Below, one piece after another: positions 1-64,000 of a stretch of 64,000 bases of DNA. The DNA comes from Magnetococcales bacterium. GTDB lineage: Bacteria > Pseudomonadota > Magnetococcia > Magnetococcales > UBA8363. How positions within the stretch are numbered: position 1 is the stretch's first letter; every line of letters begins with the position of its first letter. Both the position numbers and the translations under genes were made by a program. The stretch covers positions 6,323 through 70,322 of the forward strand of contig JADGCN010000002.1 of assembly GCA_015228975.1 (NCBI GenBank), given 5' to 3'. The notes under the pieces are model-generated. The model did no database searches, was not told where the DNA came from, and saw nothing but the letters and a program-made list of their open reading frames with translations.

Positions 1-2
1 CA

Positions 3-188
3 GCGGTGTGCCAGCATTTTCCCCTGGATGACCGGGATGTGCGTGATGTGGCGCGTCTGGGGGTTGGTTGTGGCTACGTATTTCCGTGCCACGCCGAAGA
101 ACACGTTCCCAACAAGGAATTGACCAACCTGACGCAGTGTCCGCAAACCAACCCGGCATTGGTTGAACTTGAGCCCCGGTGCCCTTGA
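3..188 (+). CDS. 3' end of an unidentified Cys-rich CDS truncated by the window start
   Basis: Frame 3 is open from the window edge to TGA at 186-188 (..AVCQHFPLDDRDV..GCGYVFPCHAEEH..QCPQTNPALVELEPRCP*). No family recognised. Confidence 0.3.
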   Translation, partial: AVCQHFPLDDRDVRDVARLGVGCGYVFPCHAEEHVPNKELTNLTQCPQTNPALVELEPRCP

Positions 189-219
189 TGACCGGTGCCC
201 CGGCATCGTCAATTGACGA

Positions 220-777
220 TCACTTCCCGTGCTGATGATGATGGTGGTGATGTAAAATGGCCCGATGAATCTCGTGGCGACCGATGTCGATGGTCGCACA
301 CAAAATCAGCAGGCGTTCCCGGTACAGGAAAGACAACAGGGCATGGAGAACTCTGCACCATGTCGTTCCCGATCGGGGGAGCGTTTGCCCGGGGTTCAGG
401 ACCAAAATAACGGCGGGCAGAAGCAAACCTATCCAGCCACGGGTTATTTCGATCCCGACAATGTCCTGCCATGGGACGGCATGCTCACTCAGACGAAAGT
501 CGGTGACCCCGCCATGGTTGATCCTGAGGATCATTTTGCATCCGGGGCGCAGGAGTCGTCGCACGGCGACAACAGCGCAGGCGATGCCGGGCAGGGTCAA
601 CAGCAGGGTCCATAATCCGCTGAAGCCAAAATAGGGCCCGGGAAAAAGCGTCCAAACGCCATAAACGATCGCAATACCCACAAGCAACAAAAAACCTATC
701 CGGTTGTCATCCGATTGGGCCGTTACATTGGGTGGGGGGGTGGGGGTTGTCATGGTTTCACCGTGGGCAAGGGCCAA
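220..777 (-). CDS. Small membrane protein (two N-terminal TM helices plus a PH-like soluble part) with a natural C-terminal His-rich tail
   Basis: 185-aa ORF. Hydrophobic stretches IGFLLLVGIAIVYGVWTLF and LWTLLLTLPGIACAVVAV. C-terminus reads ILHHHHHHQHGK*. Lies directly downstream of gpsA on the same strand. Confidence 0.6.
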   Translation of the reverse strand: MALAHGETMTTPTPPPNVTAQSDDNRIGFLLLVGIAIVYGVWTLFPGPYFGFSGLWTLLLTLPGIACAVVAVRRLLRPGCKMILRINHGGVTDFRLSEHAVPWQDIVGIEITRGWIGLLLPAVILVLNPGQTLPRSGTTWCRVLHALLSFLYRERLLILCATIDIGRHEIHRAILHHHHHHQHGK

Positions 778-789
778 ATGACCCCGATA

Positions 790-1800
790 TCAGGATTCTC
801 TTTTAAGATCACGTTCCATCAAGGCTGCTACCACCGACCGGGGTACTCGATGTTCATAGAGGATTTGGTAAACAGCGGTGGAAATGGGCATGTCGATCGC
901 ATGTTTGCCAGCCAGTTGGTAGACGGCTTCGGCAGTTCGCACCCCTTCAGCCACTTCACCGGATCCGATCCGTATGGCTTCCAAGGATTGGCCCTGGCCC
1001 AGATAAAAGCCAACCTTGCGATTGCGGGAATTTTCGGAAGTGGCGGTCAACAACAAATCTCCCAACCCTGACAGCCCCGCAAAAGTCCCCGGTTCGGCTC
1101 CCAGACATTCTCCCAGGCGAATCATTTCTGCCAATCCCCGGGTGATCAAGGCGGCACGGGCACTGTGACCAAAGCCAAGGCCATCGCTGATGCCCGCCGC
1201 CAGGGCAATGACATTTTTCAGGGCACCACCCAGTTCCAGGCCAACCACATCATGGGTACGATAGATGCGGAAAAAAGAGTTGGAACAAAAATGTTGCAAG
1301 GATTGTACAAGATCAGGACGATAACCCGCCAAGGCCACTGCTGTGGGCAATCCAGCCAAAACATCCCGCGCAAAGGAGGGGCCGGATAAAAAACAGATCC
1401 GGTCCAGGAAATCCTGGCCGAACACCTGCTGGTAGATGGTGGAAATCAGCGTCAAGGTGGCACCCTCAATCCCCTTGGAGGCGGAAATAGCAACACAATC
1501 GTCGCCAACGTGGGGTTTCAAGGATTGCAACACGGTGCGGGTGAATTGGGTGGGGACTACGACGACGATCAGCTGACTGTCCGCAACATCCCACATATGC
1601 GTTGTTGCCCGTATGTTGGCGGGCAAGGCATATTCGGAGACAAACAGGGGATTGCGGCGCTGTTGGTTAATCCCATGGGCGACCTGGGCTTCGTAACACC
1701 ATAACGTTATGTTTTTGGCTTTTTCGGCCAGCAAAGCCGCCAGTGCTGTTCCCCAAGAACCGGCACCGATCACCGAAACATGCTGAAAATCCATGATCAC
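790..1800 (-). CDS. gpsA: NAD(P)H-dependent glycerol-3-phosphate dehydrogenase
   Basis: 336 aa. N-terminal VIGAGSWGTALA Rossmann motif and conserved GGALKNVIALAAG and GLGDLLLTATS blocks typical of GpsA. Confidence 0.95.
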   Translation of the reverse strand: MIMDFQHVSVIGAGSWGTALAALLAEKAKNITLWCYEAQVAHGINQQRRNPLFVSEYALPANIRATTHMWDVADSQLIVVVVPTQFTRTVLQSLKPHVGDDCVAISASKGIEGATLTLISTIYQQVFGQDFLDRICFLSGPSFARDVLAGLPTAVALAGYRPDLVQSLQHFCSNSFFRIYRTHDVVGLELGGALKNVIALAAGISDGLGFGHSARAALITRGLAEMIRLGECLGAEPGTFAGLSGLGDLLLTATSENSRNRKVGFYLGQGQSLEAIRIGSGEVAEGVRTAEAVYQLAGKHAIDMPISTAVYQILYEHRVPRSVVAALMERDLKRES

Positions 1801-1862
1801 TACGTTCCTTAATAAAAATCAACCCCAATTGTTCATGATTTTGTTATTCCATACGACCTTCC

Positions 1863-2915
1863 TCAGGAACAAAGGTCGATGATCGGCCAACGTGCGCGGG
1901 CATCCAAGGTTTCCCAAGGGGGGAGTGTGGATGGTTCTTTCAAATGTACCCATCCCGCCAAGGCTATCATGGCGGCATTGTCGGTACACAGGGAGAGGGG
2001 CGGAAAATGCAGCATGATGTCCTCTTTCCCCAATTCGGCCAATCGTTCCCGCAACCTTTGGTTGGCTCCCACACCTCCGGCCACCAACAAACGTTGGCAG
2101 CCGACATGGCGGCAGGCGGCAATGGCCTTCAAAGCCAGGGTGTCCACGATGGCCTCCTGATAGGAAGCGGCCACATCGGCCAGTGTTTGCCCAGGGGTTT
2201 GACCACCCCGATGGGGCTGGATGTGAATTTTAAGGGCAGTTTTCAGGCCGGAAAAGGAAAAGTCAAATTTTTTTTTGTCGAGTAATATTCTGGGGAAGGC
2301 GATCCGATGGCGATCCCCCCCCCGGGCGGCTTGTTCAATGGCTGGTCCCCCTGGATATCCAAGGCCCAACAGCCTGGCTCCTTTATCGAAGGCTTCGCCA
2401 ACGGCATCATCACGGGTTTGCCCCAAAAAAACATAATTCTGTAACCCACGGACGTGGAGCAAAATTGTATGTCCCCCCGACACCAGGAGGGCGACAAACG
2501 GAAAATCCAGGGGGGTGGCGGCAGTTCCGGCCAGAAAGGGGCTCAGCAAGTGACCTTCCATGTGGTGTACCCCCACCAGGGGGACATGTGCCGCCAGGGC
2601 GATCCCTTTGGCGACTGCCAGTCCCACCAAAAGGCCACCAACCAGTCCAGGTCCTTGGGTGACTGCGACACCATCCAGATTTTTTGGTTCCAATGCGGCT
2701 TTCTGGAATGCTTCTGTCAGGACGGAGCCAATATGGCGAATGTGTGATCGGCTGGCCAACTCCGGGACCACGCCACCATATTGGGCATGTTCCGCCAATT
2801 GGCTGACAACCACATTGGCCAATACCTTGGCCGCACCAGGATCGTCACCATCAACCATCTCGATAACGGCTGCTGCCGTTTCGTCGCAACTGGATTCCAC
2901 TCCTAAAATAATCAT
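1863..2915 (-). CDS. tsaD: tRNA N6-adenosine threonylcarbamoyltransferase
   Basis: 350 aa. Begins MIILGVESSCDETAAAV, has the HHMEGH metal motif, Kae1/TsaD family over its full length. Confidence 0.95.
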   Translation of the reverse strand: MIILGVESSCDETAAAVIEMVDGDDPGAAKVLANVVVSQLAEHAQYGGVVPELASRSHIRHIGSVLTEAFQKAALEPKNLDGVAVTQGPGLVGGLLVGLAVAKGIALAAHVPLVGVHHMEGHLLSPFLAGTAATPLDFPFVALLVSGGHTILLHVRGLQNYVFLGQTRDDAVGEAFDKGARLLGLGYPGGPAIEQAARGGDRHRIAFPRILLDKKKFDFSFSGLKTALKIHIQPHRGGQTPGQTLADVAASYQEAIVDTLALKAIAACRHVGCQRLLVAGGVGANQRLRERLAELGKEDIMLHFPPLSLCTDNAAMIALAGWVHLKEPSTLPPWETLDARARWPIIDLCS

Positions 2916-3092
2916 CCCACGATCCTAAATAGATTTTCACAGCTTGTAAATTGTCGCCTGATCGTCTCATCGAAATTGGATTGACAGGATTGGTTACGGT
3001 GTACCTTTGCCTGTAGGGTATCGGGAAGGTATTCTTCTGAAAACATCCTTGTCCGCAGCACTGTGGAAAAACATGGTTGGAGAGAGTCGAAC

Positions 3093-4031
3093 ATGGCCCG
3101 GAATAAAATAACCATTGGCACCCGATCCAGTCCCCTGGCCATGTGGCAAGCCCATCTGGTGCAGTCCAAAATGCAATCCCTTCATCCCGGCCTGCATGTC
3201 GAACTGGTTCCCATGAAAACCCGAGGTGATCACATCCTTGATGTCCCGCTGGCCAAAGTGGGTGGTAAAGGATTGTTCGTCAAGGAATTGGAAGATGCCT
3301 TGCTGGATGGTCGTTGTGACTTGGCTGTTCATTCCATGAAGGATGTTCCGGCGGAATTTCCCCAAGGATTGATGTTGGGTCCCGTGTTATCCCGGGAAGA
3401 TCCGCGGGATGCGTTATTGTCCCTGTCATGGCCCGGTTTCAGTGCATTGCCCATCGGGGCCAGGGTGGGTTCGTCATCTCTCAGGCGTCAGAGCCAATTG
3501 TTGGCCTTGCGCCCCGATTTGCATGTCATTCCCCTGCGTGGCAACGTGAACACCCGTATCAATAAATTGATCGATGGCTATTTTGATGCCATCGTCCTGG
3601 CTGCCGCAGGTGTCAAACGGCTCGGGGTGACCCAGCACGTCGTCGAATATTTCGACTTTGTACGGATGCTTCCGGCCAACGGACAAGGGGCCATCGGTAT
3701 TGAACTGCGCTCGGACGACCCGGAAACATCCGCTTTGTTGCAACCTCTCGACGATCCCGCGACCCGGCAGTGCGTCCGTGCCGAACGGGCTTTTTTGGGT
3801 ACCCTGCAAGGGGGGTGTCAGACACCTATCGCCGGCTACGCGGTGCTGGACGGCGACCATCTGAAACTGGAGGGTCGGGTATTATCCCTGGATGGTCAAA
3901 CCTGTTTTGCCGGCAGCATCGCAGGTCTGCTGCACGAAGCGGAAAGTTTGGGGGAACAATTGGCCAAACGTCTCCTGGATGCCGGGGCTGCGCAACTGTT
4001 ACATGATTTACTGTTGCAGGCGCATGGGTGA
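3093..4031 (+). CDS. hemC: Porphobilinogen deaminase (hydroxymethylbilane synthase)
   Basis: MARNKITIGTRSSPLAMWQA N-terminus and the SLRRQSQL and GNVNTRINKL motifs. GGAGAGAG Shine-Dalgarno lies upstream of ATG 3093, so the ORF-track start at 3063 looks like an upstream extension. Confidence 0.95.
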   Translation: MARNKITIGTRSSPLAMWQAHLVQSKMQSLHPGLHVELVPMKTRGDHILDVPLAKVGGKGLFVKELEDALLDGRCDLAVHSMKDVPAEFPQGLMLGPVLSREDPRDALLSLSWPGFSALPIGARVGSSSLRRQSQLLALRPDLHVIPLRGNVNTRINKLIDGYFDAIVLAAAGVKRLGVTQHVVEYFDFVRMLPANGQGAIGIELRSDDPETSALLQPLDDPATRQCVRAERAFLGTLQGGCQTPIAGYAVLDGDHLKLEGRVLSLDGQTCFAGSIAGLLHEAESLGEQLAKRLLDAGAAQLLHDLLLQAHG

Positions 4032-4833
4032 CGATGGGCGGATCGGCATGGGAGATGTGAGCGATTTGTCGGGACTTGTTGGCAGGCGGGTGCTGATCAC
4101 CCGTCCCCTTCCAGAGGGTGAATCCACGGCCCGCCTGATACAACGACATGGCGGCGTGGTCCAACTGACTCCGGTGATGCGGGTTGCGCCTCCCGATGAT
4201 CCCCAGCCGTTTTTCACGGGGCTTGCCAACCTCGGGCTCTACCAGGGGATTGTCTTCACCAGTGCCCATGGCGCACGTGCCTTTCTCGAACATGTGCCAA
4301 CACCTTGCCAGATTGCGAAAATATACGCTGTGGGGGAAAAAACGGCTGTCCCACTGCTTCATGCCGGGTTGACCCCTACCGTACCCGATCATCCTGTGGG
4401 GAGTTTGGAGTTGGCCCAGGATATTCTCCAGGGGAGTGTTCCGGGTGATCGGTTTTTGTTTGTCCGTGCCCAGGAGGGACGGGACGACCTCATAACAACT
4501 CTTGTCAGGGAGGGGCGCCTGGTTGACAGGGTCGCGGCTTATAAAATGGCTCCGATCCCATTCTTCGATCAGCAAACACTCGATCTTTTGCTCGAAGGGC
4601 GCATCGATGCCATCCCTTTTTTCAGTGGTCGCTCGGCCCAGGTGTTTTTTAACCTGCTGCCGGCAGCCCAAAGACAATCCTCGTTGGAAAAAACCGTGTT
4701 GGCGGCTCTTTCCCCTGCGACTGCCCGGGCCATGCAATCCGTGGGAATGCGCGTCGACGTGATCAGCCCACGGCCTTACGTCGAAGCCATGCTGGTTTCC
4801 CTGGCGCAAACCTTGGCAGCTTTGGCCGGTTAA
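4024..4833 (+). CDS. hemD: Uroporphyrinogen-III synthase
   Basis: ATG 4024 overlaps the hemC stop (ATGGGTGA). RVLITRP..FTSAHGARAF resembles the HEM4 family, and hemC-hemD synteny supports it. The ORF-track start at 3892 lies inside hemC. Confidence 0.8.
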   Translation: MGDDGRIGMGDVSDLSGLVGRRVLITRPLPEGESTARLIQRHGGVVQLTPVMRVAPPDDPQPFFTGLANLGLYQGIVFTSAHGARAFLEHVPTPCQIAKIYAVGEKTAVPLLHAGLTPTVPDHPVGSLELAQDILQGSVPGDRFLFVRAQEGRDDLITTLVREGRLVDRVAAYKMAPIPFFDQQTLDLLLEGRIDAIPFFSGRSAQVFFNLLPAAQRQSSLEKTVLAALSPATARAMQSVGMRVDVISPRPYVEAMLVSLAQTLAALAG

Positions 4834-4869
4834 AATGCTTTTTTGTTGAATTTCTATTGACTCTTCCCC

Positions 4870-5289
4870 ATGAAACCACAAAAATCCCTATTGAGGCGGG
4901 GTCCGGTTGCAACTCCATCGGCGCTGCGGGCTGTTCCATCGAATTGTGTCGATTTGTCCTGTTATTTTTCGGAGCCTACTGTGGACGCAAAGGCCAAGCT
5001 TGTCATCAAAGTAGACAGGGATCTTGAGGATATTGCTCCAGGATATCTTGAGAACAGGCGGAAAGATGCGGAAATGATTTCCGTAGCCCTGGAGCGCAGC
5101 GATTTTGAGGCGCTCAAAATGATTGGTCACCGCATGAAGGGATCGGGGGCCGGGTATGGTTTTCAGCGCATTACGGACATTGGTACCCAACTTGAACAGG
5201 CCGCTACCCTCCAGAACCGGCAGACTGCCCGTGATAGCCTGGATCAACTGGTCGATTATCTCGACGCAATCGAAGTAGTTTACGTATGA
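4870..5289 (+). CDS. Stand-alone histidine phosphotransfer (Hpt) domain protein
   Basis: 139 aa. GHRMKGSGAGYGF matches the Hpt HxxKG phospho-histidine motif. Sits immediately upstream of a response regulator. The exact start is uncertain. Confidence 0.65.
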   Translation: MKPQKSLLRRGPVATPSALRAVPSNCVDLSCYFSEPTVDAKAKLVIKVDRDLEDIAPGYLENRRKDAEMISVALERSDFEALKMIGHRMKGSGAGYGFQRITDIGTQLEQAATLQNRQTARDSLDQLVDYLDAIEVVYV

Positions 5290-5331
5290 TGCGCGTTACT
5301 TGCTCGATGTTTCCATCGTCCATGAGGTGCC

Positions 5332-6066
5332 ATGACAATCAGTGATCACATTCTTGTCATCGACGACGACCCGGAAATCTGTCAGCTTGTTAACGATTTC
5401 TTCCAGAAAAATGGTTTTCAGGTTACGTCGATTCCCAGCAGCAAGGGCTTGCAGGACGCCCTTGATCGTCAGAAGGTTGATCTCATCGTTCTTGATCTGA
5501 TGCTTCCTGATGAGGACGGACTCGTCGTTTGCCGTAACCTGCGTTCCCGTTCCAATATTCCCGTTATTATCCTGAGTGCCCGCGGTGAGGAGATGGACCG
5601 TATTATCGGTCTGGAGATGGGGGCGGATGATTATCTCCCGAAACCATTCCATCCCCGGGAACTATTGGCGCGGGTGAAAAGTGTCCTCAGGCGTACCAGA
5701 GCCGCACCCGAAGAGGTTGATGAGGATGATTCCCACGCCTTCTACCGTTTTGCCGGATGGACCCTCGATGTGGCTACGCGGCAGCTCTATAGCTCACGCA
5801 ACGAAAAAATTTTTCTCAGTGGTGGTGAGTTCTCGTTGTTGCGTGTGTTCCTCAATCATCCAAACAGGGTCTTGACGCGAGATCAGCTATTGGCTTTTTC
5901 CCACGGTCGTGAGATTGAGCCTTACGACCGGACTATCGACATGCAAATCAGTCGGTTACGCCGTCGGCTCAACGATGATCCCAAAAGCCCTGAATTGATT
6001 AAGACCGTGCGTAGTCTCGGATACGTTTTCTCCGCCCGTGTCGAAAGAACCGATTCCAAATCCTGA
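5332..6066 (+). CDS. OmpR/PhoB-family DNA-binding response regulator
   Basis: 244 aa. REC domain (ILVIDDD..DLIVLDLMLPDEDG..KPF) plus a C-terminal winged-helix domain (LTRDQLL..DRTIDMQISRLRRRL..IKTVRSLGYVF). Confidence 0.92.
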   Translation: MTISDHILVIDDDPEICQLVNDFFQKNGFQVTSIPSSKGLQDALDRQKVDLIVLDLMLPDEDGLVVCRNLRSRSNIPVIILSARGEEMDRIIGLEMGADDYLPKPFHPRELLARVKSVLRRTRAAPEEVDEDDSHAFYRFAGWTLDVATRQLYSSRNEKIFLSGGEFSLLRVFLNHPNRVLTRDQLLAFSHGREIEPYDRTIDMQISRLRRRLNDDPKSPELIKTVRSLGYVFSARVERTDSKS

Positions 6067-6089
6067 TCCAGGCCAAGGAGCCAATTGCC

Positions 6090-6584
6090 ATGGTTATGTC
6101 CCGATTTGATCACAGCGAAGGGGAGACGGCGGCCTTTGTTACGGGCACTTTCCTGGACCTGAAAGAATTTGATAGCATGGCTGAGAACGAAAAGGAGTCG
6201 GCCCGCGTTTTCATCAAGGAAACCGTTCACTCGCAGCTTTCATGTGTTCGTCGCGGCATGTGGGAGCAACTGCAAGAATGGATTCCCGCACCTCTGCGTC
6301 GCATGGCGCAACGTCACATTCACCCCGTTGTCCCCGGGGTCTCCCACCAGGAATCTCCCTTGCCCGAAACGATTCGACATGAATTCGAGGTGCTTAACGA
6401 ACTGGCGTGGCTTTTAACCTGGAAACACAAACGTGTCTCGTCGGACGTTTCGGAGGAAGAACGCCACATGACGGAAAAATTGGATATCGAAAGGGTCCGC
6501 CGGATCAAAGAAACGATTTTCCCCTATCTGGAGGAGAAAATGGCACGTCTGGAAAAGGCGTCAACCCCCGGTGCGTCAACGTGA
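6090..6584 (+). CDS. Hypothetical protein
   Basis: 164-aa ORF with an AAGGAG Shine-Dalgarno 9 nt upstream of ATG 6090. No recognisable family. Confidence 0.5.
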   Translation: MVMSRFDHSEGETAAFVTGTFLDLKEFDSMAENEKESARVFIKETVHSQLSCVRRGMWEQLQEWIPAPLRRMAQRHIHPVVPGVSHQESPLPETIRHEFEVLNELAWLLTWKHKRVSSDVSEEERHMTEKLDIERVRRIKETIFPYLEEKMARLEKASTPGAST

Positions 6585-6586
6585 TT

Positions 6587-7024
6587 TCATAGGTCCAACC
6601 ACAGGGTGACGGGTCCGTCATTAACCAAATGTACCTGCATGTCGGCACCGAAACGTCCTTCGGCAACCGTGAGGTTCTTTTGTCGCAATCCTTCACAAAA
6701 GGCGTTTACGGACGCTTCGGCTATTGACGGGGCGGCGGCTGCAAAAAACGATGGTCGATTGCCTTTATGTAACTGCGCGGCTAATGTGAATTGCGGTACG
6801 ACCAGCACTGCTTTGCCTGTTTCCTGGACCGAACGGTTCATCTTCCCGTCTGCGTCCGGGAAAATCCGTAAATCTGCAACCTTGTTGACCATTCTTCTGA
6901 GTTGTTCCTGAGTATCGTCTTGCATGATGGCCAATAAGACCAGGAGACCCTGGCCAATGCGTCCGGTCTCCTCGCCATCAATGTTGACCCATGCCTGTGT
7001 AACGCGTTGCACCAAAGCTCGCAT
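6587..7024 (-). CDS. dtd: D-aminoacyl-tRNA deacylase
   Basis: 145 aa. MRALVQRV..GLLVLL..KVADLRIF..VVPQFTL..GNRPSF..NDGPVT is the typical Dtd pattern. Confidence 0.92.
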   Translation of the reverse strand: MRALVQRVTQAWVNIDGEETGRIGQGLLVLLAIMQDDTQEQLRRMVNKVADLRIFPDADGKMNRSVQETGKAVLVVPQFTLAAQLHKGNRPSFFAAAAPSIAEASVNAFCEGLRQKNLTVAEGRFGADMQVHLVNDGPVTLWLDL

Positions 7025-7156
7025 CCAAACCCCTCCTTTATACAGTCGATGGCGGTGTGATTGACGACTGACATGTTATTATTGGTTCAATAATTGCAAA
7101 GACGCCTCCGTTTGGTGTAATCGTCATTGACCCAGTCCAGTCCTGAGAATTTTCCC

Positions 7157-10100
7157 ATGAAAAGAATGCTTCTAACTTTCGGAATTCTGACTCTCTGTTT
7201 TTCGATTGTCATGGGCTCAGATGCCTTGACTTTAAGTAACTTATCCGGCCAATCACTTGCCAATATTAATGATCCAAAAACATTGAAAATGTTACAAGGG
7301 GCCAAGCCCGGTCTCGTCAATCCCCAGGACTATCGCCGGGACAATCGGCGCAGGGATAAACCGGATACCGTCAAAAATCCAGAGGAAATACCAGCAGAAC
7401 TTCTGGAAACTCCAGAAAAAAAACCAGCGCCATTTTATGTTGAGACCTATCCGGAAGATTTGCCCATTTTCGGTCAGGATCTTTTTGTTGACAAGTACAG
7501 AAATGCCCCTGTGAAAGACGTGACTGCCACGGTTCCAGGTGATTACGTCATTGGTCCAGGTGATACGTTTCGCCTGTTGTTTTCCGGCAAGGACTTTAAG
7601 GAAGTTGAGGTTGCCGTGGATGGTGAGGGGATGGTTTTTGTTCCCGATATGGGGATGTTCCCCGTGACTGGTTTGCGGTTTAACGAATTTAAAACCTTGT
7701 TGGTCAGTCAAACCAAACAAAAATTGATTGGTTATGAATTGACGCACGTTGCACTTTCTTCGCTACGTACCATGAAAATTTTCCTGCTTGGCAACGTAAA
7801 AAATCCGGGAACGCATCAAGTTCCCTCCCTGACCTCCCTGATGCAATTGTTGATTGAAACAGGGGGTATTCTTCCCGTTGGTTCTTTGCGTAATGTGCAG
7901 ATCAAACGCAACGGCGTGCCCGATAAAACAGTCGATCTTTATAATGTTTTATTGAGTGGTAAAGGAGATGGCGAGATTCGCCTTCAGGATGGTGATACGG
8001 TGTTTGTGCCAATGATCGGCAATACCATCGCCTTGACCGGAACTGTCAAAAAACCAGCTATTTATGAAATCGCCAAGGAAGAAACGATTGCTGATATTGC
8101 CCAGCTTGCTGGAGGATTTCTACCTAACGCCCAGTTTATCAAAATAGAGCGTATTGATGATAATAAGAATCGTACCATCGTCGATCTTAATTTAGCGAAA
8201 AAAGAGAGTTTGCGTACCGCTATCAGATCGGGTGATATCGTCCACGTTTTACCATCGTCCGACTCCAGAAAAGAGACGGTCACTTTGACGGGCTATATTG
8301 ATCGCGGCGGGGTGTTTCAGTGGTATAAAGGGATGAGGTTGTCCGATATCATTCCCAGTCCCGATATTTTGTTGCCCCAGACCGACCTGTCGCACTACTT
8401 GGTCGTTCGCACCAACATGAAGAATCGTCAACTGGAACCGCTCTCAGCCAATCTGGAGCGTGCCCTGAGTGATCGGGCTTCGGCAGACAATATTCTTCTC
8501 CAACCCAATGATCAGATTCAATTGTTCAGCATCAGCGCCGATCATTCTAAAAATTTGCAGTCTGTTGTGGAAAAATTACGTAATCAAGGGAGATTCAACA
8601 ATACCGACAAGCTCGTGTCCATTGAGGGCAATGTTCGTTTTCCAGGGGAATACCCTTACGTTCCCAATATGAGTTTGAAACAGTTGATTATGGCTTCTGG
8701 GGATATGCGTTCCAACACCGATCTGGACTATTGTCTGATCGTCCGCTCCGATTATATGGGGCGCATCCAACCCTTTTCAGTTCGTTTGCGCGAAGTATTT
8801 GGTATGGAAGGTGTTGCAAAGAATATAGCTCTTAAACCAAAGGACAAAATTTTGGTTTTTACGCTTGATGAAAAACAAAAAGTAAAAAATTCTGACAATA
8901 ATAGTGAAAAAGGTATGCCAGCGGATGAATCGGAAGAAAAGAACACAGTTTTTTCCGGAACATCAAAAGAGAACTCTCGCAAAATTCCAGGACAAAATGT
9001 GCAAGGGTTGGACATCGATCAATGGTCGATCGATGCCTTGAAAAAGGCCAAGGACAAAAAAGGGAATATCCAGGAACAAAACGAGGAACATGAGGAAGCG
9101 GATGGACAAAAACTTCCCAAGCAACCTGGTAGTGCAAAAGGCGTTGATATTGCCCTGGAAAATGAAGAGATGGAAAATGTACTGGTAGGGTTCCTCCTGA
9201 AGAATTCCACCTCCGATCCCGTCGAAAACCGCAGCAATGAGGCCTATCGCAACCAATTGGTCGATCCAGCATTGCATGAGAATCAAAGTCGACTTTTGCA
9301 ATTGCTGCTGAAAAAACGGGACCTGCGGCAAATGGTGCGAGAGGAGTTGCAACCCGTTAAAGAAAAAGCGGTCAAATCGCGCCAAGCCTTGTTAAAACCC
9401 GTTTTAGAAAAATTGCAAGATCAGGCCACCAAAGAATTTCCAGCGCAGATCATTCAAATTGGTGGTGCGATCCGCTATCCCGGCAAATATCCCCTGGAGC
9501 CTGGAATGCGTATCAGCAACCTTTTATTGGCGGGTGGTGGATTGGCAGAACCGGCTTATCATCTTGAAGCCGAAATCAACCATTTTGAGGTGGATGACAA
9601 TCAGTTCACCAGAATGCATCATGCCAGCGTCAACCTGTTTAAAATTACACAGGGTGACCCCACCATGGACCAGGCGTTGCAGCCCTATGATATTATTATT
9701 GTCAAACAAAATCCTAAATGGGGCGACATTAATTCGGTGATGCTGGAGGGCAATGTGCGCTTTCCCGGAATTTATCCGATTCAAGCTGGGGAAAGATTAA
9801 CCCAGGTGCTAAAAAGGGCCGGTGGCCTTACAGAATTGGCTTATCCCGAAGCCGCCGTGTTTACCAGAACAAAGCTTATCGAAAAAGAAAAGCGGGAGAA
9901 CGAAAGTCTGATCGCTCGCATGGAGACCCAATTGGTTCAGTCCCAGTATATGAAGCAGACTGAGAAAGAATCGGATACCCTCAATCCCAACTCGGCCATG
10001 ATCCACGAGCTTATTGCCAAACTTAAAACGGCAAAACCGATTGGTCGATTGGCGATTGATATGAACCAAGTCATGAGCAATCCCGGTGGGCAATACGATG

Positions 10101-10501
10101 TCATGCTTCAAGATGGTGACCATCTTATTATTCCGCAGCGGACTGATGAGGTCACTGTCATGGGCGAGGTCTATTTTCCCACTTCCCACCAATTCATTGG
10201 AGACAAGGATCTGGAAGCCTATATTCAGGCCAGTGGTGGTTATACCAGCAATGCGGATGATAGCCGGGTTTATGTCGTTCGGGCGGATGGCCGGGTGACT
10301 TCGAAAAAACAGCCCGGGAAATTTCCTGTTGTCGGCTGGTTTTCGTCCAGCAACGCCATTACAATCGGACCGGGGGATACCGTTGTTGTCCCTATGAATG
10401 TCGAAAAAGTGGCCCCCATGGTTCTTTGGAAAGATATCACCCAAATTTTGTATAATTTGGCCGTTACTTCCTCCGCCCTGAAGTCGGCTGGTGCCCTGTA
10501 A
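7157..10501 (+). CDS. Very large outer-membrane polysaccharide export (OPX/Wza-KpsD-like) protein with multiple SLBB domains
   Basis: Signal peptide MKRMLLTFGILTLCFSIVMG from ATG 7157. Poly_export-like block (YVIGPGDTFRLLFSG..VAVDGEGMVFVPDMGMFPVTGL). At least five repeats of the SLBB pattern (G.V..PG.Y......L..L...AGG). Contains a charged low-complexity insert at about 8866-9440. Confidence 0.85.
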   Translation: MKRMLLTFGILTLCFSIVMGSDALTLSNLSGQSLANINDPKTLKMLQGAKPGLVNPQDYRRDNRRRDKPDTVKNPEEIPAELLETPEKKPAPFYVETYPEDLPIFGQDLFVDKYRNAPVKDVTATVPGDYVIGPGDTFRLLFSGKDFKEVEVAVDGEGMVFVPDMGMFPVTGLRFNEFKTLLVSQTKQKLIGYELTHVALSSLRTMKIFLLGNVKNPGTHQVPSLTSLMQLLIETGGILPVGSLRNVQIKRNGVPDKTVDLYNVLLSGKGDGEIRLQDGDTVFVPMIGNTIALTGTVKKPAIYEIAKEETIADIAQLAGGFLPNAQFIKIERIDDNKNRTIVDLNLAKKESLRTAIRSGDIVHVLPSSDSRKETVTLTGYIDRGGVFQWYKGMRLSDIIPSPDILLPQTDLSHYLVVRTNMKNRQLEPLSANLERALSDRASADNILLQPNDQIQLFSISADHSKNLQSVVEKLRNQGRFNNTDKLVSIEGNVRFPGEYPYVPNMSLKQLIMASGDMRSNTDLDYCLIVRSDYMGRIQPFSVRLREVFGMEGVAKNIALKPKDKILVFTLDEKQKVKNSDNNSEKGMPADESEEKNTVFSGTSKENSRKIPGQNVQGLDIDQWSIDALKKAKDKKGNIQEQNEEHEEADGQKLPKQPGSAKGVDIALENEEMENVLVGFLLKNSTSDPVENRSNEAYRNQLVDPALHENQSRLLQLLLKKRDLRQMVREELQPVKEKAVKSRQALLKPVLEKLQDQATKEFPAQIIQIGGAIRYPGKYPLEPGMRISNLLLAGGGLAEPAYHLEAEINHFEVDDNQFTRMHHASVNLFKITQGDPTMDQALQPYDIIIVKQNPKWGDINSVMLEGNVRFPGIYPIQAGERLTQVLKRAGGLTELAYPEAAVFTRTKLIEKEKRENESLIARMETQLVQSQYMKQTEKESDTLNPNSAMIHELIAKLKTAKPIGRLAIDMNQVMSNPGGQYDVMLQDGDHLIIPQRTDEVTVMGEVYFPTSHQFIGDKDLEAYIQASGGYTSNADDSRVYVVRADGRVTSKKQPGKFPVVGWFSSSNAITIGPGDTVVVPMNVEKVAPMVLWKDITQILYNLAVTSSALKSAGAL

Positions 10502-10549
10502 TTCTGGATGCATCGTTTCTCTGGACTCTTCTGCCGCCAAATCCTGGTG

Positions 10550-10591
10550 ACCCCTTTAAGCCTCACTGTTCCATGTTCGGGGCTTAAAGGG
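10550..10591. other. Perfect 12-bp inverted repeat (stem-loop) in the 228-nt spacer after the exporter gene
   Basis: CCCCTTTAAGCC (10550-10561), 18-nt loop, GGCTTAAAGGGG (10580-10591). No T-run follows on either strand. Confidence 0.6.
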
Positions 10592-10729
10592 GAGGATCTG
10601 TTGACCCGCCAAAATATCGTCCTCCGAACGCACAAAATCCCTCCAGTTGCGTATCGTATTTGTGTTACCATCCATCTGAGATTCGTTAATGAGGCAGCTA
10701 TGACGTCCATCGTGAAATAGGATATTGCA

Positions 10730-12793
10730 ATGAAAAATTTGTGGTCGGAGGAAGCGGCGCAACAATGGGTTGTTCAATACGCACCTCGTTGGGGTGAACC
10801 TCTGGCCCTGAGAACTTACTCAAGCAGACTGTTGGGCAGTCATCCCGAATTGGTACTTCATGGCGGTGGTAATACCTCGGTCAAAGGGGAAGTCACGGAT
10901 ATTTTTGGTCAAACCATAGCCGGTGTTTTTATCAAGGCTTCTGGGGTCAATCTGGCGCAATGCTTACCAACCGATCACCCGGCACTCAACCTGAATGCCC
11001 TGCAGAAACTCACATTGTTGGACACTCTGTCGCCCTCTGCCATGGTGAATCAATTACGTTTAAACCTGTTTGATTCAGGCGCTCCGACTCCTTCGATTGA
11101 AGCGTTGCTGCATGCTTTTCTGCCCCCGGTTTTCATTGATCACACCCACCCTGACGCTCTCCTGACACTGGGCAATCAACCGGATGGTCGTCAGCGTCTT
11201 ACAGATGCCTTGGGGTCCGATTGTATCATTCTGGACTATATCCACCCTGGATTTGAATTGGCCAAAGCGGTTCTTGCCGCCTGGAAGGCCCAACCTAACG
11301 CCACCGGGATGGTTTTGCTGCATCATGGTCTGCTGACCTGGGGCGATTCGGCGCGGGAATCCTATGAAGCGACGTTGGCGCTGGTGAATCGTGCCGAACA
11401 GGCCATTAACGCCGTTGCCCAAAAAGTATTGCCGGTTCCAACACCGGCAGCCCTCTGGTGGGAATTGGCTCCTGTCCTTCGCGGTGCTTTGGCCGTACAT
11501 GCCGAAGATTCTAACCGTTCGTATAAAAGTTATATCGTACGTTCTTTGGATGATTCGGAAACCTTGAGTCTGTTGCACCAACCGGATGCCGCCAAGCTTT
11601 TTGTCAGTGCTCCATTGACCTCGGATCATCTGATTCGTTGTAAGCCATGGCCATTGTGGATTGATAATCTTGGGGAAATCAGGGAGGCGGTACAACGTTA
11701 CCGGGAAGACTACCACAATTATTTCCTGCGCCATGCCGCATCGTTGGAAGGTTCGGTGCAGCCATTGGATTCATCGCCCCGGGTGGTATTGATTCCTGGT
11801 GTTGGTGGGTTTGTTGCGGGAGAAAGTGCCCATTTGGCCGATGTCGCCCGGGACATTACCCGACAAACTCTCAGGGTCAAAACCGATATCGCCCGCATGG
11901 GGAGTTATTGCGGTCTTGAGGAACAACACCTGTTTGCCATGGAATATTTTTCATTGCAGCATGCCAAGCTTGTCCGCCATGAAACATCAGGACTTCAGGG
12001 GTGCGTGGCCATCGTGACCGGGGCTGCCGGGGCGATTGGTTCCGGTATTTGTCGCAGGTTGCTCCGGGAAGGGGCGCATGTTGCCGCAACCGATTTACCG
12101 GGGGATGCCCTGGACACTCTGGTGCAGGGGCTCGCCAAGGGAACACCCGGTCGCATCATGGGCGTGGCCATGGATGTGACGGATGAAGTCTCAGTGGCCC
12201 AAGGGATCCAAAAAATTGTACAAACGTGGGGGGGAATCGATTGCGTGATTATCAATGCGGGACTCGCCCATGTGGCTCCTCTCGCATCCTTGGGATTGGA
12301 AACATTTCGTAAGCTGTACCGCGTCAATGTCGAAGGAACCTTGCTGTTGTTATCGCATATGGCCAGGCTGTTTGAACGGCAGCGAACCGGGGGGGATGTC
12401 GTGGTGATTTCGACAAAAAATGTTTTTGCCCCGGGAGCCAGCTTTGGTGCTTACAGCGCCACCAAGGCGGCATCGCACCAACTGGCTCGCATTGCGTCTC
12501 TGGAACTGGCCCCCTTGGATGTTCGGGTCAACATGGTGGCCCCGGATGCCGTTTTTTCGGATGGTGCCCGTAAATCGGGGCTGTGGGCTGAAGTCGGTCC
12601 CGACCGGATGCGCGCCCGCGGCCTGGATGAAGCGGGGTTGGAAAATTATTATCGCAATCGTAATCTTCTGAAAGCCCAGGTGACTGCTGACCATGTTGCC
12701 AATGCGGTGCTGTTTTTTGTGACCCGGCAAACCCCCACGACAGGTGCGACCATCCCGGTGGATGGGGGGTTGCCCGATGCCACACCACGATAA
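10730..12793 (+). CDS. Bifunctional class II aldolase / short-chain dehydrogenase fusion protein
   Basis: 687 aa. N-terminal aldolase/adducin-like half (LVLHGGGNTSVK..VFIDHTHPDA). C-terminal SDR half (AIVTGAAGAIGSG..NAG..YSATKAA). Architecture matches rhamnulose-1-phosphate aldolase/alcohol dehydrogenase-type fusions. Confidence 0.85.
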   Translation: MKNLWSEEAAQQWVVQYAPRWGEPLALRTYSSRLLGSHPELVLHGGGNTSVKGEVTDIFGQTIAGVFIKASGVNLAQCLPTDHPALNLNALQKLTLLDTLSPSAMVNQLRLNLFDSGAPTPSIEALLHAFLPPVFIDHTHPDALLTLGNQPDGRQRLTDALGSDCIILDYIHPGFELAKAVLAAWKAQPNATGMVLLHHGLLTWGDSARESYEATLALVNRAEQAINAVAQKVLPVPTPAALWWELAPVLRGALAVHAEDSNRSYKSYIVRSLDDSETLSLLHQPDAAKLFVSAPLTSDHLIRCKPWPLWIDNLGEIREAVQRYREDYHNYFLRHAASLEGSVQPLDSSPRVVLIPGVGGFVAGESAHLADVARDITRQTLRVKTDIARMGSYCGLEEQHLFAMEYFSLQHAKLVRHETSGLQGCVAIVTGAAGAIGSGICRRLLREGAHVAATDLPGDALDTLVQGLAKGTPGRIMGVAMDVTDEVSVAQGIQKIVQTWGGIDCVIINAGLAHVAPLASLGLETFRKLYRVNVEGTLLLLSHMARLFERQRTGGDVVVISTKNVFAPGASFGAYSATKAASHQLARIASLELAPLDVRVNMVAPDAVFSDGARKSGLWAEVGPDRMRARGLDEAGLENYYRNRNLLKAQVTADHVANAVLFFVTRQTPTTGATIPVDGGLPDATPR

Positions 12794-12808
12794 CGGCATA
12801 TTACTCCC

Positions 12809-15800
12809 ATGTATTCGCCCCGTCGCGACAAAATCAGATTATTGGATGAAGAATTGTTTCACAATCTGACCTCGTTTTCCGAACTTGAGGCCAGAATTTT
12901 CAGTTTGGATGATCCAGAACGGCGGAAAAGTGCTTTTGCCATTTTTGCCGAAGGTTTTTTGGCCTTGCGTTCCATGCCAAGAAGCGCGGAAATATTGCCA
13001 ACCCATCGGTTGCATGATAATCATTATCATAATCTTTGTATTCCCAAGACCTTGACCGGGGTTGATGGGCTTTTGTTCATGGCCGAGAGTGGTTGTCATC
13101 CCTACCATCTCCTGTTGCATGATCCACGATCGGAAGTTTCTGCGGAAACAATGGCCCCGTTTGCGCGTCTTTTGGAGCAAAGCCATTGGCCCCTGCTGTT
13201 TACCAATCTGCGTCAACTTCCCATGCATTGGTTGGAGCGTGATGGATTCCAACACATCACCGGAAATCAACTGGATGGATTGACCATTCCATGGTTTTCC
13301 TATTTTTTGCGTTGGTTGCAAAGTGGTACGCCATCCCGGCGCCCCACCTTGCCGTCAGAACCCATGAGCGAAATGATGCAACGCGTTCGCGCAATTGTTC
13401 CGGGTGTGGCCACGGTAACCTTACCGGATGGACCCATTCAGGATGAGTGGCTGTTTCACCTGGCGGTGAGCCCTGGACCCAAACGAATGACCTTGATTTT
13501 GACCCCGGGGGCGGGCCGCATCCTCGATCTGTTGCACCACTGGCGCAGACTGACGCCTCCAGTGCCATTATCATGCCTTTGGGTTGTTTCGGGAAAGGAA
13601 TGGGATAAAAGTGAAAATCTTCTTCCCGGGGAGATGGATTTTCTTCGGGTCCAGGATGTTGCAGGCATCCGTCACTTTTTGACCAGTCGTGATGGCAATC
13701 CCAGGATTCTCTGGGCGACTTTCGCCGCCATTCCCATGTTGAAAAAGGCGCAATTGGGACTATCTCCCTTTGAGCTGACAGTGGTACTCGACAGTCATGT
13801 GCTGGCCCAACAGAGCAAATTGTATGAAACACTTTTGGCGCAAGAATTTCCCGTATCGCGGTTGCGCCTGCATGTGACTTCATTGCCACGCTGCACGACC
13901 CCATTTAAAAAAAATCGCCAGGAGCAGCCCGTTACCCTGTTCGCCATGGAAGACGATCAGCGGTTTGGTATTCCCGTTCGCTTCAGCATTGCGCCGAAAC
14001 ACCGCGAATCCTTTGCGGGGCGGGATTGGAAATTGGTTGTGGTACCTATCCAAAGTGACATGTTGCATCATCCAGAAACCTGTGTGGTCCATGCCCTGTC
14101 GCGCTCGCGTACAATTCAGCCCAACATCCATCATGTTCACATTCCACTGGATTGGAATGTTTCCGATACGGTTTCGGTGTCTGACCTCGGGGAGTTCGTT
14201 ACGAGAACCAGTAACACAGCATGGGATGTCCTGACTTGGTCTAAAGAGGTGCGCCATTTTTCCCGGTTGGATCGGGCACTCCTGCGTATTGCTTCGATTC
14301 CTGGCCCTGTTCGCCATCTGGCAACGTGCGATTTGGCCTTGTTATCGTTTGATCCCGGTCAGGTCACTGCCTCGATTTACGAACGTCTGAGCGCCATCAT
14401 GCGTCCCCATGCGGAGGCACGCACGGGGATTGCCGCTTCCTTGGTGGTGATTGATCACATGTTTGAAGATGCCGAATCTTCCATGCGTCCCGACCTCGCT
14501 GCCCTTTGTCTGGTGGTGCAAGCGTTGCGCGATATGGATCCCGAATTTGATCAGGCATTCTTTGAGGCGCGCCGGCATCGAGGTCGTACCGGTTCATTCA
14601 ACCTGGAACCCCTGCGGCGTTGGTTGCACGTTGCCGATTCCGGCACCAATGACGGTGCGAACAAATTATTGGAATGGTTGCTGACCACCCTGACTTCTCC
14701 ATGGGATCAATCTTTGGGAGAATTCATGCGCTTCCATGAACAATGGGGTTCTGCCGAGGTTGCGGAAGCGGGGGATGATCATTCCCAACTTGCGGCTTGG
14801 GTAGAAGTGCAACGCCGGGCGCGGGTCAAAGGCTGGCTGACTCGGGAACACATCACGCAACTGGATGCGTTGGGATTTGTCTGGGATCCGAAAAAATTGG
14901 CCTGGGAACGCATGCTGGCTGCGTTGAAAATCTTTCAGGCCCGTCATCGGCATTGCAATGTCCCTGATCCCTATCCCGAAGTGGATGCTTTGCCCCTGTG
15001 GGTCAAGCAACAGCGCCGGGATCTCCTTCAGGGACGTTTGCTTCCGGTTCAGAAGGAACAATTGGATGCCCTGGGATTCATTTGGGATCTGGAAGCCTGG
15101 GAATGGGAACAGTGTTATAGCCGATTGCTCCGATTGAAGCCTGTGACCAACCCTGCCAGGATCACCGTGCCATGTCACCAGGATCCTGAGTTGGGGGAAT
15201 GGGCTGATCGTCAGCGTCTGTTATGGCAAAAAGAACGTTTGGATGAAAATCGACGCCAGCGCCTGGAGGCCGTTGGTTTTGTCTGGGATCTGGAGGCGAC
15301 CGAATGGCAAGAGCAATTTCAAAGATTCCGGATGATCGTGGTAACATTGGGTCGTTGGCCGGGCATCGATCATCCGATTTTGGATGAATTGCGTCCATGG
15401 TTGGAAGAGCAACGACAATTAAGGGCCAAAAATCGCCTGCATCCCGCCCGTTGTAATCAACTCAATGCATTGGGTTTCATCTGGTCAACACGACAAGAAC
15501 AGTGGCAACGGTTGTTTGATCGCTTTGTCTCTTTCAAACGACTCCACGGCCATGGCCTCGTTCCTGAGCGGTATTCCGAGGATCCAGAGCTCTCTTCCTG
15601 GGTCCAGGATCAACGGCGGGACTATCGGCGTCGGGTCATGGTTGAAGAGATCCATAGCCGATTGGCCATGGTAGGCTTCGTTTTTGATCCACAAGCCTAC
15701 CATTGGGACAGGATGCTGGCTCTCTTTGAACGTTACCAACGTCACCACGGTGATGATGATCCCGTGGCGGTGAACCCGCTGTACGCCCCTCTGAAAGATT

Positions 15801-16912
15801 GGATGGCCAGTCAACGGCGCATGCAGATGTCGGGTCGGTTGCCGGAAACAGAGCGGGACAAACTGACCCGGTTGGGTTTTGTTTGGGACCCGGCGGCCAA
15901 ACATGAACAAACAATGCTCAATGCCTTACGTCGTTTCATGGAACAATACGGTCATTGTAACATTCCTGCCGATTACAACCACCCGCCCACCTTGTCGAGC
16001 TGGGTCCGAAAACTTCGGACCCGCGGGATAACGGGCGGATTATCCCAGGAATTGATTGATCATCTTGATCTGATGGGGTTTATCTGGGACGCACGCGAGG
16101 CCGAATGGCAGGAAATGTTTCATGCCCTGAAGCAATTCAATCAGGAACGCCACCATTGTATTGTTCCCGATCCTTACCCGGTTCATCCCAGGCTGCCGGC
16201 TTGGGTCAAAAATATTCGTAAAATTTATAAAAACAATGCATTGGATAAGGAAAAAACGGAAAGCCTCAACCAATTGGAGTTTGTTTGGGACGAAAAGGCC
16301 GTTTTTTGGGAAGAAATGTTTGTCGCCCTGGCAGCGTATCATGATCGATTTGGACACAGTTTGGTGCCGGAAAATGATAGCCAACATGCGCGACTGGCTT
16401 GGTGGGTTGCGGCGCAGCGCAAGGCCAGGGCTGGGGGGCAGTTGGATGAAAAACAAATCCAACGCTTGGATCGGCTCCATTTCGTCTGGGATATCCATAG
16501 TGCCCAATGGTTGGAAATGTACCGGGAGTTGTTCTTCTTCCACCAACGTCACGGCCATTGCCTGATCAAAAATGATTCTCCACATCACACCCGCTTGAAT
16601 GACTGGTGTGCCATTCAGCGCAAGGCCAGAATGATGGGAAATCTATCCGAGGAAAAACAGGCGCGTCTCAACACCTTGGGGTTCATTTGGGATGCCAAGG
16701 AAATGGTCGCTGCCGAAATGCTGATGTACCTGGAACAGTATAAGGAACGTTTTGGTCATTGTAATGTTCCGGCACAATGGCCAGAAAATCCACAATTGGG
16801 ATTATGGTTGCAGTTCCAGCGCCAATCCTATCAGAAAGGTCAACTGGATCCTGAACGGCGCTCCAAATTGGAAGAGATGGGAATCCTTTGGGATGAGGGA
16901 GATAAACGGTGA
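12809..16912 (+). CDS. Helicase-associated (HA) domain repeat protein with a degenerate nuclease/helicase-like N-terminal half
   Basis: 1367-aa uninterrupted ORF. The C-terminal 736 aa are 11 tandem copies of about 67 aa of the pattern W..ML..L..F....GHCNVP.......L..WV..QR......G.L......L..LGF.WD (HA domain, PF03457-like). The N-terminus LTSFSELEAR..ERRKSAFAIFAEGFL resembles the head of COG4889-type predicted helicases. Confidence 0.85.
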   Translation: MYSPRRDKIRLLDEELFHNLTSFSELEARIFSLDDPERRKSAFAIFAEGFLALRSMPRSAEILPTHRLHDNHYHNLCIPKTLTGVDGLLFMAESGCHPYHLLLHDPRSEVSAETMAPFARLLEQSHWPLLFTNLRQLPMHWLERDGFQHITGNQLDGLTIPWFSYFLRWLQSGTPSRRPTLPSEPMSEMMQRVRAIVPGVATVTLPDGPIQDEWLFHLAVSPGPKRMTLILTPGAGRILDLLHHWRRLTPPVPLSCLWVVSGKEWDKSENLLPGEMDFLRVQDVAGIRHFLTSRDGNPRILWATFAAIPMLKKAQLGLSPFELTVVLDSHVLAQQSKLYETLLAQEFPVSRLRLHVTSLPRCTTPFKKNRQEQPVTLFAMEDDQRFGIPVRFSIAPKHRESFAGRDWKLVVVPIQSDMLHHPETCVVHALSRSRTIQPNIHHVHIPLDWNVSDTVSVSDLGEFVTRTSNTAWDVLTWSKEVRHFSRLDRALLRIASIPGPVRHLATCDLALLSFDPGQVTASIYERLSAIMRPHAEARTGIAASLVVIDHMFEDAESSMRPDLAALCLVVQALRDMDPEFDQAFFEARRHRGRTGSFNLEPLRRWLHVADSGTNDGANKLLEWLLTTLTSPWDQSLGEFMRFHEQWGSAEVAEAGDDHSQLAAWVEVQRRARVKGWLTREHITQLDALGFVWDPKKLAWERMLAALKIFQARHRHCNVPDPYPEVDALPLWVKQQRRDLLQGRLLPVQKEQLDALGFIWDLEAWEWEQCYSRLLRLKPVTNPARITVPCHQDPELGEWADRQRLLWQKERLDENRRQRLEAVGFVWDLEATEWQEQFQRFRMIVVTLGRWPGIDHPILDELRPWLEEQRQLRAKNRLHPARCNQLNALGFIWSTRQEQWQRLFDRFVSFKRLHGHGLVPERYSEDPELSSWVQDQRRDYRRRVMVEEIHSRLAMVGFVFDPQAYHWDRMLALFERYQRHHGDDDPVAVNPLYAPLKDWMASQRRMQMSGRLPETERDKLTRLGFVWDPAAKHEQTMLNALRRFMEQYGHCNIPADYNHPPTLSSWVRKLRTRGITGGLSQELIDHLDLMGFIWDAREAEWQEMFHALKQFNQERHHCIVPDPYPVHPRLPAWVKNIRKIYKNNALDKEKTESLNQLEFVWDEKAVFWEEMFVALAAYHDRFGHSLVPENDSQHARLAWWVAAQRKARAGGQLDEKQIQRLDRLHFVWDIHSAQWLEMYRELFFFHQRHGHCLIKNDSPHHTRLNDWCAIQRKARMMGNLSEEKQARLNTLGFIWDAKEMVAAEMLMYLEQYKERFGHCNVPAQWPENPQLGLWLQFQRQSYQKGQLDPERRSKLEEMGILWDEGDKR
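14702..16909 (+). repeat. 11 tandem, diverged, roughly 201-nt coding repeats (HA domain array)
   Basis: Each unit ends in LGF(V/I)WD or a variant (ALGFVWD, ALGFIWD, AVGFVWD, ALGFIWS, MVGFVFD, RLGFVWD, LMGFIWD, QLEFVWD, RLHFVWD, TLGFIWD, EMGILWD). 2208 nt divided by 11 gives about 67 codons per unit. Confidence 0.85.
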
Positions 16913-17949
16913 AAAAGGGGGATCCCATCGGTGGCCAGGTTACTGATCAGTCAACGATACTTTCAATGATTCACCAGGCGTGTGCTGAAAGCCAACAGAT
17001 ACGTCTACTTATGGACCATCAGTTCCTGGAATATGTCACCCATTTTAAAACTGGTACCGAACCGGATGAATTTTTATATCTCCATGTCGGGGGTTTGGTG
17101 CCCCGCGTTGGCAATATTAAAATTCGCAAAAGTCATGTGATTACCATCACCTTCCTGATTGCCGACCGTGTTGCGGAAACCAAGGTACGCTTTCTGCGGG
17201 CGGTGACCAAAGAGATGTTTCGTCTGTCTTTTCCCAAATATGTGAAAATGATGGCGCAAAAGCGTTCAGCCGTCCGGGTCGCTCCCGGGTCCGCCATGAA
17301 GATTTCACTCACCATCATCCGGTCCGATGGGATGGAATTGGCGGCCCAATTGGTGGACATCAGTGCCGAAGGCTTGTCATTCCTCTTTGAAAAATCAGAG
17401 TACTACCTCCCCAAGGAGGCATCCGTTCAAGTCGTGCTTTCATGTGAGGATGGATGCTTCCACACTACTGTGGATGCCATGGTTGTAGGTCATGTATCGC
17501 GGGATATGGTTGAAGGGTATCGGGCCAAATTTATTTTTACCACTGTGGACCAAAGCATGCGGATCGGGGAATTGGTCGCTGGCATCCAAAGCCAAATTTT
17601 ACAACATCGTATCCAGGTATCTGGTGAGGAAAAGATCAAAACCTGGGAGGTGAAAACATTGGGTAAGGAGGATATTTCGACCTCATCCTTTGAGGATTGG
17701 CATGATCGATATTACAGTCAATGGATGGATAAAGCTTATTTTGCCGCATGGATCGGAAACATCCTGAGTATGTGCGCGGGATTCTTGATTGCCTTGAATC
17801 TTTATGTTCATTGGGCGTATCCCCTTTTAATCGTGGCCTCATTGGTGATGGGGATGGGATTATCGGCACGGCATCGCTCGTTTCCTCTTTTGTTTGTTGG
17901 TTTCATTCTGTTATTAGGCGTCATTGGAACCATGCGTGTGTGGTGGTAA
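16909..17949 (+). CDS. Membrane-anchored PilZ-domain (c-di-GMP receptor-type) protein
   Basis: 346 aa. The GTG start overlaps the upstream stop (GTGA). PilZ signature RxxxR (QKRSAVRV) followed by DxSxxG (DISAEGLSF). Hydrophobic C-terminal helices (AAWIGNILSMCAGFLIALNLYV, LLIVASLVMGMGL, LLFVGFILLLGVIGTM). Confidence 0.75.
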   Translation: MKKGDPIGGQVTDQSTILSMIHQACAESQQIRLLMDHQFLEYVTHFKTGTEPDEFLYLHVGGLVPRVGNIKIRKSHVITITFLIADRVAETKVRFLRAVTKEMFRLSFPKYVKMMAQKRSAVRVAPGSAMKISLTIIRSDGMELAAQLVDISAEGLSFLFEKSEYYLPKEASVQVVLSCEDGCFHTTVDAMVVGHVSRDMVEGYRAKFIFTTVDQSMRIGELVAGIQSQILQHRIQVSGEEKIKTWEVKTLGKEDISTSSFEDWHDRYYSQWMDKAYFAAWIGNILSMCAGFLIALNLYVHWAYPLLIVASLVMGMGLSARHRSFPLLFVGFILLLGVIGTMRVWW

Positions 17950-18083
17950 TCCGTGCTGATCACAGGATGTGGATTGCAACATGTTTGTATCTTTGGTTGG
18001 CTCGTCATCAGTGGTATGATTCGGCCCATGGAATCGTTTGATTGATCCTGCCTTGTTGACCCTTACTGCTGACGGAGAGTCGG

Positions 18084-18830
18084 ATGACCCAGAAACATGT
18101 CCTAGTTACCGGTGGTATTGGTGGTATTGGTACTGCTATCGTCAAATATTTTGCACGGGATGGCTACAAAACCGCCGCAACCTATGCCCCCTTTGAAAGG
18201 GAAAAAGTTAAGCCATGGCTGGAGATGATTGAAAAGGAGGTATTGGAAGTCCATCTGTTTGAAGTGGATGTTGCCGATTTTGAATCCTGCCATGCGCTGT
18301 CTCACAAGGTGGCGGCAGAATTTGGCGCTGTGGATGTACTGGTCAATTGCGCCGGTATCATCCGCGATTCGGTGTTCAAAAAAATGCCCTTCGAAAACTG
18401 GGATCAGGTGATGAAAGTTAACCTGTATAGCATTTTTAACGTGACCCGGCATTTCTTTGAAGCCATGCTGATTCGCAAATGGGGACGGGTGATCAACATC
18501 ACCTCAGTCAACGGGCAAAAGGGACAGTTTGGCCAAGCCAACTATTCTGCAACCAAAGCGGGTGCCCACGGTTTGACCATGGCTTTGGCGCAGGAGGGGG
18601 CCAAATACGGAGTTACCGTCAACTCAGTCGCTCCGGGGTATACGGCTACGGAAATGATGCTTCAGGTTCCCGAGGCTGTTTTGGACGATATCAAAAAACA
18701 TATTCCAATGGGTCGATTGGCCAGGCCTGAGGAAATTGCCGCCGCAGTGTTGTTCCTGGCTTCTGAAGATGCCGCATTCATAACCGGTGTGAATCTGGAT
18801 GTGAACGGCGGCCAGTGGATGCACCACTGA
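18084..18830 (+). CDS. phaB: Acetoacetyl-CoA reductase-like SDR
   Basis: 248 aa. VTGGIGGIG and SVNGQKGQFGQANYSATKAG..GLTMALAQE..GVTVNSVAPGY closely follow the PhaB/PhbB pattern. Confidence 0.8.
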   Translation: MTQKHVLVTGGIGGIGTAIVKYFARDGYKTAATYAPFEREKVKPWLEMIEKEVLEVHLFEVDVADFESCHALSHKVAAEFGAVDVLVNCAGIIRDSVFKKMPFENWDQVMKVNLYSIFNVTRHFFEAMLIRKWGRVINITSVNGQKGQFGQANYSATKAGAHGLTMALAQEGAKYGVTVNSVAPGYTATEMMLQVPEAVLDDIKKHIPMGRLARPEEIAAAVLFLASEDAAFITGVNLDVNGGQWMHH

Positions 18831-18890
18831 TCGTACTGCCGATAAAAGGTGTTTTCCCTTTTGCGTTTGATCGGAAGCATCTCAGTGCCT

Positions 18891-18928
18891 CAAAAACAAA
18901 CAAGCCCTGGATTGACGAATCCAGGGCT
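18891..18928 (-). terminator. Rho-independent terminator of the atp operon
   Basis: Perfect 12-bp stem AAGCCCTGGATT / AATCCAGGGCTT (18901-18912 and 18917-18928) with a 4-nt loop. On the minus strand it is followed by the T-rich run GTTTGTTTTT (18900-18891). Lies 72 nt after the atpC stop. Confidence 0.7.
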
Positions 18929-18999
18929 TGCTGGGTGCAAAATACTGCCAATGAGACGTTCTTGCCATCCATGTCATGTCGGTCGGAGCCGTCGAAAAA

Positions 19000-19419
19000 C
19001 TACAGCCTCTTCAACAGTTTTGAAATCGATGCAATTTGCTCGGCCATGGCGGCGAATTCGCCTTGAGCCCGTGCAAAGTTGATATCGCTCTTAATATTGA
19101 CCACGGCTTCCTGGGCTTCTCGCCTTGCATCCGCAGCCATGGCGGCATCCAGGTCAGCGGCACGTACTATGGAATCGGCCAACACGGTGACAGCATTGGG
19201 ATGGATCTCAAGGATGCCCCCCGCAACGTAAAAGATCTCTTCTGGGCCAACATTTTCCACTTTGATGCGAACCGTGCCGGGTTTAATGCGCGTGATCAAC
19301 GGTGCATGTTTGGGATAAATGCCGAGTTGCCCCACATCCCCAGACAAGATTAAATATTCAGCCTTGCCGGAAAAGATGGATTCCTCAGCACTGACGACAT
19401 AGACTTGCATGGTGCTCAT
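19000..19419 (-). CDS. atpC: F1 ATP synthase epsilon subunit
   Basis: [43 protein letters not shown] matches epsilon. The upstream ORF-track start at 19455 is probably an extension. Confidence 0.92.
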
Positions 19420-19498
19420 AGTGGCTGACCTTGTCGCAGATAGGGGGCTCGGCAACTGGCGGCGTCATCCACCACCAGGACCACCGACCACAAGCGTA

Positions 19499-20908
<1,410 letters not shown>

Positions 20909-20965
20909 TTAATTTATATCATCTATGGTTTGTGACAATACGAACACCGATGCGAAAAACAGATC

Positions 20966-21838
20966 TTATGCGATGGCGGCTGCGCCTCCGACAATCTCCG
21001 AGAGTTCCTTGGTAATCGCCGCTTGCCGCGCTTTGTTGTAACTCAACTGCAAAAGCTCAATAACCGATTTGGCATTATCAGAAGCAGCCTGCATGGCCAC
21101 CATACGTGCGGATTGTTCGGAAGCCATGCTTTCGGTTACGGCCTGGTAGACCAAGGCCTCAATATAACGCACCAAAAGCTCATCCAAAACAAGTTTGGAA
21201 TCCGGCTCATAGATATAATCCCAACTGTACCCGGAATCTTTTTTCACCGTATCAGGCGGAAGAGGCAGCAGCTGGAGCATTCGTGTTTTTTGCACCATGG
21301 TATTGATGAACTGTGAATAAGCCAAGTAGACAACATCGACCTGACCTTCCACATAGGCGTCCAATTGAACTTTGATAGCCCCGATAAACTTATGCATATG
21401 TGGGACATCGCCCATATGGACAACATGTGATATTATCTTAACGCCAAGCCGATTAAGAAAGTTAAAGCCTTTTTGGCCAATGGCCGTGGCCTGGAGGGTA
21501 ATTCCAGCCTGTTCCAACTCTTGCATTTTTGCTGTTACGGAACGCAGAACGTTGGTATTCAAGCCACCACATAAGCCTTTATCGGTGGTCACCACAATAA
21601 ATCCCGCCCCTTTGACCTCCTTGCGTCGCACTAAAAAGGGGTGGCGATATTCTGGGTTTGCACTGGCCAAATGCGCAGCAATGCGCCGCACCCGTTCTTC
21701 GTAAGGACGCGCGGCACGCATGCGATCCTGAGCACGGCGCATTTTAGAAGCCGCAACCATTTCCATGGCTTTGGTAATCCGGCGCGTACTCTGCACACTC
21801 TTAATTTTGGAGCGGATCTCTTTTGAACCGGCCATCAC
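20966..21838 (-). CDS. atpG: F1 ATP synthase gamma subunit
   Basis: 290 aa. [32 protein letters not shown]-terminus and [15 protein letters not shown]-terminus. Confidence 0.97.
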
Positions 21839-21908
21839 CTTCTTCCCTTGGACTCTCGACTATCCGAGCTACCTGTTCGCTTCTGGCTAACAGGGGTACA
21901 TGCAAGCC

Positions 21909-23450
21909 CTAGTAGACCCCTGTTTCCTTGAATTCCTTGACCGCAGCATGCAAAGCAGCCGTTGAACTTTCTGTCAGTTCTTTGTCGCGCTCTATGACTG
22001 TGATCAGCTCCATGTGTTTATTTTCCATGAAGGCACGCATGGATTTCTCACAGGCTTGGGCCTTTTTGACATCAACATCGTCATAGTAGCCATTGTTGAC
22101 GGCAAATAACACCAGCGCCATCTCCCAGACTTGCAATGGTTGGTACCGTGGTTGTTTCATCAATTCGGTTACCATCCGTCCCCGCTCAAGCTGCTTGCGG
22201 GTTGCTTCATCAAGGTCGGAGGCGAACTGTGCAAAGGCGGCCAGTTCCCGATATTGCGCCATGGCGAGACGGACGCCACCACCCAAACTCTTGATGATTT
22301 TCGTCTGTGCGGCACCACCCACGCGGGAGACCGAAATACCCGCATTAATTGCCGGGCGAATACCCGCATTGAACAGATCGGTTTCCAAGAAAATCTGTCC
22401 ATCGGTAATGGAAATGACGTTTGTCGGCACGAACGCTGTAACGTCACCCGCTTGCGTTTCAATGATCGGCAAAGCAGTCAGTGAACCGGTCTTACCCTTG
22501 ACCTCACCCTTGGTGAATCTTTCAACATACTCGGCATTCACCCGGGCTGCACGCTCCAGCAAGCGACTATGGAGATAAAACACGTCGCCAGGATAAGCCT
22601 CACGACCTGGAGGGCGGCGCAGAAGCAGGGAAATTTGCCGATAAGCCACCGCCTGTTTGGATAAATCGTCATAAACGATCAGGGCGTCTTGACCGCGATC
22701 CCGAAAATATTCCCCCATGGTGCAACCGGAATATGGGGCCAAGTATTGCAGGGCGGGAGCTTCGGAAGCAGTGGCCACGACAATGATGGTATAGGCCATG
22801 GCACCGCTTTCTTCCAGTTTGCGGACCACACTCCGGATTGATGAAGCCTTTTGACCAATCGCCACGTAAATACAAATGAGATCTTTCCCAGCCTGGTTGA
22901 TGATCGCGTCAACAGCCACAGCCGTCTTACCCGTTTGCCGGTCGCCGATGATCAACTCGCGCTGGCCACGTCCGATGGGCACCATGGCATCAATGGCTTT
23001 CAAACCGGTCTGCACTGGTTGCGAAACCGATTTACGCTCAATCACACCCGGTGCCACCTTTTCGATGACATCCGTCATTTCAGCATTGATCGGCCCCTTG
23101 CCATCCGTTGGCCGGCCCAGGGCATCGACAACGCGTCCGATCAACTCAGGTCCAACGGGCACTTCCAGGATGCGTCCGGTGCAACGGACCACGTCCCCTT
23201 CGGTGATATGCTCATATTCGCCCAAAATAACCGCACCAACCGAGTCACGCTCCAGATTGAGCGCCAAGCCGAACACATTACCCGGGAACTCCAGCATCTC
23301 GCCCTGCATGACATCTTCCAAGCCGTAGATGCGGCAAATGCCATCGGACACCGAAACAACGGTCCCCTGCGTTCTCGCCTCGGTCGTCACCCCCAATTTT
23401 TGTATTTTCTCTTGCAGCAGATCGCTGACTTCGGAAGGATTCAGTTGCAT
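21909..23450 (-). CDS. atpA: F1 ATP synthase alpha subunit
   Basis: 513 aa. P-loop GDRQTGKT. Full-length alpha. Confidence 0.98.
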
Positions 23451-23612
23451 AGGTACACCTGGTTGACAGTCCAGTTAATAAGCAATTTATCGCCAATGGA
23501 TTATTTCGGACACACTCCGAGAAAAATCAACCCAACGCGATGTTCATAAAACGTCGATCTCCTGCAATCAATCCGCGTACTTGTTCCCATCCGACCGGCC
23601 AAAAAATGTGAA

Positions 23613-24149
23613 TCATGCGGTCAGACTGGCGTAGAGCGCCTCCAGCTTGGCCTGAACCGAACCATTCATCACTTGGTCACCAACGACAACTTTGACGCCG
23701 CCAATCAACGCGGCATCTACGACCACCTGGACCTGAACCGACCGACCAAACTTTTTTGTCAAACGCTGGGTCAAAGTTTTCAACTGTTTGTCGGCAACCG
23801 GCAATGCCGAGTAAACAATTGCGTCAACTGTCCGTTCTCGCTCATTTTTCAAGGCTTCAAACTGGGCGGCGATGGCCGGCAGCAGGGCTATTTTCTTGGC
23901 ATCTACAAGCATGTGTAGGAAAAAACCAGCCTCTGTGGAAAGATCGACAGAGATCAATGAGGTCAGTAAGGTCACCCGCTGCGTTGCACTCAAGTGTGGG
24001 TTGCCCAAGGCGCGACGGACACCTTCTTGGCTCGCCAATTCCGCCAACGCCGTTAACGCCTGGGACCACTCGACTAATTTGCCACTTGCCTCAGCCGCTG
24101 CGAAAGCAGCTTTCGAGTAGGGCCGTGCGACTGTCGCCAACTCAGCCAT
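23613..24149 (-). CDS. atpH: F1 ATP synthase delta (OSCP) subunit
   Basis: 178 aa. VARPYSKAAF start and position between b and alpha. Confidence 0.9.
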   Translation of the reverse strand: MAELATVARPYSKAAFAAAEASGKLVEWSQALTALAELASQEGVRRALGNPHLSATQRVTLLTSLISVDLSTEAGFFLHMLVDAKKIALLPAIAAQFEALKNERERTVDAIVYSALPVADKQLKTLTQRLTKKFGRSVQVQVVVDAALIGGVKVVVGDQVMNGSVQAKLEALYASLTA

Positions 24150-24619
24150 TACAGTTCATCCCGGAGCTGATTCAGAAGTTCAGTATGGGCTTTCGGGTCG
24201 ATTTCCCGACGTAAAATCCGTTCGGCACCCAGGACGGCCAGTCGACCAACTTCTCGACGCAGGGCATCTTTGGCTTTGGCGGTCTCGATTTCCGCCGTTT
24301 CCCGTGCGTGGGTAATAATGCGTTCGGCTTCGACTTTGGCACGTTCCTTGGCATTGTCAATGATCTGAGCGGCACGTTTTTCGTGCGCCGTAATGATATC
24401 GACAGCTTTGCTACGTGCCTCTGCCTCTATGACGCCAACGCGATCCTGAGCTTGATCAAGGCTTTTCCTGCCCTCATCAGCAGCAGCAAGCCCTTCTGCG
24501 ATGTATTTCTGGCGGTCTTCTATAGCCTTGAGCAAGGGCGGCCAGACAAACTTCACCGTGAACCAGATGAAGATCCCGAAGGCGAAGGCCTGCGAAAACA
24601 GAGTGAGATTGATATTCAT
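24149..24619 (-). CDS. atpF: Fo ATP synthase b subunit
   Basis: 156 aa. One N-terminal TM helix followed by a long charged helix (RQKYIAEGLAAADEGRKSL..). Confidence 0.9.
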   Translation of the reverse strand: MNINLTLFSQAFAFGIFIWFTVKFVWPPLLKAIEDRQKYIAEGLAAADEGRKSLDQAQDRVGVIEAEARSKAVDIITAHEKRAAQIIDNAKERAKVEAERIITHARETAEIETAKAKDALRREVGRLAVLGAERILRREIDPKAHTELLNQLRDEL

Positions 24620-24658
24620 GTCAGCACCCTAGCGAGGGATAATCCATTAGGCCAGTGG

Positions 24659-24973
<315 letters not shown>

Positions 24974-25783
24974 TCAATGGCTCTCATGGGCCATCGCGAT
25001 ATAGACGACGGTCAACATCATAAAGATGAATGCTTGCAGGGCAACGATCAAGATGTGAAAAATGGCCCATCCGGCACCCAAAACAATGCCAAAAAATGTC
25101 CCAACCATACCCGTTGCCGCCCACATTCCGAGTAAGAGGAATATGATTTCACCAGCATACATGTTTCCATACAACCGCAGCGAATGCGACAAGGGCTTGG
25201 AAATCAGCTCCACGACATTGAACAGGAAATTGAGAACCCACAATGCCGGATGTTTACCAAATGGGGTGCAGAAGAGTTCATGCATCCAACCGCCAAGGCC
25301 CTTCACTGCGATGTTGAAGTATATCATGATCATCCAGATCGTCAATGCCAGTGCAAAGGTGGTATTGACATCGGCTGTGGGCACGCCACGGAAATGATCC
25401 ACATGCATCAAGCGCTCGTAAAATCGCGACATGATGTCGACTGGCAAAAAATCCATGGAGTTCATGAGAAACACCCAGACAAAAACGGTCAGGGCTGTTG
25501 GTGCAACAAACTTATGCTGATCCCCATGAAAAATACTGCGTACTTGACCATCGACAAATTCAAATGCCAGTTCGACAAAAGCCTGGCGTTTGCTCGGCAC
25601 GCCGCTGGTCGCACCATTCACAACCGTATACAGGAAACCGAAGCCGACAATTCCCAATAGCACAGCAATCAAAAGGGAATCAACGTGGACGACCCAGAAT
25701 GGGCTGTCACCCAGTGGCTTGGCCAACTGAGTCAGGTGGTGGTCTATATAAGACGTGGGTGTAAGCATTTGTTCTGTATTCAC
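24974..25783 (-). CDS. atpB: Fo ATP synthase a subunit (gamma/beta-proteobacterial type)
   Basis: 269 aa. [14 protein letters not shown] contains the essential Arg. Confidence 0.95.
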
Positions 25784-25797
25784 GTTGCTTAAGTACC

Positions 25798-26175
25798 CTA
25801 TTCGTGGGGTTGTTTAATGAAAAACAACGCCAAGCTGAAAACGACGACCGACAGGATGAAGGTCGAAATGAGACCGACCATTTCCACATCTCTGTAGGCG
25901 ACAACGACCAAACCCAGAAGCGCAAACATGACAACGAGCTTGATGACCTCGGCGATAAGGGCCGCCGCAAGGGCCTCAAAGGCAGTGGTGGTATGCTTCT
26001 TTTTGTGTGCAACCAACAAGAAAGCAATATCTCCGATGATGCCTGCCCCACCTCCCAGTGTTGCAGAGATCGCGCTGCTTGCACCAGAAAGCCATGCTGC
26101 TACAATTACTGCCAGGAGAACTGACAACAATTGCAGCCCTATCACTGGGCTGTACCCGTATAACGTGGCCTTCAT
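25798..26175 (-). CDS. atpI: ATP synthase protein I
   Basis: 125-aa four-helix hydrophobic protein at the 5' end of the operon. Confidence 0.75.
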
Positions 26176-26195
26176 GGCCTTCTGCGCACCTTTTC

Positions 26196-26219
26196 GCGCC
26201 TGTCATTTAAAACAGGCGC
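26196..26219. other. Perfect 8-bp inverted repeat just upstream of the atpI start
   Basis: GCGCCTGT (26196-26203), 8-nt loop CATTTAAA, ACAGGCGC (26212-26219). Sits about 20 nt 5' of the atpI ATG on the minus strand. Confidence 0.5.
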
Positions 26220-26355
26220 AATCCTAGGAGAGTGCGTAATCATTGTCAACGAATTTTTTTACTGCACAATAAGAAAAACGGCAAACATTTGCATAGCGCT
26301 TTTATTTCTACATCTCGGATAGTCATAATTGAATTTTTGTCTAGTAAAGTTTATT

Positions 26356-26754
26356 TTAACTTCCGGAGTGATCATTGGCTTTCACATCACTGAGAAGATC
26401 GGTTACTGCTTCTAATATTTCTTTGCGTGAGAATGGCTTGGCCAGGACGCGAATGGCACCGCACATTTTGGCGACATCCAAGGCGAATTGCGCTTTTTGC
26501 CCCGGTGCCCCCCCCGATATGGCGATGATCGGCAGCTGGGGGTTCTGAGAAATCAATTCTTCGATGGTTTCCAGACCGTCTTTGTTGGGCATGATGATAT
26601 CGGTGATGACGATGTCAGCGGGATGCTTGCGGAAAAGCTCCAGTCCGCGGCGTCCATCCTCTGCGAGCTCCACTTCATAGTCTGACTTTTCAAGAATTTG
26701 TTTTAGAACTTCACGAATCTGGCGCTCATCCTCTATGACGAGAATTCGAGTCAT
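26356..26754 (-). CDS. Single-domain (CheY-like) response regulator
   Basis: 132 aa. RILVIEDE..DIVITDIIMPNKDGLE..AISGG..KPF. Its start overlaps the upstream kinase stop by 4 nt. Confidence 0.9.
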   Translation of the reverse strand: MTRILVIEDERQIREVLKQILEKSDYEVELAEDGRRGLELFRKHPADIVITDIIMPNKDGLETIEELISQNPQLPIIAISGGAPGQKAQFALDVAKMCGAIRVLAKPFSRKEILEAVTDLLSDVKANDHSGS

Positions 26755-28613
26755 GGCTCGTCCTCCCTTTCTGCACTGGCCCTTGCCGCAGTCTTGCCCT
26801 GTATGATTGGTAGATAGACCTGAAAGGTGGCTCCCAGGCCTGAGATGCTCTCCACCTTGATGGCCCCTTCATGATTATGCACGATTCCATGGACTACCGA
26901 CAGACCCAAACCGGAGCCTTTGCCAATGTCCTTGGTGGTAAAAAAAGGTTCGTAGAGGTGATCCAGAACGGATGGTTCGATGCCCGGTCCCTGGTCTTTA
27001 ACGGATAGTACCATGTGGGGGCCGGGTTGGAGCCGCGACAGGGAGGCATGGTTGAGAATCATTTCTTCATCAACCCGGACCTTTTCCAGGCGGACGCTTA
27101 TGGTCCCCCCCTGGTTCTCCATGGCCTCAACGGCATTGGTACACAGGTTCATGACGACCTGATGAATTTGCAAGGGATCGATCAATACCTGGTCTTCAAT
27201 GGAAGGGAGAGTTGTCTCCAATACAATCTTGTCAGGAAGGGCTGTTTTAAGCAAGGATAGCGCTTCTTTGATTTCAGGTGATATCGGCAGGGGGATGCGC
27301 TGCTGTTTGTTGCGGCGGCTGAATGTCAGGAGTTGTTTAACCAGCTCTTTGGCACGGACAGCGGCTACCATGACTTCGTTCAGGTTATGGTATTCCAGGC
27401 TGGAGGCCTCCAGCTCATCCATTGTCAATTCCGTGTAAGAGAGAATGGCTGTGAGTATGTTGTTGAAGTCATGGGCAATCCCCCCAGCCAATGTCCCGAT
27501 GGATTCCAATTGTCGTGATTTTAATAATTGTCGTCCGAGTTCCAGTTCGCGGGTTACGTCTCGACCTATGATGACATGGCTGGTGATCTGTTTTTTGTGG
27601 TCCTTGACCGGCGACCAGGTTAAATCCGCATGAAAATGGGAACCATTCTTTTTCTGTGCTAAAAATCGCTGTTTGAAAGGAATGCCTTGGGATAAGGCCA
27701 GGGAAAGTTTGTCGTTCCAGGATTGTTTCCATTGTGTGATGGGAAAATGCGTCATGGCAGCGCCCAGGACTTCGTTGAGGCCATATCCTGTTATGGTTTC
27801 AAAGGCTGGGTTGGCATAGTGGATATGTCCATCGGGATCGGTGATCAGGATCATTTCGGCTGTTTGATTGACGGCTGCGGCCAAACGGTTACGTTCCGCT
27901 TCCGTTTCCAGGCGTTGGCTGATATCTCGAAACGTGACGACCACACCGGTCTGATGGTGGTTGGGATCCAAGGGCGTTGAGCTGTATTCCACCGGGAAAG
28001 GGCTGCCATCCCGACGATAAAAAAATTCCTGGGCGAACAAGTGAATCTGACCATCGGCCAAGGTTTTCTCCAAGGCACTGGTTGCGGTATGGAGCGTCTC
28101 TCCCGGTGGTGCTTGCAAAATGGTGCTGACCGGTTTTCCCCACAGATTGTCGGGAGCAGTTCCCAACATACGTGCTGCGGAATGGTTGATGAAGGTGATC
28201 TGCCCGGAGCCATTCACCCCGAATATCCCATCCCCAGCCGCTTGCAGGATCCCTTCATTGCGTTGGTGCAGGCGGCGAATCGTCTCTTCATCGACCTGGA
28301 GGGCGTGGTTGAGTTGAAACAGACGTAAGCTCAGATAAGTTAGAAACGGCAATACTAGGAGTAAAAGCAGAGAGGTCAGTTTATTCGGAAACCAGACATT
28401 GTCATCCAATAGCCATGTCGAATAAATGGAAAATATTCCATAAATTTCATTAATAAATTGCGACCCGATGGCAATAAAAATCAGGACGGCTCCATAGAAT
28501 ATTTTATTGCGTTGTGGAATGATCCTGGAGTGTCGTGACTGTGATCGGCTTGCGACCATGGTCGGAACCTTAAGATGGGATGAGATAACAGGCCATAGGG
28601 TGGATCGGATCAC
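26751..28613 (-). CDS. Membrane PAS-domain sensor histidine kinase
   Basis: N-terminal TM helices, two PAS-like segments, the H-box GGIAHDFNNILTAI and an HATPase domain (GSGLGLSVVHGIV). The start may be the downstream Met at 28559. Confidence 0.88.
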   Translation of the reverse strand: MIRSTLWPVISSHLKVPTMVASRSQSRHSRIIPQRNKIFYGAVLIFIAIGSQFINEIYGIFSIYSTWLLDDNVWFPNKLTSLLLLLVLPFLTYLSLRLFQLNHALQVDEETIRRLHQRNEGILQAAGDGIFGVNGSGQITFINHSAARMLGTAPDNLWGKPVSTILQAPPGETLHTATSALEKTLADGQIHLFAQEFFYRRDGSPFPVEYSSTPLDPNHHQTGVVVTFRDISQRLETEAERNRLAAAVNQTAEMILITDPDGHIHYANPAFETITGYGLNEVLGAAMTHFPITQWKQSWNDKLSLALSQGIPFKQRFLAQKKNGSHFHADLTWSPVKDHKKQITSHVIIGRDVTRELELGRQLLKSRQLESIGTLAGGIAHDFNNILTAILSYTELTMDELEASSLEYHNLNEVMVAAVRAKELVKQLLTFSRRNKQQRIPLPISPEIKEALSLLKTALPDKIVLETTLPSIEDQVLIDPLQIHQVVMNLCTNAVEAMENQGGTISVRLEKVRVDEEMILNHASLSRLQPGPHMVLSVKDQGPGIEPSVLDHLYEPFFTTKDIGKGSGLGLSVVHGIVHNHEGAIKVESISGLGATFQVYLPIIQGKTAARASAEREDEP

Positions 28614-28793
28614 GCAAGTCTCGCACCTTTAAGGGGTTTGGTCCAGATGTTGTTTGCGTTATGGGAACATGGAAGTTCCTCGACAGCATCCGGTGGTTTT
28701 CAGTATCTTTGACATCGGTCGCAGGTGGCGTCAGTGCCGGGAGGCTTCGTCATCGATGCAATTGGAGTTGGCTTGCGTGGGATTGGAAAAAAA

Positions 28794-30080
28794 ATGGGCT
28801 TGAAAGTCATGTTGATTGGTGGTGGCGGTCGCGAGCATGCTTTGGCATGGAAAATCGCCAGCTCACCCTTGGTTGAAAAATTGGTTTGTGTCCCCGGTAA
28901 TCCAGGTATGGCACAGGTTGCGGAGTGCGTCTCCATGGGGGCTTCGGATCTGGAGGCACTGAAATCATGGGCTGTTTCCAATCGAATCGATCTGACGGTG
29001 ATCGGTCCTGAAGCCCCACTGGTTGCAGGTTTGGCGGATCATTTTCGTGCATCTGGATTGGCGGTTTTCGGTCCTTCGCAGGCGGCGGCGGCTCTTGAGG
29101 GCTCTAAGGCCTTTATGAAGGATCTCCTGAAACGGTATCACATTCCCACTGCCGGATATCAGGTGTTCACCGATGCGGCGGCGGCGTTGGATCATGTCCG
29201 CGGACAGGGGGCCCCCATCGTCGTCAAGGCTTCCGGATTGGCCGCAGGCAAGGGGGCCATGGTGTGCCATACCCTTGAAGAGGCGGAACAGGCCGTGCAT
29301 CGTGCCATGGTCCAGCGAGAATTCGGTGCGGCGGGCAATGAGGTGGTGGTGGAGGAATTTTTAACGGGTGAAGAGGTATCCTTCATGGCTTTCGCCGATG
29401 GGGAACGCCTCCTTCCCATGGCCAGTGCCCAGGACCATAAGGCGGTGGGAGAGGGGGATACCGGACCCAATACGGGGGGTATGGGAGCCTATTCCCCGGC
29501 ACCCATCCTGACGCCCCGCTTGCATGATCGCATCATGGTTGAAATCATGCAGCCGGTCATCGATGCCATGGCGGCGGAAGGTCGGCCTTATCGCGGCGTG
29601 TTGTACGCCGGTTTGATGATTGATGGTGATGTGCTGAAAGTATTGGAGTTCAACGCCCGTTTTGGCGATCCTGAGACCCAGCCTCTGTTGATGCGCATGC
29701 GGAGTGATATCGTTCCATTTCTCATGGCCTCAGCCGTTGGATCCCTCGCGGGTATGACCATCGATTGGGATCCCCGGCCCGCCGTGTGTGTGGTGATGGC
29801 GGCGGGCGGTTACCCGGGAAGTTATGCGATGGACCATCCCATCACAGGTTTGGAATCAGCGATGTCATTGCCGGATGTGCAAATTTTTCACGCCGGAACC
29901 CGTCGTGTGGGACAGAATCTTGTGACTGCAGGTGGTCGTGTGTTAGGCGTGACGGGTTTGGGGGATACCGTGACCCAGGCGCGCAAGGTGACCTATGCCG
30001 CAGTGGAGCGGATTCATTGGCAGGACGCCTATTTTCGCGGAGATATCGCCTACCGTGCCTTATCCAGGGAGGCCCCATGA
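28794..30080 (+). CDS. purD: Phosphoribosylamine-glycine ligase
   Basis: KVMLIGGGGREHALAWK N-terminus. ATP-grasp body over its full length. The ORF-track start at 28725 is probably an extension. Confidence 0.93.
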   Translation: MGLKVMLIGGGGREHALAWKIASSPLVEKLVCVPGNPGMAQVAECVSMGASDLEALKSWAVSNRIDLTVIGPEAPLVAGLADHFRASGLAVFGPSQAAAALEGSKAFMKDLLKRYHIPTAGYQVFTDAAAALDHVRGQGAPIVVKASGLAAGKGAMVCHTLEEAEQAVHRAMVQREFGAAGNEVVVEEFLTGEEVSFMAFADGERLLPMASAQDHKAVGEGDTGPNTGGMGAYSPAPILTPRLHDRIMVEIMQPVIDAMAAEGRPYRGVLYAGLMIDGDVLKVLEFNARFGDPETQPLLMRMRSDIVPFLMASAVGSLAGMTIDWDPRPAVCVVMAAGGYPGSYAMDHPITGLESAMSLPDVQIFHAGTRRVGQNLVTAGGRVLGVTGLGDTVTQARKVTYAAVERIHWQDAYFRGDIAYRALSREAP

Positions 30081-30589
30081 ACGCATCTCCAGTCGTAGGA
30101 ATTTTAATGGGTTCCGATTCTGATTTTGAAATCATGCGCGAAGCGGGGCGGATCCTCAAAGACTTTGCCATCCCTTTCGAGATGCTGGTTACTTCGGCGC
30201 ATCGTACCCCGGAAAGAACCCACGATTATGCGACACGGGCGGCGCAGCGTGGCCTGAAGGTGCTTATCGTCGGCGCGGGCGCGGCGGCGCATCTGGCAGG
30301 GGTGGTCGCGGCGGTTACCCCTTTGCCGGTCATTGGTGTCCCTTTGTCGGCAACCGACCTCAAGGGCATGGACGCTTTGTTGGCAACGGTGCAGATGCCC
30401 GGAGGGATCCCGGTGGCCACCATGGCCATTGGCAAGGCCGGGGCTGTCAATGCGGCCTTGTTCGCAGCAAAAATTTTGGCGTTGACCCAGATTGGGCTTA
30501 TGGAAAAGTTGCAAGCCTACCGCGATGCAATGGCTCAAGGGGTGGAAAAAAAGAATCAAGCCCTCCAGGAACAATTGGCGCGTTTATGA
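30077..30589 (+). CDS. purE: N5-carboxyaminoimidazole ribonucleotide mutase
   Basis: ATG 30077 overlaps the purD stop (ATGA). [26 protein letters not shown] motifs. The ORF-track start at 29765 lies inside purD. Confidence 0.93.
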
Positions 30590-30626
30590 ATATTGCGCTG
30601 TCTGGAATCACTCCCGAAAGCGTTGG

Positions 30627-30992
30627 TCAGGAGGGGAGTATGGACTCTACGACACTCGTGATGTTTTTGCCATCCACAGGCTTGGCCAGAAAACCGTTGG
30701 CACCGGCTTTGGCTCCGAGGCGTGCGTTTTGACTGGAGTGGTTCGCCGTTACAATAATGATTTTACCCGTGTATCCTTGTTTGCGAATGTTGGTGATCGC
30801 GGTGATCCCGTCCATTCCCGGCATGTTCAGATCCATGAAGATGAGATCTGGGTTCCACGAGGCTGCCAACTGGATGGCTTCGGCCCCGGATTCACAGGAT
30901 TTTGCGTCATGCCCCTTGCCGGCTTCCGTGAGAAATTTTTCCAATATTAGACAATTGATTGGTTCATCATCGACAATGAGTATCTTGGCCAT
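30627..30992 (-). CDS. Single-domain (CheY-like) response regulator
   Basis: MAKILIVDDE..DLIFMDLNMPGMDG..VTAN..KP. Has no adjacent kinase. Confidence 0.85.
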   Translation of the reverse strand: MAKILIVDDEPINCLILEKFLTEAGKGHDAKSCESGAEAIQLAASWNPDLIFMDLNMPGMDGITAITNIRKQGYTGKIIIVTANHSSQNARLGAKAGANGFLAKPVDGKNITSVVESILPS

Positions 30993-31071
30993 GGATGTGA
31001 CTCCCCTTCTGACAACCACACTTTGCGAACCCAATTGACGCGATGTTATAGTAACTTATTAAACATTACGA

Positions 31072-31857
31072 CTACCTTAGTCCAGCAAAAAAACTTCCCA
31101 CCGCTTCGGCTCCCCGGGAGAGGTGGATTTCGATGGCGGCTGTTCCCACCACGGCGATTTCCACTTTGCCGCGAAGGCTTTGAACATCCTCGCGGGAACG
31201 GACACCAAATCCCAAAGCCAAGGGTGTACGCGTGGCGGAACGACACCGGTTGATAAAAGCCATGACCTGGGGATCAAACTCGGTATGCCGCCCGGTGACA
31301 CCCCGGCGCGCTACGCAATAGACCAGACCGGAAGCTCCCTGACCCAGCAGTTCAAGTCGGGAGTCGGGGGTGGTGGGGGTGAACAGACGGATCCAATCGA
31401 GTTGGTTGTTTCCGTGGGTTTGACAGCTTTGAATGGCGTCACCCGCTTCCTCCAGGGGGAGGTCGGGGACGATCAATCCGCGGACGCCCATGGCGGCAGC
31501 CCGTTGGATAAATGGATCAAACCCCTGTGCCATGAGAATGTTGGTGTAGGTCATGATGATAATGGGGATGGGATAGCGCTGGACGCTTTCGGCGATAAAA
31601 TTCAAGCCGGTTTCAACCCGAAAGCCATTGGCTAGGGACTCCTGATTGGCGCGAGCGATGACGGGGCCATCGGCGATCGGCTCGGAAAAAGGGATTTGCA
31701 ACTCGATGATAGGGACGCCAGCGGCTACCATGGCATCCATCACCTTGCGATTTTCTTCCAGCGAAGGATATCCCAGAACCAGATGGGACATGAGCAGTAT
31801 GGGATCCGGGGAGTTGCGAATACAAGTTTCAAGGAGACTGGGGGTCGCGGCATGCAT
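31072..31857 (-). CDS. trpA: Tryptophan synthase alpha chain
   Basis: ELQIPFSEPIADGPVI and GFGV..GVVGTA motifs. The Met at 31857 gives a canonical length. The ORF-track start at 31968 would overlap trpB by 49 nt. Confidence 0.88.
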   Translation of the reverse strand: MHAATPSLLETCIRNSPDPILLMSHLVLGYPSLEENRKVMDAMVAAGVPIIELQIPFSEPIADGPVIARANQESLANGFRVETGLNFIAESVQRYPIPIIIMTYTNILMAQGFDPFIQRAAAMGVRGLIVPDLPLEEAGDAIQSCQTHGNNQLDWIRLFTPTTPDSRLELLGQGASGLVYCVARRGVTGRHTEFDPQVMAFINRCRSATRTPLALGFGVRSREDVQSLRGKVEIAVVGTAAIEIHLSRGAEAVGSFFAGLR

Positions 31858-31919
31858 CGTAAGGATGTCCTGGTTTAAAATCTTGCCGAACAAACGAAGG
31901 ATCGGAGCTGTCTTTATCT

Positions 31920-33146
31920 TTAAGATTTTTGATACTGGTGTGCCTTGTCCAGGATGAATGTACGCCATCCCGGATCGCCGAGGGCATCGGCGATGGTGAA
32001 AATGTCTTTGTCGCCGCGACCGGAAAGGTTAATGATAATAACGGAGTCCTTGGGCATGTGGGGCATTTCCGCAAATGCGCGGGCAACGGCATGGGTTGAT
32101 TCCAGGGCACCGATCAAACCCTCCTTTTGCATCAAAATTTTTAATGCCGCAACCACTTCCTGGTCGCTGGCGGATGCAAATCGGACCCGTCCGATGTTGT
32201 GGAGATGGGCCAGAATGGGGGATACTCCGACATAATCGAGCCCGGCGGCCACCGAATGGGTCTCGCGCATCTGTCCGTCATCGTCCTGGAGAAACAGGGT
32301 GCGATATCCGTGGGCGATCCCCAGACGACCGGCGTTGGAAGCCAGACGAGAGGCGTGGCGTCCCGATGCGATGCCCTCACCACCCGCCTCCACACCGATG
32401 AAATCGACCTGGGGATCATCCAGGAATCCCTGGAAAATACCCATGGCATTGGAACCGCCACCGACACAGGCATAAACCCGATGTGGCAGGCGTCCAGCCT
32501 GTTTTAAAATTTGTTGCCGGGCTTCGATGCCGATGATGGATTGAAACCAGGAGACCATTTCGGGAAAAGGATGCGCGCCACAGGCGGTTCCCAGGACATA
32601 ATGGGTATCATCCATGCTGCCGACCCAATCCCGCAAGGCTTCGTTGATGGCATCCTTGAGGATGCAGGAACCCGAAGTAACCGGGACGACGGTGGCACCC
32701 AATTGCTGCATCCAGAACACGTTGGGACGTTGGCGCTCCACATCTTTGGCGCCCATGTAGATCACGCATTCCAATCCCATTCTGGCGGCCATGGTGGCGG
32801 TGGCGACCCCGTGTTGCCCGGCGCCGGTTTCGGCGATGACCCTTTTTTTGCCCATCCGTCGCACCAGGAGTCCTTGGCCCATGACATTGTTGGCCTTGTG
32901 GGCACCGGTTTGATTCAGGTCTTCGCGTTTGATATAAACCTTGTGACCAAAGTGTGCGGAAAGATTTTCGGCGAAGGTCAAGGGGGTTGGCCGACCCGAA
33001 TAATTTTCCATAAGATCCAGATATTCCTGCCAAAAATTGGGATCTTGACGCGCCTGTTCATAGGCTAGGGTCAGGCGACGAAAGGTCTCATGCAGGATTT
33101 CCGGTATATAGGCCCCGCCAAAAATGCCAAAATAGCCTTTTTTCAT
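31920..33146 (-). CDS. trpB: Tryptophan synthase beta chain
   Basis: 408 aa. KREDLNQTGAHKANN (PLP lysine), ETGAGQHG and GGGSNAMG. Confidence 0.97.
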   Translation of the reverse strand: MKKGYFGIFGGAYIPEILHETFRRLTLAYEQARQDPNFWQEYLDLMENYSGRPTPLTFAENLSAHFGHKVYIKREDLNQTGAHKANNVMGQGLLVRRMGKKRVIAETGAGQHGVATATMAARMGLECVIYMGAKDVERQRPNVFWMQQLGATVVPVTSGSCILKDAINEALRDWVGSMDDTHYVLGTACGAHPFPEMVSWFQSIIGIEARQQILKQAGRLPHRVYACVGGGSNAMGIFQGFLDDPQVDFIGVEAGGEGIASGRHASRLASNAGRLGIAHGYRTLFLQDDDGQMRETHSVAAGLDYVGVSPILAHLHNIGRVRFASASDQEVVAALKILMQKEGLIGALESTHAVARAFAEMPHMPKDSVIIINLSGRGDKDIFTIADALGDPGWRTFILDKAHQYQKS

Positions 33147-33240
33147 GGTTGATCCCTGGTAGATTATTCTGGAATGCGGGCCACTATAGCCCGTTACGGG
33201 CCATCAGGGAAAGAGAACGTTTGCGCCACTTGGGAATTGG

Positions 33241-34572
33241 ATGGTTATGGACACGATAGCAGCCTGGATTTGGAACCCTTTTTTCAGTTTGATCTATATT
33301 GAGATCGGCATTTTGTTCCTGCTGATCACCCGCGGGCTTTCCTTGCGGGAACCTTTCGTGATGTTTTGGCGTATCCGGTCACAGAAAACCCAGGAAGGCG
33401 GCAACGAACACCACATTTCCCATATGACGGCTTTGGGTGCGGCCCTGGCTTCCAGTGTTGGGGTCGGCAATCTGGCGGGTGTGGGTACCGCCATTCATCT
33501 CGGTGGACCGGGGGCCATGTTTTGGTTGTGGGTTTCGGCCATTGTTGGCGGTTCTTTCCAAATGTGTTCCGCCTATCTGGCTGTGCGCCATGGACCTAAA
33601 GACGTCCATTCCATCCATTATGCCACCCCCATGTCCTATCTGGTCAAATTTGTCGGTCATTCCTGGCCGATGCTGGCGCCGATCCTTGCGGGATTGATTT
33701 TGTTTTATGGCATGGTCAGCGCCAATTTGATTCAGGCCAATTCCGTGTCCCGTGCCTTGGCCAATGAACTGGGTTCCTCCGATATTTGGGTGGCGATCAC
33801 CCTGTTTGTTACGGTGTCCGCCGTCATCGTTGGCGGCGTCAAATCCATTGTTCGCTTCAGTGCCATTATTGGTCCCTGGGTCACCGCACTTTTCGTGGCC
33901 TGTGGTTTGTTGATCCTCATCCTGAACCCGTTGGCCACCCTCAAGTCGTTGCAAACGATTTTCCAGGCGGCCTTTCACCCGTACGCCATGGGTGGGGGGG
34001 TGGCTGGGTATACGGTCATGCAGGCGATGCAGTTTGGTGTGGCTCGCGGGGTTTTTACCCATTTCTCTGGTTTGGGAATCGCTCCGTTCTACCAGAGCGC
34101 CAACGACGATCATCCCGCTGTCGGTGCCCATTTGGCGGCATTGGTGCCCTTGATCGACTCCTTGCTGGTTTGCAGTATCACCGGTTTGGTTGTCTTGGAC
34201 TTGGGTGACTGGCAGCAATTCACCGGGGCCTATCTGACCGCCACCGCCTTCCAGACGGGACTGGGTGACGGCGGACGGTGGGTGTTGTTTTTGTGTCTGG
34301 GAGTCTTTGCCTATACCACCATCATCAGTTGGGCCCATTTTTCCGAGCGGTGTTACCACTATTTGGGGGGACGCCGTGTGATCGCTTTTCGCTGGACATT
34401 TGCCGGCGTCACCTTTTGCGGTCCATTCATGCCGGTAAGCTTTATTTGGTCCATGGCCGATGTTGTTATTAGTTTAATGATCATGGTGCATCTTGTTCCA
34501 ATGATCTATATTGTCATAAAAACATTGCCGGAGATGCTCGCCGATCTTCGATCACCTGTTTTCCGCCAATAA
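33241..34572 (+). CDS. Alanine/glycine:cation symporter (AGCS) family transporter
   Basis: 443-aa polytopic membrane protein. GVGNLAGVGTAI..GGPGAMFWLW is typical of the AGCS family. Confidence 0.8.
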   Translation: MVMDTIAAWIWNPFFSLIYIEIGILFLLITRGLSLREPFVMFWRIRSQKTQEGGNEHHISHMTALGAALASSVGVGNLAGVGTAIHLGGPGAMFWLWVSAIVGGSFQMCSAYLAVRHGPKDVHSIHYATPMSYLVKFVGHSWPMLAPILAGLILFYGMVSANLIQANSVSRALANELGSSDIWVAITLFVTVSAVIVGGVKSIVRFSAIIGPWVTALFVACGLLILILNPLATLKSLQTIFQAAFHPYAMGGGVAGYTVMQAMQFGVARGVFTHFSGLGIAPFYQSANDDHPAVGAHLAALVPLIDSLLVCSITGLVVLDLGDWQQFTGAYLTATAFQTGLGDGGRWVLFLCLGVFAYTTIISWAHFSERCYHYLGGRRVIAFRWTFAGVTFCGPFMPVSFIWSMADVVISLMIMVHLVPMIYIVIKTLPEMLADLRSPVFRQ

Positions 34573-34612
34573 CCTGTTACGAAAGACAGCACGGGCCAAC
34601 CAACCATCGCAG

Positions 34613-35839
34613 GTGTTGCAACGCTCCATGGAAGACCTCCTTTTTCTCAGCCATCGCATCCCCTATCCCCCCAACAAGGGGGATAAAGTGCGGTCTTATC
34701 ACCTGCTGCGCTTTCTGGCACGCCATTATCGGGTGCATGTCGGGGCTTTTATCGACACACCCGAAGATTGGGCCCATGCCCCTGTATTGCAGGAATTGTG
34801 TCATGGCGAAACCCATTGGGCCGCATTAAATCCCCGTTGGGCCAGGGTGAAAGCCTTGCGTGGTCTTTGGCGGGATCAGTCCCTTACTTATCATTATTAT
34901 GCCAACCGGGGCATGCAACGTTGGGTCAATGACCTCATGGGGCGTCTGAAGGTGCCGCGTATCCTGGTTTATTCGGCGGCTCCCTGTCGTTTTGTCATGC
35001 ATCCCTGGTCGCATCAGCCCAGGTGTGTGATTGATTTTGTCGATGTCGATTCGGTCAAATGGCTGGAGTATGCCCGGAGCAGCCGAGGTCTCATGAGTCG
35101 TATCCATGCCCGGGAGTCCAGGACCCTTCAGGAAATGGAGCGTGCCATTGCCAGTCGTTTTGCGGCCTCATTGTTCGTCAGTCATGCGGAGGCGGAATTG
35201 TTTCGGCAGGTGGCTCCCGAATCCGCGGATCGGGTTCATTATTGGGAAAATGGGGTGGACAGTGAGTTTTTCAACCCCCTGGAGGCCTATCCCAATCCCT
35301 ATGGTTCAGGTGAAACGTTGGTTTTTACCGGGGCCATGGACTATCGCCCGAATATTCAGGGGGTGGTTTGGTTTGCGGAACGTATTTTTTCCCGCATACG
35401 GCAAAAGTCACCCACCGCTCGATTTGCCATTGTCGGTGCCAGACCTGATCGAGCGGTGAAGCGTTTGGCGACCCAGGAGGGGATTGAAGTTGTTGGAGCG
35501 GTGGCGGATGTGCGGCCCTATCTGGCGCATGCCCGTGCGGCAGTGGCACCCTTGATGATTGCCCGTGGGGTGCAAAACAAGGTGTTGGAAGCGATGGCCA
35601 TGGCCAAGCCGGTGATCGCCACGCCCCAGGCGATGGAGGGGATCCGTTACCATCCGGGTTTGCACAATTGGGTGACCGAGAAACCGGAATTATTTGCCCA
35701 CTATGCCCTGAAACTTTTGGATCCGTTGGAAGGCGTTCAAAAAGCCGCTGAGTATGGCCAGATGGGGCGGCAATTTATCCTGGAACATTACCAGTGGGAG
35801 ACCAATTTGCAAAAAGTCCTGGGGATCTTGGAGCCTTGA
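34613..35839 (+). CDS. Glycosyltransferase of the PEP-CTERM/exosortase-locus-associated type (TIGR03087-like)
   Basis: N-terminal LFLSHRIPYPPNKGDKVRSYHLL is the hallmark I recall for this family, and the C-terminal half is GT-B-like. The start may be the Met at 34628. Confidence 0.75.
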   Translation: MLQRSMEDLLFLSHRIPYPPNKGDKVRSYHLLRFLARHYRVHVGAFIDTPEDWAHAPVLQELCHGETHWAALNPRWARVKALRGLWRDQSLTYHYYANRGMQRWVNDLMGRLKVPRILVYSAAPCRFVMHPWSHQPRCVIDFVDVDSVKWLEYARSSRGLMSRIHARESRTLQEMERAIASRFAASLFVSHAEAELFRQVAPESADRVHYWENGVDSEFFNPLEAYPNPYGSGETLVFTGAMDYRPNIQGVVWFAERIFSRIRQKSPTARFAIVGARPDRAVKRLATQEGIEVVGAVADVRPYLAHARAAVAPLMIARGVQNKVLEAMAMAKPVIATPQAMEGIRYHPGLHNWVTEKPELFAHYALKLLDPLEGVQKAAEYGQMGRQFILEHYQWETNLQKVLGILEP

Positions 35840-36975
35840 AAAGAATTTGTATCGCCCACGTGCTTTATCGTCTGGATGTAGGTGGTCTGGAGACCGTGGT
35901 CGTCAATCTGATGAACCGCCTTCCCCATGACCAATTTGAACACCATGTGATCGCCTTGACCCGCTGTGGCGATTTCAAAAACCGGGTCGAGCGTGCCGAT
36001 GTTTGTTATTACGAATTGGATAAGAAGGCCGGCAAGGATTGGCTGGTGTGGTTGCGCTTGTGGAAACTGTTGAACCATATAAAACCGGATGTGGTCCATT
36101 CCTGTAATATTGCCACGTTGGAGGGGTCCATACCCGCTTTTTTTGCGGGTCGTCCGCTTGTGGTGCATGCCGAACATGGTCGGGACAGTTACGACCCCCA
36201 TGGCGAAAATCGCACCTACATCTGGCTGCGGCGGCTGCTTCATCCTTTTGTCGATACATTTGTTTGCGTGTCGCGTGATTTGTATGTTTGGTTGCGGGAT
36301 CGGGTGGGCATTCCAGAACGGAAAATCAGGTTGATTGTCAATGGTATCGACAGTCATCGTTATACACCTGGATCCAAAATGGCCTTGCCTTGCCCCGGTT
36401 TTGCCGATGAAACATCGTTCATTATTGGCAGCGTGGGTCGGCTTTGGTCCATCAAGGATCCGGCCAATTTGGTGCGGGCTTTGGCGCATTTGGGCCGAGT
36501 GGATCCTCCTGGATTGCAGCGGTGCCGTCTGGTATTGGTTGGTGATGGACCTGAGCGCAGGGCCGTGGAGCAATTGGCCAAAGAATTGGGGGTGTTCGAT
36601 AAAATATGGATTACCGGTTGGCGCGATGATGTGGCGCAATTATTGCGATCTTTTGATCTGTTTGTGCTGCCTTCCCGGGCCGAAGGGACACCACTGACCA
36701 TCTTGGAAGCCATGGCCTGTGGCCTGCCAGTGGTCGCAACACGGGTCGGAGGTGTAGCCGATCTGGTCAAGGAGGGTGAAACCGGGAACTTGGTGCCTCC
36801 CCAGGACGCGGAAGCCTTGTCACAGGCAATTCTGCGCCACTTGCAGAATCCCCGGTGGTCGCATAGCCTGGGTGCCGCAGCTCGAAGACGGGTGGAACGC
36901 GATTATTCGCTGGATGCCATGGTCGAGGGGTATCGTGTCTTGTTTCTGAACCGTTTGTTACAAAAAATAGAATAG
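35836..36975 (+). CDS. GT4 glycosyltransferase of the PEP-CTERM/exosortase-locus-associated type (TIGR03088-like)
   Basis: TTG 35836 overlaps the upstream stop (TTGA). IAHVLYRLDVGGLETVVVNLMNRLP..HHVIALT start and an EGTPLTILEAMACGLPVVAT GT4 motif. Confidence 0.78.
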   Translation: MKRICIAHVLYRLDVGGLETVVVNLMNRLPHDQFEHHVIALTRCGDFKNRVERADVCYYELDKKAGKDWLVWLRLWKLLNHIKPDVVHSCNIATLEGSIPAFFAGRPLVVHAEHGRDSYDPHGENRTYIWLRRLLHPFVDTFVCVSRDLYVWLRDRVGIPERKIRLIVNGIDSHRYTPGSKMALPCPGFADETSFIIGSVGRLWSIKDPANLVRALAHLGRVDPPGLQRCRLVLVGDGPERRAVEQLAKELGVFDKIWITGWRDDVAQLLRSFDLFVLPSRAEGTPLTILEAMACGLPVVATRVGGVADLVKEGETGNLVPPQDAEALSQAILRHLQNPRWSHSLGAAARRRVERDYSLDAMVEGYRVLFLNRLLQKIE

Positions 36976-37039
36976 ATTACAATTCTTCTTTTGATTTTGT
37001 TTCATAAAAAGCGTACTCTCACACTGAGGTTTGGGTAAA

Positions 37040-37056
37040 AGGTGAGGCGCTTGCAA
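37040..37056 (+). promoter_or_regulatory. Candidate sigma-54 (-24/-12) promoter
   Basis: AGGTGAGGCGCTTGCAA compared with the consensus TGGCACG-N4-TTGCW. GG (37041-42) and GC (37053-54) are at canonical spacing and TTGCA is intact. Lies 30 nt upstream of ATG 37086. Confidence 0.3.
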
Positions 37057-37085
37057 ACTGCGCAATACTTCAAGGACAATCAGCC

Positions 37086-37592
37086 ATGGTTGACGGTCAG
37101 GACGGTCCGAAACATATCCAAAACATCTTGGATCCTGTGGCCTCAGGGGAGGTTGTCCCGGCTCAGACCAAGCTTGTCAGGCGACGTCTCATATTGAAAG
37201 GACTGGCTGCTGGTGTCCCTGCCGTCATTACCCTTCAAGGTGCCTCCTCTGCGGCTGCTGCGGCTACTTCCAGCGGTAACTGCATTACAGGTAGCAATAT
37301 AACCTCTTTGGCCAGCTATGGGACCAATCGGTGTGTTTCGACTGCGGTCGCTGCAACCAGTATTATTCAGCGTTACAATCGTACCGATACCACCGTCTGG
37401 GGGTCTACTGCGGCGGCGCCATGTACAGCCGGGGCTCCCATGGGTGCCATCTATACCAATGCTTCTGGTGTGGCCGCCACATCCAGTGCGGGAGGGGGCG
37501 CGAATTATTGGGGTGGCAATGCCGGTCAGAACGTTAATCCAGCCTCTGGATATTATGCAGTGACCAAATCATGCTGGGGTTCCTTCCACTAA
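37086..37592 (+). CDS. Small secreted Ala/Ser/Gly/Thr-rich four-Cys protein with a twin-arginine signal; candidate substrate of the downstream cassette
   Basis: 168 aa. AAGGA Shine-Dalgarno 9 nt upstream. VRRRLILKGLAAGVPAVITLQGASSAAAAA has a Tat-type RRxhhK motif, h-region and AxA sites. The mature part has four Cys and ends GYYAVTKSCWGSFH. Confidence 0.65.
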   Translation: MVDGQDGPKHIQNILDPVASGEVVPAQTKLVRRRLILKGLAAGVPAVITLQGASSAAAAATSSGNCITGSNITSLASYGTNRCVSTAVAATSIIQRYNRTDTTVWGSTAAAPCTAGAPMGAIYTNASGVAATSSAGGGANYWGGNAGQNVNPASGYYAVTKSCWGSFH

Positions 37593-37623
37593 AATAAATC
37601 AGCCCTACTGTATTTTTTGCAAC

Positions 37624-37944
37624 ATGTCCATACTCGCCCCTGCCCCTGATGACGGATTTCCGTTGCCAACGCCGCACAGGTGGACACGGGGGAAATGCCC
37701 ACCACTGGTGCATGTCCCATTGGGTGATCATCACATGATTTTCAATCCCATGTCGGGCCATACCCATTGGATCAACGAATTGGTCGTCGACATCCTTGAA
37801 ATATTGGCCCAGCACCCCATGGATGGTCGGGAGTTGATGACAGAGATGCAATTGGACCCTGCAGAGGATAGCAACTTGGCGGAAATGGAACGCATCCTTA
37901 ATGAACTGGATCGCTTGGGTTTGATCTTTCCGGTTGCATCGTGA
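37624..37944 (+). CDS. PqqD-family (RiPP recognition element-like) protein, HPr-rel-A type
   Basis: 106 aa. HHMIFNPMSGHTHWINELVVDILEIL...ILNELDRLGLI follows the PqqD/RRE pattern of beta strands followed by LNE..a.I...L and a terminal L..L...GLI. Confidence 0.75.
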   Translation: MSILAPAPDDGFPLPTPHRWTRGKCPPLVHVPLGDHHMIFNPMSGHTHWINELVVDILEILAQHPMDGRELMTEMQLDPAEDSNLAEMERILNELDRLGLIFPVAS

Positions 37945-38861
37945 ACATCGGCCAACTGTCATCCCGAGAGCTGTGCAACCAACTGCGATCGACCGGGTTG
38001 CGCTGGATCCTCGGTCCCTTTATCGTCCATTTGCGCTCCCGGGTACCGGATTTTTTTCAGCATTTGCAGATGTTTTATCATGAAAATGAGATATTGGAAC
38101 CGCCGTGGGACGATATCGCTGATTTTCACGCATCGTTGCACCCTTCCTTTGGACTGCGGCGCTATTGGCGACCCAAAGTCAGTTTCCGTTTGGATGGCAA
38201 CTCCTTTTTCACCCCTTTTCCTTTGAGCCACGCCCCTCCCATGTTTGAGTGGGGGATGAATATGGCCGTCGCTTCCCGAAGCAATCACTATCTATTATTA
38301 CATGCGGCTGTTTTGGAAAAAGGGGGGTGCGCCCTGGTTTTACCGGGAACGCCGGGGTCCGGGAAAAGTACCTTGAGCGCAGCATTATCCCTGCGTGGGT
38401 TTCGTCTACTTTCGGATGAATTTGGATTGTATTGTCCGCAAAAAAAAGTGTTCATGGCCAATGCCCGACCTGTTGGGTTGAAAAATGAATCCATTGACGT
38501 GATTCGTGCTTTCGATCCCCGGGCGGTACTGAGTGAGGAATATCCCCACACCCGAAAAGGAACGGTCAGTTTTTTGCGGGTTCCGGTCGGGAGCGTGCAG
38601 CAGATCGATTTTGGCGTGGTGCCGCGCTGGATAGTCTTTCCCACGTTTGAACAGCAAAGCGCCACCTATTTGGAGAAAATTCCGGCAGGGGAAGGTTTTT
38701 TGCGTTTGGCTGCCAACGCTTTCAATTATGAAACCCTGGGACAAAGCGGATTTGGCGGCATTGCTGAGATGGTACGTGACTCACAGATGATGCAACTGCG
38801 TTTTGGTCGCCTGGATGAAGCGGTGGCCGAGTTGCAAAATTTGACTTCGGTAACACCATGA
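37941..38861 (+). CDS. HPr kinase-related P-loop kinase (HprK-related kinase A type)
   Basis: The GTG start overlaps the upstream stop (GTGA). LLLHAAVLEKGGCALVLPGTPGSGKSTLSAALSLRGFRLLSDEF..GLKNESIDVIR has an HprK-like Walker A and matches remembered family TIGR04352. Confidence 0.78.
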   Translation: MNIGQLSSRELCNQLRSTGLRWILGPFIVHLRSRVPDFFQHLQMFYHENEILEPPWDDIADFHASLHPSFGLRRYWRPKVSFRLDGNSFFTPFPLSHAPPMFEWGMNMAVASRSNHYLLLHAAVLEKGGCALVLPGTPGSGKSTLSAALSLRGFRLLSDEFGLYCPQKKVFMANARPVGLKNESIDVIRAFDPRAVLSEEYPHTRKGTVSFLRVPVGSVQQIDFGVVPRWIVFPTFEQQSATYLEKIPAGEGFLRLAANAFNYETLGQSGFGGIAEMVRDSQMMQLRFGRLDEAVAELQNLTSVTP

Positions 38862-40558
38862 ATCCTGTGAATGGGATTGTTGCCCGGGTCAGGGCTCGAC
38901 TTCCTTGGAGTCCAAGTCGATTCTCCCCAGTGGTCACCGGCGTGATGATTGGGATTCTGGGTTGGTTCGTGCGATCTTTTCCCAATTATTGCCCCGTGAG
39001 GCATACCCTGAACCGGTTGCTCATGGGTACCAATCGGTATGCCGATGCCTTGACCAGTCTACAGCAAACCGTGGCAAACGGTTGTGTCACGGCTCAGGTT
39101 CATGCCCATTTGGCGGTGGTATACAGGCATTCCCAGCGACTGATGGCGGCTGAAAAATCGATGCGCTCCGCCTTGGAACGGGAACCTGGCAATGCGAACT
39201 GGTGGACGGAACTGGGTGTTATCCTATCGCTGCGGCAACATCGCAATCTGGCTTTGCAGGCGTTTGTCAGGGCTATTGCGTTACAGCCTGATTGTGTTGA
39301 GGCGTTGTTTCATTTGGCCAGACTCCATCTGGAGGTCAGTTTTTTTAATGCAGCGTTGGCCGAAGAGTATAGCCGTCGTGCCCTGCAGGTTGATCCCAAT
39401 CACCTCGGCTCTCTTTCTTGCTGTGCTAACGCCCTTGGAATGTTGGGAAAGTTGCAGGAAGCAGCCGTTCTTCATGAAAAAATTCTGGCGTTATCCCCTA
39501 ACAATGCTTACGCCCTGGAAAACTTGCTGGCCATGAATTGCCTTCCCCTGGGACACAAGGGTGAGGAACTACAGTCCACAATGACAAGCATGTTTCCTGT
39601 AGATCAGGCCAAAAGTCTCTTTGCCATGGCTAAGATCCACATGAAGAAAAAAGATATTGATCAAGCTTTCGCCAGTTACCAGCAGGGCAATCGCATCATG
39701 CGCCAAAGCTTTTTTTACGCCATTGATCAGGACGCCATGAATGCACAACGTGTCCAGGCGGTATTTGATCAGCGTTTCTTTTCAGACCGTGCCGGTTGGG
39801 GTGATCCTGCGGACAAGCCGATTTTTATTGTGGGGATGCCACGTTCAGGAACCACCCTGGTGGAACAGATTCTCGCAACGCACCCGTTATGCCATGGTGG
39901 TGGGGAACGATTTGAAGTCTACGAACTTGCCAATACCATGGGAACCTTGTCTCGAACCCATCTGGCTTATCCCGAGGCGACACGGGAATTGACGCGGGAA
40001 GAGGTACGAATACTTGGGCACAGTTGCGTGCAATCCTTGACCCTGTTGAATCCTTCAGCCATCCGGATTACTGATAAGTTACCCCATAATTTTCACTATG
40101 TTGGCCTGATTCATCTCCTCATGCCCAATGCACGTATCATTCATTGCCGGCGTCATCCCCTGGATACCTGCCTGAGTTGCTACCAACAATTATTTGCTGG
40201 CCATATACCTTACGCCTATGATCTGGAGGAATTGGGGCGATACTACCGCATCTATCATCACCTGATGCGGCATTGGCAACAAGCCTTGCCGGGACGCATG
40301 TTGGACATCCACTATGAACAGGTTGTCGATGATCTGGAGATGATGGTCGGTCGCATTCTTGATTATTGTGGTTTGCCCTGGCATGATGATTGTCTGAATT
40401 TTCATCAAGTCGAGCGGCAGGTGGATACGGCTAGTTTTATTGAAGTGCGGCAACCTTTGTACCGAACTTCAAGAGGTCGATGGAAGGTTTTTGCAGAACA
40501 TTTGCAACCATTGCGGCACGCCCTGGGGGATGTGCTTGAAGATGCGGAAGGGTATTGA
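38858..40558 (+). CDS. TPR-repeat protein fused to a sulfotransferase domain
   Basis: The ATG overlaps the kinase stop (ATGA). TPR-like helices occupy about aa 60-230. PAPS 5'-phosphosulfate loop GMPRSGTTLVEQIL and 3'-phosphate motif IIHCRRHPLDTCLSCY. Confidence 0.82.
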   Translation: MNPVNGIVARVRARLPWSPSRFSPVVTGVMIGILGWFVRSFPNYCPVRHTLNRLLMGTNRYADALTSLQQTVANGCVTAQVHAHLAVVYRHSQRLMAAEKSMRSALEREPGNANWWTELGVILSLRQHRNLALQAFVRAIALQPDCVEALFHLARLHLEVSFFNAALAEEYSRRALQVDPNHLGSLSCCANALGMLGKLQEAAVLHEKILALSPNNAYALENLLAMNCLPLGHKGEELQSTMTSMFPVDQAKSLFAMAKIHMKKKDIDQAFASYQQGNRIMRQSFFYAIDQDAMNAQRVQAVFDQRFFSDRAGWGDPADKPIFIVGMPRSGTTLVEQILATHPLCHGGGERFEVYELANTMGTLSRTHLAYPEATRELTREEVRILGHSCVQSLTLLNPSAIRITDKLPHNFHYVGLIHLLMPNARIIHCRRHPLDTCLSCYQQLFAGHIPYAYDLEELGRYYRIYHHLMRHWQQALPGRMLDIHYEQVVDDLEMMVGRILDYCGLPWHDDCLNFHQVERQVDTASFIEVRQPLYRTSRGRWKVFAEHLQPLRHALGDVLEDAEGY

Positions 40559-40600
40559 TTCGGCAATGTTTGAAAGAAATCGGCCAGAGGGATAAAAAAC

Positions 40601-40972
40601 ATGGACTGTATCACCATTCGCGACTTGCACTTGCGGTGTATCATCGGTATTCAGGATTGGGAGCGCACCACCTTGCAGGATGTGTTTCTCTCCCTGACTC
40701 TGGAGACTGACCTTGAATTGGCGGGAAAATCAGATCGGATTGAGGACACCGTCAATTATAAAACATTGACTAAAAGGATTATCCACCATGTGGAAAACTC
40801 CAACCATTTTTTGGTTGAGGCACTGGCTGCTGACGTTGCCCGATTGGTGTTGGCGGATGAACGGGTTGTGCGCGTTCGGGTGGGCCTGGAAAAACCGGGG
40901 GCTTTGCGATTTGCCCGAAGCGTGGGTGTGGAGATTGAGCGGGACCGGCAATGGTTGACGAACGTATCCTGA
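40601..40972 (+). CDS. folB: Dihydroneopterin aldolase
   Basis: 123 aa. I.IRDL.L.CIIG...WER...Q.V.L...L and DTVNY motifs. Confidence 0.88.
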   Translation: MDCITIRDLHLRCIIGIQDWERTTLQDVFLSLTLETDLELAGKSDRIEDTVNYKTLTKRIIHHVENSNHFLVEALAADVARLVLADERVVRVRVGLEKPGALRFARSVGVEIERDRQWLTNVS

Positions 40973-41520
40973 TCGCCTTTGGATCCAATATTGATCCATT
41001 GGTGAACGTGAGTCGGGGACTCGAATTGCTGAACCATGAGATGGGTATCGATAAAATGTCCACGGTTTGGCGTACGGTAGCGTTATGCGACCCGGATCAA
41101 CCAGGGGAGAAGGATGTGGGGGGGGATTATCTGAACGGCGTGGTTCTATTGCGGGTTGGCGCTTTGGCCGTACACCCCTTGGAACTGCGGCAGGTGCTGC
41201 GGTCCCTTGAGTATCGCTGTGGAAGGAGACGTGGCCCGAAAAGATACGCCCCTCGTACTTTGGATCTCGATATCGTCTTGATGGGCTCCACGGTGTTTGA
41301 CAGCGATGGGCTGGTTCTTCCCGATCCAGATCTGATGCGGCGTCCTTTTCTCGTGATGCCCTGCGCCGAACTGGCTCCCGATCTGATACATCCTCGGGAA
41401 CATCTTTCATTGGCCAGGCTGGTTCAAGATTTGCCAGCGCCCGAACTGACCATGCGTCGGGATGGGGCCGCTGAAAGCGCGTTGCTCGCCCTGCTGCAGT
41501 GTCATTCTGGCGTCCCTTGA
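40951..41520 (+). CDS. folK: 2-amino-4-hydroxy-6-hydroxymethyldihydropteridine diphosphokinase
   Basis: 189 aa. ILIAFGSNI.., PRTLDLDIV.. and LPDPDLMRRPFLVMPCAEL. Overlaps folB by 22 nt. Confidence 0.9.
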   Translation: MVDERILIAFGSNIDPLVNVSRGLELLNHEMGIDKMSTVWRTVALCDPDQPGEKDVGGDYLNGVVLLRVGALAVHPLELRQVLRSLEYRCGRRRGPKRYAPRTLDLDIVLMGSTVFDSDGLVLPDPDLMRRPFLVMPCAELAPDLIHPREHLSLARLVQDLPAPELTMRRDGAAESALLALLQCHSGVP

Positions 41521-41651
41521 GACCAGGATCGTTTTTGGGCTAACCTGATATCTTGAACGAAAGTTGCAGTTTTTTTAATCTTGTATTCCATTGCCCCGGG
41601 GAGTGTGCAGCGGCGACCCGGTGGCTTCTTAGACCATCAACTTGGGACTTA

Positions 41652-42545
41652 ATGACCATGTTTAAAGGGGTTTATACCGCCCTGATCACCCCATTCAAAG
41701 ACGGCGGCATCGATTGGGATGCGTTGGGTCGGTTGCTGGATGATCAGGTTGAAGCTGGGGTGAGTGGGGTTGTCCCTTGTGGTACCACCGGCGAATCGGC
41801 AACCCTGGACCATGACGAGCATCGTCAGGTTATTCAATTTTGTGTGGAGCGGGTGCAAAAACGTTTGCACGTGGTGGCGGGGACAGGGTCCAATTCTACC
41901 CGGGAATCCATTGCCCTGACGCGCCATGCCCGGGATGTCGGTGCCGATGGGGCGCTGATCATCACCCCGTACTACAACAAACCGGGTCAGGAAGGTCTGG
42001 TGCGGCATTATACCCGGATTGCCGAGGCGGTGGATATTCCCATCGTCCTCTACAATGTCCCCGGACGTACCGCTGTCGATATGACCGCCGATACGGTGAT
42101 CCGCCTGTCCCAGGTCAAGGGCATTGTGGCCATCAAGGAAGCCACGGCCAATATGGAACGGGCTGCCGTCATTCACCAACGCTGTGGTACGGCCATGACC
42201 TTGCTGTCCGGGGATGACGCAACGTTCTTGCCGTTTTTGGCGGTCGGTGGTCAGGGGATTATTTCCGTCACGGCCAATATCGCACCACGTCTCATGGTTG
42301 CTGTCTGGCAGGCCTGGCAGCAGGGTGATGTGGGTCTGGCGCGCAGTCGCCATGAGCAACTCCTGGATCTTAATCGGATCCTGTTTTGTGAAACCAACCC
42401 CATTCCGGTTAAGGCCGCCGCTGCCATGCTGGGGCTTTGTTCCGAGGAAATCCGTCTTCCCCTGACACCATTGGCCAAAGATAACCAACAACGGGTGCGC
42501 GATGTCATGGGAGAATTGGGTCTGTTTAATGCGGTCGGGAAATAA
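41652..42545 (+). CDS. dapA: 4-hydroxy-tetrahydrodipicolinate synthase
   Basis: MFKGVYTALITPF, GTTGES and YNVPGRT with the active-site Lys in AIKEA. The ORF-track start at 41553 is probably an extension. Confidence 0.93.
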   Translation: MTMFKGVYTALITPFKDGGIDWDALGRLLDDQVEAGVSGVVPCGTTGESATLDHDEHRQVIQFCVERVQKRLHVVAGTGSNSTRESIALTRHARDVGADGALIITPYYNKPGQEGLVRHYTRIAEAVDIPIVLYNVPGRTAVDMTADTVIRLSQVKGIVAIKEATANMERAAVIHQRCGTAMTLLSGDDATFLPFLAVGGQGIISVTANIAPRLMVAVWQAWQQGDVGLARSRHEQLLDLNRILFCETNPIPVKAAAAMLGLCSEEIRLPLTPLAKDNQQRVRDVMGELGLFNAVGK

Positions 42546-42688
42546 TCCAGGGAACCTTTACGGGCGCTTATGTTACCAATGTGTGGAAGTTATTCGGGAA
42601 AATGTCGTTAAAAAAAGTTGCAAACAGCGATGTGTTCGTGTCTAATGTTCAACAAATCAATCCCCCATTTCTTTTTAAGGTGAATGTT

Positions 42689-43099
42689 ATGAACAAATCA
42701 GTGCTTTTCCTGTCCGCTGCCGCCTTTGCCCTGTCCATGGCCTGCTCCAGTGCCTGGGCTGCTGGTGATGCCGAAAAAGGCAAAAAACTGGTTGAGGCCA
42801 AATGCACCACCTGCCATGCTTTTGGTAAGGCTATTGCCAAGGCCGGCAAGGTTGGCCCCTCTCTGGAGGCCGGTATTGTGGGCAAGCCCGCTGGTAAGGT
42901 CGCCGGTTTCGCCTATTCCCCGGGTCTGACGAAAATGTCCGGCGAGGGACTGGTGTGGGCTGAGGATAAGCTTGACAAATTCTTGAAAAATCCCAAAGAA
43001 TTCATCCAAGGCACCAAGATGATGGCTTTCCCCGGATTGGCAAGTGACGAAGAGCGGGCTGATGCCATTGCTTTCTTGAAGACACTTCCGACCCCCTGA
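42689..43099 (+). CDS. Soluble periplasmic class I c-type cytochrome (c2-like)
   Basis: Signal peptide MNKSVLFLSAAAFALSMACSSAWA, heme motif CTTCH and a distal Met in GTKMMAFPGL. Confidence 0.88.
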   Translation: MNKSVLFLSAAAFALSMACSSAWAAGDAEKGKKLVEAKCTTCHAFGKAIAKAGKVGPSLEAGIVGKPAGKVAGFAYSPGLTKMSGEGLVWAEDKLDKFLKNPKEFIQGTKMMAFPGLASDEERADAIAFLKTLPTP

Positions 43100-43135
43100 T
43101 AGGTTTATGATAACCTTCGGTTGGAGTTGAACGAT

Positions 43136-43162
43136 GGGCGGCCTCGTGCCGCCCTTTTTTTC
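43136..43162 (+). terminator. Rho-independent terminator
   Basis: GGGCGGC (43136-42), loop CTCGT, GCCGCCC (43148-54), then a T8 run. Confidence 0.8.
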
Positions 43163-43259
43163 TGCTGGATACTCTGATCGCGTGGTGTGGGTTCTCTCTT
43201 AATTGAGGGGTTTCAACGTGTTGTCTTGAACCTTAACCTGTTGGTGGGAGGTTCTGGAA

Positions 43260-43727
43260 GTGCGTGGCAACAAAGATTTTTTTGTGGTTTTTATAACCGT
43301 GGCGGGTGTGCTGGGCTTTGTTGTTCTCCTGCATTTTTTTGCTGAGGAGAGCCCGCTCGCCTCTCGGACTGCGCCGGTTGCTGCCATGACGGGCCTGGTG
43401 GATCAAGGAAGGCGCATCGCCAGGAATTGTTCACCCTGTCACGATATGACCAGTACTCGAAAATTAACCCAGGTGGGGCCTCCCCTGTGGGGCATTGTCG
43501 GCAAGGGGGCTGGTGCTGTGCCCGGATATAAATATTCCCAGGCCCACGCCAGCGCCGGACAGAGTGGCGTTGTATGGAACGAATCTTCCCTCAATCGATA
43601 TCTTGATAATCCCAAGGAATTCATTCCTGGTAATAAAATGGCTTTTGCTGGCCTGCATGATGACGTGGAACGTAAAGCCTTAATTGAATATCTTAAAACA
43701 TTGCAAGAACCGAAAGATGCCGGATGA
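43260..43727 (+). CDS. Membrane-anchored class I c-type cytochrome (cy/c2-like paralogue)
   Basis: GTG start with a GGGAGG Shine-Dalgarno 8 nt upstream. N-terminal TM anchor FFVVFITVAGVLGFVVLL, heme motif CSPCH and NKMAFAGL. The C-terminal half is a paralogue of 42689-43099 (NPKEFI.G.KM.F.GL....R...I.(F/Y)LKTL). Confidence 0.85.
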   Translation: MRGNKDFFVVFITVAGVLGFVVLLHFFAEESPLASRTAPVAAMTGLVDQGRRIARNCSPCHDMTSTRKLTQVGPPLWGIVGKGAGAVPGYKYSQAHASAGQSGVVWNESSLNRYLDNPKEFIPGNKMAFAGLHDDVERKALIEYLKTLQEPKDAG

Positions 43728-43857
43728 CCCCATGGATTGATGGTGCGAACCGCAATCGGGATTTGATTGCACATTTGCGTTTCTTGAAATAACATCCGCA
43801 TTGATTGCGTCAACGCGAGACGTGGATGGATGGGTCATTCTTAAACCTGTGAGCGCC

Positions 43858-44307
43858 ATGGGCATCAAAATAATCAGCGACAACCGGAAGGCGCGCTTCA
43901 ACTATGAAATCCTCGAAAAATTGGAGGTCGGGATCGTTTTGACCGGCACCGAGGTGAAATCATTGCGCGCTGGCAAACTGAATATGGGCGAATCTTATGC
44001 TACGGTCATGCGCGAGGAATTGTTTTGGCTGCGTGCCAATATTCCCACCTATAGCCACGGTAACCAGTTCAATCACGATCCCCTGCGCATTCGCAAACTT
44101 TTGGTACATAAGAAAGAATTAAACCGTTTTATCGGCATCACCCAGGAGAAGGGCCTGACCCTCGTCCCCTTGAAGGTCTATTGGAAGGATGGCAAGGTCA
44201 AGTTGGAACTCGGGGTGGGGCGGGGTAAAAAATTGTTCGATAAGCGTAAAACCATTCGTGATCGCGACTGGAACCGCGATAAGGCACGCGTCCTTAAAGG
44301 GGGATAG
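43858..44307 (+). CDS. smpB: SsrA-binding protein
   Basis: IISDNRKARFNYEILEKLEVGIVLTGTEVKSLR and KRKTIRDRDW. The ORF-track start at 43801 is an extension. Confidence 0.95.
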   Translation: MGIKIISDNRKARFNYEILEKLEVGIVLTGTEVKSLRAGKLNMGESYATVMREELFWLRANIPTYSHGNQFNHDPLRIRKLLVHKKELNRFIGITQEKGLTLVPLKVYWKDGKVKLELGVGRGKKLFDKRKTIRDRDWNRDKARVLKGG

Positions 44308-44336
44308 ACTCTGGGATACGGTTGGAAAGGTCGCGT

Positions 44337-45101
44337 TTATGCATCGACCGTGAAATGGACCCGTTCTCCCGTTTGGGCGTTGAACCGGTGTTGCGCGCTC
44401 CCTTGATTGACGATGATTTCGATGGTTCCAAAACCTCCTGCAACCAATGCCGCTTCTCCCAGGGGTACCGAGGCAAAGGTGTTGACCAATGTGCCACACG
44501 CTTGTCCGTGAATCGTTCCCCGCAGTGTCTTTCCTGCCACCACGGATTTTGGCAGGGCGGTAATCAGGTTGCCGTATCGGTCACTCAACATGATGGTTGC
44601 GTCAAATCCACCCGCGACGACCGACCACCCCGGGTCGTTGCACCGGACCGGGTCATGCACCGGCGTTCCAAGATTTTCCAAGGTTTCTCCGTTGTGGAGC
44701 CTGGCGGCTACTGGGGCGAACAGGTCACGTCCATGAAAGGTAGGTGCTGCATGGGCATTCCTTGGCAGGGATACCGCTTGCCAATCGGCATTCTGGAAAA
44801 TGGGTGTTAAAAGTCCATTATCTGGGCCTACATAAAAGCTTATGCCCGAGCTGATGGCCAAACCCCGTCGCGAGCTTCCCACCCCGGGATCAACAACACA
44901 GAGCCATATGGATGGCGCTGGCATGATTGGCAGGCACCGCTCAAGCAACCAGGCACCGCTGGCAATGGAAAACGGTGGCAGGTCATGGTACAGGTCGATG
45001 ATTCTGGCTTCAGGGGCATAACGATGTAACACCCCTTTGACTTGCCCAACATAGGGGTCCGAGGTTCCGAAATCGGTCAACAGGACAAAGGGGATATTCA
45101 A
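44337..45101 (-). CDS. SAM hydroxide adenosyltransferase family (DUF62, chlorinase/fluorinase-like) protein
   Basis: 254 aa. The LLTDFGTSDPYVGQVKGVL N-terminus is typical of DUF62. The TTG start overlaps the stop of the upstream gene (TTGA). Confidence 0.82.
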   Translation of the reverse strand: MNIPFVLLTDFGTSDPYVGQVKGVLHRYAPEARIIDLYHDLPPFSIASGAWLLERCLPIMPAPSIWLCVVDPGVGSSRRGLAISSGISFYVGPDNGLLTPIFQNADWQAVSLPRNAHAAPTFHGRDLFAPVAARLHNGETLENLGTPVHDPVRCNDPGWSVVAGGFDATIMLSDRYGNLITALPKSVVAGKTLRGTIHGQACGTLVNTFASVPLGEAALVAGGFGTIEIIVNQGSAQHRFNAQTGERVHFTVDA

Positions 45102-46066
45102 AGCGGGGGGGTGGTCGGGTTATTTTGGACCAGGGGATCGGTCTTAAGGCTGTCTTGCAGGGCAATAAACCCGGCTTTGCGTATAATTTCCTGACCTTGC
45201 GATCCCTGTACCCAATCGATAAAAGGTTGTGCCAGGGAGACACGCGAATCCAGAACCAGGAAAAACAAAGGTCGCGCCAAAGGATAAAGACCCTTGTGGG
45301 TAAAGTCGGCAGTTGGGGGGACGCAGGCGGTTTCCTGGGCATCATCGCCGGCAACACAGACGGTTTTGACGTCGTTGGTGACGGTTGCCATACTGGTGAA
45401 AGCGATGGCGCATGGGGAAAGCGCAACCTTTTCCATCAACTTTTCTGGCTGGCGGATGGTGATCAGGTTGGCGTGAAAATGATTATGCTCCTTTAAAACC
45501 GTTTCACGGAAATAGAAATAGTCACCCGAATTGTTTTTCCGCGATATCCTTTGGATGGTGTTGTTATCGCAACCGGGTACCTCCACGCCAAGATCGGACC
45601 AGCGGGAATAACCGCCAGAGTTACCGAAGATGCGTGTCAACTGGCTCATGGTCAAGCCATTGAGGGGGTTGCTTTTGTGTACGACGATGGACAAGGCATC
45701 CATACCGATGATGTGTGTTTTAGGAAGTTTCCCGGAACGTTGAGATATCAGGCGAATTTCTCTTTCTTTCAGGTTGCGGGTGGTAACGGCGATATCAACA
45801 TGGCCGTTGATGAGGGCGGCAATACCATTGCCCGATCCCCCACCGTCCACTTCAAAAAAGACCCCGGGATTATTGGCATGATAGATCTTGGTCCAGGCCA
45901 GGACCACATCGACCATGGCATTGGAACCTTTGATGTGAATGAGATTCACGGCTTCCGAGGAACCTTGCGCCGGGTAGGGGCCGAGGAGAAGGGCTGCCGT
46001 CAGGTTCAGGAATACGAAGAGAATTGTGCGGAGTGTCGGGTGCCTTGTGATGTGTTGTGTTCCCAT
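45098..46066 (-). CDS. PstS-like periplasmic substrate-binding protein (orphan, no pstCAB adjacent)
   Basis: 322 aa. Signal peptide, then IKGSNAMVDVV..VDGGGSGNGIAALINGHVDIA..R (PBP_like_2 pattern). The start lies 2 nt after the upstream stop. Confidence 0.8.
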   Translation of the reverse strand: MGTQHITRHPTLRTILFVFLNLTAALLLGPYPAQGSSEAVNLIHIKGSNAMVDVVLAWTKIYHANNPGVFFEVDGGGSGNGIAALINGHVDIAVTTRNLKEREIRLISQRSGKLPKTHIIGMDALSIVVHKSNPLNGLTMSQLTRIFGNSGGYSRWSDLGVEVPGCDNNTIQRISRKNNSGDYFYFRETVLKEHNHFHANLITIRQPEKLMEKVALSPCAIAFTSMATVTNDVKTVCVAGDDAQETACVPPTADFTHKGLYPLARPLFFLVLDSRVSLAQPFIDWVQGSQGQEIIRKAGFIALQDSLKTDPLVQNNPTTPPL

Positions 46067-46068
46067 TG

Positions 46069-48291
46069 TCAGGCGACCGCCAATTCCAGGCTATTGGTGT
46101 CCAGGGTACAGTGGATATGCAGTGCGGCATCCTGGAGCAATGGTTTGTCGAAGGATTGGCTGGCGATGAAAAATTGCTGGATCGTATCGCTGATGCCAGC
46201 CAAGGCCCGGTACGACTCAAGGAAACGGTCGCGGTCGTAATGGGCAAACGGTTCATCGAGCATCATGAACTGTGCATGCGCTTGGGTGCGGGCGGTTATG
46301 GCCTGGGTCAAGGCGAAACGCAACGCCAGCATTAATTGACGCCGCAGACCGCGTGAGGTCTCCAGCATATCGACATAATCATTCTTGCTGGGGGAGAAGG
46401 CGGACAGATTCAATTTGTCATCGACGCGCAAATGTTGATAGCGGCCATGGGTGAATAAAGGTGCCGATTTGGCAATCTGTCTTTTAAGTTCATGGCTGAA
46501 GGCGAGGGCGATCTCATGAATGGTTCCGTGAATCAGCCGCCGTCCCAGGGTGCGGACATCGACGCCATGGGAGGTTTGGCTGTAACTCGCCGTGAGTTCT
46601 TGGTGACGCGCCTGCAGGCTTTGATGACGCTGATGGCGTTGTTGTTCGTGACGGATTTCCTGATCCAGAATGGCCAGATTGTCGGTGACGGCACTCAGTT
46701 GATCGCGGGCCTGTTGCAGGGCGTCATCCTGTCTTTTGAACATGCCCTCCAGCACCGAATGCAAACGATCAGCATCTTCTTTGAACTGGGCAATCAAATG
46801 GAGCAGCGCCTGTTCGTCGCCCATATTGCGACCGTGGGATTGCATCCAGAGCTGCAAAGTTTCCTGCCATTCGACCTTGTCGCCCAGAGAATTCAGTCGG
46901 GCGATCTGTTGGCACAGGGTGAGCTTGGCGCTCTCTTCCAAAGCGGCGACAATTTTTTGTTCCGATCCGGCACGTAATTGCAGGTTGTAACGCGCCTGCT
47001 TGTTATGGGAACGGACGGCCAGGCTGTTGATGAATTGACCGAGGCCAAAAAAGGAAATCATAAGAAAAAACAAACCCGTTCCCATGGCGGCGTGCAGGTG
47101 GATTGTCTCCATGTGCGGCAGTAGCTTGGCCAGCGATTGGGCTATGGTACTGATATGGGAATTGTGGGAAAAAAAGGAGAGGGCGAATCCGCCAAGACCC
47201 ATGGGGAGACCCAGGGGAAGAAAAACCAAAAATTTTACAATTCCCCGGCGGCTGGTCAGGGATGCTCGGGTGTCCTCTTCCGTCAAGGCTTTCTGCTGAC
47301 CGGCCAAAGTTTCACCATCGGTGCCCGAAAGCCAGTGGGAACGAGACAGTCTGTCCTGGTCGGCCCTGTTGACGATGGCGTTGAAGGCCTGGAGATTTTC
47401 GATGGTTTGTTGCGCTTTGCTGCGAATCCTGGCGACCATTGCGGCGGCTTCGCCCAGGTCCAGTGTGGTAAGCGACGAAAGGGAGGATTGCAGGCTTTTT
47501 AAATTGTGATGCCAAATGGGCAAAGTGGCTTGCCGGCCTTGTTCGATTGCGTTGCTCAGATGACCGGTTGCCACCTGAAAACCGGATCGCAAGACCTCTA
47601 TCTGTCGGGTTTGGTTGCTGATGGTCGTTTCGAGACTCTTCTGCCGTTCCGTGTTCACAGCAAACTTTTGTTGCAGTTCCGGCAATAGTTGGGGTTGCAG
47701 ATTGAGATCGGTCAACTCCTGGGTGACACCGGTGAGTTCGGCATTGAGGCGACTTTGTTGATCCCGTCCCGATCTGATTTCCGCCTCCAAATGTGCCGAA
47801 AGGTTTTCAAGGTCATCAACACCGGCAACCATGCGGACGATGGCCTCCGGGTTTTCCCCCTCCGGTGACCCCTGGGACAGATACGCTGTTTCGAGAAAAT
47901 GAGAGAATTCCATACCGGCGGCTTGGATCATCGCTTCGTCGACTTCCGTTGCCCCGGCGAGGGGAACCTCCTGGTCTTGAACGATCAAACGAGCCAGGTT
48001 GTGCGGTTCTTGGCGGTTGAATTGGCGATGGATCGTGACGTTTTGTCCGCTGGAACTGATGAAATCAAGGGAAATGGAACCTTGCGCAGTGCCCCAATGG
48101 AGGATTTTTTCGATCTGGTTGTGGTCCAGGTTGGCCGTGCGACCAAAAAGGGCCAGGCAAATGGTTTCGAAAATGGCCGACTTGCCTGATTCGTTATCGC
48201 CACTGATGACGATGTTCCCCCGGGTGGGGAAAGAAAGATCCAGGTGCGCGAAGCGCAGAATGTTTTCGGCCTTCAGGTGGCGGATAATCAT
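46069..48291 (-). CDS. Rad50/SbcC/SMC-like AAA ATPase with a central transmembrane hairpin (YhaN-like architecture)
   Basis: 740 aa. N-terminal Walker A ISGDNESGKSAIFETICLALFG, long Q/E/L-rich coiled-coil arms, two hydrophobic helices at aa 351-374 and 401-426 (nt about 47014-47241), and a C-terminal Walker B QFMMLDEPFAHYD. Confidence 0.8.
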   Translation of the reverse strand: MIIRHLKAENILRFAHLDLSFPTRGNIVISGDNESGKSAIFETICLALFGRTANLDHNQIEKILHWGTAQGSISLDFISSSGQNVTIHRQFNRQEPHNLARLIVQDQEVPLAGATEVDEAMIQAAGMEFSHFLETAYLSQGSPEGENPEAIVRMVAGVDDLENLSAHLEAEIRSGRDQQSRLNAELTGVTQELTDLNLQPQLLPELQQKFAVNTERQKSLETTISNQTRQIEVLRSGFQVATGHLSNAIEQGRQATLPIWHHNLKSLQSSLSSLTTLDLGEAAAMVARIRSKAQQTIENLQAFNAIVNRADQDRLSRSHWLSGTDGETLAGQQKALTEEDTRASLTSRRGIVKFLVFLPLGLPMGLGGFALSFFSHNSHISTIAQSLAKLLPHMETIHLHAAMGTGLFFLMISFFGLGQFINSLAVRSHNKQARYNLQLRAGSEQKIVAALEESAKLTLCQQIARLNSLGDKVEWQETLQLWMQSHGRNMGDEQALLHLIAQFKEDADRLHSVLEGMFKRQDDALQQARDQLSAVTDNLAILDQEIRHEQQRHQRHQSLQARHQELTASYSQTSHGVDVRTLGRRLIHGTIHEIALAFSHELKRQIAKSAPLFTHGRYQHLRVDDKLNLSAFSPSKNDYVDMLETSRGLRRQLMLALRFALTQAITARTQAHAQFMMLDEPFAHYDRDRFLESYRALAGISDTIQQFFIASQSFDKPLLQDAALHIHCTLDTNSLELAVA

Positions 48292-48482
48292 GACTTTTGA
48301 CCTCCTGATCCCATGCGCGACAGGACAAAGGCGCGGGCATCTTCAAACAAGACTGGATCGAAGGATGCATCGGTGGTTTCCAGGCGACGCCGTTCGCGAT
48401 TACAATAGGCTTCAAAGGCGGTAGCTGGCGTCAGGAGTCGGAAGTTCCGATCTGAGACTTGAGAAGGTTTGTTTGCAGACAT
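48288..48482 (-). CDS. Small hypothetical protein translationally coupled to the SMC-like ATPase
   Basis: 64-aa ORF whose stop overlaps the ATPase start (ATGA). No family recognised and the Shine-Dalgarno is weak. Confidence 0.45.
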   Translation of the reverse strand: MSANKPSQVSDRNFRLLTPATAFEAYCNRERRRLETTDASFDPVLFEDARAFVLSRMGSGGQKS

Positions 48483-48633
48483 GAGGGGACCCCAACAGGT
48501 TGTTGCTTACGCGACCGATCCGGGACTTTAATCAACAGTGTACTCAAGGTTGCTCCGGGTCAACAGGTATAACGTGGCATCGATGGAAAAAAGTGTCCTT
48601 AAGACCCTGTCGTGGCATCAGTCGGGTGGCGTG

Positions 48634-49749
48634 TCAGGGTGAAGAGGCGGCATGTCCGACCAGGTGTACCGGGGCATAGCCGCTTCCCGGCTCGCGCAAC
48701 GTCGTGATCTGGCCCTGATAAATACGGGCCGCGACTCCCAAGATGTGATGGCGGTAGACGAAAAATCGAAAATCACTTTTCACCGGTTGCTCCCGGTTCG
48801 GGCAGGTGAGCGTGCTGGGTGGTGCCAGACGTTGCACCAATGTTTGTTCCGGGTTGAGGGCGTTAAAGCGGGTTTTGGAAATATTGCGCCCCAGGAGAAC
48901 ACCCTTGCCGCCATGAGAACTGACAGGTTTGAACACCCAGTGTCGCCGTTCTCGCCAGACCTCCGCGGCATCCAGGTTGTCCAAGGTTCGGGTTTGCGGG
49001 GTGATGGTGAGCAACATCCGACGTTGTTCCGGGGTGAGGTCCAAGGTTGCCAGGATATTGGCATCACTCCACAGGATCATGCGTCGTTTGTCGGCCAGGA
49101 GGCCGTAGGTTCGGGGGTTGGGGGTGAGGCAGACCTTGCGCTGTAGAAAGGCGGAGCGCACACCGGCCATGGCGGGGGATTCCAGATAAAAATCGCAATG
49201 GCGATTGTAGATCAAATCAACCACTCTGCCCTGGTAGAGCAAAGAATCATTCCGCCACTCCAAGGCTTCGGGGGTGACAATGGCGGTTTGGATGCCATTC
49301 CGGGTGAACTGATCGGCAAACGCTTGCATTTCTGGATAGAGGAATTGCTCCTCTGGTTTGTCGTCCACGATCACCACATGTTGGGGCTTGTTTTTCTTCC
49401 CGTGGGAAAAACGTGATATTTCCTGTTGGAAGCAATCCATGACGGCATTGCGACGACCATGGCAGGGGAAGGTTGTGCCCTGGGCGCGCCAGGCGAGCAA
49501 TGCGCCACCAGCGTTGGTGTTGACTTCGATAAGGCGTGGCCCCTCGGGTGTGAGGTGGAAATCATAGCCCATCATGACCGATTCATGTCCCGGGTCATGG
49601 CGTGCCGTCTCGGGAACCAGGGGTGCGACCCGTTGCTGATAGTCGGGGGAGAGGTGCAGCGTGTGCAAGAGGCGGATGAAGCGGATCATGGTTTTGGCGT
49701 GCGCCATGGGAAGGGTAACCGGGCAATCGGCGGAATTGAGTTCAGTCAT
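48634..49749 (-). CDS. ATP-grasp-fold protein (glutathionylspermidine-synthase / circularly permuted ATP-grasp-like), tentative
   Basis: 371 aa. MGYDFHLTPEGPRLIEVNTNAGG resembles the D-F-x-L-x-x-x-G-P-x-L-(I/L)-E-x-N motif of pre-ATP-grasp families. The start overlaps the upstream MFS stop by 4 nt. Confidence 0.55.
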   Translation of the reverse strand: MTELNSADCPVTLPMAHAKTMIRFIRLLHTLHLSPDYQQRVAPLVPETARHDPGHESVMMGYDFHLTPEGPRLIEVNTNAGGALLAWRAQGTTFPCHGRRNAVMDCFQQEISRFSHGKKNKPQHVVIVDDKPEEQFLYPEMQAFADQFTRNGIQTAIVTPEALEWRNDSLLYQGRVVDLIYNRHCDFYLESPAMAGVRSAFLQRKVCLTPNPRTYGLLADKRRMILWSDANILATLDLTPEQRRMLLTITPQTRTLDNLDAAEVWRERRHWVFKPVSSHGGKGVLLGRNISKTRFNALNPEQTLVQRLAPPSTLTCPNREQPVKSDFRFFVYRHHILGVAARIYQGQITTLREPGSGYAPVHLVGHAASSP

Positions 49750-50915
49750 GATGGCATCTTTGAGGTATCAAGGTTGAAAAGGCGGGCGGAGTAGAGGGCG
49801 GCCAGGGAGCCCAACAAGGCCATGACAGCCATGAGGGCGAAAAGGGATTGGGCGCCGATGCGGTTGTAGAGTCCGCCGGCCAACAACAATCCCCCCCCCA
49901 AACCGGCTCCGTAGGAAATGGCGGAGAACCAGCTTTGGGCGGTGGCGCGATGGTTGGGGTGGGAGGTGTCATACACCCGGCGGATGGCGGCGATATGGAA
50001 GGCACCAAAGGTGAATGCGTGCAACACTTGACCGAGGATCAGCCAGGGCCAAGTCAGGGTCAGAGAATAGATGGTCCAACGTGTGGCGGCCAGGAGCAGG
50101 GTGGTGATGAGGATGGCGGAAACGCTGAAGCGTTTCAGGATGGCGTTGGATTGGGCGAGGATAGCAATTTCGGCCAAAACCCCGAGTGCCCACAGGGCAC
50201 CGATGGCGGTCTTGGAAAATCCATTGGCTTCCAAATGGATGGACATGAATCCATAGTAGGCGCCATGGGAGAGCAGCATGAAGAGTCCCATCAGGTTGAA
50301 CCAGAGGATTTTGCGTGGACCGAACAGGCGGTAGGGTTGGCAAGGGGGCCCTCCGGGTTTGGGTTCTGCCTCGGGGAGCTGGCTGGCGATGAGCGTTTGC
50401 AGCAATTGGAACAGGGAAATGGCCAAGGGTACCAGCATCAGGCCCCAATGATCGGCCAGGGGGCCGAGCCCCAGGGCGAGGAGGATGAAGCCAGCCGAAC
50501 CCCAGAGGCGAATGCGACCGTAATCCCAATGATGACGGGTAACGGTTTCCATGGCGGTGGTTTCAACGAGGGCGATGCAACCGACGAGGAAAAAGTGCAA
50601 GGAGGCAACCGCGATGGTGATGACGGCCAGATCGTTGCTCAGGTAGAAAAGCCCGGTGGAAGCTAAAGCGCCTGCGGAGGTTGTGAGTATGATGGTTTTG
50701 CGGGAATCACTGCGATCGGCCAAACGTCCCCAGATGGGGGGGCCCAATAGTTTGATGGCCATGGAGAGGGAGGTCACCATGCCGATTGCGGCGGCTCCAT
50801 GGCCGATGTGGGCCATGTACAGCGGCCAATAGGGCATCCATATCCCAAGGGTGGCGAAGTAGAAGGTGTAAAACCCCGCCAGGGACAGATAGGCGTTCAA
50901 ATGGCGTCCTCCCAC
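49746..50915 (-). CDS. MFS transporter (12-TM, LacY/nucleoside-H+ symporter-like)
   Basis: 389-aa polytopic hydrophobic protein with GRLADR between TM2 and TM3. Confidence 0.8.
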   Translation of the reverse strand: MGGRHLNAYLSLAGFYTFYFATLGIWMPYWPLYMAHIGHGAAAIGMVTSLSMAIKLLGPPIWGRLADRSDSRKTIILTTSAGALASTGLFYLSNDLAVITIAVASLHFFLVGCIALVETTAMETVTRHHWDYGRIRLWGSAGFILLALGLGPLADHWGLMLVPLAISLFQLLQTLIASQLPEAEPKPGGPPCQPYRLFGPRKILWFNLMGLFMLLSHGAYYGFMSIHLEANGFSKTAIGALWALGVLAEIAILAQSNAILKRFSVSAILITTLLLAATRWTIYSLTLTWPWLILGQVLHAFTFGAFHIAAIRRVYDTSHPNHRATAQSWFSAISYGAGLGGGLLLAGGLYNRIGAQSLFALMAVMALLGSLAALYSARLFNLDTSKMPS

Positions 50916-50983
50916 TGGCCAAATAACGAGTTCCGGGAAATCTTTCGTGGGGGTCCGGAAGGTTCATCCCATCCGCCTACCCA

Positions 50984-51391
50984 TTAAAAGCGAAAGAGAA
51001 CCCATTGCGGGACGACCAAGCGGGGTTGATGGCCATTGAATTTGGAGTCGAACAGGCCATCACCGTTGGTGTCGATGAGGAGATAGGGGGGGCCATGGAC
51101 CGGGATGACCTGGAGTTCAAACAGGGAACCGTTGATAAAAAATTCAAAGACCTGGTTTCCTTGTTCGTCTTCATACTTGCGCACCACGGTTTCCGGGGCA
51201 TTGGGCTCGTCCGAGGCTTTTTCCTTGAACTGCGACACCATGTGACCTTTTTCCGGTACCGGGAATCCTTTGGGATTGACCAGCGGTTGTTCGGCGGATG
51301 CGGACAGGAAAGGGCTAAGCAACAGTAGCAGTACGAGAGGCAATAGACGCCAGGGGCGAAAGGTTCCTCGGGTGGTCATGGGATGGGACAT
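50984..51391 (-). CDS. Secreted hypothetical protein
   Basis: 135 aa. Signal peptide WRLLPLVLLLLLSPFLSASA. Contains a DTNGDGLFD loop that looks like a Ca-binding loop. Confidence 0.6.
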   Translation of the reverse strand: MSHPMTTRGTFRPWRLLPLVLLLLLSPFLSASAEQPLVNPKGFPVPEKGHMVSQFKEKASDEPNAPETVVRKYEDEQGNQVFEFFINGSLFELQVIPVHGPPYLLIDTNGDGLFDSKFNGHQPRLVVPQWVLFRF

Positions 51392-51496
51392 GGTGTTCTC
51401 GGGCTCCTCGCGAATCGTTTGCTTTCAAATTACCTTGCCATTGTGATGTTTTTCAACGCCCCATGGCAAGGCATGGCCAAGCGTTCACGTCATTTT

Positions 51497-52096
51497 TCAC
51501 ATCGGCTTTTGCGGAGCGTCCGGGGTTTGATGCCCAGTGGCCGATGCCCGTCTGCTCTTTATCCATCGGATCAAGCCAATGGCCAGGGCCAGACCTGCCA
51601 GACCGCCCAGCACAGCCATTTCATATTCCTGGGCTTGACCCAAAAATTTTTCGACCGCCTTGCCAAAGAAATAGCCCGCCACGCTGAACGAAGCAGCCCA
51701 GATAAAGGCGGCAATAAAATTTAAAACCATGAACCGCATGAAAGAAAGCTTGCTCAAACCAAAAGCGAAGGAGCTGACATTGCGCACGCCATAGAAGAAG
51801 CGGTAGGACAGGATGAACCAAGCATCCCACCTGTGGATCAGTTCAAGAACACGGGTCACGCTTTTGGTCCATTTACGTTCTTTTTGCCAAAACCAATCCC
51901 TTCCCAGGCGTCGTCCCAGCCAAAAATAGAGCTGGTCACCCAAGAAAGTACCAATGGCTGCAACCGCCATCGTCATCCAGATGTCCAGATATCCCCTGGA
52001 AGCCAGATAGGCCGCTACCAACAGGACGGTCTCCCCTTCGATGAACGTCCAGCCGAAAAGGAGCAGATAGCCATACTGACGGAGTAATTCTTCCAT
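51497..52096 (-). CDS. DedA family membrane protein
   Basis: 199 aa. YGYLLLFGWTFIEGETVLL..GDQLYFWLGRR is the DedA/SNARE-associated pattern. Confidence 0.88.
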   Translation of the reverse strand: MEELLRQYGYLLLFGWTFIEGETVLLVAAYLASRGYLDIWMTMAVAAIGTFLGDQLYFWLGRRLGRDWFWQKERKWTKSVTRVLELIHRWDAWFILSYRFFYGVRNVSSFAFGLSKLSFMRFMVLNFIAAFIWAASFSVAGYFFGKAVEKFLGQAQEYEMAVLGGLAGLALAIGLIRWIKSRRASATGHQTPDAPQKPM

Positions 52097-52118
52097 GCTA
52101 CCATCCTCTCATTGAGAG

Positions 52119-53525
52119 TCAATTAGGAGTGCATTCGGGCAACGGAAACGGAATTGGGTCCTCTTTGCCGATTCTGGAACCCGGGGTACCCTTGAACGAG
52201 CCATCGATACGCACCAACCGGGCTGCAAAAAAACCATCCATGCCGGAAAGACCGGGCCAGGTTTGCAGGAAACCATCGCTTTGGATCCAAGACGGGTGCA
52301 AACCATCAGCCGTTGTTGAAACGGGATCCAAACGCCACTGGGGGTGGGACGCCAGAAAAGCTTTGACAACGTCTTGATTTTCTTCAGGCTCCATGGAACA
52401 CGTGGCGTAGAGTACGACTCCCCCCCCATCCATCCTTGCAGCAACACCCGTCAGGATGGCCAATTGTTCCCGGTGCATGCGCAGTGGATCGTCCGGCTTG
52501 CGCAACCATTTGATTTCCGGGTGGTGACGAATGATCCCGGTTCCGCTACAGGGGGCATCCACCAGGGCGCGATCAAATTTTTCATCAGCCAAAAGCTGCC
52601 CGTCCGCCACATCTCCCGCAATAACCCTGACCCCGGATACCCGCAACCGTCGCAAATTTTCCCGCAAACGTTGCAAGCGGGCTTGGCTTTTATCCACTGC
52701 CGTCAATTGTACCTGACCCATGCCCAGTTGCGCCAGATGGGCTGTTTTCCCTCCCGGGGCGGCACAGGCGTCAAGGATGCGATCACCCGGTTCCAGGTGT
52801 AGTAATGTCGGGATCCATTGCGCCCCCTGGTCGGCAACCGCGAAGCGTCCCTCGGTGAATCCCGGCAGGTTTTCCACCGGCCCTCCCGCATCCCAGGTGA
52901 GCGCCCCCGGGGTTTCTGGACAAAGAGTTGCCCCGGCCTTGAGTAAGCTTTGCATGGTATCTTGTTGTGTCGAAGGGTCGCCGTGCAGGCGCAAGGTCAG
53001 TGGCGCGGGTTGGTTCCCAGCCTCTAAAATGTGTCGGCAGGTTTCCTCCCCCCAGTGCTGCCACCAACGTCTGACAAGCCATTCGGGGTAGGAGTGTGTC
53101 ATGGCCAATCGGGCGACAGGATCCTCCAGGTCGGTGAGCGCCGCCTCCTTGTTCAAAAGTACCGCTTTGCGAAGTATGGCGTTGCAAAACGGCACCATGG
53201 CCTTTTCTTTTGATCCCTTGACCAAGGCGACCGCTTCAAAGACGGCCGCCCTGGCCGGTACTCGGAGAAACAGGGCCTGGTACAGGGCTGTCAACAAGAC
53301 AGCCCTGACAAAGTGGCGTTTGGGGGGCAGGGGGCGGGGCATGCATTGATTGAGAAGAGTCGTGAGCAATGCGTAATGGCGCAACGATCCCATGGCAATT
53401 TCCTGGGCCAGGGCCCGGTCGCGAAGCGGCAGCCCTTCCAGCCAGTCATGGCCACGTAGTTGCAGGCCATCTTTCAGGACATGCATAACCGCCAGTACTG
53501 CCCGAGCGCGTGGACCCGAAGCCAT
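52119..53525 (-). CDS. rsmB: 16S rRNA (cytosine967-C5)-methyltransferase
   Basis: NusB-like N-terminal domain, then DACAAPGGKT, DAPCSGTG and ATCS motifs. The start at the Met at 53525 avoids overlap with engB. The ORF-track start is 53702. Confidence 0.88.
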   Translation of the reverse strand: MASGPRARAVLAVMHVLKDGLQLRGHDWLEGLPLRDRALAQEIAMGSLRHYALLTTLLNQCMPRPLPPKRHFVRAVLLTALYQALFLRVPARAAVFEAVALVKGSKEKAMVPFCNAILRKAVLLNKEAALTDLEDPVARLAMTHSYPEWLVRRWWQHWGEETCRHILEAGNQPAPLTLRLHGDPSTQQDTMQSLLKAGATLCPETPGALTWDAGGPVENLPGFTEGRFAVADQGAQWIPTLLHLEPGDRILDACAAPGGKTAHLAQLGMGQVQLTAVDKSQARLQRLRENLRRLRVSGVRVIAGDVADGQLLADEKFDRALVDAPCSGTGIIRHHPEIKWLRKPDDPLRMHREQLAILTGVAARMDGGGVVLYATCSMEPEENQDVVKAFLASHPQWRLDPVSTTADGLHPSWIQSDGFLQTWPGLSGMDGFFAARLVRIDGSFKGTPGSRIGKEDPIPFPLPECTPN

Positions 53526-53604
53526 AAGATCATTGGTATTCACGATAATCAAATCGGGGGATGTTCTCCCCAGATCCCTTATTGTTGCAAGTATTGGAAT
53601 CGTT

Positions 53605-54222
53605 CTATGGTTCAGCGTCCAGGATTGACCGCAATCGGCTCCATAACGCATCCATGCCTTCGTTGGTGTGGGCGGAAACGGGAACCACGGGTGGCAATCC
53701 ATATCCGGGTATCCCGGAAATGGCCTCGTGCAAATCTTTGAGGGCTTGTCTGCGGGGGTTGGATTTGAGTTTATCTATTTTGGTCGCGACTGGGAGCCAG
53801 GCGGTTCCGGTTACGGCCAGTAATTCCATCAAGGCCAGGTCCAAATGGGTGACGCCACGGCGTAAATCCAACAGGATCACCACCGCCCGCAATTTTGTCC
53901 GTCCACTCAGATAATGTTCCATGACCCGGTCCCAGACCCGCCGTTGATCCTGGGGGACTTTGGCGTAACCATAGCCCGGCAGATCGACAAACAAAAAGCG
54001 TCCGCCGACGGCAAAAAAATTGATTTCCCGGGTTCTTCCGGGGGTTCGGCTGACGCGGGCCAGGTTTTTTCGATTTAACAATCGGTTCAATAATGAGGAT
54101 TTACCCACATTGGATCGCCCGGCGAAAGCGATTTCCGGGAGTGAGGCTTCGGGGAATCCGCGGGGGTCCACGGCCCCGGTGATGAATTCGGCCTGCCAAT
54201 TGGAATCATAAAGATGGTTCAT
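53605..54222 (-). CDS. engB: Ribosome biogenesis GTP-binding protein YsxC/EngB
   Basis: 206 aa from ATG 54222. G1 motif GRSNVGKSSLLN, PGRT, and G3 motif DLPGYGYA. The ORF-track ORF 53605-55266 extends spuriously upstream, antisense to dusB. Confidence 0.9.
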   Translation of the reverse strand: MNHLYDSNWQAEFITGAVDPRGFPEASLPEIAFAGRSNVGKSSLLNRLLNRKNLARVSRTPGRTREINFFAVGGRFLFVDLPGYGYAKVPQDQRRVWDRVMEHYLSGRTKLRAVVILLDLRRGVTHLDLALMELLAVTGTAWLPVATKIDKLKSNPRRQALKDLHEAISGIPGYGLPPVVPVSAHTNEGMDALWSRLRSILDAEP

Positions 54223-54300
54223 GACGCTTGAAAATGACTCATAAAAGAAGGTACAATCTGCCCGTAAATTAATCTGAGCCACTGATAGCCCGGTCCGATC

Positions 54301-55296
54301 ATGGATGCCATTGACGAACTCTTCTCCAAAAAAACGACCACAGGGCGATGCGTTCCACTGCTTCTGGCTCCCATGGCCGGAGTTACCGATGCGCCGTTTC
54401 GCCGCATCGCCTTGAAATTTGGTGCCCATCTGGCCTTTTCTGAGATGGTCGCTTCGCAGGCCATGGTTCGTAATACCCCGAAAAGTCTTAAAATTGCCAG
54501 TCCAACCGATTGCGAACCCCTGTTTGCCGTGCAGATTGCCGGATCCGATCCGAAGGTTATGGCGGAAGCCGCACGGATGAATGAGGGGCGTGGGGCGCGT
54601 ATTATCGACATTAACATGGGCTGCCCTGTGAAAAAGATTACCAACAATGGTGCCGGGGCGGCCCTTCTCAAAGATGAATCGCTGGCAGCAGCCATCATCC
54701 ATGCCGTGTGTCAGGCCGTCAAGGTTCCGGTGACGGTTAAAATTCGTCTGGGTTGGGACCAGGACCATAAAAACGGCTTGGCCATTGCGCGCATCGCCGA
54801 GCGCAATGGTGCCCGCATGGTCACGGTTCATGGCCGTACGCGTCAGGACATGTACCGTGGCAAGGCGGATTGGGCCGCTATCGCCGCCATTAAACGAGAA
54901 CTCGCCATTCCGGTCATCGGCAATGGCGATGTGGTCGATCCTGAAAGCGCATTGGCCATGCTGACGCAGACCGGTGTGGATGGCTTGATGATTGGACGGG
55001 CCACCCTTGGCAGACCCTGGATCTTCAACCAGGTGGCCCACTATCTGGCCGATGCGCCCATTCCGCCCAAACCCGATCTGGGCTCGCTCTTGGAATTGGT
55101 GCTGGACCATTTTCATGCCATGATCCACACCATGGGTCCGATTTTGGGTAATCGTGCCGCCCGCAAACATCTGGCCTGGTACACCCGGGGGCTCGTGGAC
55201 GGTGCCCGATTCCGCGATGCCGTCAATCGTTCCCCGGATCACCATACTACAGCCCAAATGATTCAATCATTCTTTCACACGCAACCCGAATTTTAG
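54301..55296 (+). CDS. dusB: tRNA-dihydrouridine synthase B (NifR3)
   Basis: 331 aa. LAPMAGVTD.PFR, DINMGCP and HGRTR motifs. Confidence 0.93.
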   Translation: MDAIDELFSKKTTTGRCVPLLLAPMAGVTDAPFRRIALKFGAHLAFSEMVASQAMVRNTPKSLKIASPTDCEPLFAVQIAGSDPKVMAEAARMNEGRGARIIDINMGCPVKKITNNGAGAALLKDESLAAAIIHAVCQAVKVPVTVKIRLGWDQDHKNGLAIARIAERNGARMVTVHGRTRQDMYRGKADWAAIAAIKRELAIPVIGNGDVVDPESALAMLTQTGVDGLMIGRATLGRPWIFNQVAHYLADAPIPPKPDLGSLLELVLDHFHAMIHTMGPILGNRAARKHLAWYTRGLVDGARFRDAVNRSPDHHTTAQMIQSFFHTQPEF

Positions 55297-55305
55297 GACC
55301 CACGG

Positions 55306-56397
55306 ATGCCAACCGTCACACAGGAAGAAAAATCGCGGGAGTGCCATCCATTTTCCTTGAATCTTTTGTGGGATCACATCGATTTGGCCTTGCTGGCCCT
55401 GGATAACCGCCTCATTGTGCAAAATGTCAACGCCGCCAGTGAGCGTATGTTTGGCAAGACACATCGCTGGCTTGTCGGACAGCCCATTGAATCGTTGCTG
55501 CCAGGTTATCCCGTGGCGTTGGACTTGATTCAACGTGCCCAAATTTTAAACATGCCCTTTCGCAGCCGCAATTCCCGGATATCTCCCGCCCCGGATCGCC
55601 TGCTTTCGGTTTCCCTGACTGTTGTTCCATTGCGTCAAGCCGATGGGCAACCCGTGGGAACGTTGTTGCAATTGGAGGAGATGAGCGACTCGGAACGTTT
55701 GGAGGAAGGGGAACGCTTGAACGAAACATTGGATTCCTTGGGATTTCTGGCCATGTCGGTGGCCCATGAGGTTAAAAATCCCCTGGCGGGCATTCGCGGT
55801 GCCGCCCAACTCATTGAAATGCAATCCCCGAATCCTGCCGCTACCACCTGTACCCAGCTCATTCGATCTGAAGTGGATCGCATCAGCCGGTTGTTGGATT
55901 CGTTATTGGGCTTGGCCGACAACCAGCCGGTCATGGACAAGGAGACCAACATCCACGAAATATTGAACCATGTGCAAAAGGTGATCGGTCCCACAATACC
56001 GGAACCGGTGATCGATTTTGACCCCTCATTGCCCTTTATTCGGGGGGATCGGGATCAATTGGTGCAATTATTCTTGAATATATTACAAAATGCCTTGGAA
56101 GCGGTACGCCATACCCCCAATCCCATGGTGTCGATGCAAACACGAATTTCCGATCGCATCCGTTTTGAACAGGGACGACGACGCAAACAGATCATCATTG
56201 AGATCCAGGATAATGGACCCGGCATTCCCGATGAAATGAAGAAAAAAATTTTCTTGCCGCTTGTGACCACCAAAAGTAAAGGAACCGGCCTGGGATTGAC
56301 CATTTGTCGAAAAATTGTCCACGAACATAATGGTCAGATTGAAGTTGAGAGTCATTCGGGTCGTACCATTTTTCGCATATTCCTTCCCATACCCTGA
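55306..56397 (+). CDS. ntrB: Nitrogen regulation sensor histidine kinase NtrB-like
   Basis: PAS N-terminus, H-box SVAHEVKNPLAGIRGAAQL and an HATPase domain (GTGLGLTICRKIV). Lies in dusB-ntrB-ntrC synteny. Confidence 0.82.
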   Translation: MPTVTQEEKSRECHPFSLNLLWDHIDLALLALDNRLIVQNVNAASERMFGKTHRWLVGQPIESLLPGYPVALDLIQRAQILNMPFRSRNSRISPAPDRLLSVSLTVVPLRQADGQPVGTLLQLEEMSDSERLEEGERLNETLDSLGFLAMSVAHEVKNPLAGIRGAAQLIEMQSPNPAATTCTQLIRSEVDRISRLLDSLLGLADNQPVMDKETNIHEILNHVQKVIGPTIPEPVIDFDPSLPFIRGDRDQLVQLFLNILQNALEAVRHTPNPMVSMQTRISDRIRFEQGRRRKQIIIEIQDNGPGIPDEMKKKIFLPLVTTKSKGTGLGLTICRKIVHEHNGQIEVESHSGRTIFRIFLPIP

Positions 56398-56398
56398 T

Positions 56399-57865
56399 AT
56401 GAACCGCCACCAAAAAACCATCCTGATCGCCGACGATGACGCTTCCATTCGCTTTGTCCTGGAAACCGCATTGACTCAGGCGGGTTTTGTCGTCGAAACA
56501 TTTGATAACTGCAAAGATTTGTTAGGTCGCGCATCGCATGGGCATGGTGATCTCGTGATCACCGATATTGTCATGCCGGGGGGATCGGGGCTCGACCTGC
56601 TTAAAACACTCAAGACATTGCGACCTGAAATGCCGGTTATTGTGATCACGGCTCAGAGTACTCTGAGAAATGCGGTGAGCGCTTTTGAACGGGGGGCGTT
56701 TGAATATTTATCCAAACCATTCGATATCATTAAAATAGTGGAACTGATTGGTCGCGCCCTGGACAGCCATGTCACCCATACCCCGAAAAGGGGGGTGGAT
56801 ATGGATCGATTTGGCGGCATCATCGGCTCTTCCCGGGCCATGCAGGAATTGTTTCGCACGATTGGTCGCCTGGCCAACTCGGAAATGACGGTGTTGATTC
56901 ATGGCGAATCGGGGACTGGCAAGGAGTTGGTCGCTCGGGCTATCCATGCTCATAGTCCCAGGCGGCATGGTCCATTCACAGCCATCAACATGGCCGCCAT
57001 CCCGAAAAACCTGGTGGAAAGCGATTTGTTTGGCCACGAAAAGGGGGCTTTCACCGGGGCCATTTCGCGGCGAACCGGGCATTTTGAACGCACGCGGGAA
57101 GGGACGTTGTTCCTTGATGAAATCGGCGATATGCCCATGGAGGCCCAGACGCGACTGCTCAGGGTCTTGCAAAATGGTACCTTTACCCGTATCGGTGGCA
57201 CGGAAATCATCAGTGCCAACGTGCGCATCATTGCGGCTACGCATCAGGACCTGCCCTTGGCCATCACCAGTGGGCGGTTCCGCGAAGATTTGTTTTACCG
57301 TTTGAATGTCATTCCCCTGAGTGTGCCATCGTTGCGCTCCCGACCCGAAGACATCCCGCTCTTGTGCGATTATTTCTTTGCGCAGGTTGCCAAAAAAACC
57401 AATATTCCGCCCAAATGGTTCACCCCGGAGGCGCTGGCCCTGTTGCAGTCGTACAACTGGCCGGGCAATGTGCGGGAGCTGGAAAATTTGATTCAACGGC
57501 TCATGATTTTGTCGCCCCACGAAACAATCGGTTTGGATCGGTTGGATTTTATTGGCGGCAACGAATCCGTGAACACGTCCCCGGATTCCACTACAACCCG
57601 GTTGGACCCCCCGCACCTGTCGTCACGTCCCATGCCGGGACCATCCCTGGAAGACAGCGTGATCGCCTTTGTGGATCGCTGTTTCGCCAAAGGCGACCGC
57701 GAAGAGATCACCGATCTTTACGACATGGTATTGCGGAATGTGGAAAAGACACTGTTTGAAAGGGTATTGCAGGAAACCAAAGGGAATCGTATCAAGGCGG
57801 CGCGCATTCTCGGACTCAACAGGAATACCTTGCGGAAAAAATGTGGTGATCTTGGATTGGATTGA
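56399..57865 (+). CDS. ntrC: Sigma-54-dependent response regulator NtrC-like
   Basis: ATG 56399 lies 1 nt after the ntrB stop. REC domain (ILIADDD), AAA+ Walker A GESGTGKE, GAFTGA motif and a C-terminal Fis-type HTH. Confidence 0.9.
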   Translation: MNRHQKTILIADDDASIRFVLETALTQAGFVVETFDNCKDLLGRASHGHGDLVITDIVMPGGSGLDLLKTLKTLRPEMPVIVITAQSTLRNAVSAFERGAFEYLSKPFDIIKIVELIGRALDSHVTHTPKRGVDMDRFGGIIGSSRAMQELFRTIGRLANSEMTVLIHGESGTGKELVARAIHAHSPRRHGPFTAINMAAIPKNLVESDLFGHEKGAFTGAISRRTGHFERTREGTLFLDEIGDMPMEAQTRLLRVLQNGTFTRIGGTEIISANVRIIAATHQDLPLAITSGRFREDLFYRLNVIPLSVPSLRSRPEDIPLLCDYFFAQVAKKTNIPPKWFTPEALALLQSYNWPGNVRELENLIQRLMILSPHETIGLDRLDFIGGNESVNTSPDSTTTRLDPPHLSSRPMPGPSLEDSVIAFVDRCFAKGDREEITDLYDMVLRNVEKTLFERVLQETKGNRIKAARILGLNRNTLRKKCGDLGLD

Positions 57866-57932
57866 ATAGACGACCGGGACATCCGTACACTTTGCGGCAA
57901 AAATTAATGCGGCGCGACTCCTTATTTTTGGG

Positions 57933-57964
57933 CCGGGGCGTTGACAGTTGGCTCCGGTTTTTTT
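57933..57964 (+). terminator. Possible weak rho-independent terminator after ntrC
   Basis: CCGGGG (57933-38) pairs with CTCCGG (57952-57) including one G-U pair, with a 13-nt loop and a T7 run. Confidence 0.35.
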
Positions 57965-57969
57965 AGGAT
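57941..57969 (+). promoter_or_regulatory. Candidate sigma-70 promoter for the second Fo cluster
   Basis: TTGACA (57941-46), 17-nt spacer, TAGGAT (57964-69). Lies about 60 nt upstream of the first ATG at 58027. Confidence 0.35.
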
Positions 57970-58026
57970 GTCTGCCCAGGGTGTTCTGGGGGCGCTCTGG
58001 GCTTGTTCGGGGGGCATGTAGTTGCT

Positions 58027-58293
58027 ATGGGAACCGCTATGGGAACCAATGACGGCGAGGCGCACCTGCGGAAACCCCGGAAGCGTGAGGTTCCCGGTGT
58101 GGGCTTGGCCATGCGTTTGGGAACTGAACTCGTTGTGTCTACGATGGTTGGCACCGGGTTGGGCTACATGGCGGACCATTGGTTGAATTCGGGCCCCTGG
58201 TTTACAGTCGTGTTTTTGTTTTTCGGTGCCGCTGCGGGTATTCGCAACGTGTATCGCTTGGTCAATACCAATACCGATTCGGCTTCAACCTGA
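58027..58293 (+). CDS. AtpZ/AtpI-type ATP synthase protein I (alphaproteobacterial type)
   Basis: GLAMRLGTELVVSTMVGTGLGYMADHWLNSGPWFTVVFLFFGAAAGIRNVYR matches the AtpZ/AtpI pattern. The ORF-track TTG start is at 58003. Confidence 0.7.
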   Translation: MGTAMGTNDGEAHLRKPRKREVPGVGLAMRLGTELVVSTMVGTGLGYMADHWLNSGPWFTVVFLFFGAAAGIRNVYRLVNTNTDSAST

Positions 58294-58309
58294 AGAGATT
58301 GATGAGACC

Positions 58310-59074
58310 ATGACCGCAACCGCCCCCGTCGTTGCCGCTGCAGCGCCAAAAATGGATCCCCTGCACCATTTCCATGTGACCAAATACCTGGATTTTGATT
58401 ACCTGGGGATCGATGTGGCCATATCCAACTCGGTCCTGTGGATGTGGATCGCCGCTGGCTTGGTCCTGCTCTTTTTTCATTTAGCTTTCAAAAATCCCCG
58501 GATCGTACCGGGAAGGCTGCAAAGTCTTGGCGAGGCCGGTTATTTGTTCATTCGCGGTATCGTCGATGACATCGTCGGCGAAAAGGGGCGTCCCTTCTTC
58601 CCCTACATATTCACCCTGTTTTTCTTCATCCTCTTTTGCAACCTCGCTGGCTTGATCCCGGGTTCCTTCACAGTGACCTCACAACTGATCGTGACCGCGA
58701 CCTTTTCCTTGATGATCGTCGGGTTTTCTTTTGTGTATGGCTTTTATATGCATGGCACGCACTACTTCAAGTTTTTCGTTCCCTCCGGTGTCCCCGTATT
58801 GCTGATGCCGCTGATGATCCCCATCGAGATCATCTCGTTTCTGGCCAGACCGGTTTCCTTGGCCGTGCGTCTGTTCGCCAATATGACCGCGGGCCATACC
58901 ATGCTGGCGGTCATGTTTTTGTATGTTGTCACGCTGCCGTGGTGGGGAGCTTGGTTGCCCTTCGGTTTTACAGTCATCTTTACCGGCGTGGAAATTTTCA
59001 TCGGTTTCATTCAGGCCTATATCTTTACCATCCTGACCTGTGTCTACATCAATGATTCGATACACATGCATTGA
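58310..59074 (+). CDS. atpB: Fo ATP synthase a subunit, second copy (alphaproteobacterial/mitochondrial type)
   Basis: 254 aa from the Met at 58310. SLAVRLFANMTAGH contains the essential Arg, and MDPLHHF lies near the N-terminus. Confidence 0.9.
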   Translation: MTATAPVVAAAAPKMDPLHHFHVTKYLDFDYLGIDVAISNSVLWMWIAAGLVLLFFHLAFKNPRIVPGRLQSLGEAGYLFIRGIVDDIVGEKGRPFFPYIFTLFFFILFCNLAGLIPGSFTVTSQLIVTATFSLMIVGFSFVYGFYMHGTHYFKFFVPSGVPVLLMPLMIPIEIISFLARPVSLAVRLFANMTAGHTMLAVMFLYVVTLPWWGAWLPFGFTVIFTGVEIFIGFIQAYIFTILTCVYINDSIHMH

Positions 59075-59146
59075 CATCAGCGTAGGAACGTGGCACACAT
59101 AGACCCCTGTTCATTTTCAAGCTTGCCCTCGGAAGGAGAGATTTCA

Positions 59147-59374
59147 ATGGATGCCACAGCAGCCGCTTTGATCGGGATGGGACTTGCCGCACTGGGATTC
59201 GCTGGATCCGGCGTGGGACTCGGGGTTCTGTTCGGTAAAGCCATCGAAGCCATCGCCCGCCAACCCGCGGCGGAAGCCCAACTGGCCAAATATATCTGGA
59301 TTGGCATGGCCTTCGTCGAAGCTGTGGCCCTTTACGGCTTGGTCGTCGCGTTCATTATCATGGGCAAGGCCTGA
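59147..59374 (+). CDS. atpE: Fo ATP synthase c subunit, second copy (Glu-type)
   Basis: 75 aa. AIARQP loop and AFVEAVALYGL with the carboxylate Glu. Confidence 0.9.
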   Translation: MDATAAALIGMGLAALGFAGSGVGLGVLFGKAIEAIARQPAAEAQLAKYIWIGMAFVEAVALYGLVVAFIIMGKA

Positions 59375-59380
59375 TTGACC

Positions 59381-59947
59381 ATGATTGCCTCCGCCTACGC
59401 CGCCACTGCGGAGCATGCCGCTGCCGGTTCAGGTATGCCCCAGTTCGAACCTTCCGTGTTCCAGCACCAGATCGTCTGGTCCATTGCCTCGTTTTTTGTT
59501 CTGCTGTACTTGCTCAAGAAGTATGTCCTGCCCCCTATCGAAAAAATTCTTGATGAACGCGGCGGCAAGATTCGCTCTGACTTGGAGGCCGCCGAGAAAA
59601 GCAGACAGGAGGCGGATAAGATTCGTCAGGATGTTCAAAGGCAACTTGCGGCAGCGCGTCGGTTGGCTGATCAGACCGTTGAGGAAGCACGTCTTGAGGC
59701 AGCCAAATATCGCGATCTCGCCAGGGAATCCTTGACTCAGGAGCTTGCCAAGAAAAAGAGCGTTGCTTTGGCGGAAATTGACGCCGCCAAGCGGGCTGCC
59801 GTTGCCGAATTGCATGACGCCGTGGTGGATATCGCCATGCTGGCTACGGAAAAGTTGATCGCCAAGAGTATGAACAAAAATGATGTCAACAAGGTTGTCC
59901 AAGAGGCTGTTGCCGCGATCCAGGCCAATCCGGGAAAATTACAGTAA
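59381..59947 (+). CDS. Fo ATP synthase b'-type subunit
   Basis: GMPQFEPSVF motif (MPQL-like, as in alphaproteobacterial b'), one TM helix, then a long charged helix (ERGGKIRSDLEAAEKSRQEA..). Confidence 0.82.
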   Translation: MIASAYAATAEHAAAGSGMPQFEPSVFQHQIVWSIASFFVLLYLLKKYVLPPIEKILDERGGKIRSDLEAAEKSRQEADKIRQDVQRQLAAARRLADQTVEEARLEAAKYRDLARESLTQELAKKKSVALAEIDAAKRAAVAELHDAVVDIAMLATEKLIAKSMNKNDVNKVVQEAVAAIQANPGKLQ

Positions 59948-60005
59948 TCGGGGCTGGGATCCTGTGACCCTTTTCTTTCGTTCCCTTGTTTGGTGACGCT
60001 TGCGT

Positions 60006-60296
60006 CTACTCGGTGGGTTTGATTGCTTGGGGTGCATTTTTGTCAATGAACAGGATGTCGTCGGGGTAGACAAGGCCCAGGTCGCGACGCGCCACCTCCT
60101 CGAAGACCACCGTTTCTTTGTCCAGCAGTGAAATTTCCTCTTTCAGTCGTTCCAGGCGTTCCTCGACCTCCCGGTTTTCCTGCCGGACTGCCAGGAGCTG
60201 TTGTTTGGTCTGGCGCCAGCGGACCAAGCCCTGGTCACCGAACCACAGGAGGTACTGTGCCCAACCATTGGCAGTCAAAAGAAAGAGCCCTGCCAT
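60006..60296 (-). CDS. ftsB: Cell division protein FtsB (septum formation initiator)
   Basis: TM helix MAGLFLLTANGWAQYLLWFGDQG, then a coiled coil and RRDLGLVYPDD. I prefer the Met at 60296. The ORF-track start at 60371 adds 25 aa. Confidence 0.8.
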   Translation of the reverse strand: MAGLFLLTANGWAQYLLWFGDQGLVRWRQTKQQLLAVRQENREVEERLERLKEEISLLDKETVVFEEVARRDLGLVYPDDILFIDKNAPQAIKPTE

Positions 60297-60369
60297 GACC
60301 CATGCAGAGTTGCTTTTTTCCGGTGTGGTCAAATCGATGTCTCCCTCAATTTTGGATCTTTCAAGTGCC

Positions 60370-61029
60370 ATGAATAGTCATTCCCGGGAACTTTCGCATG
60401 CATTTTTAAACTTTGCCCTCGAGAGCCAAGTCTTGCGTTTTGGGCGGTTTACCACCAAAGCGGGGCGGGAATCCCCCTATTTTTTTGATGCCGGTCTGTT
60501 TAACACCGGGGCCAAGCTGGAAGCCCTCGGGCGTTTTTACGCAGAAACCATCCAGAACCATACGTTGAATTATTCCATGCTGTTCGGTCCAGCCTACAAG
60601 GGGATTGCTTTGGCGACAACAACCGCTTCGGCGTTGTCTCGTTATTATGGTTTGGATATTCCCATCGCGTTCAATCGCAAGGAAGCCAAAGACCATGGTG
60701 AAGGTGGTCAGATGATCGGTTCCCCTTTGACCGGTCGGGTATTGGTCGTGGATGACGTGATCAGTGCCGGCACTTCCGTTGGCGAATCGGCGAACTGGAT
60801 CAAGGCCGCCAAGGCTGAATTATCGGGTGTCATTGTCGCCCTGGACAGGCAAGAGCGCAGCGGCAGCGACAGCCGTAGTGCCGTTCAGCAGGTGGAAGAT
60901 ACGTACGGGGTGCCAGTCATTGCCATCGCCCGGCTGGATGACCTAGTCCATTTGCTTGCTGGAGATGCTGAACATCGTGGCCACCTGCCGGCAATCCTTG
61001 AATATCGCAAACAGTATGGGGTGGATTGA
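60370..61029 (+). CDS. pyrE: Orotate phosphoribosyltransferase
   Basis: FALESQVLRFGRFTTKAGRESPYFFD and the PRPP motif VLVVDDVISAGTS. The ORF-track start at 60118 runs antisense through ftsB. Confidence 0.93.
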   Translation: MNSHSRELSHAFLNFALESQVLRFGRFTTKAGRESPYFFDAGLFNTGAKLEALGRFYAETIQNHTLNYSMLFGPAYKGIALATTTASALSRYYGLDIPIAFNRKEAKDHGEGGQMIGSPLTGRVLVVDDVISAGTSVGESANWIKAAKAELSGVIVALDRQERSGSDSRSAVQQVEDTYGVPVIAIARLDDLVHLLAGDAEHRGHLPAILEYRKQYGVD

Positions 61030-61039
61030 CCGAACCCTT

Positions 61040-61522
61040 CTATTTGCACATTTTTACCGATTTGACAGCCTTGCCTGATCCTTTCAGGACCACCGTGTAA
61101 CTGAAATTTTGCTTGCCATTGGAAAATTCCACGTGCATCTTGGTTTTCCTGGCCAAATTGTCGAGTATGCCCTCGGTGTTTTCAAGGTATTGCCAACGCC
61201 AGTTGTTGTCCTTGGCAGCGGCATCTTTGACGAAAGGAATATCGCGGGCTTTGTCATTATCGAATTTAATGGAGATTTTTTCGTGGGCTAAACCAATGCG
61301 CGGTTTTTCGGTAAACAGTTCGCCGTAGTAGTCGTCGGCTGGAAACAAGGCAATAATGGCAGCGGGTTGCCGATCATTTTCGTGCAGTTGGATTTCAAGC
61401 TTGCAGGTGTTGTCCACCTTGCGAACTGTAAACGGTCCACTTTTGAACATTTCACCGGCCTGTACGGCTCCCCATGGGGTCGACAGAACCAGCAGAGACG
61501 CTAGAATAAGGGGCAGTCGCAT
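61040..61522 (-). CDS. Secreted hypothetical protein
   Basis: Signal peptide MRLPLILASLLVLSTPWGAVQA from the Met at 61522. No family recognised. Confidence 0.55.
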   Translation of the reverse strand: MRLPLILASLLVLSTPWGAVQAGEMFKSGPFTVRKVDNTCKLEIQLHENDRQPAAIIALFPADDYYGELFTEKPRIGLAHEKISIKFDNDKARDIPFVKDAAAKDNNWRWQYLENTEGILDNLARKTKMHVEFSNGKQNFSYTVVLKGSGKAVKSVKMCK

Positions 61523-61783
61523 TCCGCGGTTCTCCTTTTCTTGATGCACATCGATTGACACCCGCCAGGAACCTTGCGGATGCGTGAGGGGTTCCTGAGT
61601 ATCTTTAATATCCAAAGGGGGGCATTATAGCCTGTTCAAAATCATCCCGCCAGAGCTTCTTTGCAAAAAAGTTTGGTATGATGAAGAATGATCCCCGACC
61701 GGTGTCCAAATTGGACTGTCTTGACGAGGATGCACGGTTGCATGAGGGCTTAATGAGGAACAACTTGACAGGAGAGTTCTGTA

Positions 61784-64000
61784 ATGACGGTCACAGGTGA
61801 ACGTATCCGTTGGCTGAAAGGGGCGCTGGAACGGCGTATCCTTGTTCTGGACGGTGCCATGGGGACGATGATTCAACGGCGTTGTTTGAGTGAACAGGAT
61901 TTTCGCGCTTCACGCTTTGCCAATCATCCGGTCGATCTGAAGGGTAACAATGATTTGTTATCCTTGACCCAGCCGGAAGTGATCCGGGAAATTCATCGCA
62001 GTTACCTGGAGGCGGGTGCCGACCTCATCTCCACCAATACCTTCAATGCCAATGCGGTTTCCATGGCCGACTATGGCATGGCGGATCTGGCCTATGAAAT
62101 CAATCGGGAGGGGGCGCGGCTGGCGAGGGAGGTGTGCCACCATTTTGAAGCGACGCACGGGGGGGATCCTCACTTGGTGGTTGGTATTCTGGGACCCACC
62201 AATCGAACCGCCTCCATTTCCCCGGATGTAAACAATCCCGGTTTCCGCAATATATCCTTTGTAGAGTTGCGGGATGCCTATGCCGAATCCATTCGTGGCT
62301 TGGTCGATGGGGGCGTGGATGTGATCATGGTTGAAACCATTTTCGATGCGTTGAACGCCAAGGCGGCCCTTTTGGCGCTCATGGAGTTCAATGATAACCG
62401 TGATGCGGCGCTTCCCATCCTGATTTCCGGCACCCTCACCGATGGTTCCGGGCGGACCCTGACAGGTCAGACGGTTGAGGCCTTTTGGAATTCGGTGGCC
62501 CATGCCGAACCGTTGTCCATGGGCTTTAATTGTGCCCTGGGGGCGGAACAATTACGTCCGCACGTCCAGGAATTGTCTGGTTTGTGTGAACGGTTCGTTT
62601 CGGTTCACCCCAATGCGGGATTACCCAATGAGTTGGGCGCGTACGACGAAACGCCCCTTAAAATGGCCGCCAAGGTCAAGGAATTCGCCGAGTCGGGATG
62701 GGTCAATATTGTCGGGGGGTGTTGTGGTACGACTCCCGATCATATTCGAGCCATCGCCGATGCGGTTCAGGGGATTCCCCCGAGGATTCCCCCGGCCAGA
62801 AAGCACCAGTGTCGTTTGAGCGGCCTGGAAGCGTTTACCATCAGCCCCGGCTCGTTGTTCGTCAATGTCGGTGAGCGGACCAATGTATCGGGATCGCGTC
62901 GTTTTGCCCGTTTGATTCGGGAAGAGGCGTTTGAAGAGGCGCTCGCCATAGCCCGGCAACAGGTCGAGGACGGGGCCAATGTCATTGATATCAACATGGA
63001 TGACCCCATGTTGAATGCCCGGGAATCCATGGTCCGGTTTATCAATCTGGTGGCCGCCGAGCCCGATATCAGTCGGGTACCCATCATGTTGGATTCCTCT
63101 GATTGGGAGGTGTTGCTGGCGGGACTGCGTTGCCTTCAAGGCAAGGGAATCGTCAATTCCATCAGCCTGAAAGAGGGCGAAGAGGCGTTTCTTGCCAAAG
63201 CAAGCCAGGCCAGGTGCCATGGTGCGGCCGTATTGGTGATGGCGTTCGATGAACAGGGACAGGCCGATTCCCGGGAGCGTCGCCGCGCCATCTGCAAACG
63301 GGCTTATGACCTTTTGGTGACCCGGGTCGGATTTTATCCCAGTGATATTATTTTTGATGCCAATGTGTTTGCCGTGGCGACCGGTATTGAGGAACACAAT
63401 GCCTACGCTTTGGACTTTATCGACACGGTCGCCTGGATCAAAACCCATTTACCCGGCGCCCTGACCAGTGGTGGCATCAGCAATGTTTCGTTTTCCTTCC
63501 GGGGCTTTGAACGTATTCGAGAGGGGATGCATGCCGTATTCCTATATCATGCGATCAAGGCCGGTCTCGACATGGGTATTGTCAATCCCGGCCAACTGGC
63601 GGTCTATGAAGCCATTCCCGGGGAGTTGCGGGTGTTGTTGGAAGATGTGATTCAAAATACCGATCCCCTGGCGACGGAAAGATTGTTGGCGGTGGCCGAG
63701 CGGTATCGGGAATCGGGGGAGGCCAAGGGCGATACCCGGGATGCGCAATGGCGGCAGGAGCCGGTGGCGCAACGTTTGATCCATGCCATGGTCAAGGGGG
63801 TGACTGAGTATATCGATGCCGATGTGGAAGAGGCGCGGCTGGCCGCATCACATCCCCTGGACGTGGTGGAAGGCCCTTTGATGGAGGGGATGAATCGGGT
63901 TGGGGAATTGTTTGGTTCGGGACGCATGTTCCTTCCCCAGGTGGTCAAGAGTGCCCGGGTGATGAAAAAAGCGGTGGCTTGGTTGGTGCCTTACATCGAG
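61784..64000 (+). CDS. metH: Cobalamin-dependent methionine synthase, 5' part (truncated by window end)
   Basis: Frame is open from ATG 61784 to the window end (739 codons). Hcy-binding region ([20 protein letters not shown]), pterin-binding region ([18 protein letters not shown]) and the start of the B12-cap region. Absent from the ORF track because no stop lies in the window. Confidence 0.95.

What the first reader, a model, noticed from the sequence alone, without database searches (positions are those of the whole stretch)
44337..48482. Four translationally coupled genes: small ORF, membrane SMC-like ATPase, orphan PstS-like binding protein, DUF62 SAM-cleaving enzyme
The junctions on the minus strand are an ATGA overlap (48288-48291), a 2-nt spacer (46067-46068) and a TTGA overlap (45098-45101). 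This argues for co-translation and fixed stoichiometry. The combination is functionally odd: an ABC/SMC-type ATPase, a periplasmic phosphate-type binding protein with no permease genes, and a SAM hydroxide adenosyltransferase-family enzyme. I know of no described system with this composition. It could be a sensing or transport module or a stress/defence-type module. That suggestion is speculation.
Basis: partly seen in the sequence, partly recalled or inferred. Interest (0 to 1): 0.55.

Follow-up and report, generated by a model that had tools for sequence, protein, structure and literature searches.

The report
Mosaic operon around membrane-anchored Rad50-like ATPase
The four tightly packed genes are real, but only the small protein and the membrane-anchored Rad50/SMC-like ATPase form a widely conserved and apparently undescribed pair. 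The phosphate-type binding protein is a lineage-specific neighbour, and the SAM-cleaving enzyme is an incidental housekeeping gene.

Summary
All four minus-strand ORFs and their junctions (ATGA, 2-nt spacer, TTGA) are exactly as described. The organism is a Magnetococcales bacterium.

Comparison with 130 related loci shows that the cluster is a mosaic, not a four-part system.

1. The 64-aa ORF and the 740-aa ATPase are a true conserved pair. The family has at least 442 clusters (at 50% identity) in Magnetococcales and many Gammaproteobacteria. Each member is a Rad50/SMC-type ABC head with long coiled-coil arms and a two-helix membrane hairpin where Rad50 has its zinc hook. The small gene overlaps the ATPase start by 4 nt in 49 of 59 loci. 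No curated family, defence model or paper found describes this pair.

2. The PstS-like protein follows the ATPase only in Magnetococcales. One genome keeps it without the ATPase, and no locus outside Magnetococcales has it.

3. The DUF62 gene, now known as an (R,S)-SAM hydrolase for metabolite repair, is adjacent in one species only. It is cleanly missing in a strain whose ATPase is 95% identical.

A conserved promoter-like element lies upstream of the small ORF. The function of the pair is unknown. My best guess is a membrane-tethered ATP-driven clamp with an adaptor subunit.

The parts
48538..48567 (-). Conserved non-coding element CCTGTTGACCCGGAGCAACCTTGAGTACAC, 56-85 nt upstream of the small ORF. 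It contains TTGACC, a 15-nt spacer and TACACT, so it looks like a promoter or operator.
   Evidence: The alignment of the unk371-small ORF intergenic regions of 6 genomes shows an invariant block. The exact degenerate pattern occurs once in each of 12 loci of the window's clade. It occurs once in the window, with 0 expected by chance at up to 3 mismatches. The sigma-70 scan did not call it because the spacer is 15 nt.
48288..48482 (-). Small ORF of 64 aa, the universal partner of the ATPase. It is predicted to be a helical hairpin (helices 19-37 and 43-61) with the motif F..(Y/F)C..E..RR...(F/L)(D/N)...(F/Y)..A..L.L.(R/K)L.
   Evidence: It is conserved at protein level in Magnetococcales, Gammaproteobacteria and metagenome loci. 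Its stop overlaps the ATPase start by 4 nt in 49 of 59 loci. AlphaFold2 gives pLDDT above 90 in the core. There is no hit in Pfam, NCBIfam or PADLOC and no Foldseek match.
46069..48291 (-). Rad50/SMC-type ABC ATPase of 740 aa, with coiled-coil arms and a transmembrane hairpin at the apex.
   Evidence: Pfam AAA_23 and SMC_N. Weak NCBIfam Rad50 hits. PDB Rad50 heads at E about 1e-9. The AlphaFold2 arms 158-350 and 395-614 are helical with pLDDT about 90. The top Foldseek hits are Rad50, Smc5/6, MukB and LmuB. The family has 442 cluster representatives at E<=1e-30.
48178..48201 (-). Walker A motif G31-D-N-E-S-G-K-S38.
   Evidence: G31, G36 and K37 are invariant in 47 diverse members. Read directly from the sequence.
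47173..47241 (-). Transmembrane helix 1 (about aa 351-373), preceded by the basic stretch SRRGIVK.
   Evidence: Hydropathy scan. The segment is present in all 149 representatives examined, and 126 of them show both segments at a strict threshold. The flanking Arg/Lys residues fit an N-in, C-in topology, read from the sequences.
47032..47097 (-). Transmembrane helix 2 (about aa 399-420), followed by the basic stretch VRSHNKQAR. The loop of about 25 aa between the two helices is predicted to be periplasmic.
   Evidence: helix 395-454 runs on into the C-terminal arm.
46336..46356 (-). Degenerate ABC signature motif S646-R-G648-L-R-R-Q652.
   Evidence: S646, G648 and Q652 are invariant in 47 members.
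46249..46260 (-). Walker B motif L678-D-E680-P. It is followed by D686/R689 (D-loop region), Q706, and Q712 where SMC and Rad50 have the H-loop His.
   Evidence: Coordinates were checked.
45098..46066 (-). Periplasmic PstS-family binding protein of 322 aa with a Sec signal peptide and four conserved Cys. The ligand motifs are altered to GSNAM and RKNNSGD.
   Evidence: PBP_like_2 at 113.6 bits. TIGR02136 at 161 bits, below the 206.6 cut-off. The nearest PDB entries are P. aeruginosa PstS 4pqj/4omb. Ortholog alignment. An ortholog is present without the ATPase in L050.
44337..45101 (-). DUF62 / SAM hydroxide adenosyltransferase-family protein of 254 aa with a TTG start. It is probably an (R,S)-SAM hydrolase and not part of the conserved module.
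   Evidence: SAM_HAT_N at 164 bits and SAM_HAT_C at 62 bits. NF058624 at 177.5 bits, below the 350 cut-off. The motifs DPGVG..RR and FHGRD align with PH0463 and TTHA0338. The gene is absent in L008 between the PBP gene and smpB.
48634..50915 (-). Upstream context: the MFS_1_like transporter (49746-50915) overlaps by 4 nt a 371-aa circularly permuted ATP-grasp-like protein (48634-49749). This pair is conserved across Magnetococcales with or without the ATPase pair.

Best explanation
The locus is a mosaic of three evolutionary layers that are probably transcribed together from a conserved promoter-like element upstream of the small ORF.

Layer 1 is the only real 'system'. It is a two-gene module made of a roughly 65-aa helical-hairpin protein and a 600-790-aa Rad50/SMC-class ABC ATPase. 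The two long antiparallel coiled-coil arms of the ATPase end in a two-helix membrane hairpin instead of a zinc hook or hinge.

Inferred mechanism: the protein sits in the inner membrane with its apex embedded and its arms and ATPase head in the cytoplasm. Two copies engage head to head around ATP, as all Rad50/SMC proteins do. The translationally coupled small protein binds the head or the base of the arms as an adaptor or regulator. It would be analogous to the helical Rad50-binding domain of Mre11 or to a kleisin end. The likeliest job is an ATP-gated, membrane-tethered clamp or sensor for a cytoplasmic polymer, most plausibly DNA. A membrane or envelope role is the main alternative.

Layer 2 is the PstS-like periplasmic binding protein. 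It is a Magnetococcales-specific gene at the end of a conserved DUF2782-MFS-ATP-grasp block. It may have been recruited as an accessory of the ATPase in that order, but neither protein needs the other.

Layer 3 is the DUF62 gene, an unrelated housekeeping (R,S)-SAM hydrolase that happens to abut the cluster in one species.

What is shown: the gene anatomy, the motifs, the conservation patterns and the indel. What is inferred: the topology, the dimerisation, the role of the small protein and the substrate.
For: Pair conservation.
- The genome scan found the ATPase in 8 Magnetococcales and about 25 Gammaproteobacteria, including Chromatiaceae, Sedimenticola and Thiosymbion.
- The exhaustive HMMER search gave 442 representatives at E<=1e-30. 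The best 149 are all full length with the mid-protein hydrophobic hairpin.
- The small ORF is found upstream in nearly all loci, with a 4-nt overlap in 49 of 59.
- In many lineages the pair stands alone between unrelated or opposite-strand genes.

ATPase class.
- Walker A, Q-loop, signature Ser/Gly/Gln and Walker B D-E are invariant.
- The nearest sequence relatives are Rad50 heads.
- The AlphaFold2 arms are confident, and Foldseek is led by Rad50, Smc5/6, MukB and LmuB.

Small protein: a confident helical hairpin.

The PBP is separable.
- It follows the ATPase in 10 of 10 Magnetococcales genomes that have downstream sequence.
- L050 has DUF2782-MFS-ATPgrasp-PBP with no ATPase pair.
- L051 and L131 have MFS-ATPgrasp only.
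- tblastn finds no PBP homolog in any non-Magnetococcales locus.

DUF62 is incidental.
- It is found only in L045-47.
- In L008 the PBP stop is followed directly by smpB, and the junction lies at a TATCCC direct repeat.
- The family is characterised as a stereoselective (R,S)-SAM hydrolase for metabolite repair (bioRxiv 10.1101/2025.08.29.672840; PMC12120602).

Own promoter: a conserved element sits upstream of the small ORF, and a gap of more than 100 nt after the ATP-grasp gene is seen in all Magnetococcales loci.
Against: - No experiment or transcript data exist for any member.
- The AlphaFold2 head domains have low confidence (pLDDT below 50, from a 10-sequence alignment). The Rad50-like head therefore rests on sequence motifs and weak profile hits, all far below curated cut-offs.
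- The H-loop His is replaced by Gln in at least 90% of members, so the hydrolysis kinetics may be unusual.
- Nothing tested here shows DNA binding.
- Where a third gene is present it is envelope-related: the PBP, a Gly-zipper/YflT-like membrane protein in 13 loci, and a patatin-like protein in 1 locus. That fits a membrane role as well as a DNA role.
- Within Magnetococcales the ATPase is never seen without the PBP, so a real functional link in that order cannot be excluded.
- All Magnetococcales loci may share the arrangement by descent alone.
Confidence: 0.7

Rival explanations
1. In Magnetococcales there is a genuine three-component envelope-spanning system made of the small protein, the ATPase and the PBP. 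The periplasmic PstS-like protein docks on the short periplasmic loop of the membrane hairpin. One possibility is that ligand binding is signalled inward to the cytoplasmic ATPase heads. The other is that ATP-driven arm movements are transmitted outward, as in mechanotransmission ABC systems such as MacB, FtsEX and LolCDE.
For: - The PBP immediately follows the ATPase in all 10 Magnetococcales genomes that carry the ATPase, across ATPase identities down to 30%. The genes outside the block differ between these genomes.
- The gaps are short, 2-36 nt in most.
- The genes share a conserved upstream element.
- The PBP has a signal peptide and four conserved Cys, so it is periplasmic.
- It is an orphan with no pstCAB nearby.
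- Its ligand motifs are altered in the window clade, with GSNA and SGD in place of GSDT and SGT.
Against: - The PBP ortholog persists next to the ATP-grasp gene in a genome without the ATPase pair (L050).
- The ATPase pair works without any PBP in about 50 loci outside Magnetococcales.
- The periplasmic loop is not conserved across the family (consensus).
- The altered ligand motifs do not track the presence of the ATPase. L004 and L027 have the ATPase and keep canonical-like motifs.
Confidence: 0.2
2. One reading: all four genes form one functional module for sensing, transport or stress/defence, with fixed stoichiometry and SAM cleavage as part of the mechanism.
For: The junctions are tight, including the TTGA overlap of the PBP stop with the DUF62 start and the lack of an obvious Shine-Dalgarno sequence before the TTG. 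The same arrangement is kept in three near-identical assemblies.
Against: - DUF62 is absent from the same position in a strain whose ATPase is 95% identical. There the rest of the locus and the downstream smpB are intact.
- It is absent from every other related locus.
- DUF62 enzymes have an independent housekeeping role as (R,S)-SAM hydrolases (10.1101/2025.08.29.672840; PMC12120602).
Confidence: 0.03
3. The small protein and the ATPase form an anti-phage or anti-plasmid defence system of the SMC-like sensor type, like Lamassu, Septu or Gabija. The membrane-anchored ATPase would sense incoming DNA, and the variable third gene (Gly-zipper membrane protein, patatin-like lipase) would act as effector.
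For: - PADLOC gives weak hits to mad3, LmuB, mad8, PtuA, DndD and GajA at E from 6e-12 to 1e-6.
- Foldseek hits LmuB and JetC.
- The third gene is variable and includes effector-like types: patatin-like in L061 and a membrane protein in 13 loci.
Against: - The hits are to the generic ABC head and far weaker than family membership would give.
- No nuclease or other known partner (LmuA/C, PtuB, GajB) lies in any neighbourhood.
- Most loci have no third gene.
- The pair sits in a conserved chromosomal context within each lineage: after an RNase II-like gene in Chromatiales-type genomes and near trxA-rho in another group.
- No homolog was found in 72,556 plasmids, and only one weak partial hit in 50,697 phages.
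Confidence: 0.07

Closest known systems
Rad50 / SbcC (the ATPase of the Mre11-Rad50 / SbcCD complex)
   Same: It is an ABC ATPase head split into N- and C-terminal halves by a long antiparallel coiled coil. Walker A, Q-loop, signature Ser/Gly and Walker B D-E are present. Rad50 gives the best sequence hits and the best structural hits. The partner gene is translationally coupled.
   Different: The apex is a two-helix membrane hairpin, not a CxxC zinc hook. The partner is a 64-aa helical hairpin, not an Mre11/SbcD nuclease. The H-loop His is Gln. Scores are far below the Rad50 cut-offs (58 bits against 1087). The signature is the degenerate SxGxxRQ.
SMC / MukB and SMC-like defence ATPases (Lamassu LmuB, Wadjet JetC)
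   Same: The overall head-arm architecture matches, with breaks in the predicted arms. Foldseek and PADLOC give weak matches.
   Different: There is no hinge domain. There are no kleisin/KITE partners, no LmuA/LmuC and no JetABD. The protein is membrane-anchored, chromosomal and in stable synteny, and it is absent from plasmid and phage collections.
PstS phosphate-binding protein (P. aeruginosa PstS, PDB 4omb/4pqj; TIGR02136)
   Same: It has the PBP_like_2 fold, a signal peptide, and the conserved GGGSG and R-x3-S-G motifs.
   Different: It scores below the family cut-off (161 against 206.6 bits). No pstCAB is linked. Two ligand-motif Thr positions are changed to Ala and Asp in the window's clade. 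Four extra Cys are conserved. Its fixed genomic partner is the MFS-ATP-grasp block or the ATPase pair, not a transporter.
DUF62 (R,S)-S-adenosyl-L-methionine hydrolase (StDUF62, PH0463, TTHA0338; NF058624)
   Same: Both SAM_HAT domains are present. The motifs DFG..PYVG, DPGVG..RR and FHGRD align with solved homologs.
   Different: It scores below the NCBIfam equivalog cut-off (177.5 against 350 bits). It uses a TTG start overlapping the upstream stop. It has no conserved link to its neighbours here.
Mechanotransmission ABC systems (MacB, FtsEX, LolCDE). This is a functional analogy recalled from memory, not tested.
   Same: A cytoplasmic ABC ATPase is coupled through membrane helices to a periplasmic partner. 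This would apply only to the three-gene rival model.
   Different: Those systems use separate permease subunits with large periplasmic domains and canonical transporter-type nucleotide-binding domains. Here the head is of the Rad50/SMC class, and the periplasmic loop is only about 25 residues and is not conserved.

Membership tests
Rad50/SbcC-SMC class of coiled-coil ABC ATPases | Walker A, Q-loop, ABC signature, and Walker B with catalytic Glu | tested here: met
   G31xxxxGK37S, Q140, S646xG648xxxQ652 and D679-E680 are invariant or nearly so in 10 and in 47 members. The signature is degenerate: SRGLRRQ or SSGTQRQ instead of LSGGQ/E.
Rad50/SbcC-SMC class of coiled-coil ABC ATPases | H-loop histidine after Walker B | tested here: not met
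   The corresponding position is Gln712 in at least 90% of 47 members. This assignment is by motif spacing (QxxxxxQ against QxxxxTH) and is an inference.
Rad50/SbcC-SMC class of coiled-coil ABC ATPases | A long antiparallel coiled coil inserted between the two head halves | tested here: met
   AlphaFold2 predicts helical arms at 158-350 and 395-614 with pLDDT about 90. The top Foldseek hits are Rad50, Smc5/6 and MukB.
Rad50/SbcC-SMC class of coiled-coil ABC ATPases | An apical dimerisation module: a CxxC zinc hook (Rad50/SbcC) or a hinge domain (SMC/MukB) | tested here: not met
   The apex is two hydrophobic helices, aa 351-373 and 399-420, flanked by Arg/Lys. There is no CxxC or hinge. This is conserved in 149 representatives.
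Rad50/SbcC-SMC class of coiled-coil ABC ATPases | A partner nuclease (Mre11/SbcD) or kleisin encoded alongside | tested here: not met
   No such gene lies in any of the neighbourhoods examined. The only constant partner is the 64-aa protein.
Rad50/SbcC-SMC class of coiled-coil ABC ATPases | Curated model scores | tested here: inconclusive
   AAA_23 scores 51.5, above its cut-off of 27. SMC_N scores 35.4, below 40. NCBIfam Rad50 scores 58 bits against cut-offs of 700-1087.
PstS phosphate-binding protein of the Pst transporter | PBP_like_2 domain and an export signal | tested here: met
   113.6 bits against a cut-off of 27. The N-terminal hydrophobic signal ends in AQG|SS (read).
PstS phosphate-binding protein of the Pst transporter | A score above the PstS family cut-off | tested here: not met
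   TIGR02136 scores 161.1 against 206.6. TIGR00975 scores 37.9 against 205.
PstS phosphate-binding protein of the Pst transporter | Genetic linkage to pstC, pstA and pstB | tested here: not met
   tblastn with pstC/A/B from L003 finds nothing in the 64-kb window. Only L003 has pstCAB, about 4 kb away.
PstS phosphate-binding protein of the Pst transporter | Conserved phosphate-ligand residues. The E. coli numbering T10, S38, D56, R135, S139 and T141 is from memory. | tested here: inconclusive
   R-x3-S-G and GGGSG are kept. The window clade has GSNA and SGD where P. aeruginosa PstS and the orthologs in L004, L027 and L050 have GSDT and SGT/SGS.
DUF62 (R,S)-SAM hydrolase | SAM_HAT N- and C-terminal domains with the conserved active-site motifs | tested here: met
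   164.1 and 62.3 bits. DPGVGSSRR and TFHGRD align with PH0463 and TTHA0338.
DUF62 (R,S)-SAM hydrolase | NCBIfam equivalog cut-off | tested here: not met
   NF058624 scores 177.5 against 350. NF053629 scores 103.7 against 470.
DUF62 (R,S)-SAM hydrolase | Stereoselective hydrolysis of (R,S)-SAM to adenosine and methionine | not testable with these tools
   This needs an enzyme assay. The activity has been shown for StDUF62 and for archaeal homologs (PMC12120602; 10.1101/2025.08.29.672840).
Known SMC-like/ABC defence systems (Lamassu, Septu, Gabija, Dnd/Pbe, mads) | A sensor ATPase that matches the system's model, plus the cognate effector gene(s) | tested here: not met
   The PADLOC hits are only weak, at E from 6e-12 to 7e-3. 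The other four proteins give no hit, and no LmuA/C, PtuB or GajB lies in the neighbourhoods.
Known SMC-like/ABC defence systems (Lamassu, Septu, Gabija, Dnd/Pbe, mads) | Patchy, mobile or island-associated distribution | tested here: not met
   The chromosomal context is conserved within each lineage. There is no plasmid hit, and one weak partial phage hit.

The most novel reading that the evidence does not exclude
The small helical protein and the TM-hairpin Rad50/SMC-like ATPase define a previously undescribed, widespread class of membrane-anchored SMC-type machines in Proteobacteria. The family has at least 442 clusters at 50% identity. The membrane replaces the hook or hinge as the apical anchoring site, and ATP-driven head engagement acts on DNA, or on the envelope, at the inner membrane. 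In Magnetococcales the module has acquired a periplasmic PstS-derived partner with a remodelled ligand pocket. That would make an envelope-spanning sensor or actuator with no known counterpart.
Probability: 0.35. Interest if true: 0.7.

Novelty: new variant of a known kind. Interest (0 to 1): 0.42.

Why it matters
All well-studied coiled-coil ABC ATPases (Rad50, SMC, MukB, RecN, LmuB, JetC) are soluble machines. Their apex holds two arms together through a zinc hook or a hinge.

A large, conserved family in which that apex is a membrane hairpin, always paired with a tiny helical partner, would be a new architectural solution. It could link nucleoid or foreign-DNA handling, or a mechanical ATPase cycle, to the inner membrane.

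The family occurs in culturable Sedimenticola species, so it can be tested genetically.

For the finding as written, the main value is corrective. It shows how tight gene junctions can bring together unrelated genes: a metabolite-repair enzyme, a lineage-specific binding protein and a conserved two-gene core. A single-genome reading therefore over-calls 'systems'.

Tried and rejected
- The sigma-70 promoter and terminator scan of 44000-52200 found no more sites than shuffled sequence and missed the conserved element because its spacer is 15 nt. It was not informative.
- Rfam at gathering thresholds over the whole window found nothing.
- PADLOC gave only weak ABC-head hits, so the defence reading was not adopted.
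- A naive all-against-all clustering of six-frame ORFs in the GC-rich gammaproteobacterial loci was swamped by shadow ORFs. I replaced it with greedy longest-ORF maps and targeted BLAST.
- Foldseek with the small-protein model gave no match better than E=6.
- The k-mer-limited homolog search badly under-reported both the ATPase family (12 hits) and the small protein (4 hits). The true family size came only from the exhaustive HMMER search.
- Three literature searches for membrane-anchored SMC/Rad50-like ATPases found nothing relevant. The 2020 ABC-ATPase classification paper (Krishnan et al., NAR) is not held, so I could not check whether it mentions this clade.
- I considered that the upstream ATP-grasp-like gene belongs to the module. 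I rejected this because the gene is widespread (4548 hits) and stands alone in Desulfuromonas and Syntrophotalea.
- I considered sigma-54 and sigma-32 readings of the conserved element by eye. Neither fits.

Full report
**Observation.** The four minus-strand ORFs exist at the stated coordinates: 64 aa at 48288-48482, 740 aa at 46069-48291, 322 aa at 45098-46066, and 254 aa at 44337-45101 with a TTG start. Reading the reverse strand confirms the three junctions. They are gtcATGAtt (a 4-nt overlap, with AGGAGG 9 nt upstream of the ATPase ATG), gccTGAcaATGgga (a 2-nt spacer) and gctTTGAat (a 4-nt overlap). The family calls are also right. The 740-aa protein hits AAA_23 and SMC_N, with weak Rad50 matches. 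The 322-aa protein is a PBP_like_2/PstS-family protein. The 254-aa protein has both SAM_HAT domains. The closest relatives are Magnetococcales MAGs at 98% identity.

**Synteny test.** I gathered 130 related loci in three ways.
- Exact-protein look-ups.
- A scan of one genome per species.
- A metagenome scan seeded with a 47-member alignment.

Neighbour proteins were then searched by BLAST in all loci, and gene maps were drawn. Three layers separate cleanly.

**Layer 1: small ORF plus ATPase.** The ATPase family is much larger than a k-mer search suggested.
- An exhaustive HMMER search of 1.84 billion cluster representatives gave 442 at E<=1e-30. The best 149 are all full length, in two size classes of about 600-650 aa and 720-790 aa. 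Each has a mid-protein hydrophobic hairpin.
- Genomes that carry it are Magnetococcales and many Gammaproteobacteria, including Chromatiaceae, Sedimenticola and Candidatus Thiosymbion.
- In nearly every locus a 60-70-aa ORF lies immediately upstream. It shares the motif F..(Y/F)C..E..RR...FD...(F/Y)..A..L.L.(R/K)L. Its stop overlaps the ATPase ATG by exactly 4 nt in 49 of 59 loci and lies within -2 to +11 nt in 7 more.
- In several lineages the pair is flanked by unrelated or opposite-strand genes, so it is a self-contained bicistron.

**ATPase motifs.**
- Invariant in 47 diverse members: Walker A G31/G36/K37, signature S646/G648/Q652, Walker B D679/E680, D686, R689 and Q706.
- Invariant in the 10-member alignment: Q-loop Q140.
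- Gln712 replaces the H-loop His in at least 90% of members. C45 and C728 are nearly invariant.

**ATPase structure.**
- AlphaFold2 on a 10-sequence alignment gives confident helical arms at 158-350 and 395-614 (pLDDT about 90). The heads have low confidence.
- Foldseek ranks Rad50 (7zr1, E=5.6e-12) first, followed by Smc5/6, MukB and Lamassu LmuB.
- The two hydrophobic helices (about 351-373 and 399-420) are flanked by SRRGIVK and VRSHNKQAR on their cytoplasmic sides. This fits an N-in/C-in hairpin with a periplasmic loop of about 25 residues. The loop is not conserved across the family.

**Small protein.** It is predicted to be a helical hairpin with pLDDT above 90. It has no structural match and no match in Pfam, NCBIfam or PADLOC.

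**Layer 2: the PstS-like protein.**
- It follows the ATPase in all ten Magnetococcales genomes that have downstream sequence, even where the ATPases share only 30% identity. The genes outside the DUF2782-MFS-ATPgrasp-small-ATPase-PBP block differ between these genomes: polA, or DedA-rsmB, upstream; and DUF62, Thiamine_BP, DedA or asnB downstream.
- One Magnetococcales genome has DUF2782-MFS-ATPgrasp followed directly by an orthologous PBP, with no small ORF or ATPase (L050).
- Two others have only MFS-ATPgrasp (L051 and L131).
- No locus outside Magnetococcales has a PBP homolog anywhere within its flanks.
- Where those loci have a third gene, it is a roughly 170-aa Gly-zipper membrane protein with a weak YflT-like N-terminus (13 loci) or, once, a patatin-like protein.
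- The PBP scores below the PstS family cut-off (161 against 206.6 bits) and has no pstCAB in the window.
- In the window's clade it has GSNAM and RKNNSGD where P. aeruginosa PstS and the orthologs in L004, L027 and L050 have GSDT and SGT/SGS.
- Four Cys are conserved in the Magnetococcales orthologs.

**Layer 3: DUF62.**
- It is adjacent only in three assemblies of the same species-level lineage, at 95% protein identity.
- In L008 the ATPase is 95% identical and the PBP 97% identical. There the PBP stop (TAA) is followed 14 nt later by the end of the convergent smpB gene, and the DUF62 gene is missing. The junction sits at a TATCCC sequence that flanks DUF62 as a direct repeat in the window. 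This looks like a deletion between short repeats.
- DUF62 enzymes are now characterised as stereoselective (R,S)-SAM hydrolases that remove the inactive sulfonium epimer. Sources are bioRxiv 10.1101/2025.08.29.672840, and PMC12120602 with the Kornfuehrer et al. 2020 paper it cites.
- The window protein keeps the DPGVG..RR and FHGRD motifs of the solved homologs.
- It is therefore best read as a housekeeping gene that happens to abut the cluster.

**Transcription unit.**
- A gap of more than 100 nt separates the ATP-grasp gene from the small ORF in all Magnetococcales loci.
- Within that gap a 30-nt element (window 48538-48567, minus strand) is invariant across genomes whose proteins are only about 55% identical.
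- The degenerate pattern matches once in each of 12 loci and once in the window, with none expected by chance.
- It contains TTGACC, 15 nt and TACACT. Its distance to the start codon varies between genomes, which fits a promoter or operator better than a leader RNA. Rfam finds nothing.
- This supports small ORF-ATPase-PBP(-DUF62) as its own transcript, separate from MFS-ATPgrasp.

**Mechanism.**
- Shown: the motifs, the architecture and the conservation patterns.
- Inferred: a dimeric, inner-membrane-anchored Rad50/SMC-like ATPase whose heads engage around ATP in the cytoplasm. The translationally coupled hairpin protein would act as an adaptor or regulator at the head or arm base, by analogy with the Rad50-binding helices of Mre11 or with kleisin ends.
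- Coiled-coil ABC ATPases act almost exclusively on nucleic acids. I therefore favour a membrane-tethered DNA clamp or sensor, at about 0.3.
- The envelope-related third genes keep a membrane or envelope role open, at about 0.25.
- A defence role is unlikely, at about 0.07. There are no effector partners, the chromosomal context is stable, and the family is absent from 72,556 plasmids and essentially absent from 50,697 phages.
- A Magnetococcales-specific functional link between the ATPase and the PBP remains possible, at about 0.2.

**Comparison and novelty.**
- The ATPase works like a Rad50/SMC head-arm machine. It fails three defining features of those families: the hook or hinge, the nuclease or kleisin partner, and the H-loop His. 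It also scores far below the curated cut-offs.
- I found no curated model (Pfam 2025, NCBIfam 20, PADLOC 2.0) and no paper in the searchable library that describes it. I could not read the 2020 classification of ABC ATPases.
- I rate it a new variant of a known kind.

**Verdict.** The four-gene 'system' as proposed is not supported. The two-gene core is the part worth following.

Noticed in passing
window 48538-48567 (-); also L001 7659-7688, L008 5612-5641, L009 9667-9696, L011 9715-9744, L045 9725-9754: A 30-nt non-coding element (CCTGTTKAC-N6-CAANCTTGNGTACAC) is invariant upstream of the small ORF in genomes whose proteins are only about 55% identical. It is promoter-like (TTGACC-15 nt-TACACT), and its distance to the start codon varies.
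   Followed up: partly
window 44320-44345 and 45090-45101 (-); L008 9075-9100: The DUF62 gene is flanked by a short direct repeat, TATCCC. A strain whose ATPase is 95% identical (L008) lacks exactly the segment between the repeats, so PBP and smpB become neighbours there. This looks like a recent repeat-mediated deletion.
   Followed up: yes
window 45098-46066 (-), residues about 47-51 and 184-190: The PstS-like protein of the window's clade carries GSNAM and RKNNSGD. More distant Magnetococcales orthologs and P. aeruginosa PstS have GSDT and SGT. Two ligand-motif Thr positions are changed together, to Ala and Asp, which suggests a ligand or protonation state other than ordinary phosphate. Four extra conserved Cys are also present.
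   Followed up: partly
window 48634-50915 (-): An MFS_1_like transporter and a 371-aa circularly permuted ATP-grasp-like protein overlap by 4 nt. They are a constant pair in Magnetococcales, usually after DUF2782 and often divergent from polA. The ATP-grasp protein has more than 4,500 homologs and stands alone in Desulfuromonas and Syntrophotalea. No Pfam model reaches threshold, and there is no PDB relative by sequence.
   Followed up: partly
L005 9920-10423; L060, L071, L076, L016, L017, L022, L023, L026, L058, L067: In 13 gammaproteobacterial or metagenome loci the ATPase is followed, often with overlap or a gap under 25 nt, by a roughly 170-aa protein. It has a weak YflT-like N-terminal domain and a glycine-zipper membrane segment. 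It is an alternative 'third gene' to the Magnetococcales PBP.
   Followed up: partly
L061 10302-12359 (685-aa ORF 58 nt after the ATPase): One long-type ATPase locus has a patatin-like protein (GGGFRASLFHIG motif, recognised by eye) directly downstream.
   Followed up: no
L005 5770-7596; L055, L063, L069, L083 and most of L014-L040: In Chromatiales-type genomes an RNase II-family gene (RNB with HTH_RNase_II domains) lies directly upstream of the small ORF on the same strand. This could be lineage synteny or a functional link.
   Followed up: no
ATPase residues C45, Q712 and C728 (window about 48157-48159, 46156-46158, 46108-46110); small protein C27 (window about 48402-48404): Two Cys in the ATPase head and the single Cys of the small protein are nearly invariant across the family. 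The H-loop His is replaced by Gln. A shared metal or redox site is conceivable but untested.
   Followed up: no
L003 15038-18223: In one Magnetococcales genome pstC-pstA-pstB lie about 4 kb downstream of the PstS-like gene with no pstS of their own next to them. This is the only hint that the 'orphan' PBP might serve a Pst transporter.
   Followed up: no
window 37941-40558 (+); L007 7754-10350; L045 17734-20351: A ScmC-like gene and a TPR-sulfotransferase gene overlap by 4 nt. They recur near this block in several Magnetococcales genomes.
   Followed up: no

What the first reader, a model, noticed from the sequence alone, without database searches (positions are those of the whole stretch)
46069..48291. 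Rad50/SMC-like ATPase whose coiled-coil apex is replaced by a transmembrane hairpin
Seen in sequence: the protein has an N-terminal Walker A head (GDNESGKS) and a C-terminal Walker B head (FMMLDEPFAHYD). They are separated by about 300 and 260 aa of heptad-like Q/E/L/R-rich sequence. At the midpoint (aa 351-426, nt about 47014-47241) there are two strongly hydrophobic helices (IVKFLVFLPLGLPMGLGGFALSFF and AAMGTGLFFLMISFFGLGQFINSLAV) where Rad50 has its zinc hook or SMC its hinge. The head domains would therefore be tethered to the membrane by the arms. This resembles the poorly characterised YhaN-type AAA proteins, but no SbcD-like nuclease partner is present.
Basis: partly seen in the sequence, partly recalled or inferred. 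Interest (0 to 1): 0.6.

Follow-up and report, generated by a model that had tools for sequence, protein, structure and literature searches.

The report
Membrane-anchored Rad50-like ATPase with mini-partner
This gene encodes a Rad50/SMC-type ATPase whose coiled-coil tip is a membrane-spanning hairpin instead of a zinc hook; it always sits next to a 64-residue helper protein, and the pair is a widespread, uncharacterised two-gene module in Gram-negative bacteria.

Summary
ORF 46069..48291 (-) encodes a 740-aa protein with a split Rad50-like ABC head, helical heptad-like arms and two hydrophobic helices (aa 351-374 and 401-426) at the midpoint. It has no CxxC hook or hinge.

- **Not a one-off.** A profile search finds 341 representative clusters at E<=1e-30, and at least 528 loci in species genomes (Magnetococcales, Binatia, Gammaproteobacteria, Planctomycetota, Desulfobacterota). 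Of 131 analysable top hits, all keep the central hydrophobic pair, with a strong positive-inside pattern.
- **A missed partner.** A 64-aa acidic helix-loop-helix protein (48288..48482, 4-nt overlap) lies immediately upstream in 81 of 84 loci. The other three are cut by contig ends.
- **No nuclease.** No SbcD/YhaO-type nuclease lies within about 7 kb of any locus. The closest relative, YhaN/SbcE, has the same hydrophobic apex but does carry a nuclease.

A secreted PstS-like gene directly downstream is linked only in Magnetococcales.

The function is untested. My best reading is an ATP-gated clamp anchored in the inner membrane and regulated by the mini-partner. DNA is the default cargo by homology, but the acidic head argues against Rad50-style DNA binding. 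I rate it a new variant of a known kind.

The parts
48288..48482 (-). Partner gene: a 64-aa acidic helix-loop-helix protein. Its stop codon overlaps the ATPase start codon (ATGA).
   Evidence: A homologue lies immediately upstream of the ATPase gene in 81 of 84 loci; the other 3 are truncated by contig ends. Core consensus is F.l.....eF......E..Rlr.....fD..l..eAv.LVl.kL. AF2 predicts helix 19-37, a loop, then helix 43-56, with pLDDT 94-96 across the core blocks (residues 21-50). Median net charge is -3 and median pI 4.9. No Pfam or PDB relative was found.
46069..48291 (-). Gene for the 740-aa Rad50-like ATPase with a transmembrane-hairpin apex (stop codon included).
47824..48291 (-). N-terminal half of the ABC head (aa 1-156). 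Walker A GDNESGKS is at aa 31-38 (nt 48178-48201); the Q-loop is Q140.
   Evidence: Pfam AAA_23 at E 2.6e-13. Aligns to Mj Rad50 residues 3-214. G31, G36 and K37 are invariant and Q140 nearly invariant across 42 diverse homologues (the tool's numbering is one lower than full-length numbering).
47242..47823 (-). N-arm (aa 157-350): a helical, heptad-like arm in five helical segments, the last running directly into TM1.
   Evidence: AF2 helices 157-195, 201-249, 256-273, 279-321 and 328-372, with pLDDT about 90. Heptad occupancy z = 4.2 against shuffles.
47170..47241 (-). TM1 (aa 351-374). Contains a GxxxG motif (G361-G365).
   Evidence: Hydropathy peak of 1.76. Conserved in position across the family. 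The cytoplasmic flank is rich in K/R.
47092..47169 (-). Short loop (aa 375-400) with a predicted helix at 377-389. Inferred to face the periplasm.
   Evidence: Family-wide, the gap between hydrophobic windows is about 28 residues with few K/R (1.3, against about 4 in each flank). AF2 pLDDT is only 50-63 here.
47014..47091 (-). TM2 (aa 401-426), continuous with the C-arm helix.
46453..47013 (-). C-arm (aa 427-613). Includes a conserved membrane-proximal stretch (W475, W482, G487, D492) and one long helix at 492-613.
   Evidence: AF2, pLDDT about 90. Residues invariant in the Magnetococcales alignment (numbering +1). Heptad z = 2.2.
46072..46452 (-). C-terminal half of the ABC head (aa 614-740). 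Signature-motif equivalent ETSRGLRRQ at aa 644-652 (nt 46336-46362). Walker B and D-loop FMMLDEPFAHYD at aa 675-686 (nt 46234-46269). Gln712 sits where Rad50 has the H-loop His.
   Evidence: Aligns to the C-terminal half of Mj Rad50. S646, Q652, D679, E680, P681 and D686 are invariant; G648 and Q712 are nearly invariant (numbering +1).
45098..46066 (-). Lineage-specific third gene: a secreted PstS-like (PBP_like_2) protein starting 2 nt after the ATPase stop codon.
   Evidence: Pfam PBP_like_2 at E 1.8e-32; TIGR02136 scores 161 bits, below its cutoff of 206.6. N-terminal signal-like segment. Adjacent in 20 of the 21 Magnetococcales loci that hold enough downstream sequence, in several with a 4-nt overlap. 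Absent from all 62 other loci.
48533..48567 (-). Promoter-like block (CCTGTTGACC...GAGTACACTGTTG) in the 150-nt gap upstream of the partner gene.
   Evidence: Read directly from the sequence. Partly conserved in L005, L007 and L008. The consensus scan did not call it. Weak evidence only.

Best explanation
The locus encodes a two-protein, membrane-anchored SMC/Rad50-type ATPase clamp.

**Shown by computation**
- The 740-aa protein has a complete split ABC head of the Rad50/SbcC/YhaN lineage.
- It has two helical, heptad-like arms of about 190 aa each.
- At the apex it has a conserved pair of hydrophobic helices whose flanks obey the positive-inside rule. This places both head halves in the cytoplasm and a loop of roughly 25-30 residues outside.
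- A 64-aa acidic helix-loop-helix protein is encoded immediately upstream, overlapping the start codon, in essentially every genome that has the ATPase.

**Inferred**
- Two protomers pair through their TM hairpins in the inner membrane. This replaces the zinc hook or hinge.
- The protomers also pair through ATP sandwiched between the heads. Walker A Lys37, Q140, signature Ser646, Walker B Asp679-Glu680 and D-loop Asp686 are all conserved.
- Together these close a compartment bounded by heads, arms and membrane.
- Gln712 in place of the H-loop histidine suggests slow, switch-like hydrolysis.
- The helix-loop-helix partner probably docks on the head or the base of the arm, as the helix-loop-helix Rad50-binding domain of Mre11 does. 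There it would tune head engagement while bringing no nuclease.
- By homology with Rad50 and with YhaN/SbcE, the most likely cargo is DNA held or handled at the membrane. This is the weakest step.
- In Magnetococcales the module has additionally become translationally linked to a secreted PstS-like protein.
For: **Head homology**
- Pfam AAA_23.
- Profile against PDB: Mj Rad50 at E 1e-24, both halves aligned.
- Foldseek of the full model: Rad50 7zr1 at E 1e-10, then Smc5/6, LmuB and MukB.
- Catalytic motifs invariant across 42 diverse homologues.

**Arms**
- Long helices with pLDDT about 90.
- Heptad signal above shuffles.

**TM hairpin**
-.
- Positive-inside statistics in 131 homologues.
- No invariant residue in the hairpin, which fits an anchor or dimerisation role.

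**Partner**
- Present in 81 of 84 loci, mostly with a 4-nt overlap.
- Helix-loop-helix model.

**A self-contained module**
- No other gene family recurs outside single lineages.
- The pair is often flanked by genes on the opposite strand.

**Housekeeping rather than mobile**
- GC content matches the neighbourhood.
- Synteny is kept while the protein diverges to 30% identity.

**YhaN precedent**
- A hydrophobic central domain, and roles in double-strand-break repair and competence (PMC2811018).
- YhaN-type proteins are the nearest outgroup.
Against: - Nothing links the module to DNA except homology.
- The lobe-I strand-loop-helix is basic in Mj Rad50 (net +3) and, from my recollection of the Rad50-DNA structures, contacts DNA there. 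In this family it is acidic (median net -3, n=160).
- The N-terminal head half has median net charge -5, against -2 to +6 in the SbcC controls and +7 in Mj Rad50.
- The partner is acidic too.
- No nuclease, helicase or recombination gene is a conserved neighbour.
- No LexA-type box lies upstream.
- The AF2 model is shallow: heads are below pLDDT 50 and the hairpin is at 50-63.
- Dimerisation through the hairpins and the docking site of the partner were not modelled.
- In the short subfamily the N-arm is about 108 aa shorter but the C-arm only about 20 aa shorter. The arms therefore cannot be a simple equal-length coiled coil all the way to the membrane.
Confidence: 0.4

Rival explanations
1. 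A membrane tether or remodeller that does not act on DNA. The plan is NTPase head, helical arm, TM hairpin, returning helix, the same as in atlastin/mitofusin-type fusogens. ATP-driven head dimerisation between protomers in the same membrane or in opposed membranes would pull on, cluster or bridge membranes.
For: - The head and partner are acidic, and the basic Rad50 DNA-binding patch is lost.
- No DNA-related neighbour is conserved.
- The hairpin is conserved in hydrophobicity but not in sequence, as expected for an anchor.
- Several host lineages (Magnetococcales, Chromatiales, Ectothiorhodospiraceae, Planctomycetota) are known, from general knowledge, for internal membrane systems.
Against: - No ABC ATPase is known to work this way.
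- Binatia and Desulfobulbaceae, which also carry the module, are not known for internal membranes.
- The lineage correlation was not tested statistically.
- The nearest relatives by sequence (Rad50, YhaN) are DNA enzymes.
Confidence: 0.2
2. A transmembrane coupling device. The short external loop of the hairpin dimer would contact a periplasmic ligand-binding protein (the PstS-like neighbour), and occupancy would be relayed through the arms to the ATPase heads, or the reverse. Examples would be phosphate sensing or scavenging.
For: - In Magnetococcales a secreted PBP_like_2 protein follows the ATPase gene with a 2-nt gap or a 4-nt overlap.
- It stays there in 20 of 21 informative loci, even where the upstream synteny is lost.
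- The oxyanion-binding-type motifs GSN, GGGSGNG and NNSGD/T are conserved (the motif assignment is from my own knowledge of PstS).
Against: - The PstS-like gene is absent from all 62 non-Magnetococcales loci, so it cannot be part of the core mechanism.
- The loop is short and poorly conserved across the family.
- The PstS-like protein scores below the PstS family cutoff.
Confidence: 0.12
3. An anti-phage or anti-plasmid system. An SMC-like sensor ATPase (as in Lamassu, Wadjet, Gabija or Septu) would use the TM hairpin as a membrane-disrupting effector, with the small protein as inhibitor or adaptor.
For: - Weak PADLOC hits of the head to mad3, LmuB, PtuA, DndD and GajA models, best E 6e-12.
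- Foldseek lists LmuB among the hits.
- A two-gene architecture with a small partner resembles toxin-antitoxin-like defence pairs.
Against: - The PADLOC hits are matches to the ABC head or to the N-terminal P-loop region, with low scores (44 bits or less), and fit no single system. None of the neighbours scanned, including the partner, hits any defence model.
- The module sits among housekeeping genes with GC matching its surroundings.
- Synteny is preserved across a whole order down to 30% identity and across 18 or more Binatia genomes.
- No mobile-element or defence genes recur nearby.
Confidence: 0.08
4. A conventional soluble SbcC/Rad50 whose central hydrophobic helices are buried in a soluble dimerisation domain, or one with an overlooked hook.
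For: - The window protein's own hydropathy maxima (1.76) are only moderately above the usual 1.6 threshold.
- AF2 confidence is low in the hairpin.
Against: - No CxxC is present, whereas most SbcC-type controls have CxxC at their centre and none of them has a hydrophobic segment.
- Homologues reach hydropathy of 2.0-3.1 over 20-35 residues.
- Flanks are rich in K/R and the loop is poor in them, across 131 sequences.
- No SbcD gene is nearby.
- The protein scores far below the Rad50 and SbcC family cutoffs.
Confidence: 0.03

Closest known systems
YhaN/SbcE of Bacillus subtilis and YhaN-type AAA_27 proteins, with their partner YhaO/SbcF
   Same: - An SMC-like split ABC head of the SbcC lineage, long heptad arms, and a hydrophobic central domain instead of a hook or hinge (PMC2811018).
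- YhaN-type proteins found here (P0163, P0165, P0175) have a central hydrophobic pair and no CxxC.
- They are the best-scoring non-family hits (E 3e-38; hhalign probability 99.7 over the N-terminal 140 residues).
- The N-terminal region preceding the Q-loop aligns closely with P0163.
   Different: - YhaN-type proteins are about 790-980 aa (P0175, P0165, P0163). Their two hydrophobic helices are nearly contiguous.
- P0165 is preceded by an overlapping metallophosphoesterase gene.
- The present family is about 740 aa (or about 620 aa in the short subfamily) and has a gap of about 28 residues between the hydrophobic windows.
- It has no nuclease within about 7 kb in 84 loci.
- It has an obligatory 64-aa helix-loop-helix partner instead.
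- The window protein scores below the AAA_27 threshold, 19.6 against 22 bits.
- Homology beyond the head could not be shown.
Rad50/SbcC with Mre11/SbcD
   Same: - The closest solved structures by sequence and by fold.
- Walker A, Q-loop, signature Ser, Walker B Glu and D-loop are all present.
- Antiparallel helical arms.
- The partner has the size and shape of the helix-loop-helix Rad50-binding domain of Mre11. This comparison is an inference from established structures such as 3qku and was not tested.
   Different: - No zinc hook and no Mre11/SbcD.
- Gln at the H-loop position.
- An acidic lobe I where Mj Rad50 is basic.
- Arms about half the length of bacterial SbcC arms.
- Scores of 58 bits or less against Rad50 equivalog cutoffs of 700-1087.
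SMC-like defence ATPases (Lamassu LmuB, Septu PtuA, Gabija GajA, MADS mad3/mad8)
   Same: ABC head with coiled-coil insertions, and weak model hits.
   Different: - No effector partner of those systems and no defence-island context.
- Vertical, syntenic inheritance.
- A TM hairpin at the apex is not a feature of those families.
Atlastin/mitofusin/bacterial dynamin-like proteins (compared by working principle only, not by homology)
   Same: The order of parts: nucleotide-dependent dimerising head, helical stalk, TM hairpin with a short external loop, returning helix. Both termini are cytoplasmic.
   Different: Those are GTPases of the dynamin superfamily. Here the head is an ABC ATPase assembled from both termini. 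There is no sequence or fold relation.

Membership tests
Rad50/SbcC | Split ABC ATPase head with Walker A, Q-loop, signature Ser, Walker B Asp-Glu and D-loop | tested here: met
   K37, Q140, S646, D679-E680 and D686 are present and conserved. Both halves align to Mj Rad50.
Rad50/SbcC | H-loop histidine | tested here: not met
   Gln712 aligns with the His of Mj Rad50 'ITHH'. Gln is nearly invariant in the family.
Rad50/SbcC | Long antiparallel coiled-coil arms | tested here: inconclusive
   Long helices with pLDDT about 90, a heptad signal, and best whole-length fold hits to Rad50 and SMC proteins. Pairing of the two arms was not inspected, and the short subfamily has unequal arm lengths.
Rad50/SbcC | CxxC zinc hook at the apex | tested here: not met
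   No CxxC in the protein. Most SbcC-type controls have CxxC at mid-length.
Rad50/SbcC | Adjacent Mre11/SbcD metallophosphoesterase | tested here: not met
   Not among the conserved neighbours. phmmer with a YhaO-like query found nothing in the ORFs of 84 loci.
Rad50/SbcC | Score above the curated family cutoff | tested here: not met
   NCBIfam Rad50 equivalogs give at most 58 bits against cutoffs of 700-1087. The SbcC model gives 15 bits against a cutoff of 920.
YhaN/SbcE (Pfam AAA_27) | AAA_27 N-terminal domain above the gathering score | tested here: not met
   19.6 bits against a cutoff of 22. One homologue, P0008, has a precomputed AAA_27 hit.
YhaN/SbcE (Pfam AAA_27) | Hydrophobic central domain between the arms | tested here: met
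   The same feature is seen in the YhaN-type controls and described in PMC2811018.
YhaN/SbcE (Pfam AAA_27) | YhaO/SbcF nuclease partner encoded next to it | tested here: not met
   Present upstream of control P0165. Absent in all 84 loci of this family.
SMC proper | Hinge domain and kleisin partner | tested here: not met
   No SMC_hinge hit. PDB SMC heads score only E about 0.02. The partner is a 64-aa two-helix protein with no winged-helix domain.
Known anti-phage systems (PADLOC models) | Significant hit to a system-specific model together with that system's partner genes | tested here: not met
   Only low-scoring head or P-loop-region hits (44 bits or less). The partner and the neighbours scanned give no hit.
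PstS phosphate-binding protein (downstream gene only) | Score above the TIGR02136/TIGR00975 cutoffs; a pstCAB operon | tested here: not met
   161 bits against 206.6, and 38 bits against 205. The Pfam PBP_like_2 domain itself is met at 113.6 bits. No pstCAB genes are adjacent in the window.
Integral membrane protein with N-in/C-in hairpin topology | Two hydrophobic helices of at least 19 residues, and the positive-inside rule | tested here: met
   Dedicated predictors (DeepTMHMM) and experiments were not available.

The most novel reading that the evidence does not exclude
The module is not a DNA machine at all. It would be the first ABC-ATPase-based membrane tether or remodeller. ATP-driven head dimerisation between hairpin-anchored protomers, gated by the mini-partner, would bridge or shape membranes in the manner of atlastin or mitofusin. 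That could explain why the head and partner are acidic, and why the module is found in lineages rich in internal membranes such as magnetosome and chromatophore formers and planctomycetes.
Probability: 0.15. Interest if true: 0.85.

Novelty: new variant of a known kind. Interest (0 to 1): 0.6.

Why it matters
SMC/Rad50-type ATPases are understood as soluble rings closed by a hinge or a zinc hook. Here the apex is a membrane anchor, the nuclease is absent, and a 64-aa helix-loop-helix protein is the only constant partner.

This arrangement is conserved across at least five bacterial phyla, in hundreds of species-level genomes. All members seen with a source name are annotated only as 'AAA family ATPase', 'AAA 23 protein' or 'exonuclease SbcC'.

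It gives the poorly understood YhaN/SbcE type a large Gram-negative counterpart with a simpler composition. That makes the question 'what does a membrane-closed SMC-like ring hold?' experimentally approachable.

If the cargo is DNA, this is a candidate nucleoid-membrane tether. If it is not, it would extend the ABC coiled-coil ATPases to a new kind of work.

Tried and rejected
- **HMG-box lead for the partner.** The profile's best PDB hits were SOX-17/18 HMG boxes at E 0.2-1.1. I rejected this because the hits are not significant, the partner is acidic, and it has only two helices.
- **Foldseek on the partner model.** Nothing below E 6.
- **Pfam on 34 partner homologues.** No family matched more than one member.
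- **SOS regulation.** No CCT-N10-AGG, GTTC-N7-GTTC or CTG-N10-CAG box lies upstream in the window. Only scattered chance-level hits appear in 17 orthologous loci. The motif definitions come from my own recollection.
- **Promoter and terminator scan.** Counts are at shuffle level.
- **Domain fusions.** Long ORFs carrying the partner domain have no Pfam domain and are probably over-extended ORFs. One homologue (P0077) has a C-terminal DUF7662.
- **Defence-system membership.** Only weak, low-scoring head or P-loop-region hits.
- **A third conserved gene.** De novo clustering and a Pfam census of 68 flanking genes outside Magnetococcales found no family present in more than 2.
- **Literature.** Three full-text searches found no description of this family. 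The 2020 ABC-ATPase classification paper (Krishnan et al., NAR) is not held in the library, so I cannot exclude that the clade is named there.
- **Word-indexed homologue search.** It returned only Magnetococcales proteins and gave a misleadingly narrow picture until the exhaustive profile search was run.
- The first row of alignments A1 and A5 lacks Met1, so tool-reported positions are one lower than full-length numbering. This report uses full-length numbering.
Full report

ORF 46069..48291 on the minus strand encodes 740 aa. The start is ATG, preceded by AGGAGG 9 nt upstream, and the N-terminus aligns with Rad50 from residue 1.

- GDNESGKS at aa 31-38.
- FMMLDEPFAHYD at aa 675-686.
- Two hydrophobic stretches at aa 351-374 and 401-426 (nt 47170-47241 and 47014-47091).

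These two stretches are the only places where a 19-residue Kyte-Doolittle mean exceeds 1.4; the maximum is 1.76. No CxxC is present anywhere.

One correction is needed. The spans of '300 and 260 aa' include globular head. The AlphaFold model puts the helical arms at about aa 157-350 and 427-613, with pLDDT about 90. TM1 is continuous with the last N-arm helix (328-372) and TM2 with the first C-arm helix (396-453). Occupancy of heptad a/d positions by core residues exceeds shuffles in the arms (z 4.2 and 2.2) but not in the heads.

**2. What is the head?**

- Pfam gives AAA_23 (E 2.6e-13), a sub-threshold SMC_N hit spanning aa 4-711, and a sub-threshold AAA_27 hit.
- NCBIfam lists Rad50 equivalogs first, but far below their cutoffs.
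- A profile of the Magnetococcales homologues matches M. jannaschii Rad50 (3aux) at E 1e-24, with both head halves aligned. SMC1A heads reach only E about 0.02 and RecF 0.2.
- The full model's best Foldseek hit is C. thermophilum Rad50 (7zr1, E 1.3e-10), followed by Smc5/6, Lamassu LmuB, condensin and MukB.

In full-length numbering, the following are invariant or nearly so across 42 diverse homologues: Walker A G31/G36/K37, Q-loop Q140, signature-motif S646/G648/Q652, Walker B D679-E680, and D-loop D686 (the tool's positions are one lower because my first alignment row lacked Met1).

The H-loop histidine is replaced by a nearly invariant Gln712. From general knowledge of ABC ATPases, loss of this histidine lowers hydrolysis. 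I therefore infer a slow, switch-like ATPase.

**3. Is the apex a membrane hairpin?**

The word-indexed search found only 9 full-length homologues, all from Magnetococcales MAGs at 30-98% identity. All have the hydrophobic pair in the same place.

The exhaustive profile search changed the picture. It found 9732 representatives at E<=0.001 and 341 at E<=1e-30. The top 150 are mostly end-to-end matches in two size classes, about 740-770 aa and about 600-650 aa. Nearly every one has two central hydrophobic segments, with maxima usually 2.0-3.1.

131 sequences could be analysed, meaning they passed the length filter and had recognisable head motifs and two central hydrophobic windows. All 131 had both windows above 1.4. 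In them:
- The 15 residues before TM1 carry about 4.1 K+R.
- The 15 residues after TM2 carry about 3.7 K+R.
- The gap of about 28 residues between the hydrophobic windows carries about 1.3 K+R.

This is the positive-inside pattern expected for an N-in/C-in hairpin with cytoplasmic heads.

As controls, most SbcC-type proteins retrieved in the same session have a CxxC at mid-length, and none of them has a hydrophobic segment.

No residue of the hairpin or loop is invariant across the family. That fits an anchor or dimerisation element better than a channel or a specific receptor. The window protein has a GxxxG (G361-G365) in TM1, seen directly in the sequence.

One caveat: the AlphaFold confidence in the hairpin and loop is only 50-63.

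**4. The missed partner**

A 64-aa ORF (48288..48482, minus strand) ends in ATGA, overlapping the ATPase start codon. The same arrangement appears in three divergent Magnetococcales contigs.

I ran a pattern scan of one genome per GTDB species. At least 528 loci encode a relative. The best 80 come from Magnetococcales, Binatia, Gammaproteobacteria (Chromatiales, Ectothiorhodospiraceae, Thiodiazotropha), Phycisphaerae/Planctomycetota and Desulfobulbaceae.

A jackhmmer search seeded with the window's small protein finds a homologue immediately upstream of the ATPase gene in 81 of 84 loci, usually with the 4-nt overlap. The three exceptions are cut by the contig end.

Properties of the partner:
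- Core of about 50 residues with consensus F.l.....eF......E..Rlr.....fD..l..eAv.LVl.kL.
- Acidic: median net charge -3, median pI 4.9.
- Modelled as helix 19-37, a five-residue loop and helix 43-56, with pLDDT 94-96 across the core blocks (residues 21-50).
- No Pfam family, no PDB relative and no significant fold match.

**5. What else is conserved?**

Nothing is conserved family-wide.
- De novo clustering of all flanking ORFs gives only lineage-specific neighbours. In Binatia these are an acyl-CoA dehydrogenase and an SDR. In Gammaproteobacteria they include a PLP-dependent Orn/DAP/Arg-type decarboxylase, an RNA methyltransferase-domain protein, ribonucleotide reductase, an HrpB-type helicase and a class I valyl-type tRNA synthetase.
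- A Pfam census of 68 flanking genes outside Magnetococcales finds no family in more than two.
- The pair is often bracketed by genes on the opposite strand, so it is a self-contained two-gene operon.
- No metallophosphoesterase lies within about 7 kb of any of the 84 loci.

In Magnetococcales only, a secreted PBP_like_2 (PstS-like) gene follows the ATPase gene with a 2-nt gap (window 45098..46066) or a 4-nt overlap. It is there in 20 of 21 informative loci, including loci where the upstream block is not kept. That upstream block is DUF2782, an MFS_1_like transporter and an ATP-grasp-like protein.

In the window, a SAM hydroxide adenosyltransferase gene (44337..45101) overlaps the PstS-like stop codon. 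It was not found in any of the 84 related loci, including the Magnetococcales ones.

**6. Context**

GC content is uniform across the region. The surroundings are housekeeping genes. Assignments without a cited scan are my reading of the translations:
- dapA, folB/folK, smpB, c-type cytochromes, rsmB and engB (translations).
- F1 ATP synthase subunits and purD.

PADLOC gives only weak head or P-loop-region hits, and nothing for the neighbours scanned. Synteny persists while the protein diverges to 30% identity. I therefore regard the module as vertically inherited and housekeeping, not a defence island.

**7. Relation to YhaN**

The best hits outside the family (E 3e-38 to 1e-11) include AAA_27-bearing proteins of 789-978 aa. 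These have a central hydrophobic pair and no CxxC. One of them, P0165, is preceded by an overlapping metallophosphoesterase gene. This is the YhaO-YhaN (SbcF-SbcE) arrangement.

The B. subtilis study reports that SbcE has a unique, conserved central domain. Its first half is hydrophobic and it is insoluble when expressed. SbcE acts in double-strand-break repair and competence together with the nuclease SbcF (PMC2811018).

Profile-to-sequence comparison shows clear homology only over the N-terminal 140 residues.

So the family in the window is a sister-like variant of the YhaN type:
- Same idea at the apex.
- Shorter arms.
- A longer loop between the TM helices.
- No nuclease.
- A mini-partner instead.

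**8. How it most likely works**

*Shown by computation:* a Rad50-lineage ABC head with intact catalytic motifs; helical, heptad-like arms; a conserved hydrophobic hairpin with positive-inside flanks; and an obligatory helix-loop-helix partner that is probably translationally coupled.

*Inferred:*
- Two protomers associate through the hairpins in the inner membrane and through ATP-bound heads. This forms a compartment closed by the membrane.
- The partner binds the head or the base of the arm and modulates engagement. This is by analogy with the helix-loop-helix Rad50-binding domain of Mre11, which is established structural knowledge but was not tested here.
- DNA is the default cargo by homology.

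I hold the DNA step loosely, for four reasons:
- The lobe-I strand-loop-helix is basic in M. jannaschii Rad50 (net +3). In the family it has a median net charge of -3 (n=160).
- The N-terminal head half has median net charge -5, against -2 to +6 in the SbcC controls and +7 in Mj Rad50.
- The partner is acidic.
- No LexA-type box lies upstream.

The short subfamily lacks about 108 residues of the N-arm but only about 20 of the C-arm. Part of the C-arm next to the membrane, with conserved W475, W482, G487 and D492 in Magnetococcales, is therefore probably a separate module rather than coiled coil.

**9. Rivals**

- A membrane tether or remodeller that does not act on DNA, built on the atlastin/mitofusin plan.
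- A periplasm-to-cytoplasm coupling device working with the PstS-like protein. This could apply only to Magnetococcales.
- A defence system with a membrane effector.
- A soluble SbcC with buried helices.

The last two are disfavoured by the evidence in sections 3, 5 and 6.

**10. Novelty and verdict**

The architecture has a precedent in YhaN/SbcE. The following appear undescribed in the literature I could search: this large Gram-negative family, its invariable 64-aa partner, the absence of any nuclease, and the Gln at the H-loop position. Neither the family as such nor the partner has a Pfam or NCBIfam model.

I could not read the 2020 ABC-ATPase classification paper, so prior naming of the clade cannot be excluded.

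I rate it a new variant of a known kind, with interest 0.6. The architecture is solid and the family is large and clean. The function is entirely open.

Noticed in passing
window 12809..16912 (+) and 16909..17949 (+): A 1367-aa protein made of at least 10 tandem Pfam HA ('helicase associated', PF03457) repeats (E 1e-135) with no other recognised domain. It is followed, with an overlapping stop and start, by a PilZ-domain protein.
   Followed up: no
window 7127..10501 (+) and 10730..12793 (+): A very large (1124 aa) Wza-like polysaccharide export protein with many SLBB domains, next to a class II aldolase plus short-chain dehydrogenase fusion.
   Followed up: no
window 48634..49749 (-): A 371-aa protein with only sub-threshold ATP-grasp hits. 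It is 52-66% identical in other Magnetococcales, always lies between an MFS_1_like transporter and the partner gene, and has many invariant residues. No family assignment was possible.
   Followed up: partly
window 48492..48565 (-): Three copies of CTGTTG within 75 nt upstream of the partner gene, where 0.1 would be expected per 158 nt. They occur only in the window and its 95%-identical relative L005. The surrounding block CCTGTT(G/T)AC.CGGA.CAACCTTG.GTACACTG is partly kept in L007 and L008 and looks promoter-like.
   Followed up: partly
window 44337..45101 (-): A SAM hydroxide adenosyltransferase (DUF62-type SAM hydrolase) gene overlaps the stop codon of the PstS-like gene by 4 nt, so it appears to be co-transcribed with the module in this genome. 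It was found in none of the 84 related loci.
   Followed up: partly
proteins P0010-P0012, P0079-P0161 (short subfamily); loci L079, L081, L083, L084: A short subfamily of about 620 aa, mostly from Gammaproteobacteria including Thiodiazotropha, keeps the partner gene. It lacks about 108 aa of the N-arm but only about 20 aa of the C-arm, so the two arms are unequal in length.
   Followed up: partly
protein P0077 (881 aa): One family member carries a C-terminal DUF7662 domain (E 7e-12) after the head. This was the only domain fusion found.
   Followed up: no
loci L014 and L015: Two contigs of the same MAG (nQXH2bin1) carry what look like identical copies of the partner, ATPase and PstS-like genes. 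This is probably an assembly or binning duplication rather than true paralogy.
   Followed up: no
locus L004 9449..14223: In one Magnetococcales genome the PstS-like gene is followed within 5 kb by an ABC_tran ATPase and a DUF3708 plus BPD_transp_1 permease (PstC/PstA-like). That hints at a dispersed phosphate-transport neighbourhood in this lineage.
   Followed up: no

What the first reader, a model, noticed from the sequence alone, without database searches (positions are those of the whole stretch)
58003..59947. Second, Fo-only ATP synthase cluster of alphaproteobacterial/mitochondrial type alongside a complete gamma-type atpIBEFHAGDC operon
Seen in sequence: the operon at 19000-26175 encodes all nine subunits, with an E. 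coli-like a subunit ([11 protein letters not shown]) and an Asp-type c subunit. A separate cluster at 58.0-59.9 kb encodes AtpZ/I, an a subunit (VRLFANMTAGH), a Glu-type c subunit (AFVEAVALYGL) and a b'-type subunit (MPQFEP motif). It is followed by ftsB on the other strand, with no delta, alpha, gamma, beta or epsilon genes. Established knowledge: Alphaproteobacteria split the enzyme into atpIBEF'F and atpHAGDC operons. Inference: either a second F1 operon exists elsewhere (two complete enzymes of different ancestry), or two alternative proton-conducting Fo sectors share one F1.
Basis: partly seen in the sequence, partly recalled or inferred. Interest (0 to 1): 0.55.

Follow-up and report, generated by a model that had tools for sequence, protein, structure and literature searches.

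The report
Split native ATP synthase plus acquired operon
The "orphan" membrane-sector gene cluster is the normal first half of this magnetotactic bacterium's own split ATP synthase, whose second half lies about 3 kb beyond the window's end. The complete operon elsewhere in the window is an extra, betaproteobacterial-type enzyme that appears to have been acquired from another lineage, so this is ordinary biology with a modest evolutionary twist.

Summary
Window 58.0-59.9 kb encodes atpZ, a, c and one b'-type subunit of alphaproteobacterial/mitochondrial type, and 19.0-26.2 kb encodes a full atpIBEFHAGDC operon.

The Fo cluster is not orphaned. The window matches a Magnetococcales MAG contig of 92,483 bp: five proteins are identical, with accessions MBF01387xx. 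That contig also carries a native delta (MBF0138794.1) and alpha (MBF0138795.1), seven and eight genes after b'.

In two collinear relatives (96.8% nucleotide identity) the order is atpZ-a-c-b' | ftsB | pyrE | hyp | metH | GDPD | Sua5 | atpH-A-G-D-C | glmU | glmS. atpH would start near window coordinate 67,170. The window ends inside metH.

This split Fo / F1 arrangement is found across Magnetococcales, including Magnetococcus marinus MC-1, and is known for Alphaproteobacteria.

The complete operon is the odd one out:
- It is closest to betaproteobacterial primary operons (beta 85-88%, a up to 74%).
- It lacks their gidAB-parAB and glmUS flanks.
- It was seen only in one tight Magnetococcales clade.

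Both gene sets are under strong purifying selection. The verdict is two ordinary enzymes of different ancestry. The shared-F1 idea is unnecessary. Interest is low to moderate.

The parts
57941..57969 (+). Promoter-like site TTGACA-N17-TAGGAT upstream of native atpZ
   Evidence: Found. The exact motif occurs only twice in the window, against 0 expected from shuffles. It is conserved at the same place in relatives L003-L005, L008-L013 and L098-L099. This is a consensus match only; function has not been shown.
58003..58293 (+). atpZ/atpI-family small membrane protein of the native Fo operon. The ORF runs from TTG 58003, with a likely ATG start at 58027.
   Evidence: PF09527 at 70 bits against a cutoff of 26.6. 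The sequence was read. The MC-1 orthologue is named an AtpZ/AtpI family protein.
58310..59074 (+). Native Fo subunit a (atpB) of alphaproteobacterial/mitochondrial type. The public annotation starts at 58352 (240 aa).
   Evidence: NF004482 at 303 bits against a cutoff of 225, and PF00119. The best solved structure is the Paracoccus a subunit 5dn6_X at 151 bits, against 51 bits for E. coli. It is identical to MBF0138785.1. dN/dS is 0.05-0.08.
59147..59374 (+). Native Fo subunit c (atpE), 75 aa, with a Glu carboxylate
   Evidence: PF00137 and TIGR01260. The exact protein is found in 18 Magnetococcales contigs.
59375..59947 (+). Native b'-type stator subunit (atpF'), 190 aa. It is the only b-type gene of the native set.
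   Evidence: PF00430 at 77 bits. The N-terminus also matches PF05933 and PF02326, the mitochondrial ATP8 models. It is identical to MBF0138787.1. dN/dS is 0.03-0.13.
60006..60371 (-). ftsB, convergent with the Fo operon; marks the 3' boundary of the Fo operon
   Evidence: PF04977 at 59 bits. It is identical to MBF0138788.1.
61784..64000 (+). 5' part of metH, running off the window end. It is part of the 7.2-kb spacer between the native Fo and F1 operons. By collinearity, atpH would begin near coordinate 67,170.
   Evidence: The frame is open for 739 codons to the window end, and its N-terminus matches MetH of L098. Collinearity at 96.8% identity comes.
19000..26175 (-). Second, complete F1Fo operon of betaproteobacterial type. 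Genes: atpI 25798-26175, atpB 24974-25783, atpE 24659-24931, atpF 24149-24619, atpH 23613-24149, atpA 21909-23450, atpG 20966-21838, atpD 19499-20893, atpC 19000-19419.
   Evidence: The beta subunit is 85-88% identical to Burkholderiales sequences. Subunit-by-subunit comparison is, metagenomic relatives and their context, and dN/dS of 0.01-0.18.
26221..26249 (-). Promoter-like site TTGACA-N17-TAGGAT upstream of atpI of the complete operon, with the same hexamers and spacing as the site upstream of native atpZ
   Evidence: It is conserved in L006/L007 and absent from the betaproteobacterial-type loci fetched.
18899..18932 (-). Intrinsic-terminator-like hairpin (15-bp stem followed by a T run) just downstream of atpC of the complete operon

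Best explanation
The genome is a Magnetococcales bacterium and encodes two separate, complete, proton-type F1Fo ATP synthases.

**Enzyme 1, the lineage's own.**
- Its genes are split in the alphaproteobacterial manner.
- The Fo operon (atpZ-a-c-b') is the cluster at 58.0-59.9 kb.
- The F1 operon (atpH-A-G-D-C, followed by glmU-glmS) starts about 7.2 kb downstream, roughly 3.2 kb past the window end.
- Six unrelated genes lie between the two operons: ftsB, pyrE, a hypothetical gene, metH, a GDPD-family gene and a Sua5/YciO-family gene.
- The a/c-ring/b' sector conducts protons and anchors the stator. It couples to the native alpha3beta3-gamma-delta-epsilon head.
- With only one b-type gene, the stator is presumably a b' homodimer. 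This is an inference.

**Enzyme 2, the additional one.**
- It is the nine-gene atpIBEFHAGDC operon at 19.0-26.2 kb.
- It is a self-sufficient betaproteobacterial-type enzyme.
- It was most likely gained by horizontal transfer of the operon alone into one clade of Magnetococcales.

No sharing of F1 between two Fo sectors needs to be invoked.
For: **Identity of the source.**
- Five window proteins are identical to MBF0138743.1 (beta), MBF0138748.1 (c), MBF0138785.1 (a), MBF0138787.1 (b') and MBF0138788.1 (FtsB), all on one 92,483-bp contig.
- The same contig carries native delta MBF0138794.1 and native alpha MBF0138795.1.
- The accession numbering fits the gene order seen in L098.

**The native F1 operon.**
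- L098 and L099 are 96.8% identical to the window and collinear with it from 49149 to 64000.
- They show atpZ-a-c-b', six intervening genes, then atpH (179 aa), atpA (531), atpG (290), atpD (472), atpC (138), glmU and glmS.
- MC-1 and a relative at 90% alpha identity have the same atpHAGDC-glmU-glmS arrangement.
- The Fo cluster, with its upstream engB-dus-HK-sigma54 regulator synteny, is conserved across Magnetococcales.

**Matching ancestry of native Fo and F1.**
- Subunit a matches Magnetococcales at 57-87% identity, then Zetaproteobacteria and Nitrospirota.
- Native alpha matches Magnetococcales at 76-92%, then Alphaproteobacteria at 67-74%.
- By best solved structure, native beta matches mitochondrial (781 bits) and Paracoccus (764) sequences above E. 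coli (664). Native a matches Paracoccus.

**The complete operon.**
- After the Magnetococcales copy itself, the best 120 beta hits are named Burkholderiales or unnamed sequences at 85-88%.
- It is nearer a betaproteobacterial-type operon than E. coli in 8 of 9 subunits. It is only 26-66% identical to the native set.
- Its closest metagenomic relatives (a subunit 50-74%) mostly sit in gidA-gidB-parA-parB-atp-glmU-glmS contexts, which the window lacks.

**Both sets are functional.** All reading frames are intact, and dN/dS is 0.01-0.18 for nearly all genes.

**Literature.** A split between b and delta is the known pattern of alpha-proteobacteria and nitrospirae (PMC4154653).
Against: - The native gamma, beta and epsilon genes were seen only in the 96.8%-identical relatives, not in the window's own assembly. 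That assembly is not indexed for DNA retrieval.
- The native set has one b-type gene where Alphaproteobacteria have b and b'. A second b gene elsewhere in the genome was not excluded.
- The direction and date of the transfer are inferred, not shown by a rooted phylogeny. The operon's G+C (51.8%) equals that of the host (53%), and its closest a subunit is only 74% identical. The donor is therefore unsampled or the event is old.
- Nothing here shows expression or assembly of either enzyme.
Confidence: 0.9

Rival explanations
1. Two alternative proton-conducting Fo sectors share the single F1 encoded in the complete operon.
For: Within the 64-kb window, only one set of F1 genes is visible.
Against: A dedicated native F1 operon exists 7.2 kb downstream. 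Its delta and alpha genes are on the window's own contig. The native delta is only 26% identical to the other operon's delta. The native b', which must bind delta, is 28% identical to the other b. Swiss-Prot names for MC-1 subunits a, b and beta carry no paralogue numbers, suggesting one enzyme built from just the split set.
Confidence: 0.03
2. The Fo cluster is a decaying relic of an enzyme that was replaced by the complete operon.
For: None beyond its apparent isolation in the window.
Against: All four frames are intact. dN/dS is 0.03-0.13 against relatives at 79-97% nucleotide identity. Subunit c is 100% conserved across relatives whose dS is 0.7. The partner F1 operon is present and intact.
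Confidence: 0.01
3. The complete operon is an assembly or binning artefact: a betaproteobacterial fragment joined to a Magnetococcales contig.
For: Its nearest named relatives are Betaproteobacteria, and the source is a metagenome-assembled genome.
Against: The same junctions and flanks occur in the window and in two other assemblies, L006 and L007. In GCA_015232675.1 both ATPase loci lie on one 145-kb contig. G+C is uniform across the junctions. The operon's synonymous divergence between strains (0.09-0.19 for the five F1 genes, lower for the Fo genes) is similar to or below that of the native Fo genes (0.11-0.21).
Confidence: 0.02
4. The complete operon is ancestral to Magnetococcales, as an old paralogue, and was lost in most lineages rather than gained by transfer.
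For: Its composition is fully host-like. No close donor was found: the best a subunit match is 74%.
Against: It was found only in one cluster of MAGs at 90% identity or above. No Magnetococcales beta lies between 88% and 100% identity. Swiss-Prot names for MC-1 subunits carry no paralogue numbers. The operon nests by similarity with betaproteobacterial primary operons and has lost their conserved flanks, while the native F1 keeps atpC-glmU-glmS.
Confidence: 0.05

Closest known systems
Alphaproteobacterial split ATP synthase loci (atpI-B-E-F'-F and atpH-A-G-D-C), for example Paracoccus denitrificans and Rhodospirillum rubrum; the split between b and delta is described in PMC4154653
   Same: The Fo genes sit in one operon headed by an AtpZ/I-family gene, and the F1 genes sit in a separate atpHAGDC operon. 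Subunit a has the VRLFANMTAGH-type motif, subunit c uses Glu, and b' begins with an MPQ(F/L) motif. The best structural relatives are the Paracoccus and mitochondrial enzymes.
   Different: Only one b-type gene (b'-like) is present instead of a b'/b pair. In this clade the two operons are just six genes apart. In MC-1 they are about 215 protein accession numbers apart.
Magnetococcus marinus MC-1 ATP synthase (Fo with a = Mmc1_3674/A0LDW6, c = A0LDW7, b = A0LDW8; F1 with beta = A0LDA0, delta = A0LDA3)
   Same: It has orthologous atpZ-a-c-b' and atpHAGDC-glmU-glmS operons. It has the same sigma54-regulator gene upstream of Fo and Sua5 upstream of atpH.
   Different: MC-1 shows no sign of the additional betaproteobacterial-type operon, since its Swiss-Prot subunit names carry no paralogue numbers. 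Protein identity to the window is 58% (a), 76% (c) and 45% (b').
Primary atpIBEFHAGDC operon of Betaproteobacteria and Gammaproteobacteria (E. coli unc operon; Burkholderia 'beta 1', PDB 4q4l)
   Same: It has the same nine genes in the same order, AtpI of PF03899, an E. coli-like a subunit ([11 protein letters not shown]) and an Asp-type c subunit. The beta subunit is 85-88% identical to Burkholderiales and 81% to E. coli.
   Different: The window operon sits without the gidAB(-parAB) upstream genes and glmUS downstream genes that flank these operons. Instead it lies between a PAS histidine kinase/receiver pair and phbB in a Magnetococcales genome.
[quoted passage not shown]
   Same: One genome carries two full sets of F-type ATPase genes, with horizontal transfer as the usual explanation.
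   Different: The extra set here is not an N-ATPase. It has delta, lacks atpQ/atpR, keeps the canonical order, and scores far below the NCBIfam 'alternate F1F0' cutoffs. The two sets also belong to different proteobacterial classes rather than being close duplicates.

Membership tests
Alphaproteobacterial-type split F1Fo ATP synthase | A contiguous Fo operon with an AtpZ/AtpI-family gene followed by a, c and b-type genes | tested here: met
   PF09527, PF00119, PF00137 and PF00430 occur in that order at 58003-59947. The same order is seen in Magnetococcales loci L001, L003-L005 and L008-L013.
Alphaproteobacterial-type split F1Fo ATP synthase | The locus is split between b and delta, with a separate atpH-A-G-D-C operon | tested here: met
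   L098/L099 (96.8% identical and collinear) carry atpHAGDC 7.2 kb downstream of b'. Native delta and alpha are on the window's own contig. The pattern is described in PMC4154653.
Alphaproteobacterial-type split F1Fo ATP synthase | The subunit sequences belong to the alpha/mitochondrial sequence types | tested here: met
   Subunit a scores 303 bits on NF004482, above the cutoff of 225. By PDB matches, a is best matched by Paracoccus 5dn6_X, and native beta is best matched by mitochondrial and Paracoccus sequences. After Magnetococcales, the nearest relatives of native alpha are Alphaproteobacteria.
Alphaproteobacterial-type split F1Fo ATP synthase | Two different b-type stator genes (b' and b) in the Fo operon | tested here: not met
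   There is a single b-type gene. The next gene is ftsB on the opposite strand in the window, an unrelated gene in MC-1-like L001, and a sigma54 activator in L003/L010. No b gene lies upstream of atpH. A copy elsewhere in the genome was not excluded.
Alphaproteobacterial-type split F1Fo ATP synthase | Catalytically essential residues: the Arg of subunit a and the carboxylate of subunit c | tested here: met
   The Arg lies in VRLFANMTAGH and the Glu in AFVEAVALYGL, read directly from the translations. The Gln and Ser/Thr positions known as Na+ ligands in the Ilyobacter c subunit appear absent. This comparison was made from memory and read by eye, and was not modelled.
Canonical beta/gamma-proteobacterial atpIBEFHAGDC operon | Nine genes in the order I-a-c-b-delta-alpha-gamma-beta-epsilon on one strand | tested here: met
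Canonical beta/gamma-proteobacterial atpIBEFHAGDC operon | Sequence types of I, a, c and b | tested here: met
   PF03899 scores 27.4 bits against a cutoff of 25.1. NF004477 scores 337.5 against 280. NF005363 scores 110.4 against 71. NF004411 scores 195 against 131. The best PDB match for a is E. coli 5t4o_K.
Canonical beta/gamma-proteobacterial atpIBEFHAGDC operon | Chromosomal context: gidA-gidB(-parA-parB) upstream and glmU-glmS downstream | tested here: not met
   The window has a PAS histidine kinase plus receiver upstream and phbB downstream. The canonical context is seen in L100, in E. coli L101 and in most long metagenomic relatives.
N-ATPase (atpDCQRBEFAG) | Gene order D-C-Q-R-B-E-F-A-G, presence of atpQ/atpR and absence of delta | tested here: not met
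   Both sets have delta, and the complete operon has the canonical order. The NCBIfam alternate-F1F0 models score 77 and 46 bits against a cutoff of 302 (a). For c they score 37 and 27 against 131, and for b 36 and 45 against 225.

The most novel reading that the evidence does not exclude
The two enzymes are not redundant. The acquired betaproteobacterial-type enzyme (Asp-type c) and the native alpha-type enzyme (Glu-type c, single b') would differ in c-ring stoichiometry or in preferred direction. The cell would deploy them under different redox or proton-motive-force regimes at the oxic-anoxic interface where these magnetotactic cocci live. The identical TTGACA-N17-TAGGAT promoter-like sites in front of both operons would reflect recruitment of the foreign operon into the host's own ATP-synthase regulon. 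A more extreme version, in which subunits of the two sets mix, is not excluded but has no support.
Probability: 0.15. Interest if true: 0.45.

Novelty: new member of a known kind. Interest (0 to 1): 0.2.

Why it matters
For the scan, the main value is corrective. An apparently F1-less Fo cluster near a window edge should not be read as an orphan, because the partner operon here lies only about 3 kb beyond the end.

Biologically, the split Fo / F1 arrangement in Magnetococcales strengthens their resemblance to Alphaproteobacteria and mitochondria. It differs in having one b-type gene whose N-terminus resembles mitochondrial ATP8.

The one mildly new point is that a tight clade of freshwater Magnetococcales MAGs carries a second, canonical ATP synthase operon of betaproteobacterial type, maintained under selection. 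My paper searches found no report of such an operon in this order. Whole-locus second copies that are not N-ATPases are uncommon (PMC4154653). This clade could therefore serve as a natural case for asking why a cell keeps two proton F-ATP synthases.

Tried and rejected
**Look-ups that failed**
- Exact-sequence look-ups of the window's a subunit (254 and 240 aa), of b', and of P0241 all failed. The window's own assembly is not in the gene-position index, and a TTG start is not read as Met. I reached the flanking DNA through near-identical relatives instead.

**A misleading search result**
- The first homology search appeared to show no a subunit closer than 84%.
- This was misleading, because only cluster representatives are listed.
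- The 98-100% identical proteins sit inside the P0001 cluster.

**Search for an empty insertion site**
- I searched metagenome contigs with the adjacent 346-aa hypothetical protein to find an empty site for the complete operon. Nothing was found.
- An alignment of frameshifted a-subunit fragments was too poor to search with.

**Taxonomy of the complete operon's relatives**
- The library of representatives at 50% identity gave no taxonomic information for the complete operon's a subunit. The top hits were fragments and unnamed metagenome proteins.

**Hypotheses rejected**
- N-ATPase identity for either set.
- A relic or pseudogene.
- An assembly chimera.
- A second b gene immediately after b' or immediately before atpH.
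- A promoter shared with the native F1 operon. No TTGACA-N17-TAGGAT site lies upstream of atpH, even allowing 2 mismatches.

**Other negative results**
- The window contains no tRNA genes and no Rfam families.
- Literature searches found no paper describing two F-type ATP synthases in Magnetococcales.
Full report
**1. What is in the window**

On the + strand at 58003-59947:
- An AtpZ/AtpI-family protein (PF09527).
- An a subunit that passes the curated cutoff of NF004482 (303 bits against 225).
- A 75-aa Glu-type c subunit.
- One 190-aa b/b'-type subunit beginning ...MPQFEP.
- ftsB follows on the opposite strand.

On the - strand at 19000-26175 lies a complete atpI-B-E-F-H-A-G-D-C operon. Its a, c and b subunits pass the cutoffs of the E. 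coli-like NCBIfam models NF004477, NF005363 and NF004411.

Neither set is an N-ATPase. The 'alternate F1F0' models score far below their cutoffs, and delta is present.

**2. Whose genome this is**

- The a subunit of the Fo cluster finds Magnetococcales proteins at 57-87% identity, including Magnetococcus marinus MC-1. Zetaproteobacteria and Nitrospirota follow.
- Five window proteins are identical, residue for residue, to NCBI MAG proteins:

| Protein | Accession |
|---|---|
| beta of the complete operon | MBF0138743.1 |
| c of the complete operon | MBF0138748.1 |
| native a | MBF0138785.1 |
| native b' | MBF0138787.1 |
| FtsB | MBF0138788.1 |

- All five are recorded on one 92,483-bp contig of a 'Magnetococcales bacterium'.
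- That assembly is not indexed for DNA retrieval.
- Two other assemblies, GCA_015232675.1 and GCA_002753595.1, are 96.4-96.8% identical to the window and collinear with it up to its last base.

**3. The missing F1 genes**

The gene order in L098/L099, the collinear relatives, is as follows:
- A sigma54 response regulator.
- atpZ, a, c, b'.
- ftsB(-), pyrE, a hypothetical gene (-), metH, a GDPD-family gene and a Sua5/YciO-family gene.
- atpH (179 aa), atpA (531), atpG (290), atpD (472), atpC (138).
- glmU and glmS.

Transferred to window coordinates, atpH starts near 67,170. The window stops at 64000 inside metH, whose frame opens at 61784 and is still open at the end.

For the window's own assembly, the native delta (MBF0138794.1) and alpha (MBF0138795.1) lie on the same 92-kb contig. 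Their accession numbers are the 7th and 8th after b', exactly as in L098.

So the 'Fo-only' appearance is an edge effect.

**4. The split enzyme is the lineage's own**

- The four-gene Fo operon is found in every Magnetococcales locus examined, including MC-1-like contigs. So is the upstream run of engB, dus, a histidine kinase and a sigma54 regulator.
- atpHAGDC-glmU-glmS, with Sua5 upstream, is found in MC-1 (CP000471.1) and in a relative at 90% alpha identity.
- The native alpha is 76-92% identical across Magnetococcales. Alphaproteobacteria follow at 67-74%.
- Against solved structures:
  - The native beta matches mitochondrial (781 bits) and Paracoccus (764) enzymes better than E. coli (664).
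  - The native a matches Paracoccus (151 bits) far better than E. coli (51).
- A split between b and delta is the published pattern for alpha-proteobacteria and nitrospirae (PMC4154653).
- One departure: there is only one b-type gene, where Alphaproteobacteria have b' and b.
  - No second b gene follows b' or precedes atpH in any locus.
  - Swiss-Prot names the MC-1 protein simply 'subunit b'.
  - I infer a b' homodimer stator, but a distant second gene was not excluded.

**5. The complete operon is the foreign one**

- After the Magnetococcales copy itself, its beta subunit's best 120 hits are named Burkholderiales or unnamed sequences at 85-88% identity. No other Magnetococcales cluster appears among them.
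- The cluster at 90% identity or above holds only four MAG proteins and one read-assembly protein.
- Subunit-by-subunit identities of the complete operon:

| Subunit | vs betaproteobacterial-type L100 (%) | vs E. coli (%) | vs native set (%) |
|---|---|---|---|
| a | 50 | 47 | 29 |
| c | 65 | 52 | 34 |
| b | 51 | 42 | 28 |
| delta | 40 | 32 | 26 |
| alpha | 76 | 69 | 59 |
| gamma | 64 | 55 | 39 |
| beta | 87 | 81 | 66 |
| epsilon | 55 | 46 | 31 |

- A metagenome scan with its a subunit returned 80 loci at 50-74% identity.
  - Most of the longer ones show the classic gidA-gidB-parA-parB-atpIBEFHAGDC(-glmU-glmS) context, as do L100 and E. coli.
  - A few lack the gid/par genes within the upstream DNA held.
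- In the window the operon has neither flank.
  - It sits between a PAS histidine kinase/receiver pair and phbB.
  - The native F1 operon is the one that keeps atpC-glmU-glmS.
- I therefore read the operon as a horizontally acquired, operon-only insertion from the betaproteobacterial radiation.
- The transfer is not recent from any sampled donor.
  - G+C (51.8%) matches the host (53%).
  - GC3 is only slightly below that of the native genes.
  - The best a subunit match is 74%.
- It is not an assembly artefact.
  - Three assemblies share the junctions.
  - One 145-kb contig holds both ATPase loci.
  - Synonymous divergence between strains in the operon (0.09-0.19 for the F1 genes) is similar to or below that of the native Fo genes (0.11-0.21).

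**6. Both sets look functional**

- All frames are intact.
- The key residues are present: Arg in a, Glu or Asp in c.
- dN/dS is 0.03-0.13 for native a, b' and atpZ, and 0 for c.
- dN/dS is 0.01-0.18 for eight of the nine genes of the complete operon. atpI, the least constrained gene, reaches 0.5 on very few substitutions.
- A strong terminator-like hairpin follows atpC of the complete operon.
- A curiosity concerns the exact spaced motif TTGACA-N17-TAGGAT.
  - It occurs only twice in the 64 kb, with none expected from shuffles.
  - One copy is upstream of native atpZ and the other is upstream of atpI of the complete operon.
  - It is conserved at both places in relatives and absent from the betaproteobacterial-type loci.
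  - It is not present upstream of native atpH.
  - This suggests both operons use a similar host promoter, but it is a consensus match only.

**7. Verdict**

- Observation: confirmed.
- Interpretation: the first alternative (two complete enzymes of different ancestry) is right. The second (a shared F1) is unnecessary. 'Gamma-type' should read 'beta/gamma-type, nearer beta'.
- The Fo cluster itself is already known biology and is already annotated in public records.
- The modestly new element is a second, canonical ATP synthase of betaproteobacterial type kept under selection in one Magnetococcales clade. My paper searches found no report of this.
- Whole-locus extra copies that are not N-ATPases are uncommon but known.
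- Interest: 0.2.

**8. Limits**

- The native gamma, beta and epsilon genes were read in 96.8%-identical relatives, not in the window's own assembly.
- The direction of transfer rests on similarity ranking, distribution and synteny, not on a rooted tree.
- Nothing here shows expression, assembly or ion specificity.

Noticed in passing
window 57941-57969 (+) and 26221-26249 (-): The exact motif TTGACA-N17-TAGGAT occurs only twice in the window, against 0 in 100 shuffles. One copy lies upstream of native atpZ and the other upstream of atpI of the acquired operon. It is conserved at both sites in related Magnetococcales loci, absent from the betaproteobacterial-type loci fetched, and absent upstream of native atpH.
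   Followed up: partly
window 59375-59947 (+): The N-terminus of the native b' subunit (MPQFEPSVFQHQIVWSIASFF...) passes the Pfam cutoffs of the mitochondrial ATP8 families. PF05933 scores 28.1 bits against 26.1, and PF02326/YMF19 scores 24.3 against 22.6. It is the only b-type gene of the native set in every Magnetococcales locus seen.
   Followed up: partly
window 55306-57865 (+); also L001 2-1039 and L003/L008/L010/L011: An NtrB/NtrC-like pair (a PAS histidine kinase plus a sigma54-dependent response regulator) lies immediately upstream of the native Fo operon on the same strand. This adjacency is conserved across Magnetococcales, including MC-1-like contigs. No sigma54 promoter was searched for.
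   Followed up: no
window 26356-28613 (-): A multi-PAS histidine kinase (620-aa ORF) and a stand-alone receiver protein (132 aa) lie directly upstream of the acquired operon on the same strand. They are also present in L006/L007. Whether they arrived with the operon is unknown.
   Followed up: no
L098 10001-11596 (native atpA, beyond the window end): The native alpha subunit is 530-531 aa in this clade and in many other Magnetococcales MAGs. In MC-1, PR-3, Magnetofaba and Alphaproteobacteria it is 507-509 aa. The difference is a C-terminal extension of about 24 residues.
   Followed up: no
window 28725-30589 (+) compared with L095 (MC-1) 6079-9994: In MC-1, purD-purE-Sua5 directly precede native atpH. 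In the window's lineage purD-purE lie next to the acquired operon's kinase at about 29-30.6 kb. Sua5-atpH lies about 36 kb further on, with the native Fo operon in between. The Fo and F1 operons are six genes apart here but about 215 accession numbers apart in MC-1.
   Followed up: partly
window 7127-17949 (+): A run of large genes precedes phbB. It comprises a 1124-aa polysaccharide-export/SLBB protein, a 687-aa aldolase_II plus short-chain dehydrogenase fusion, a 1367-aa protein whose only Pfam hit is the HA domain (PF03457), and a 346-aa protein with no family and no metagenome relatives.
   Followed up: no
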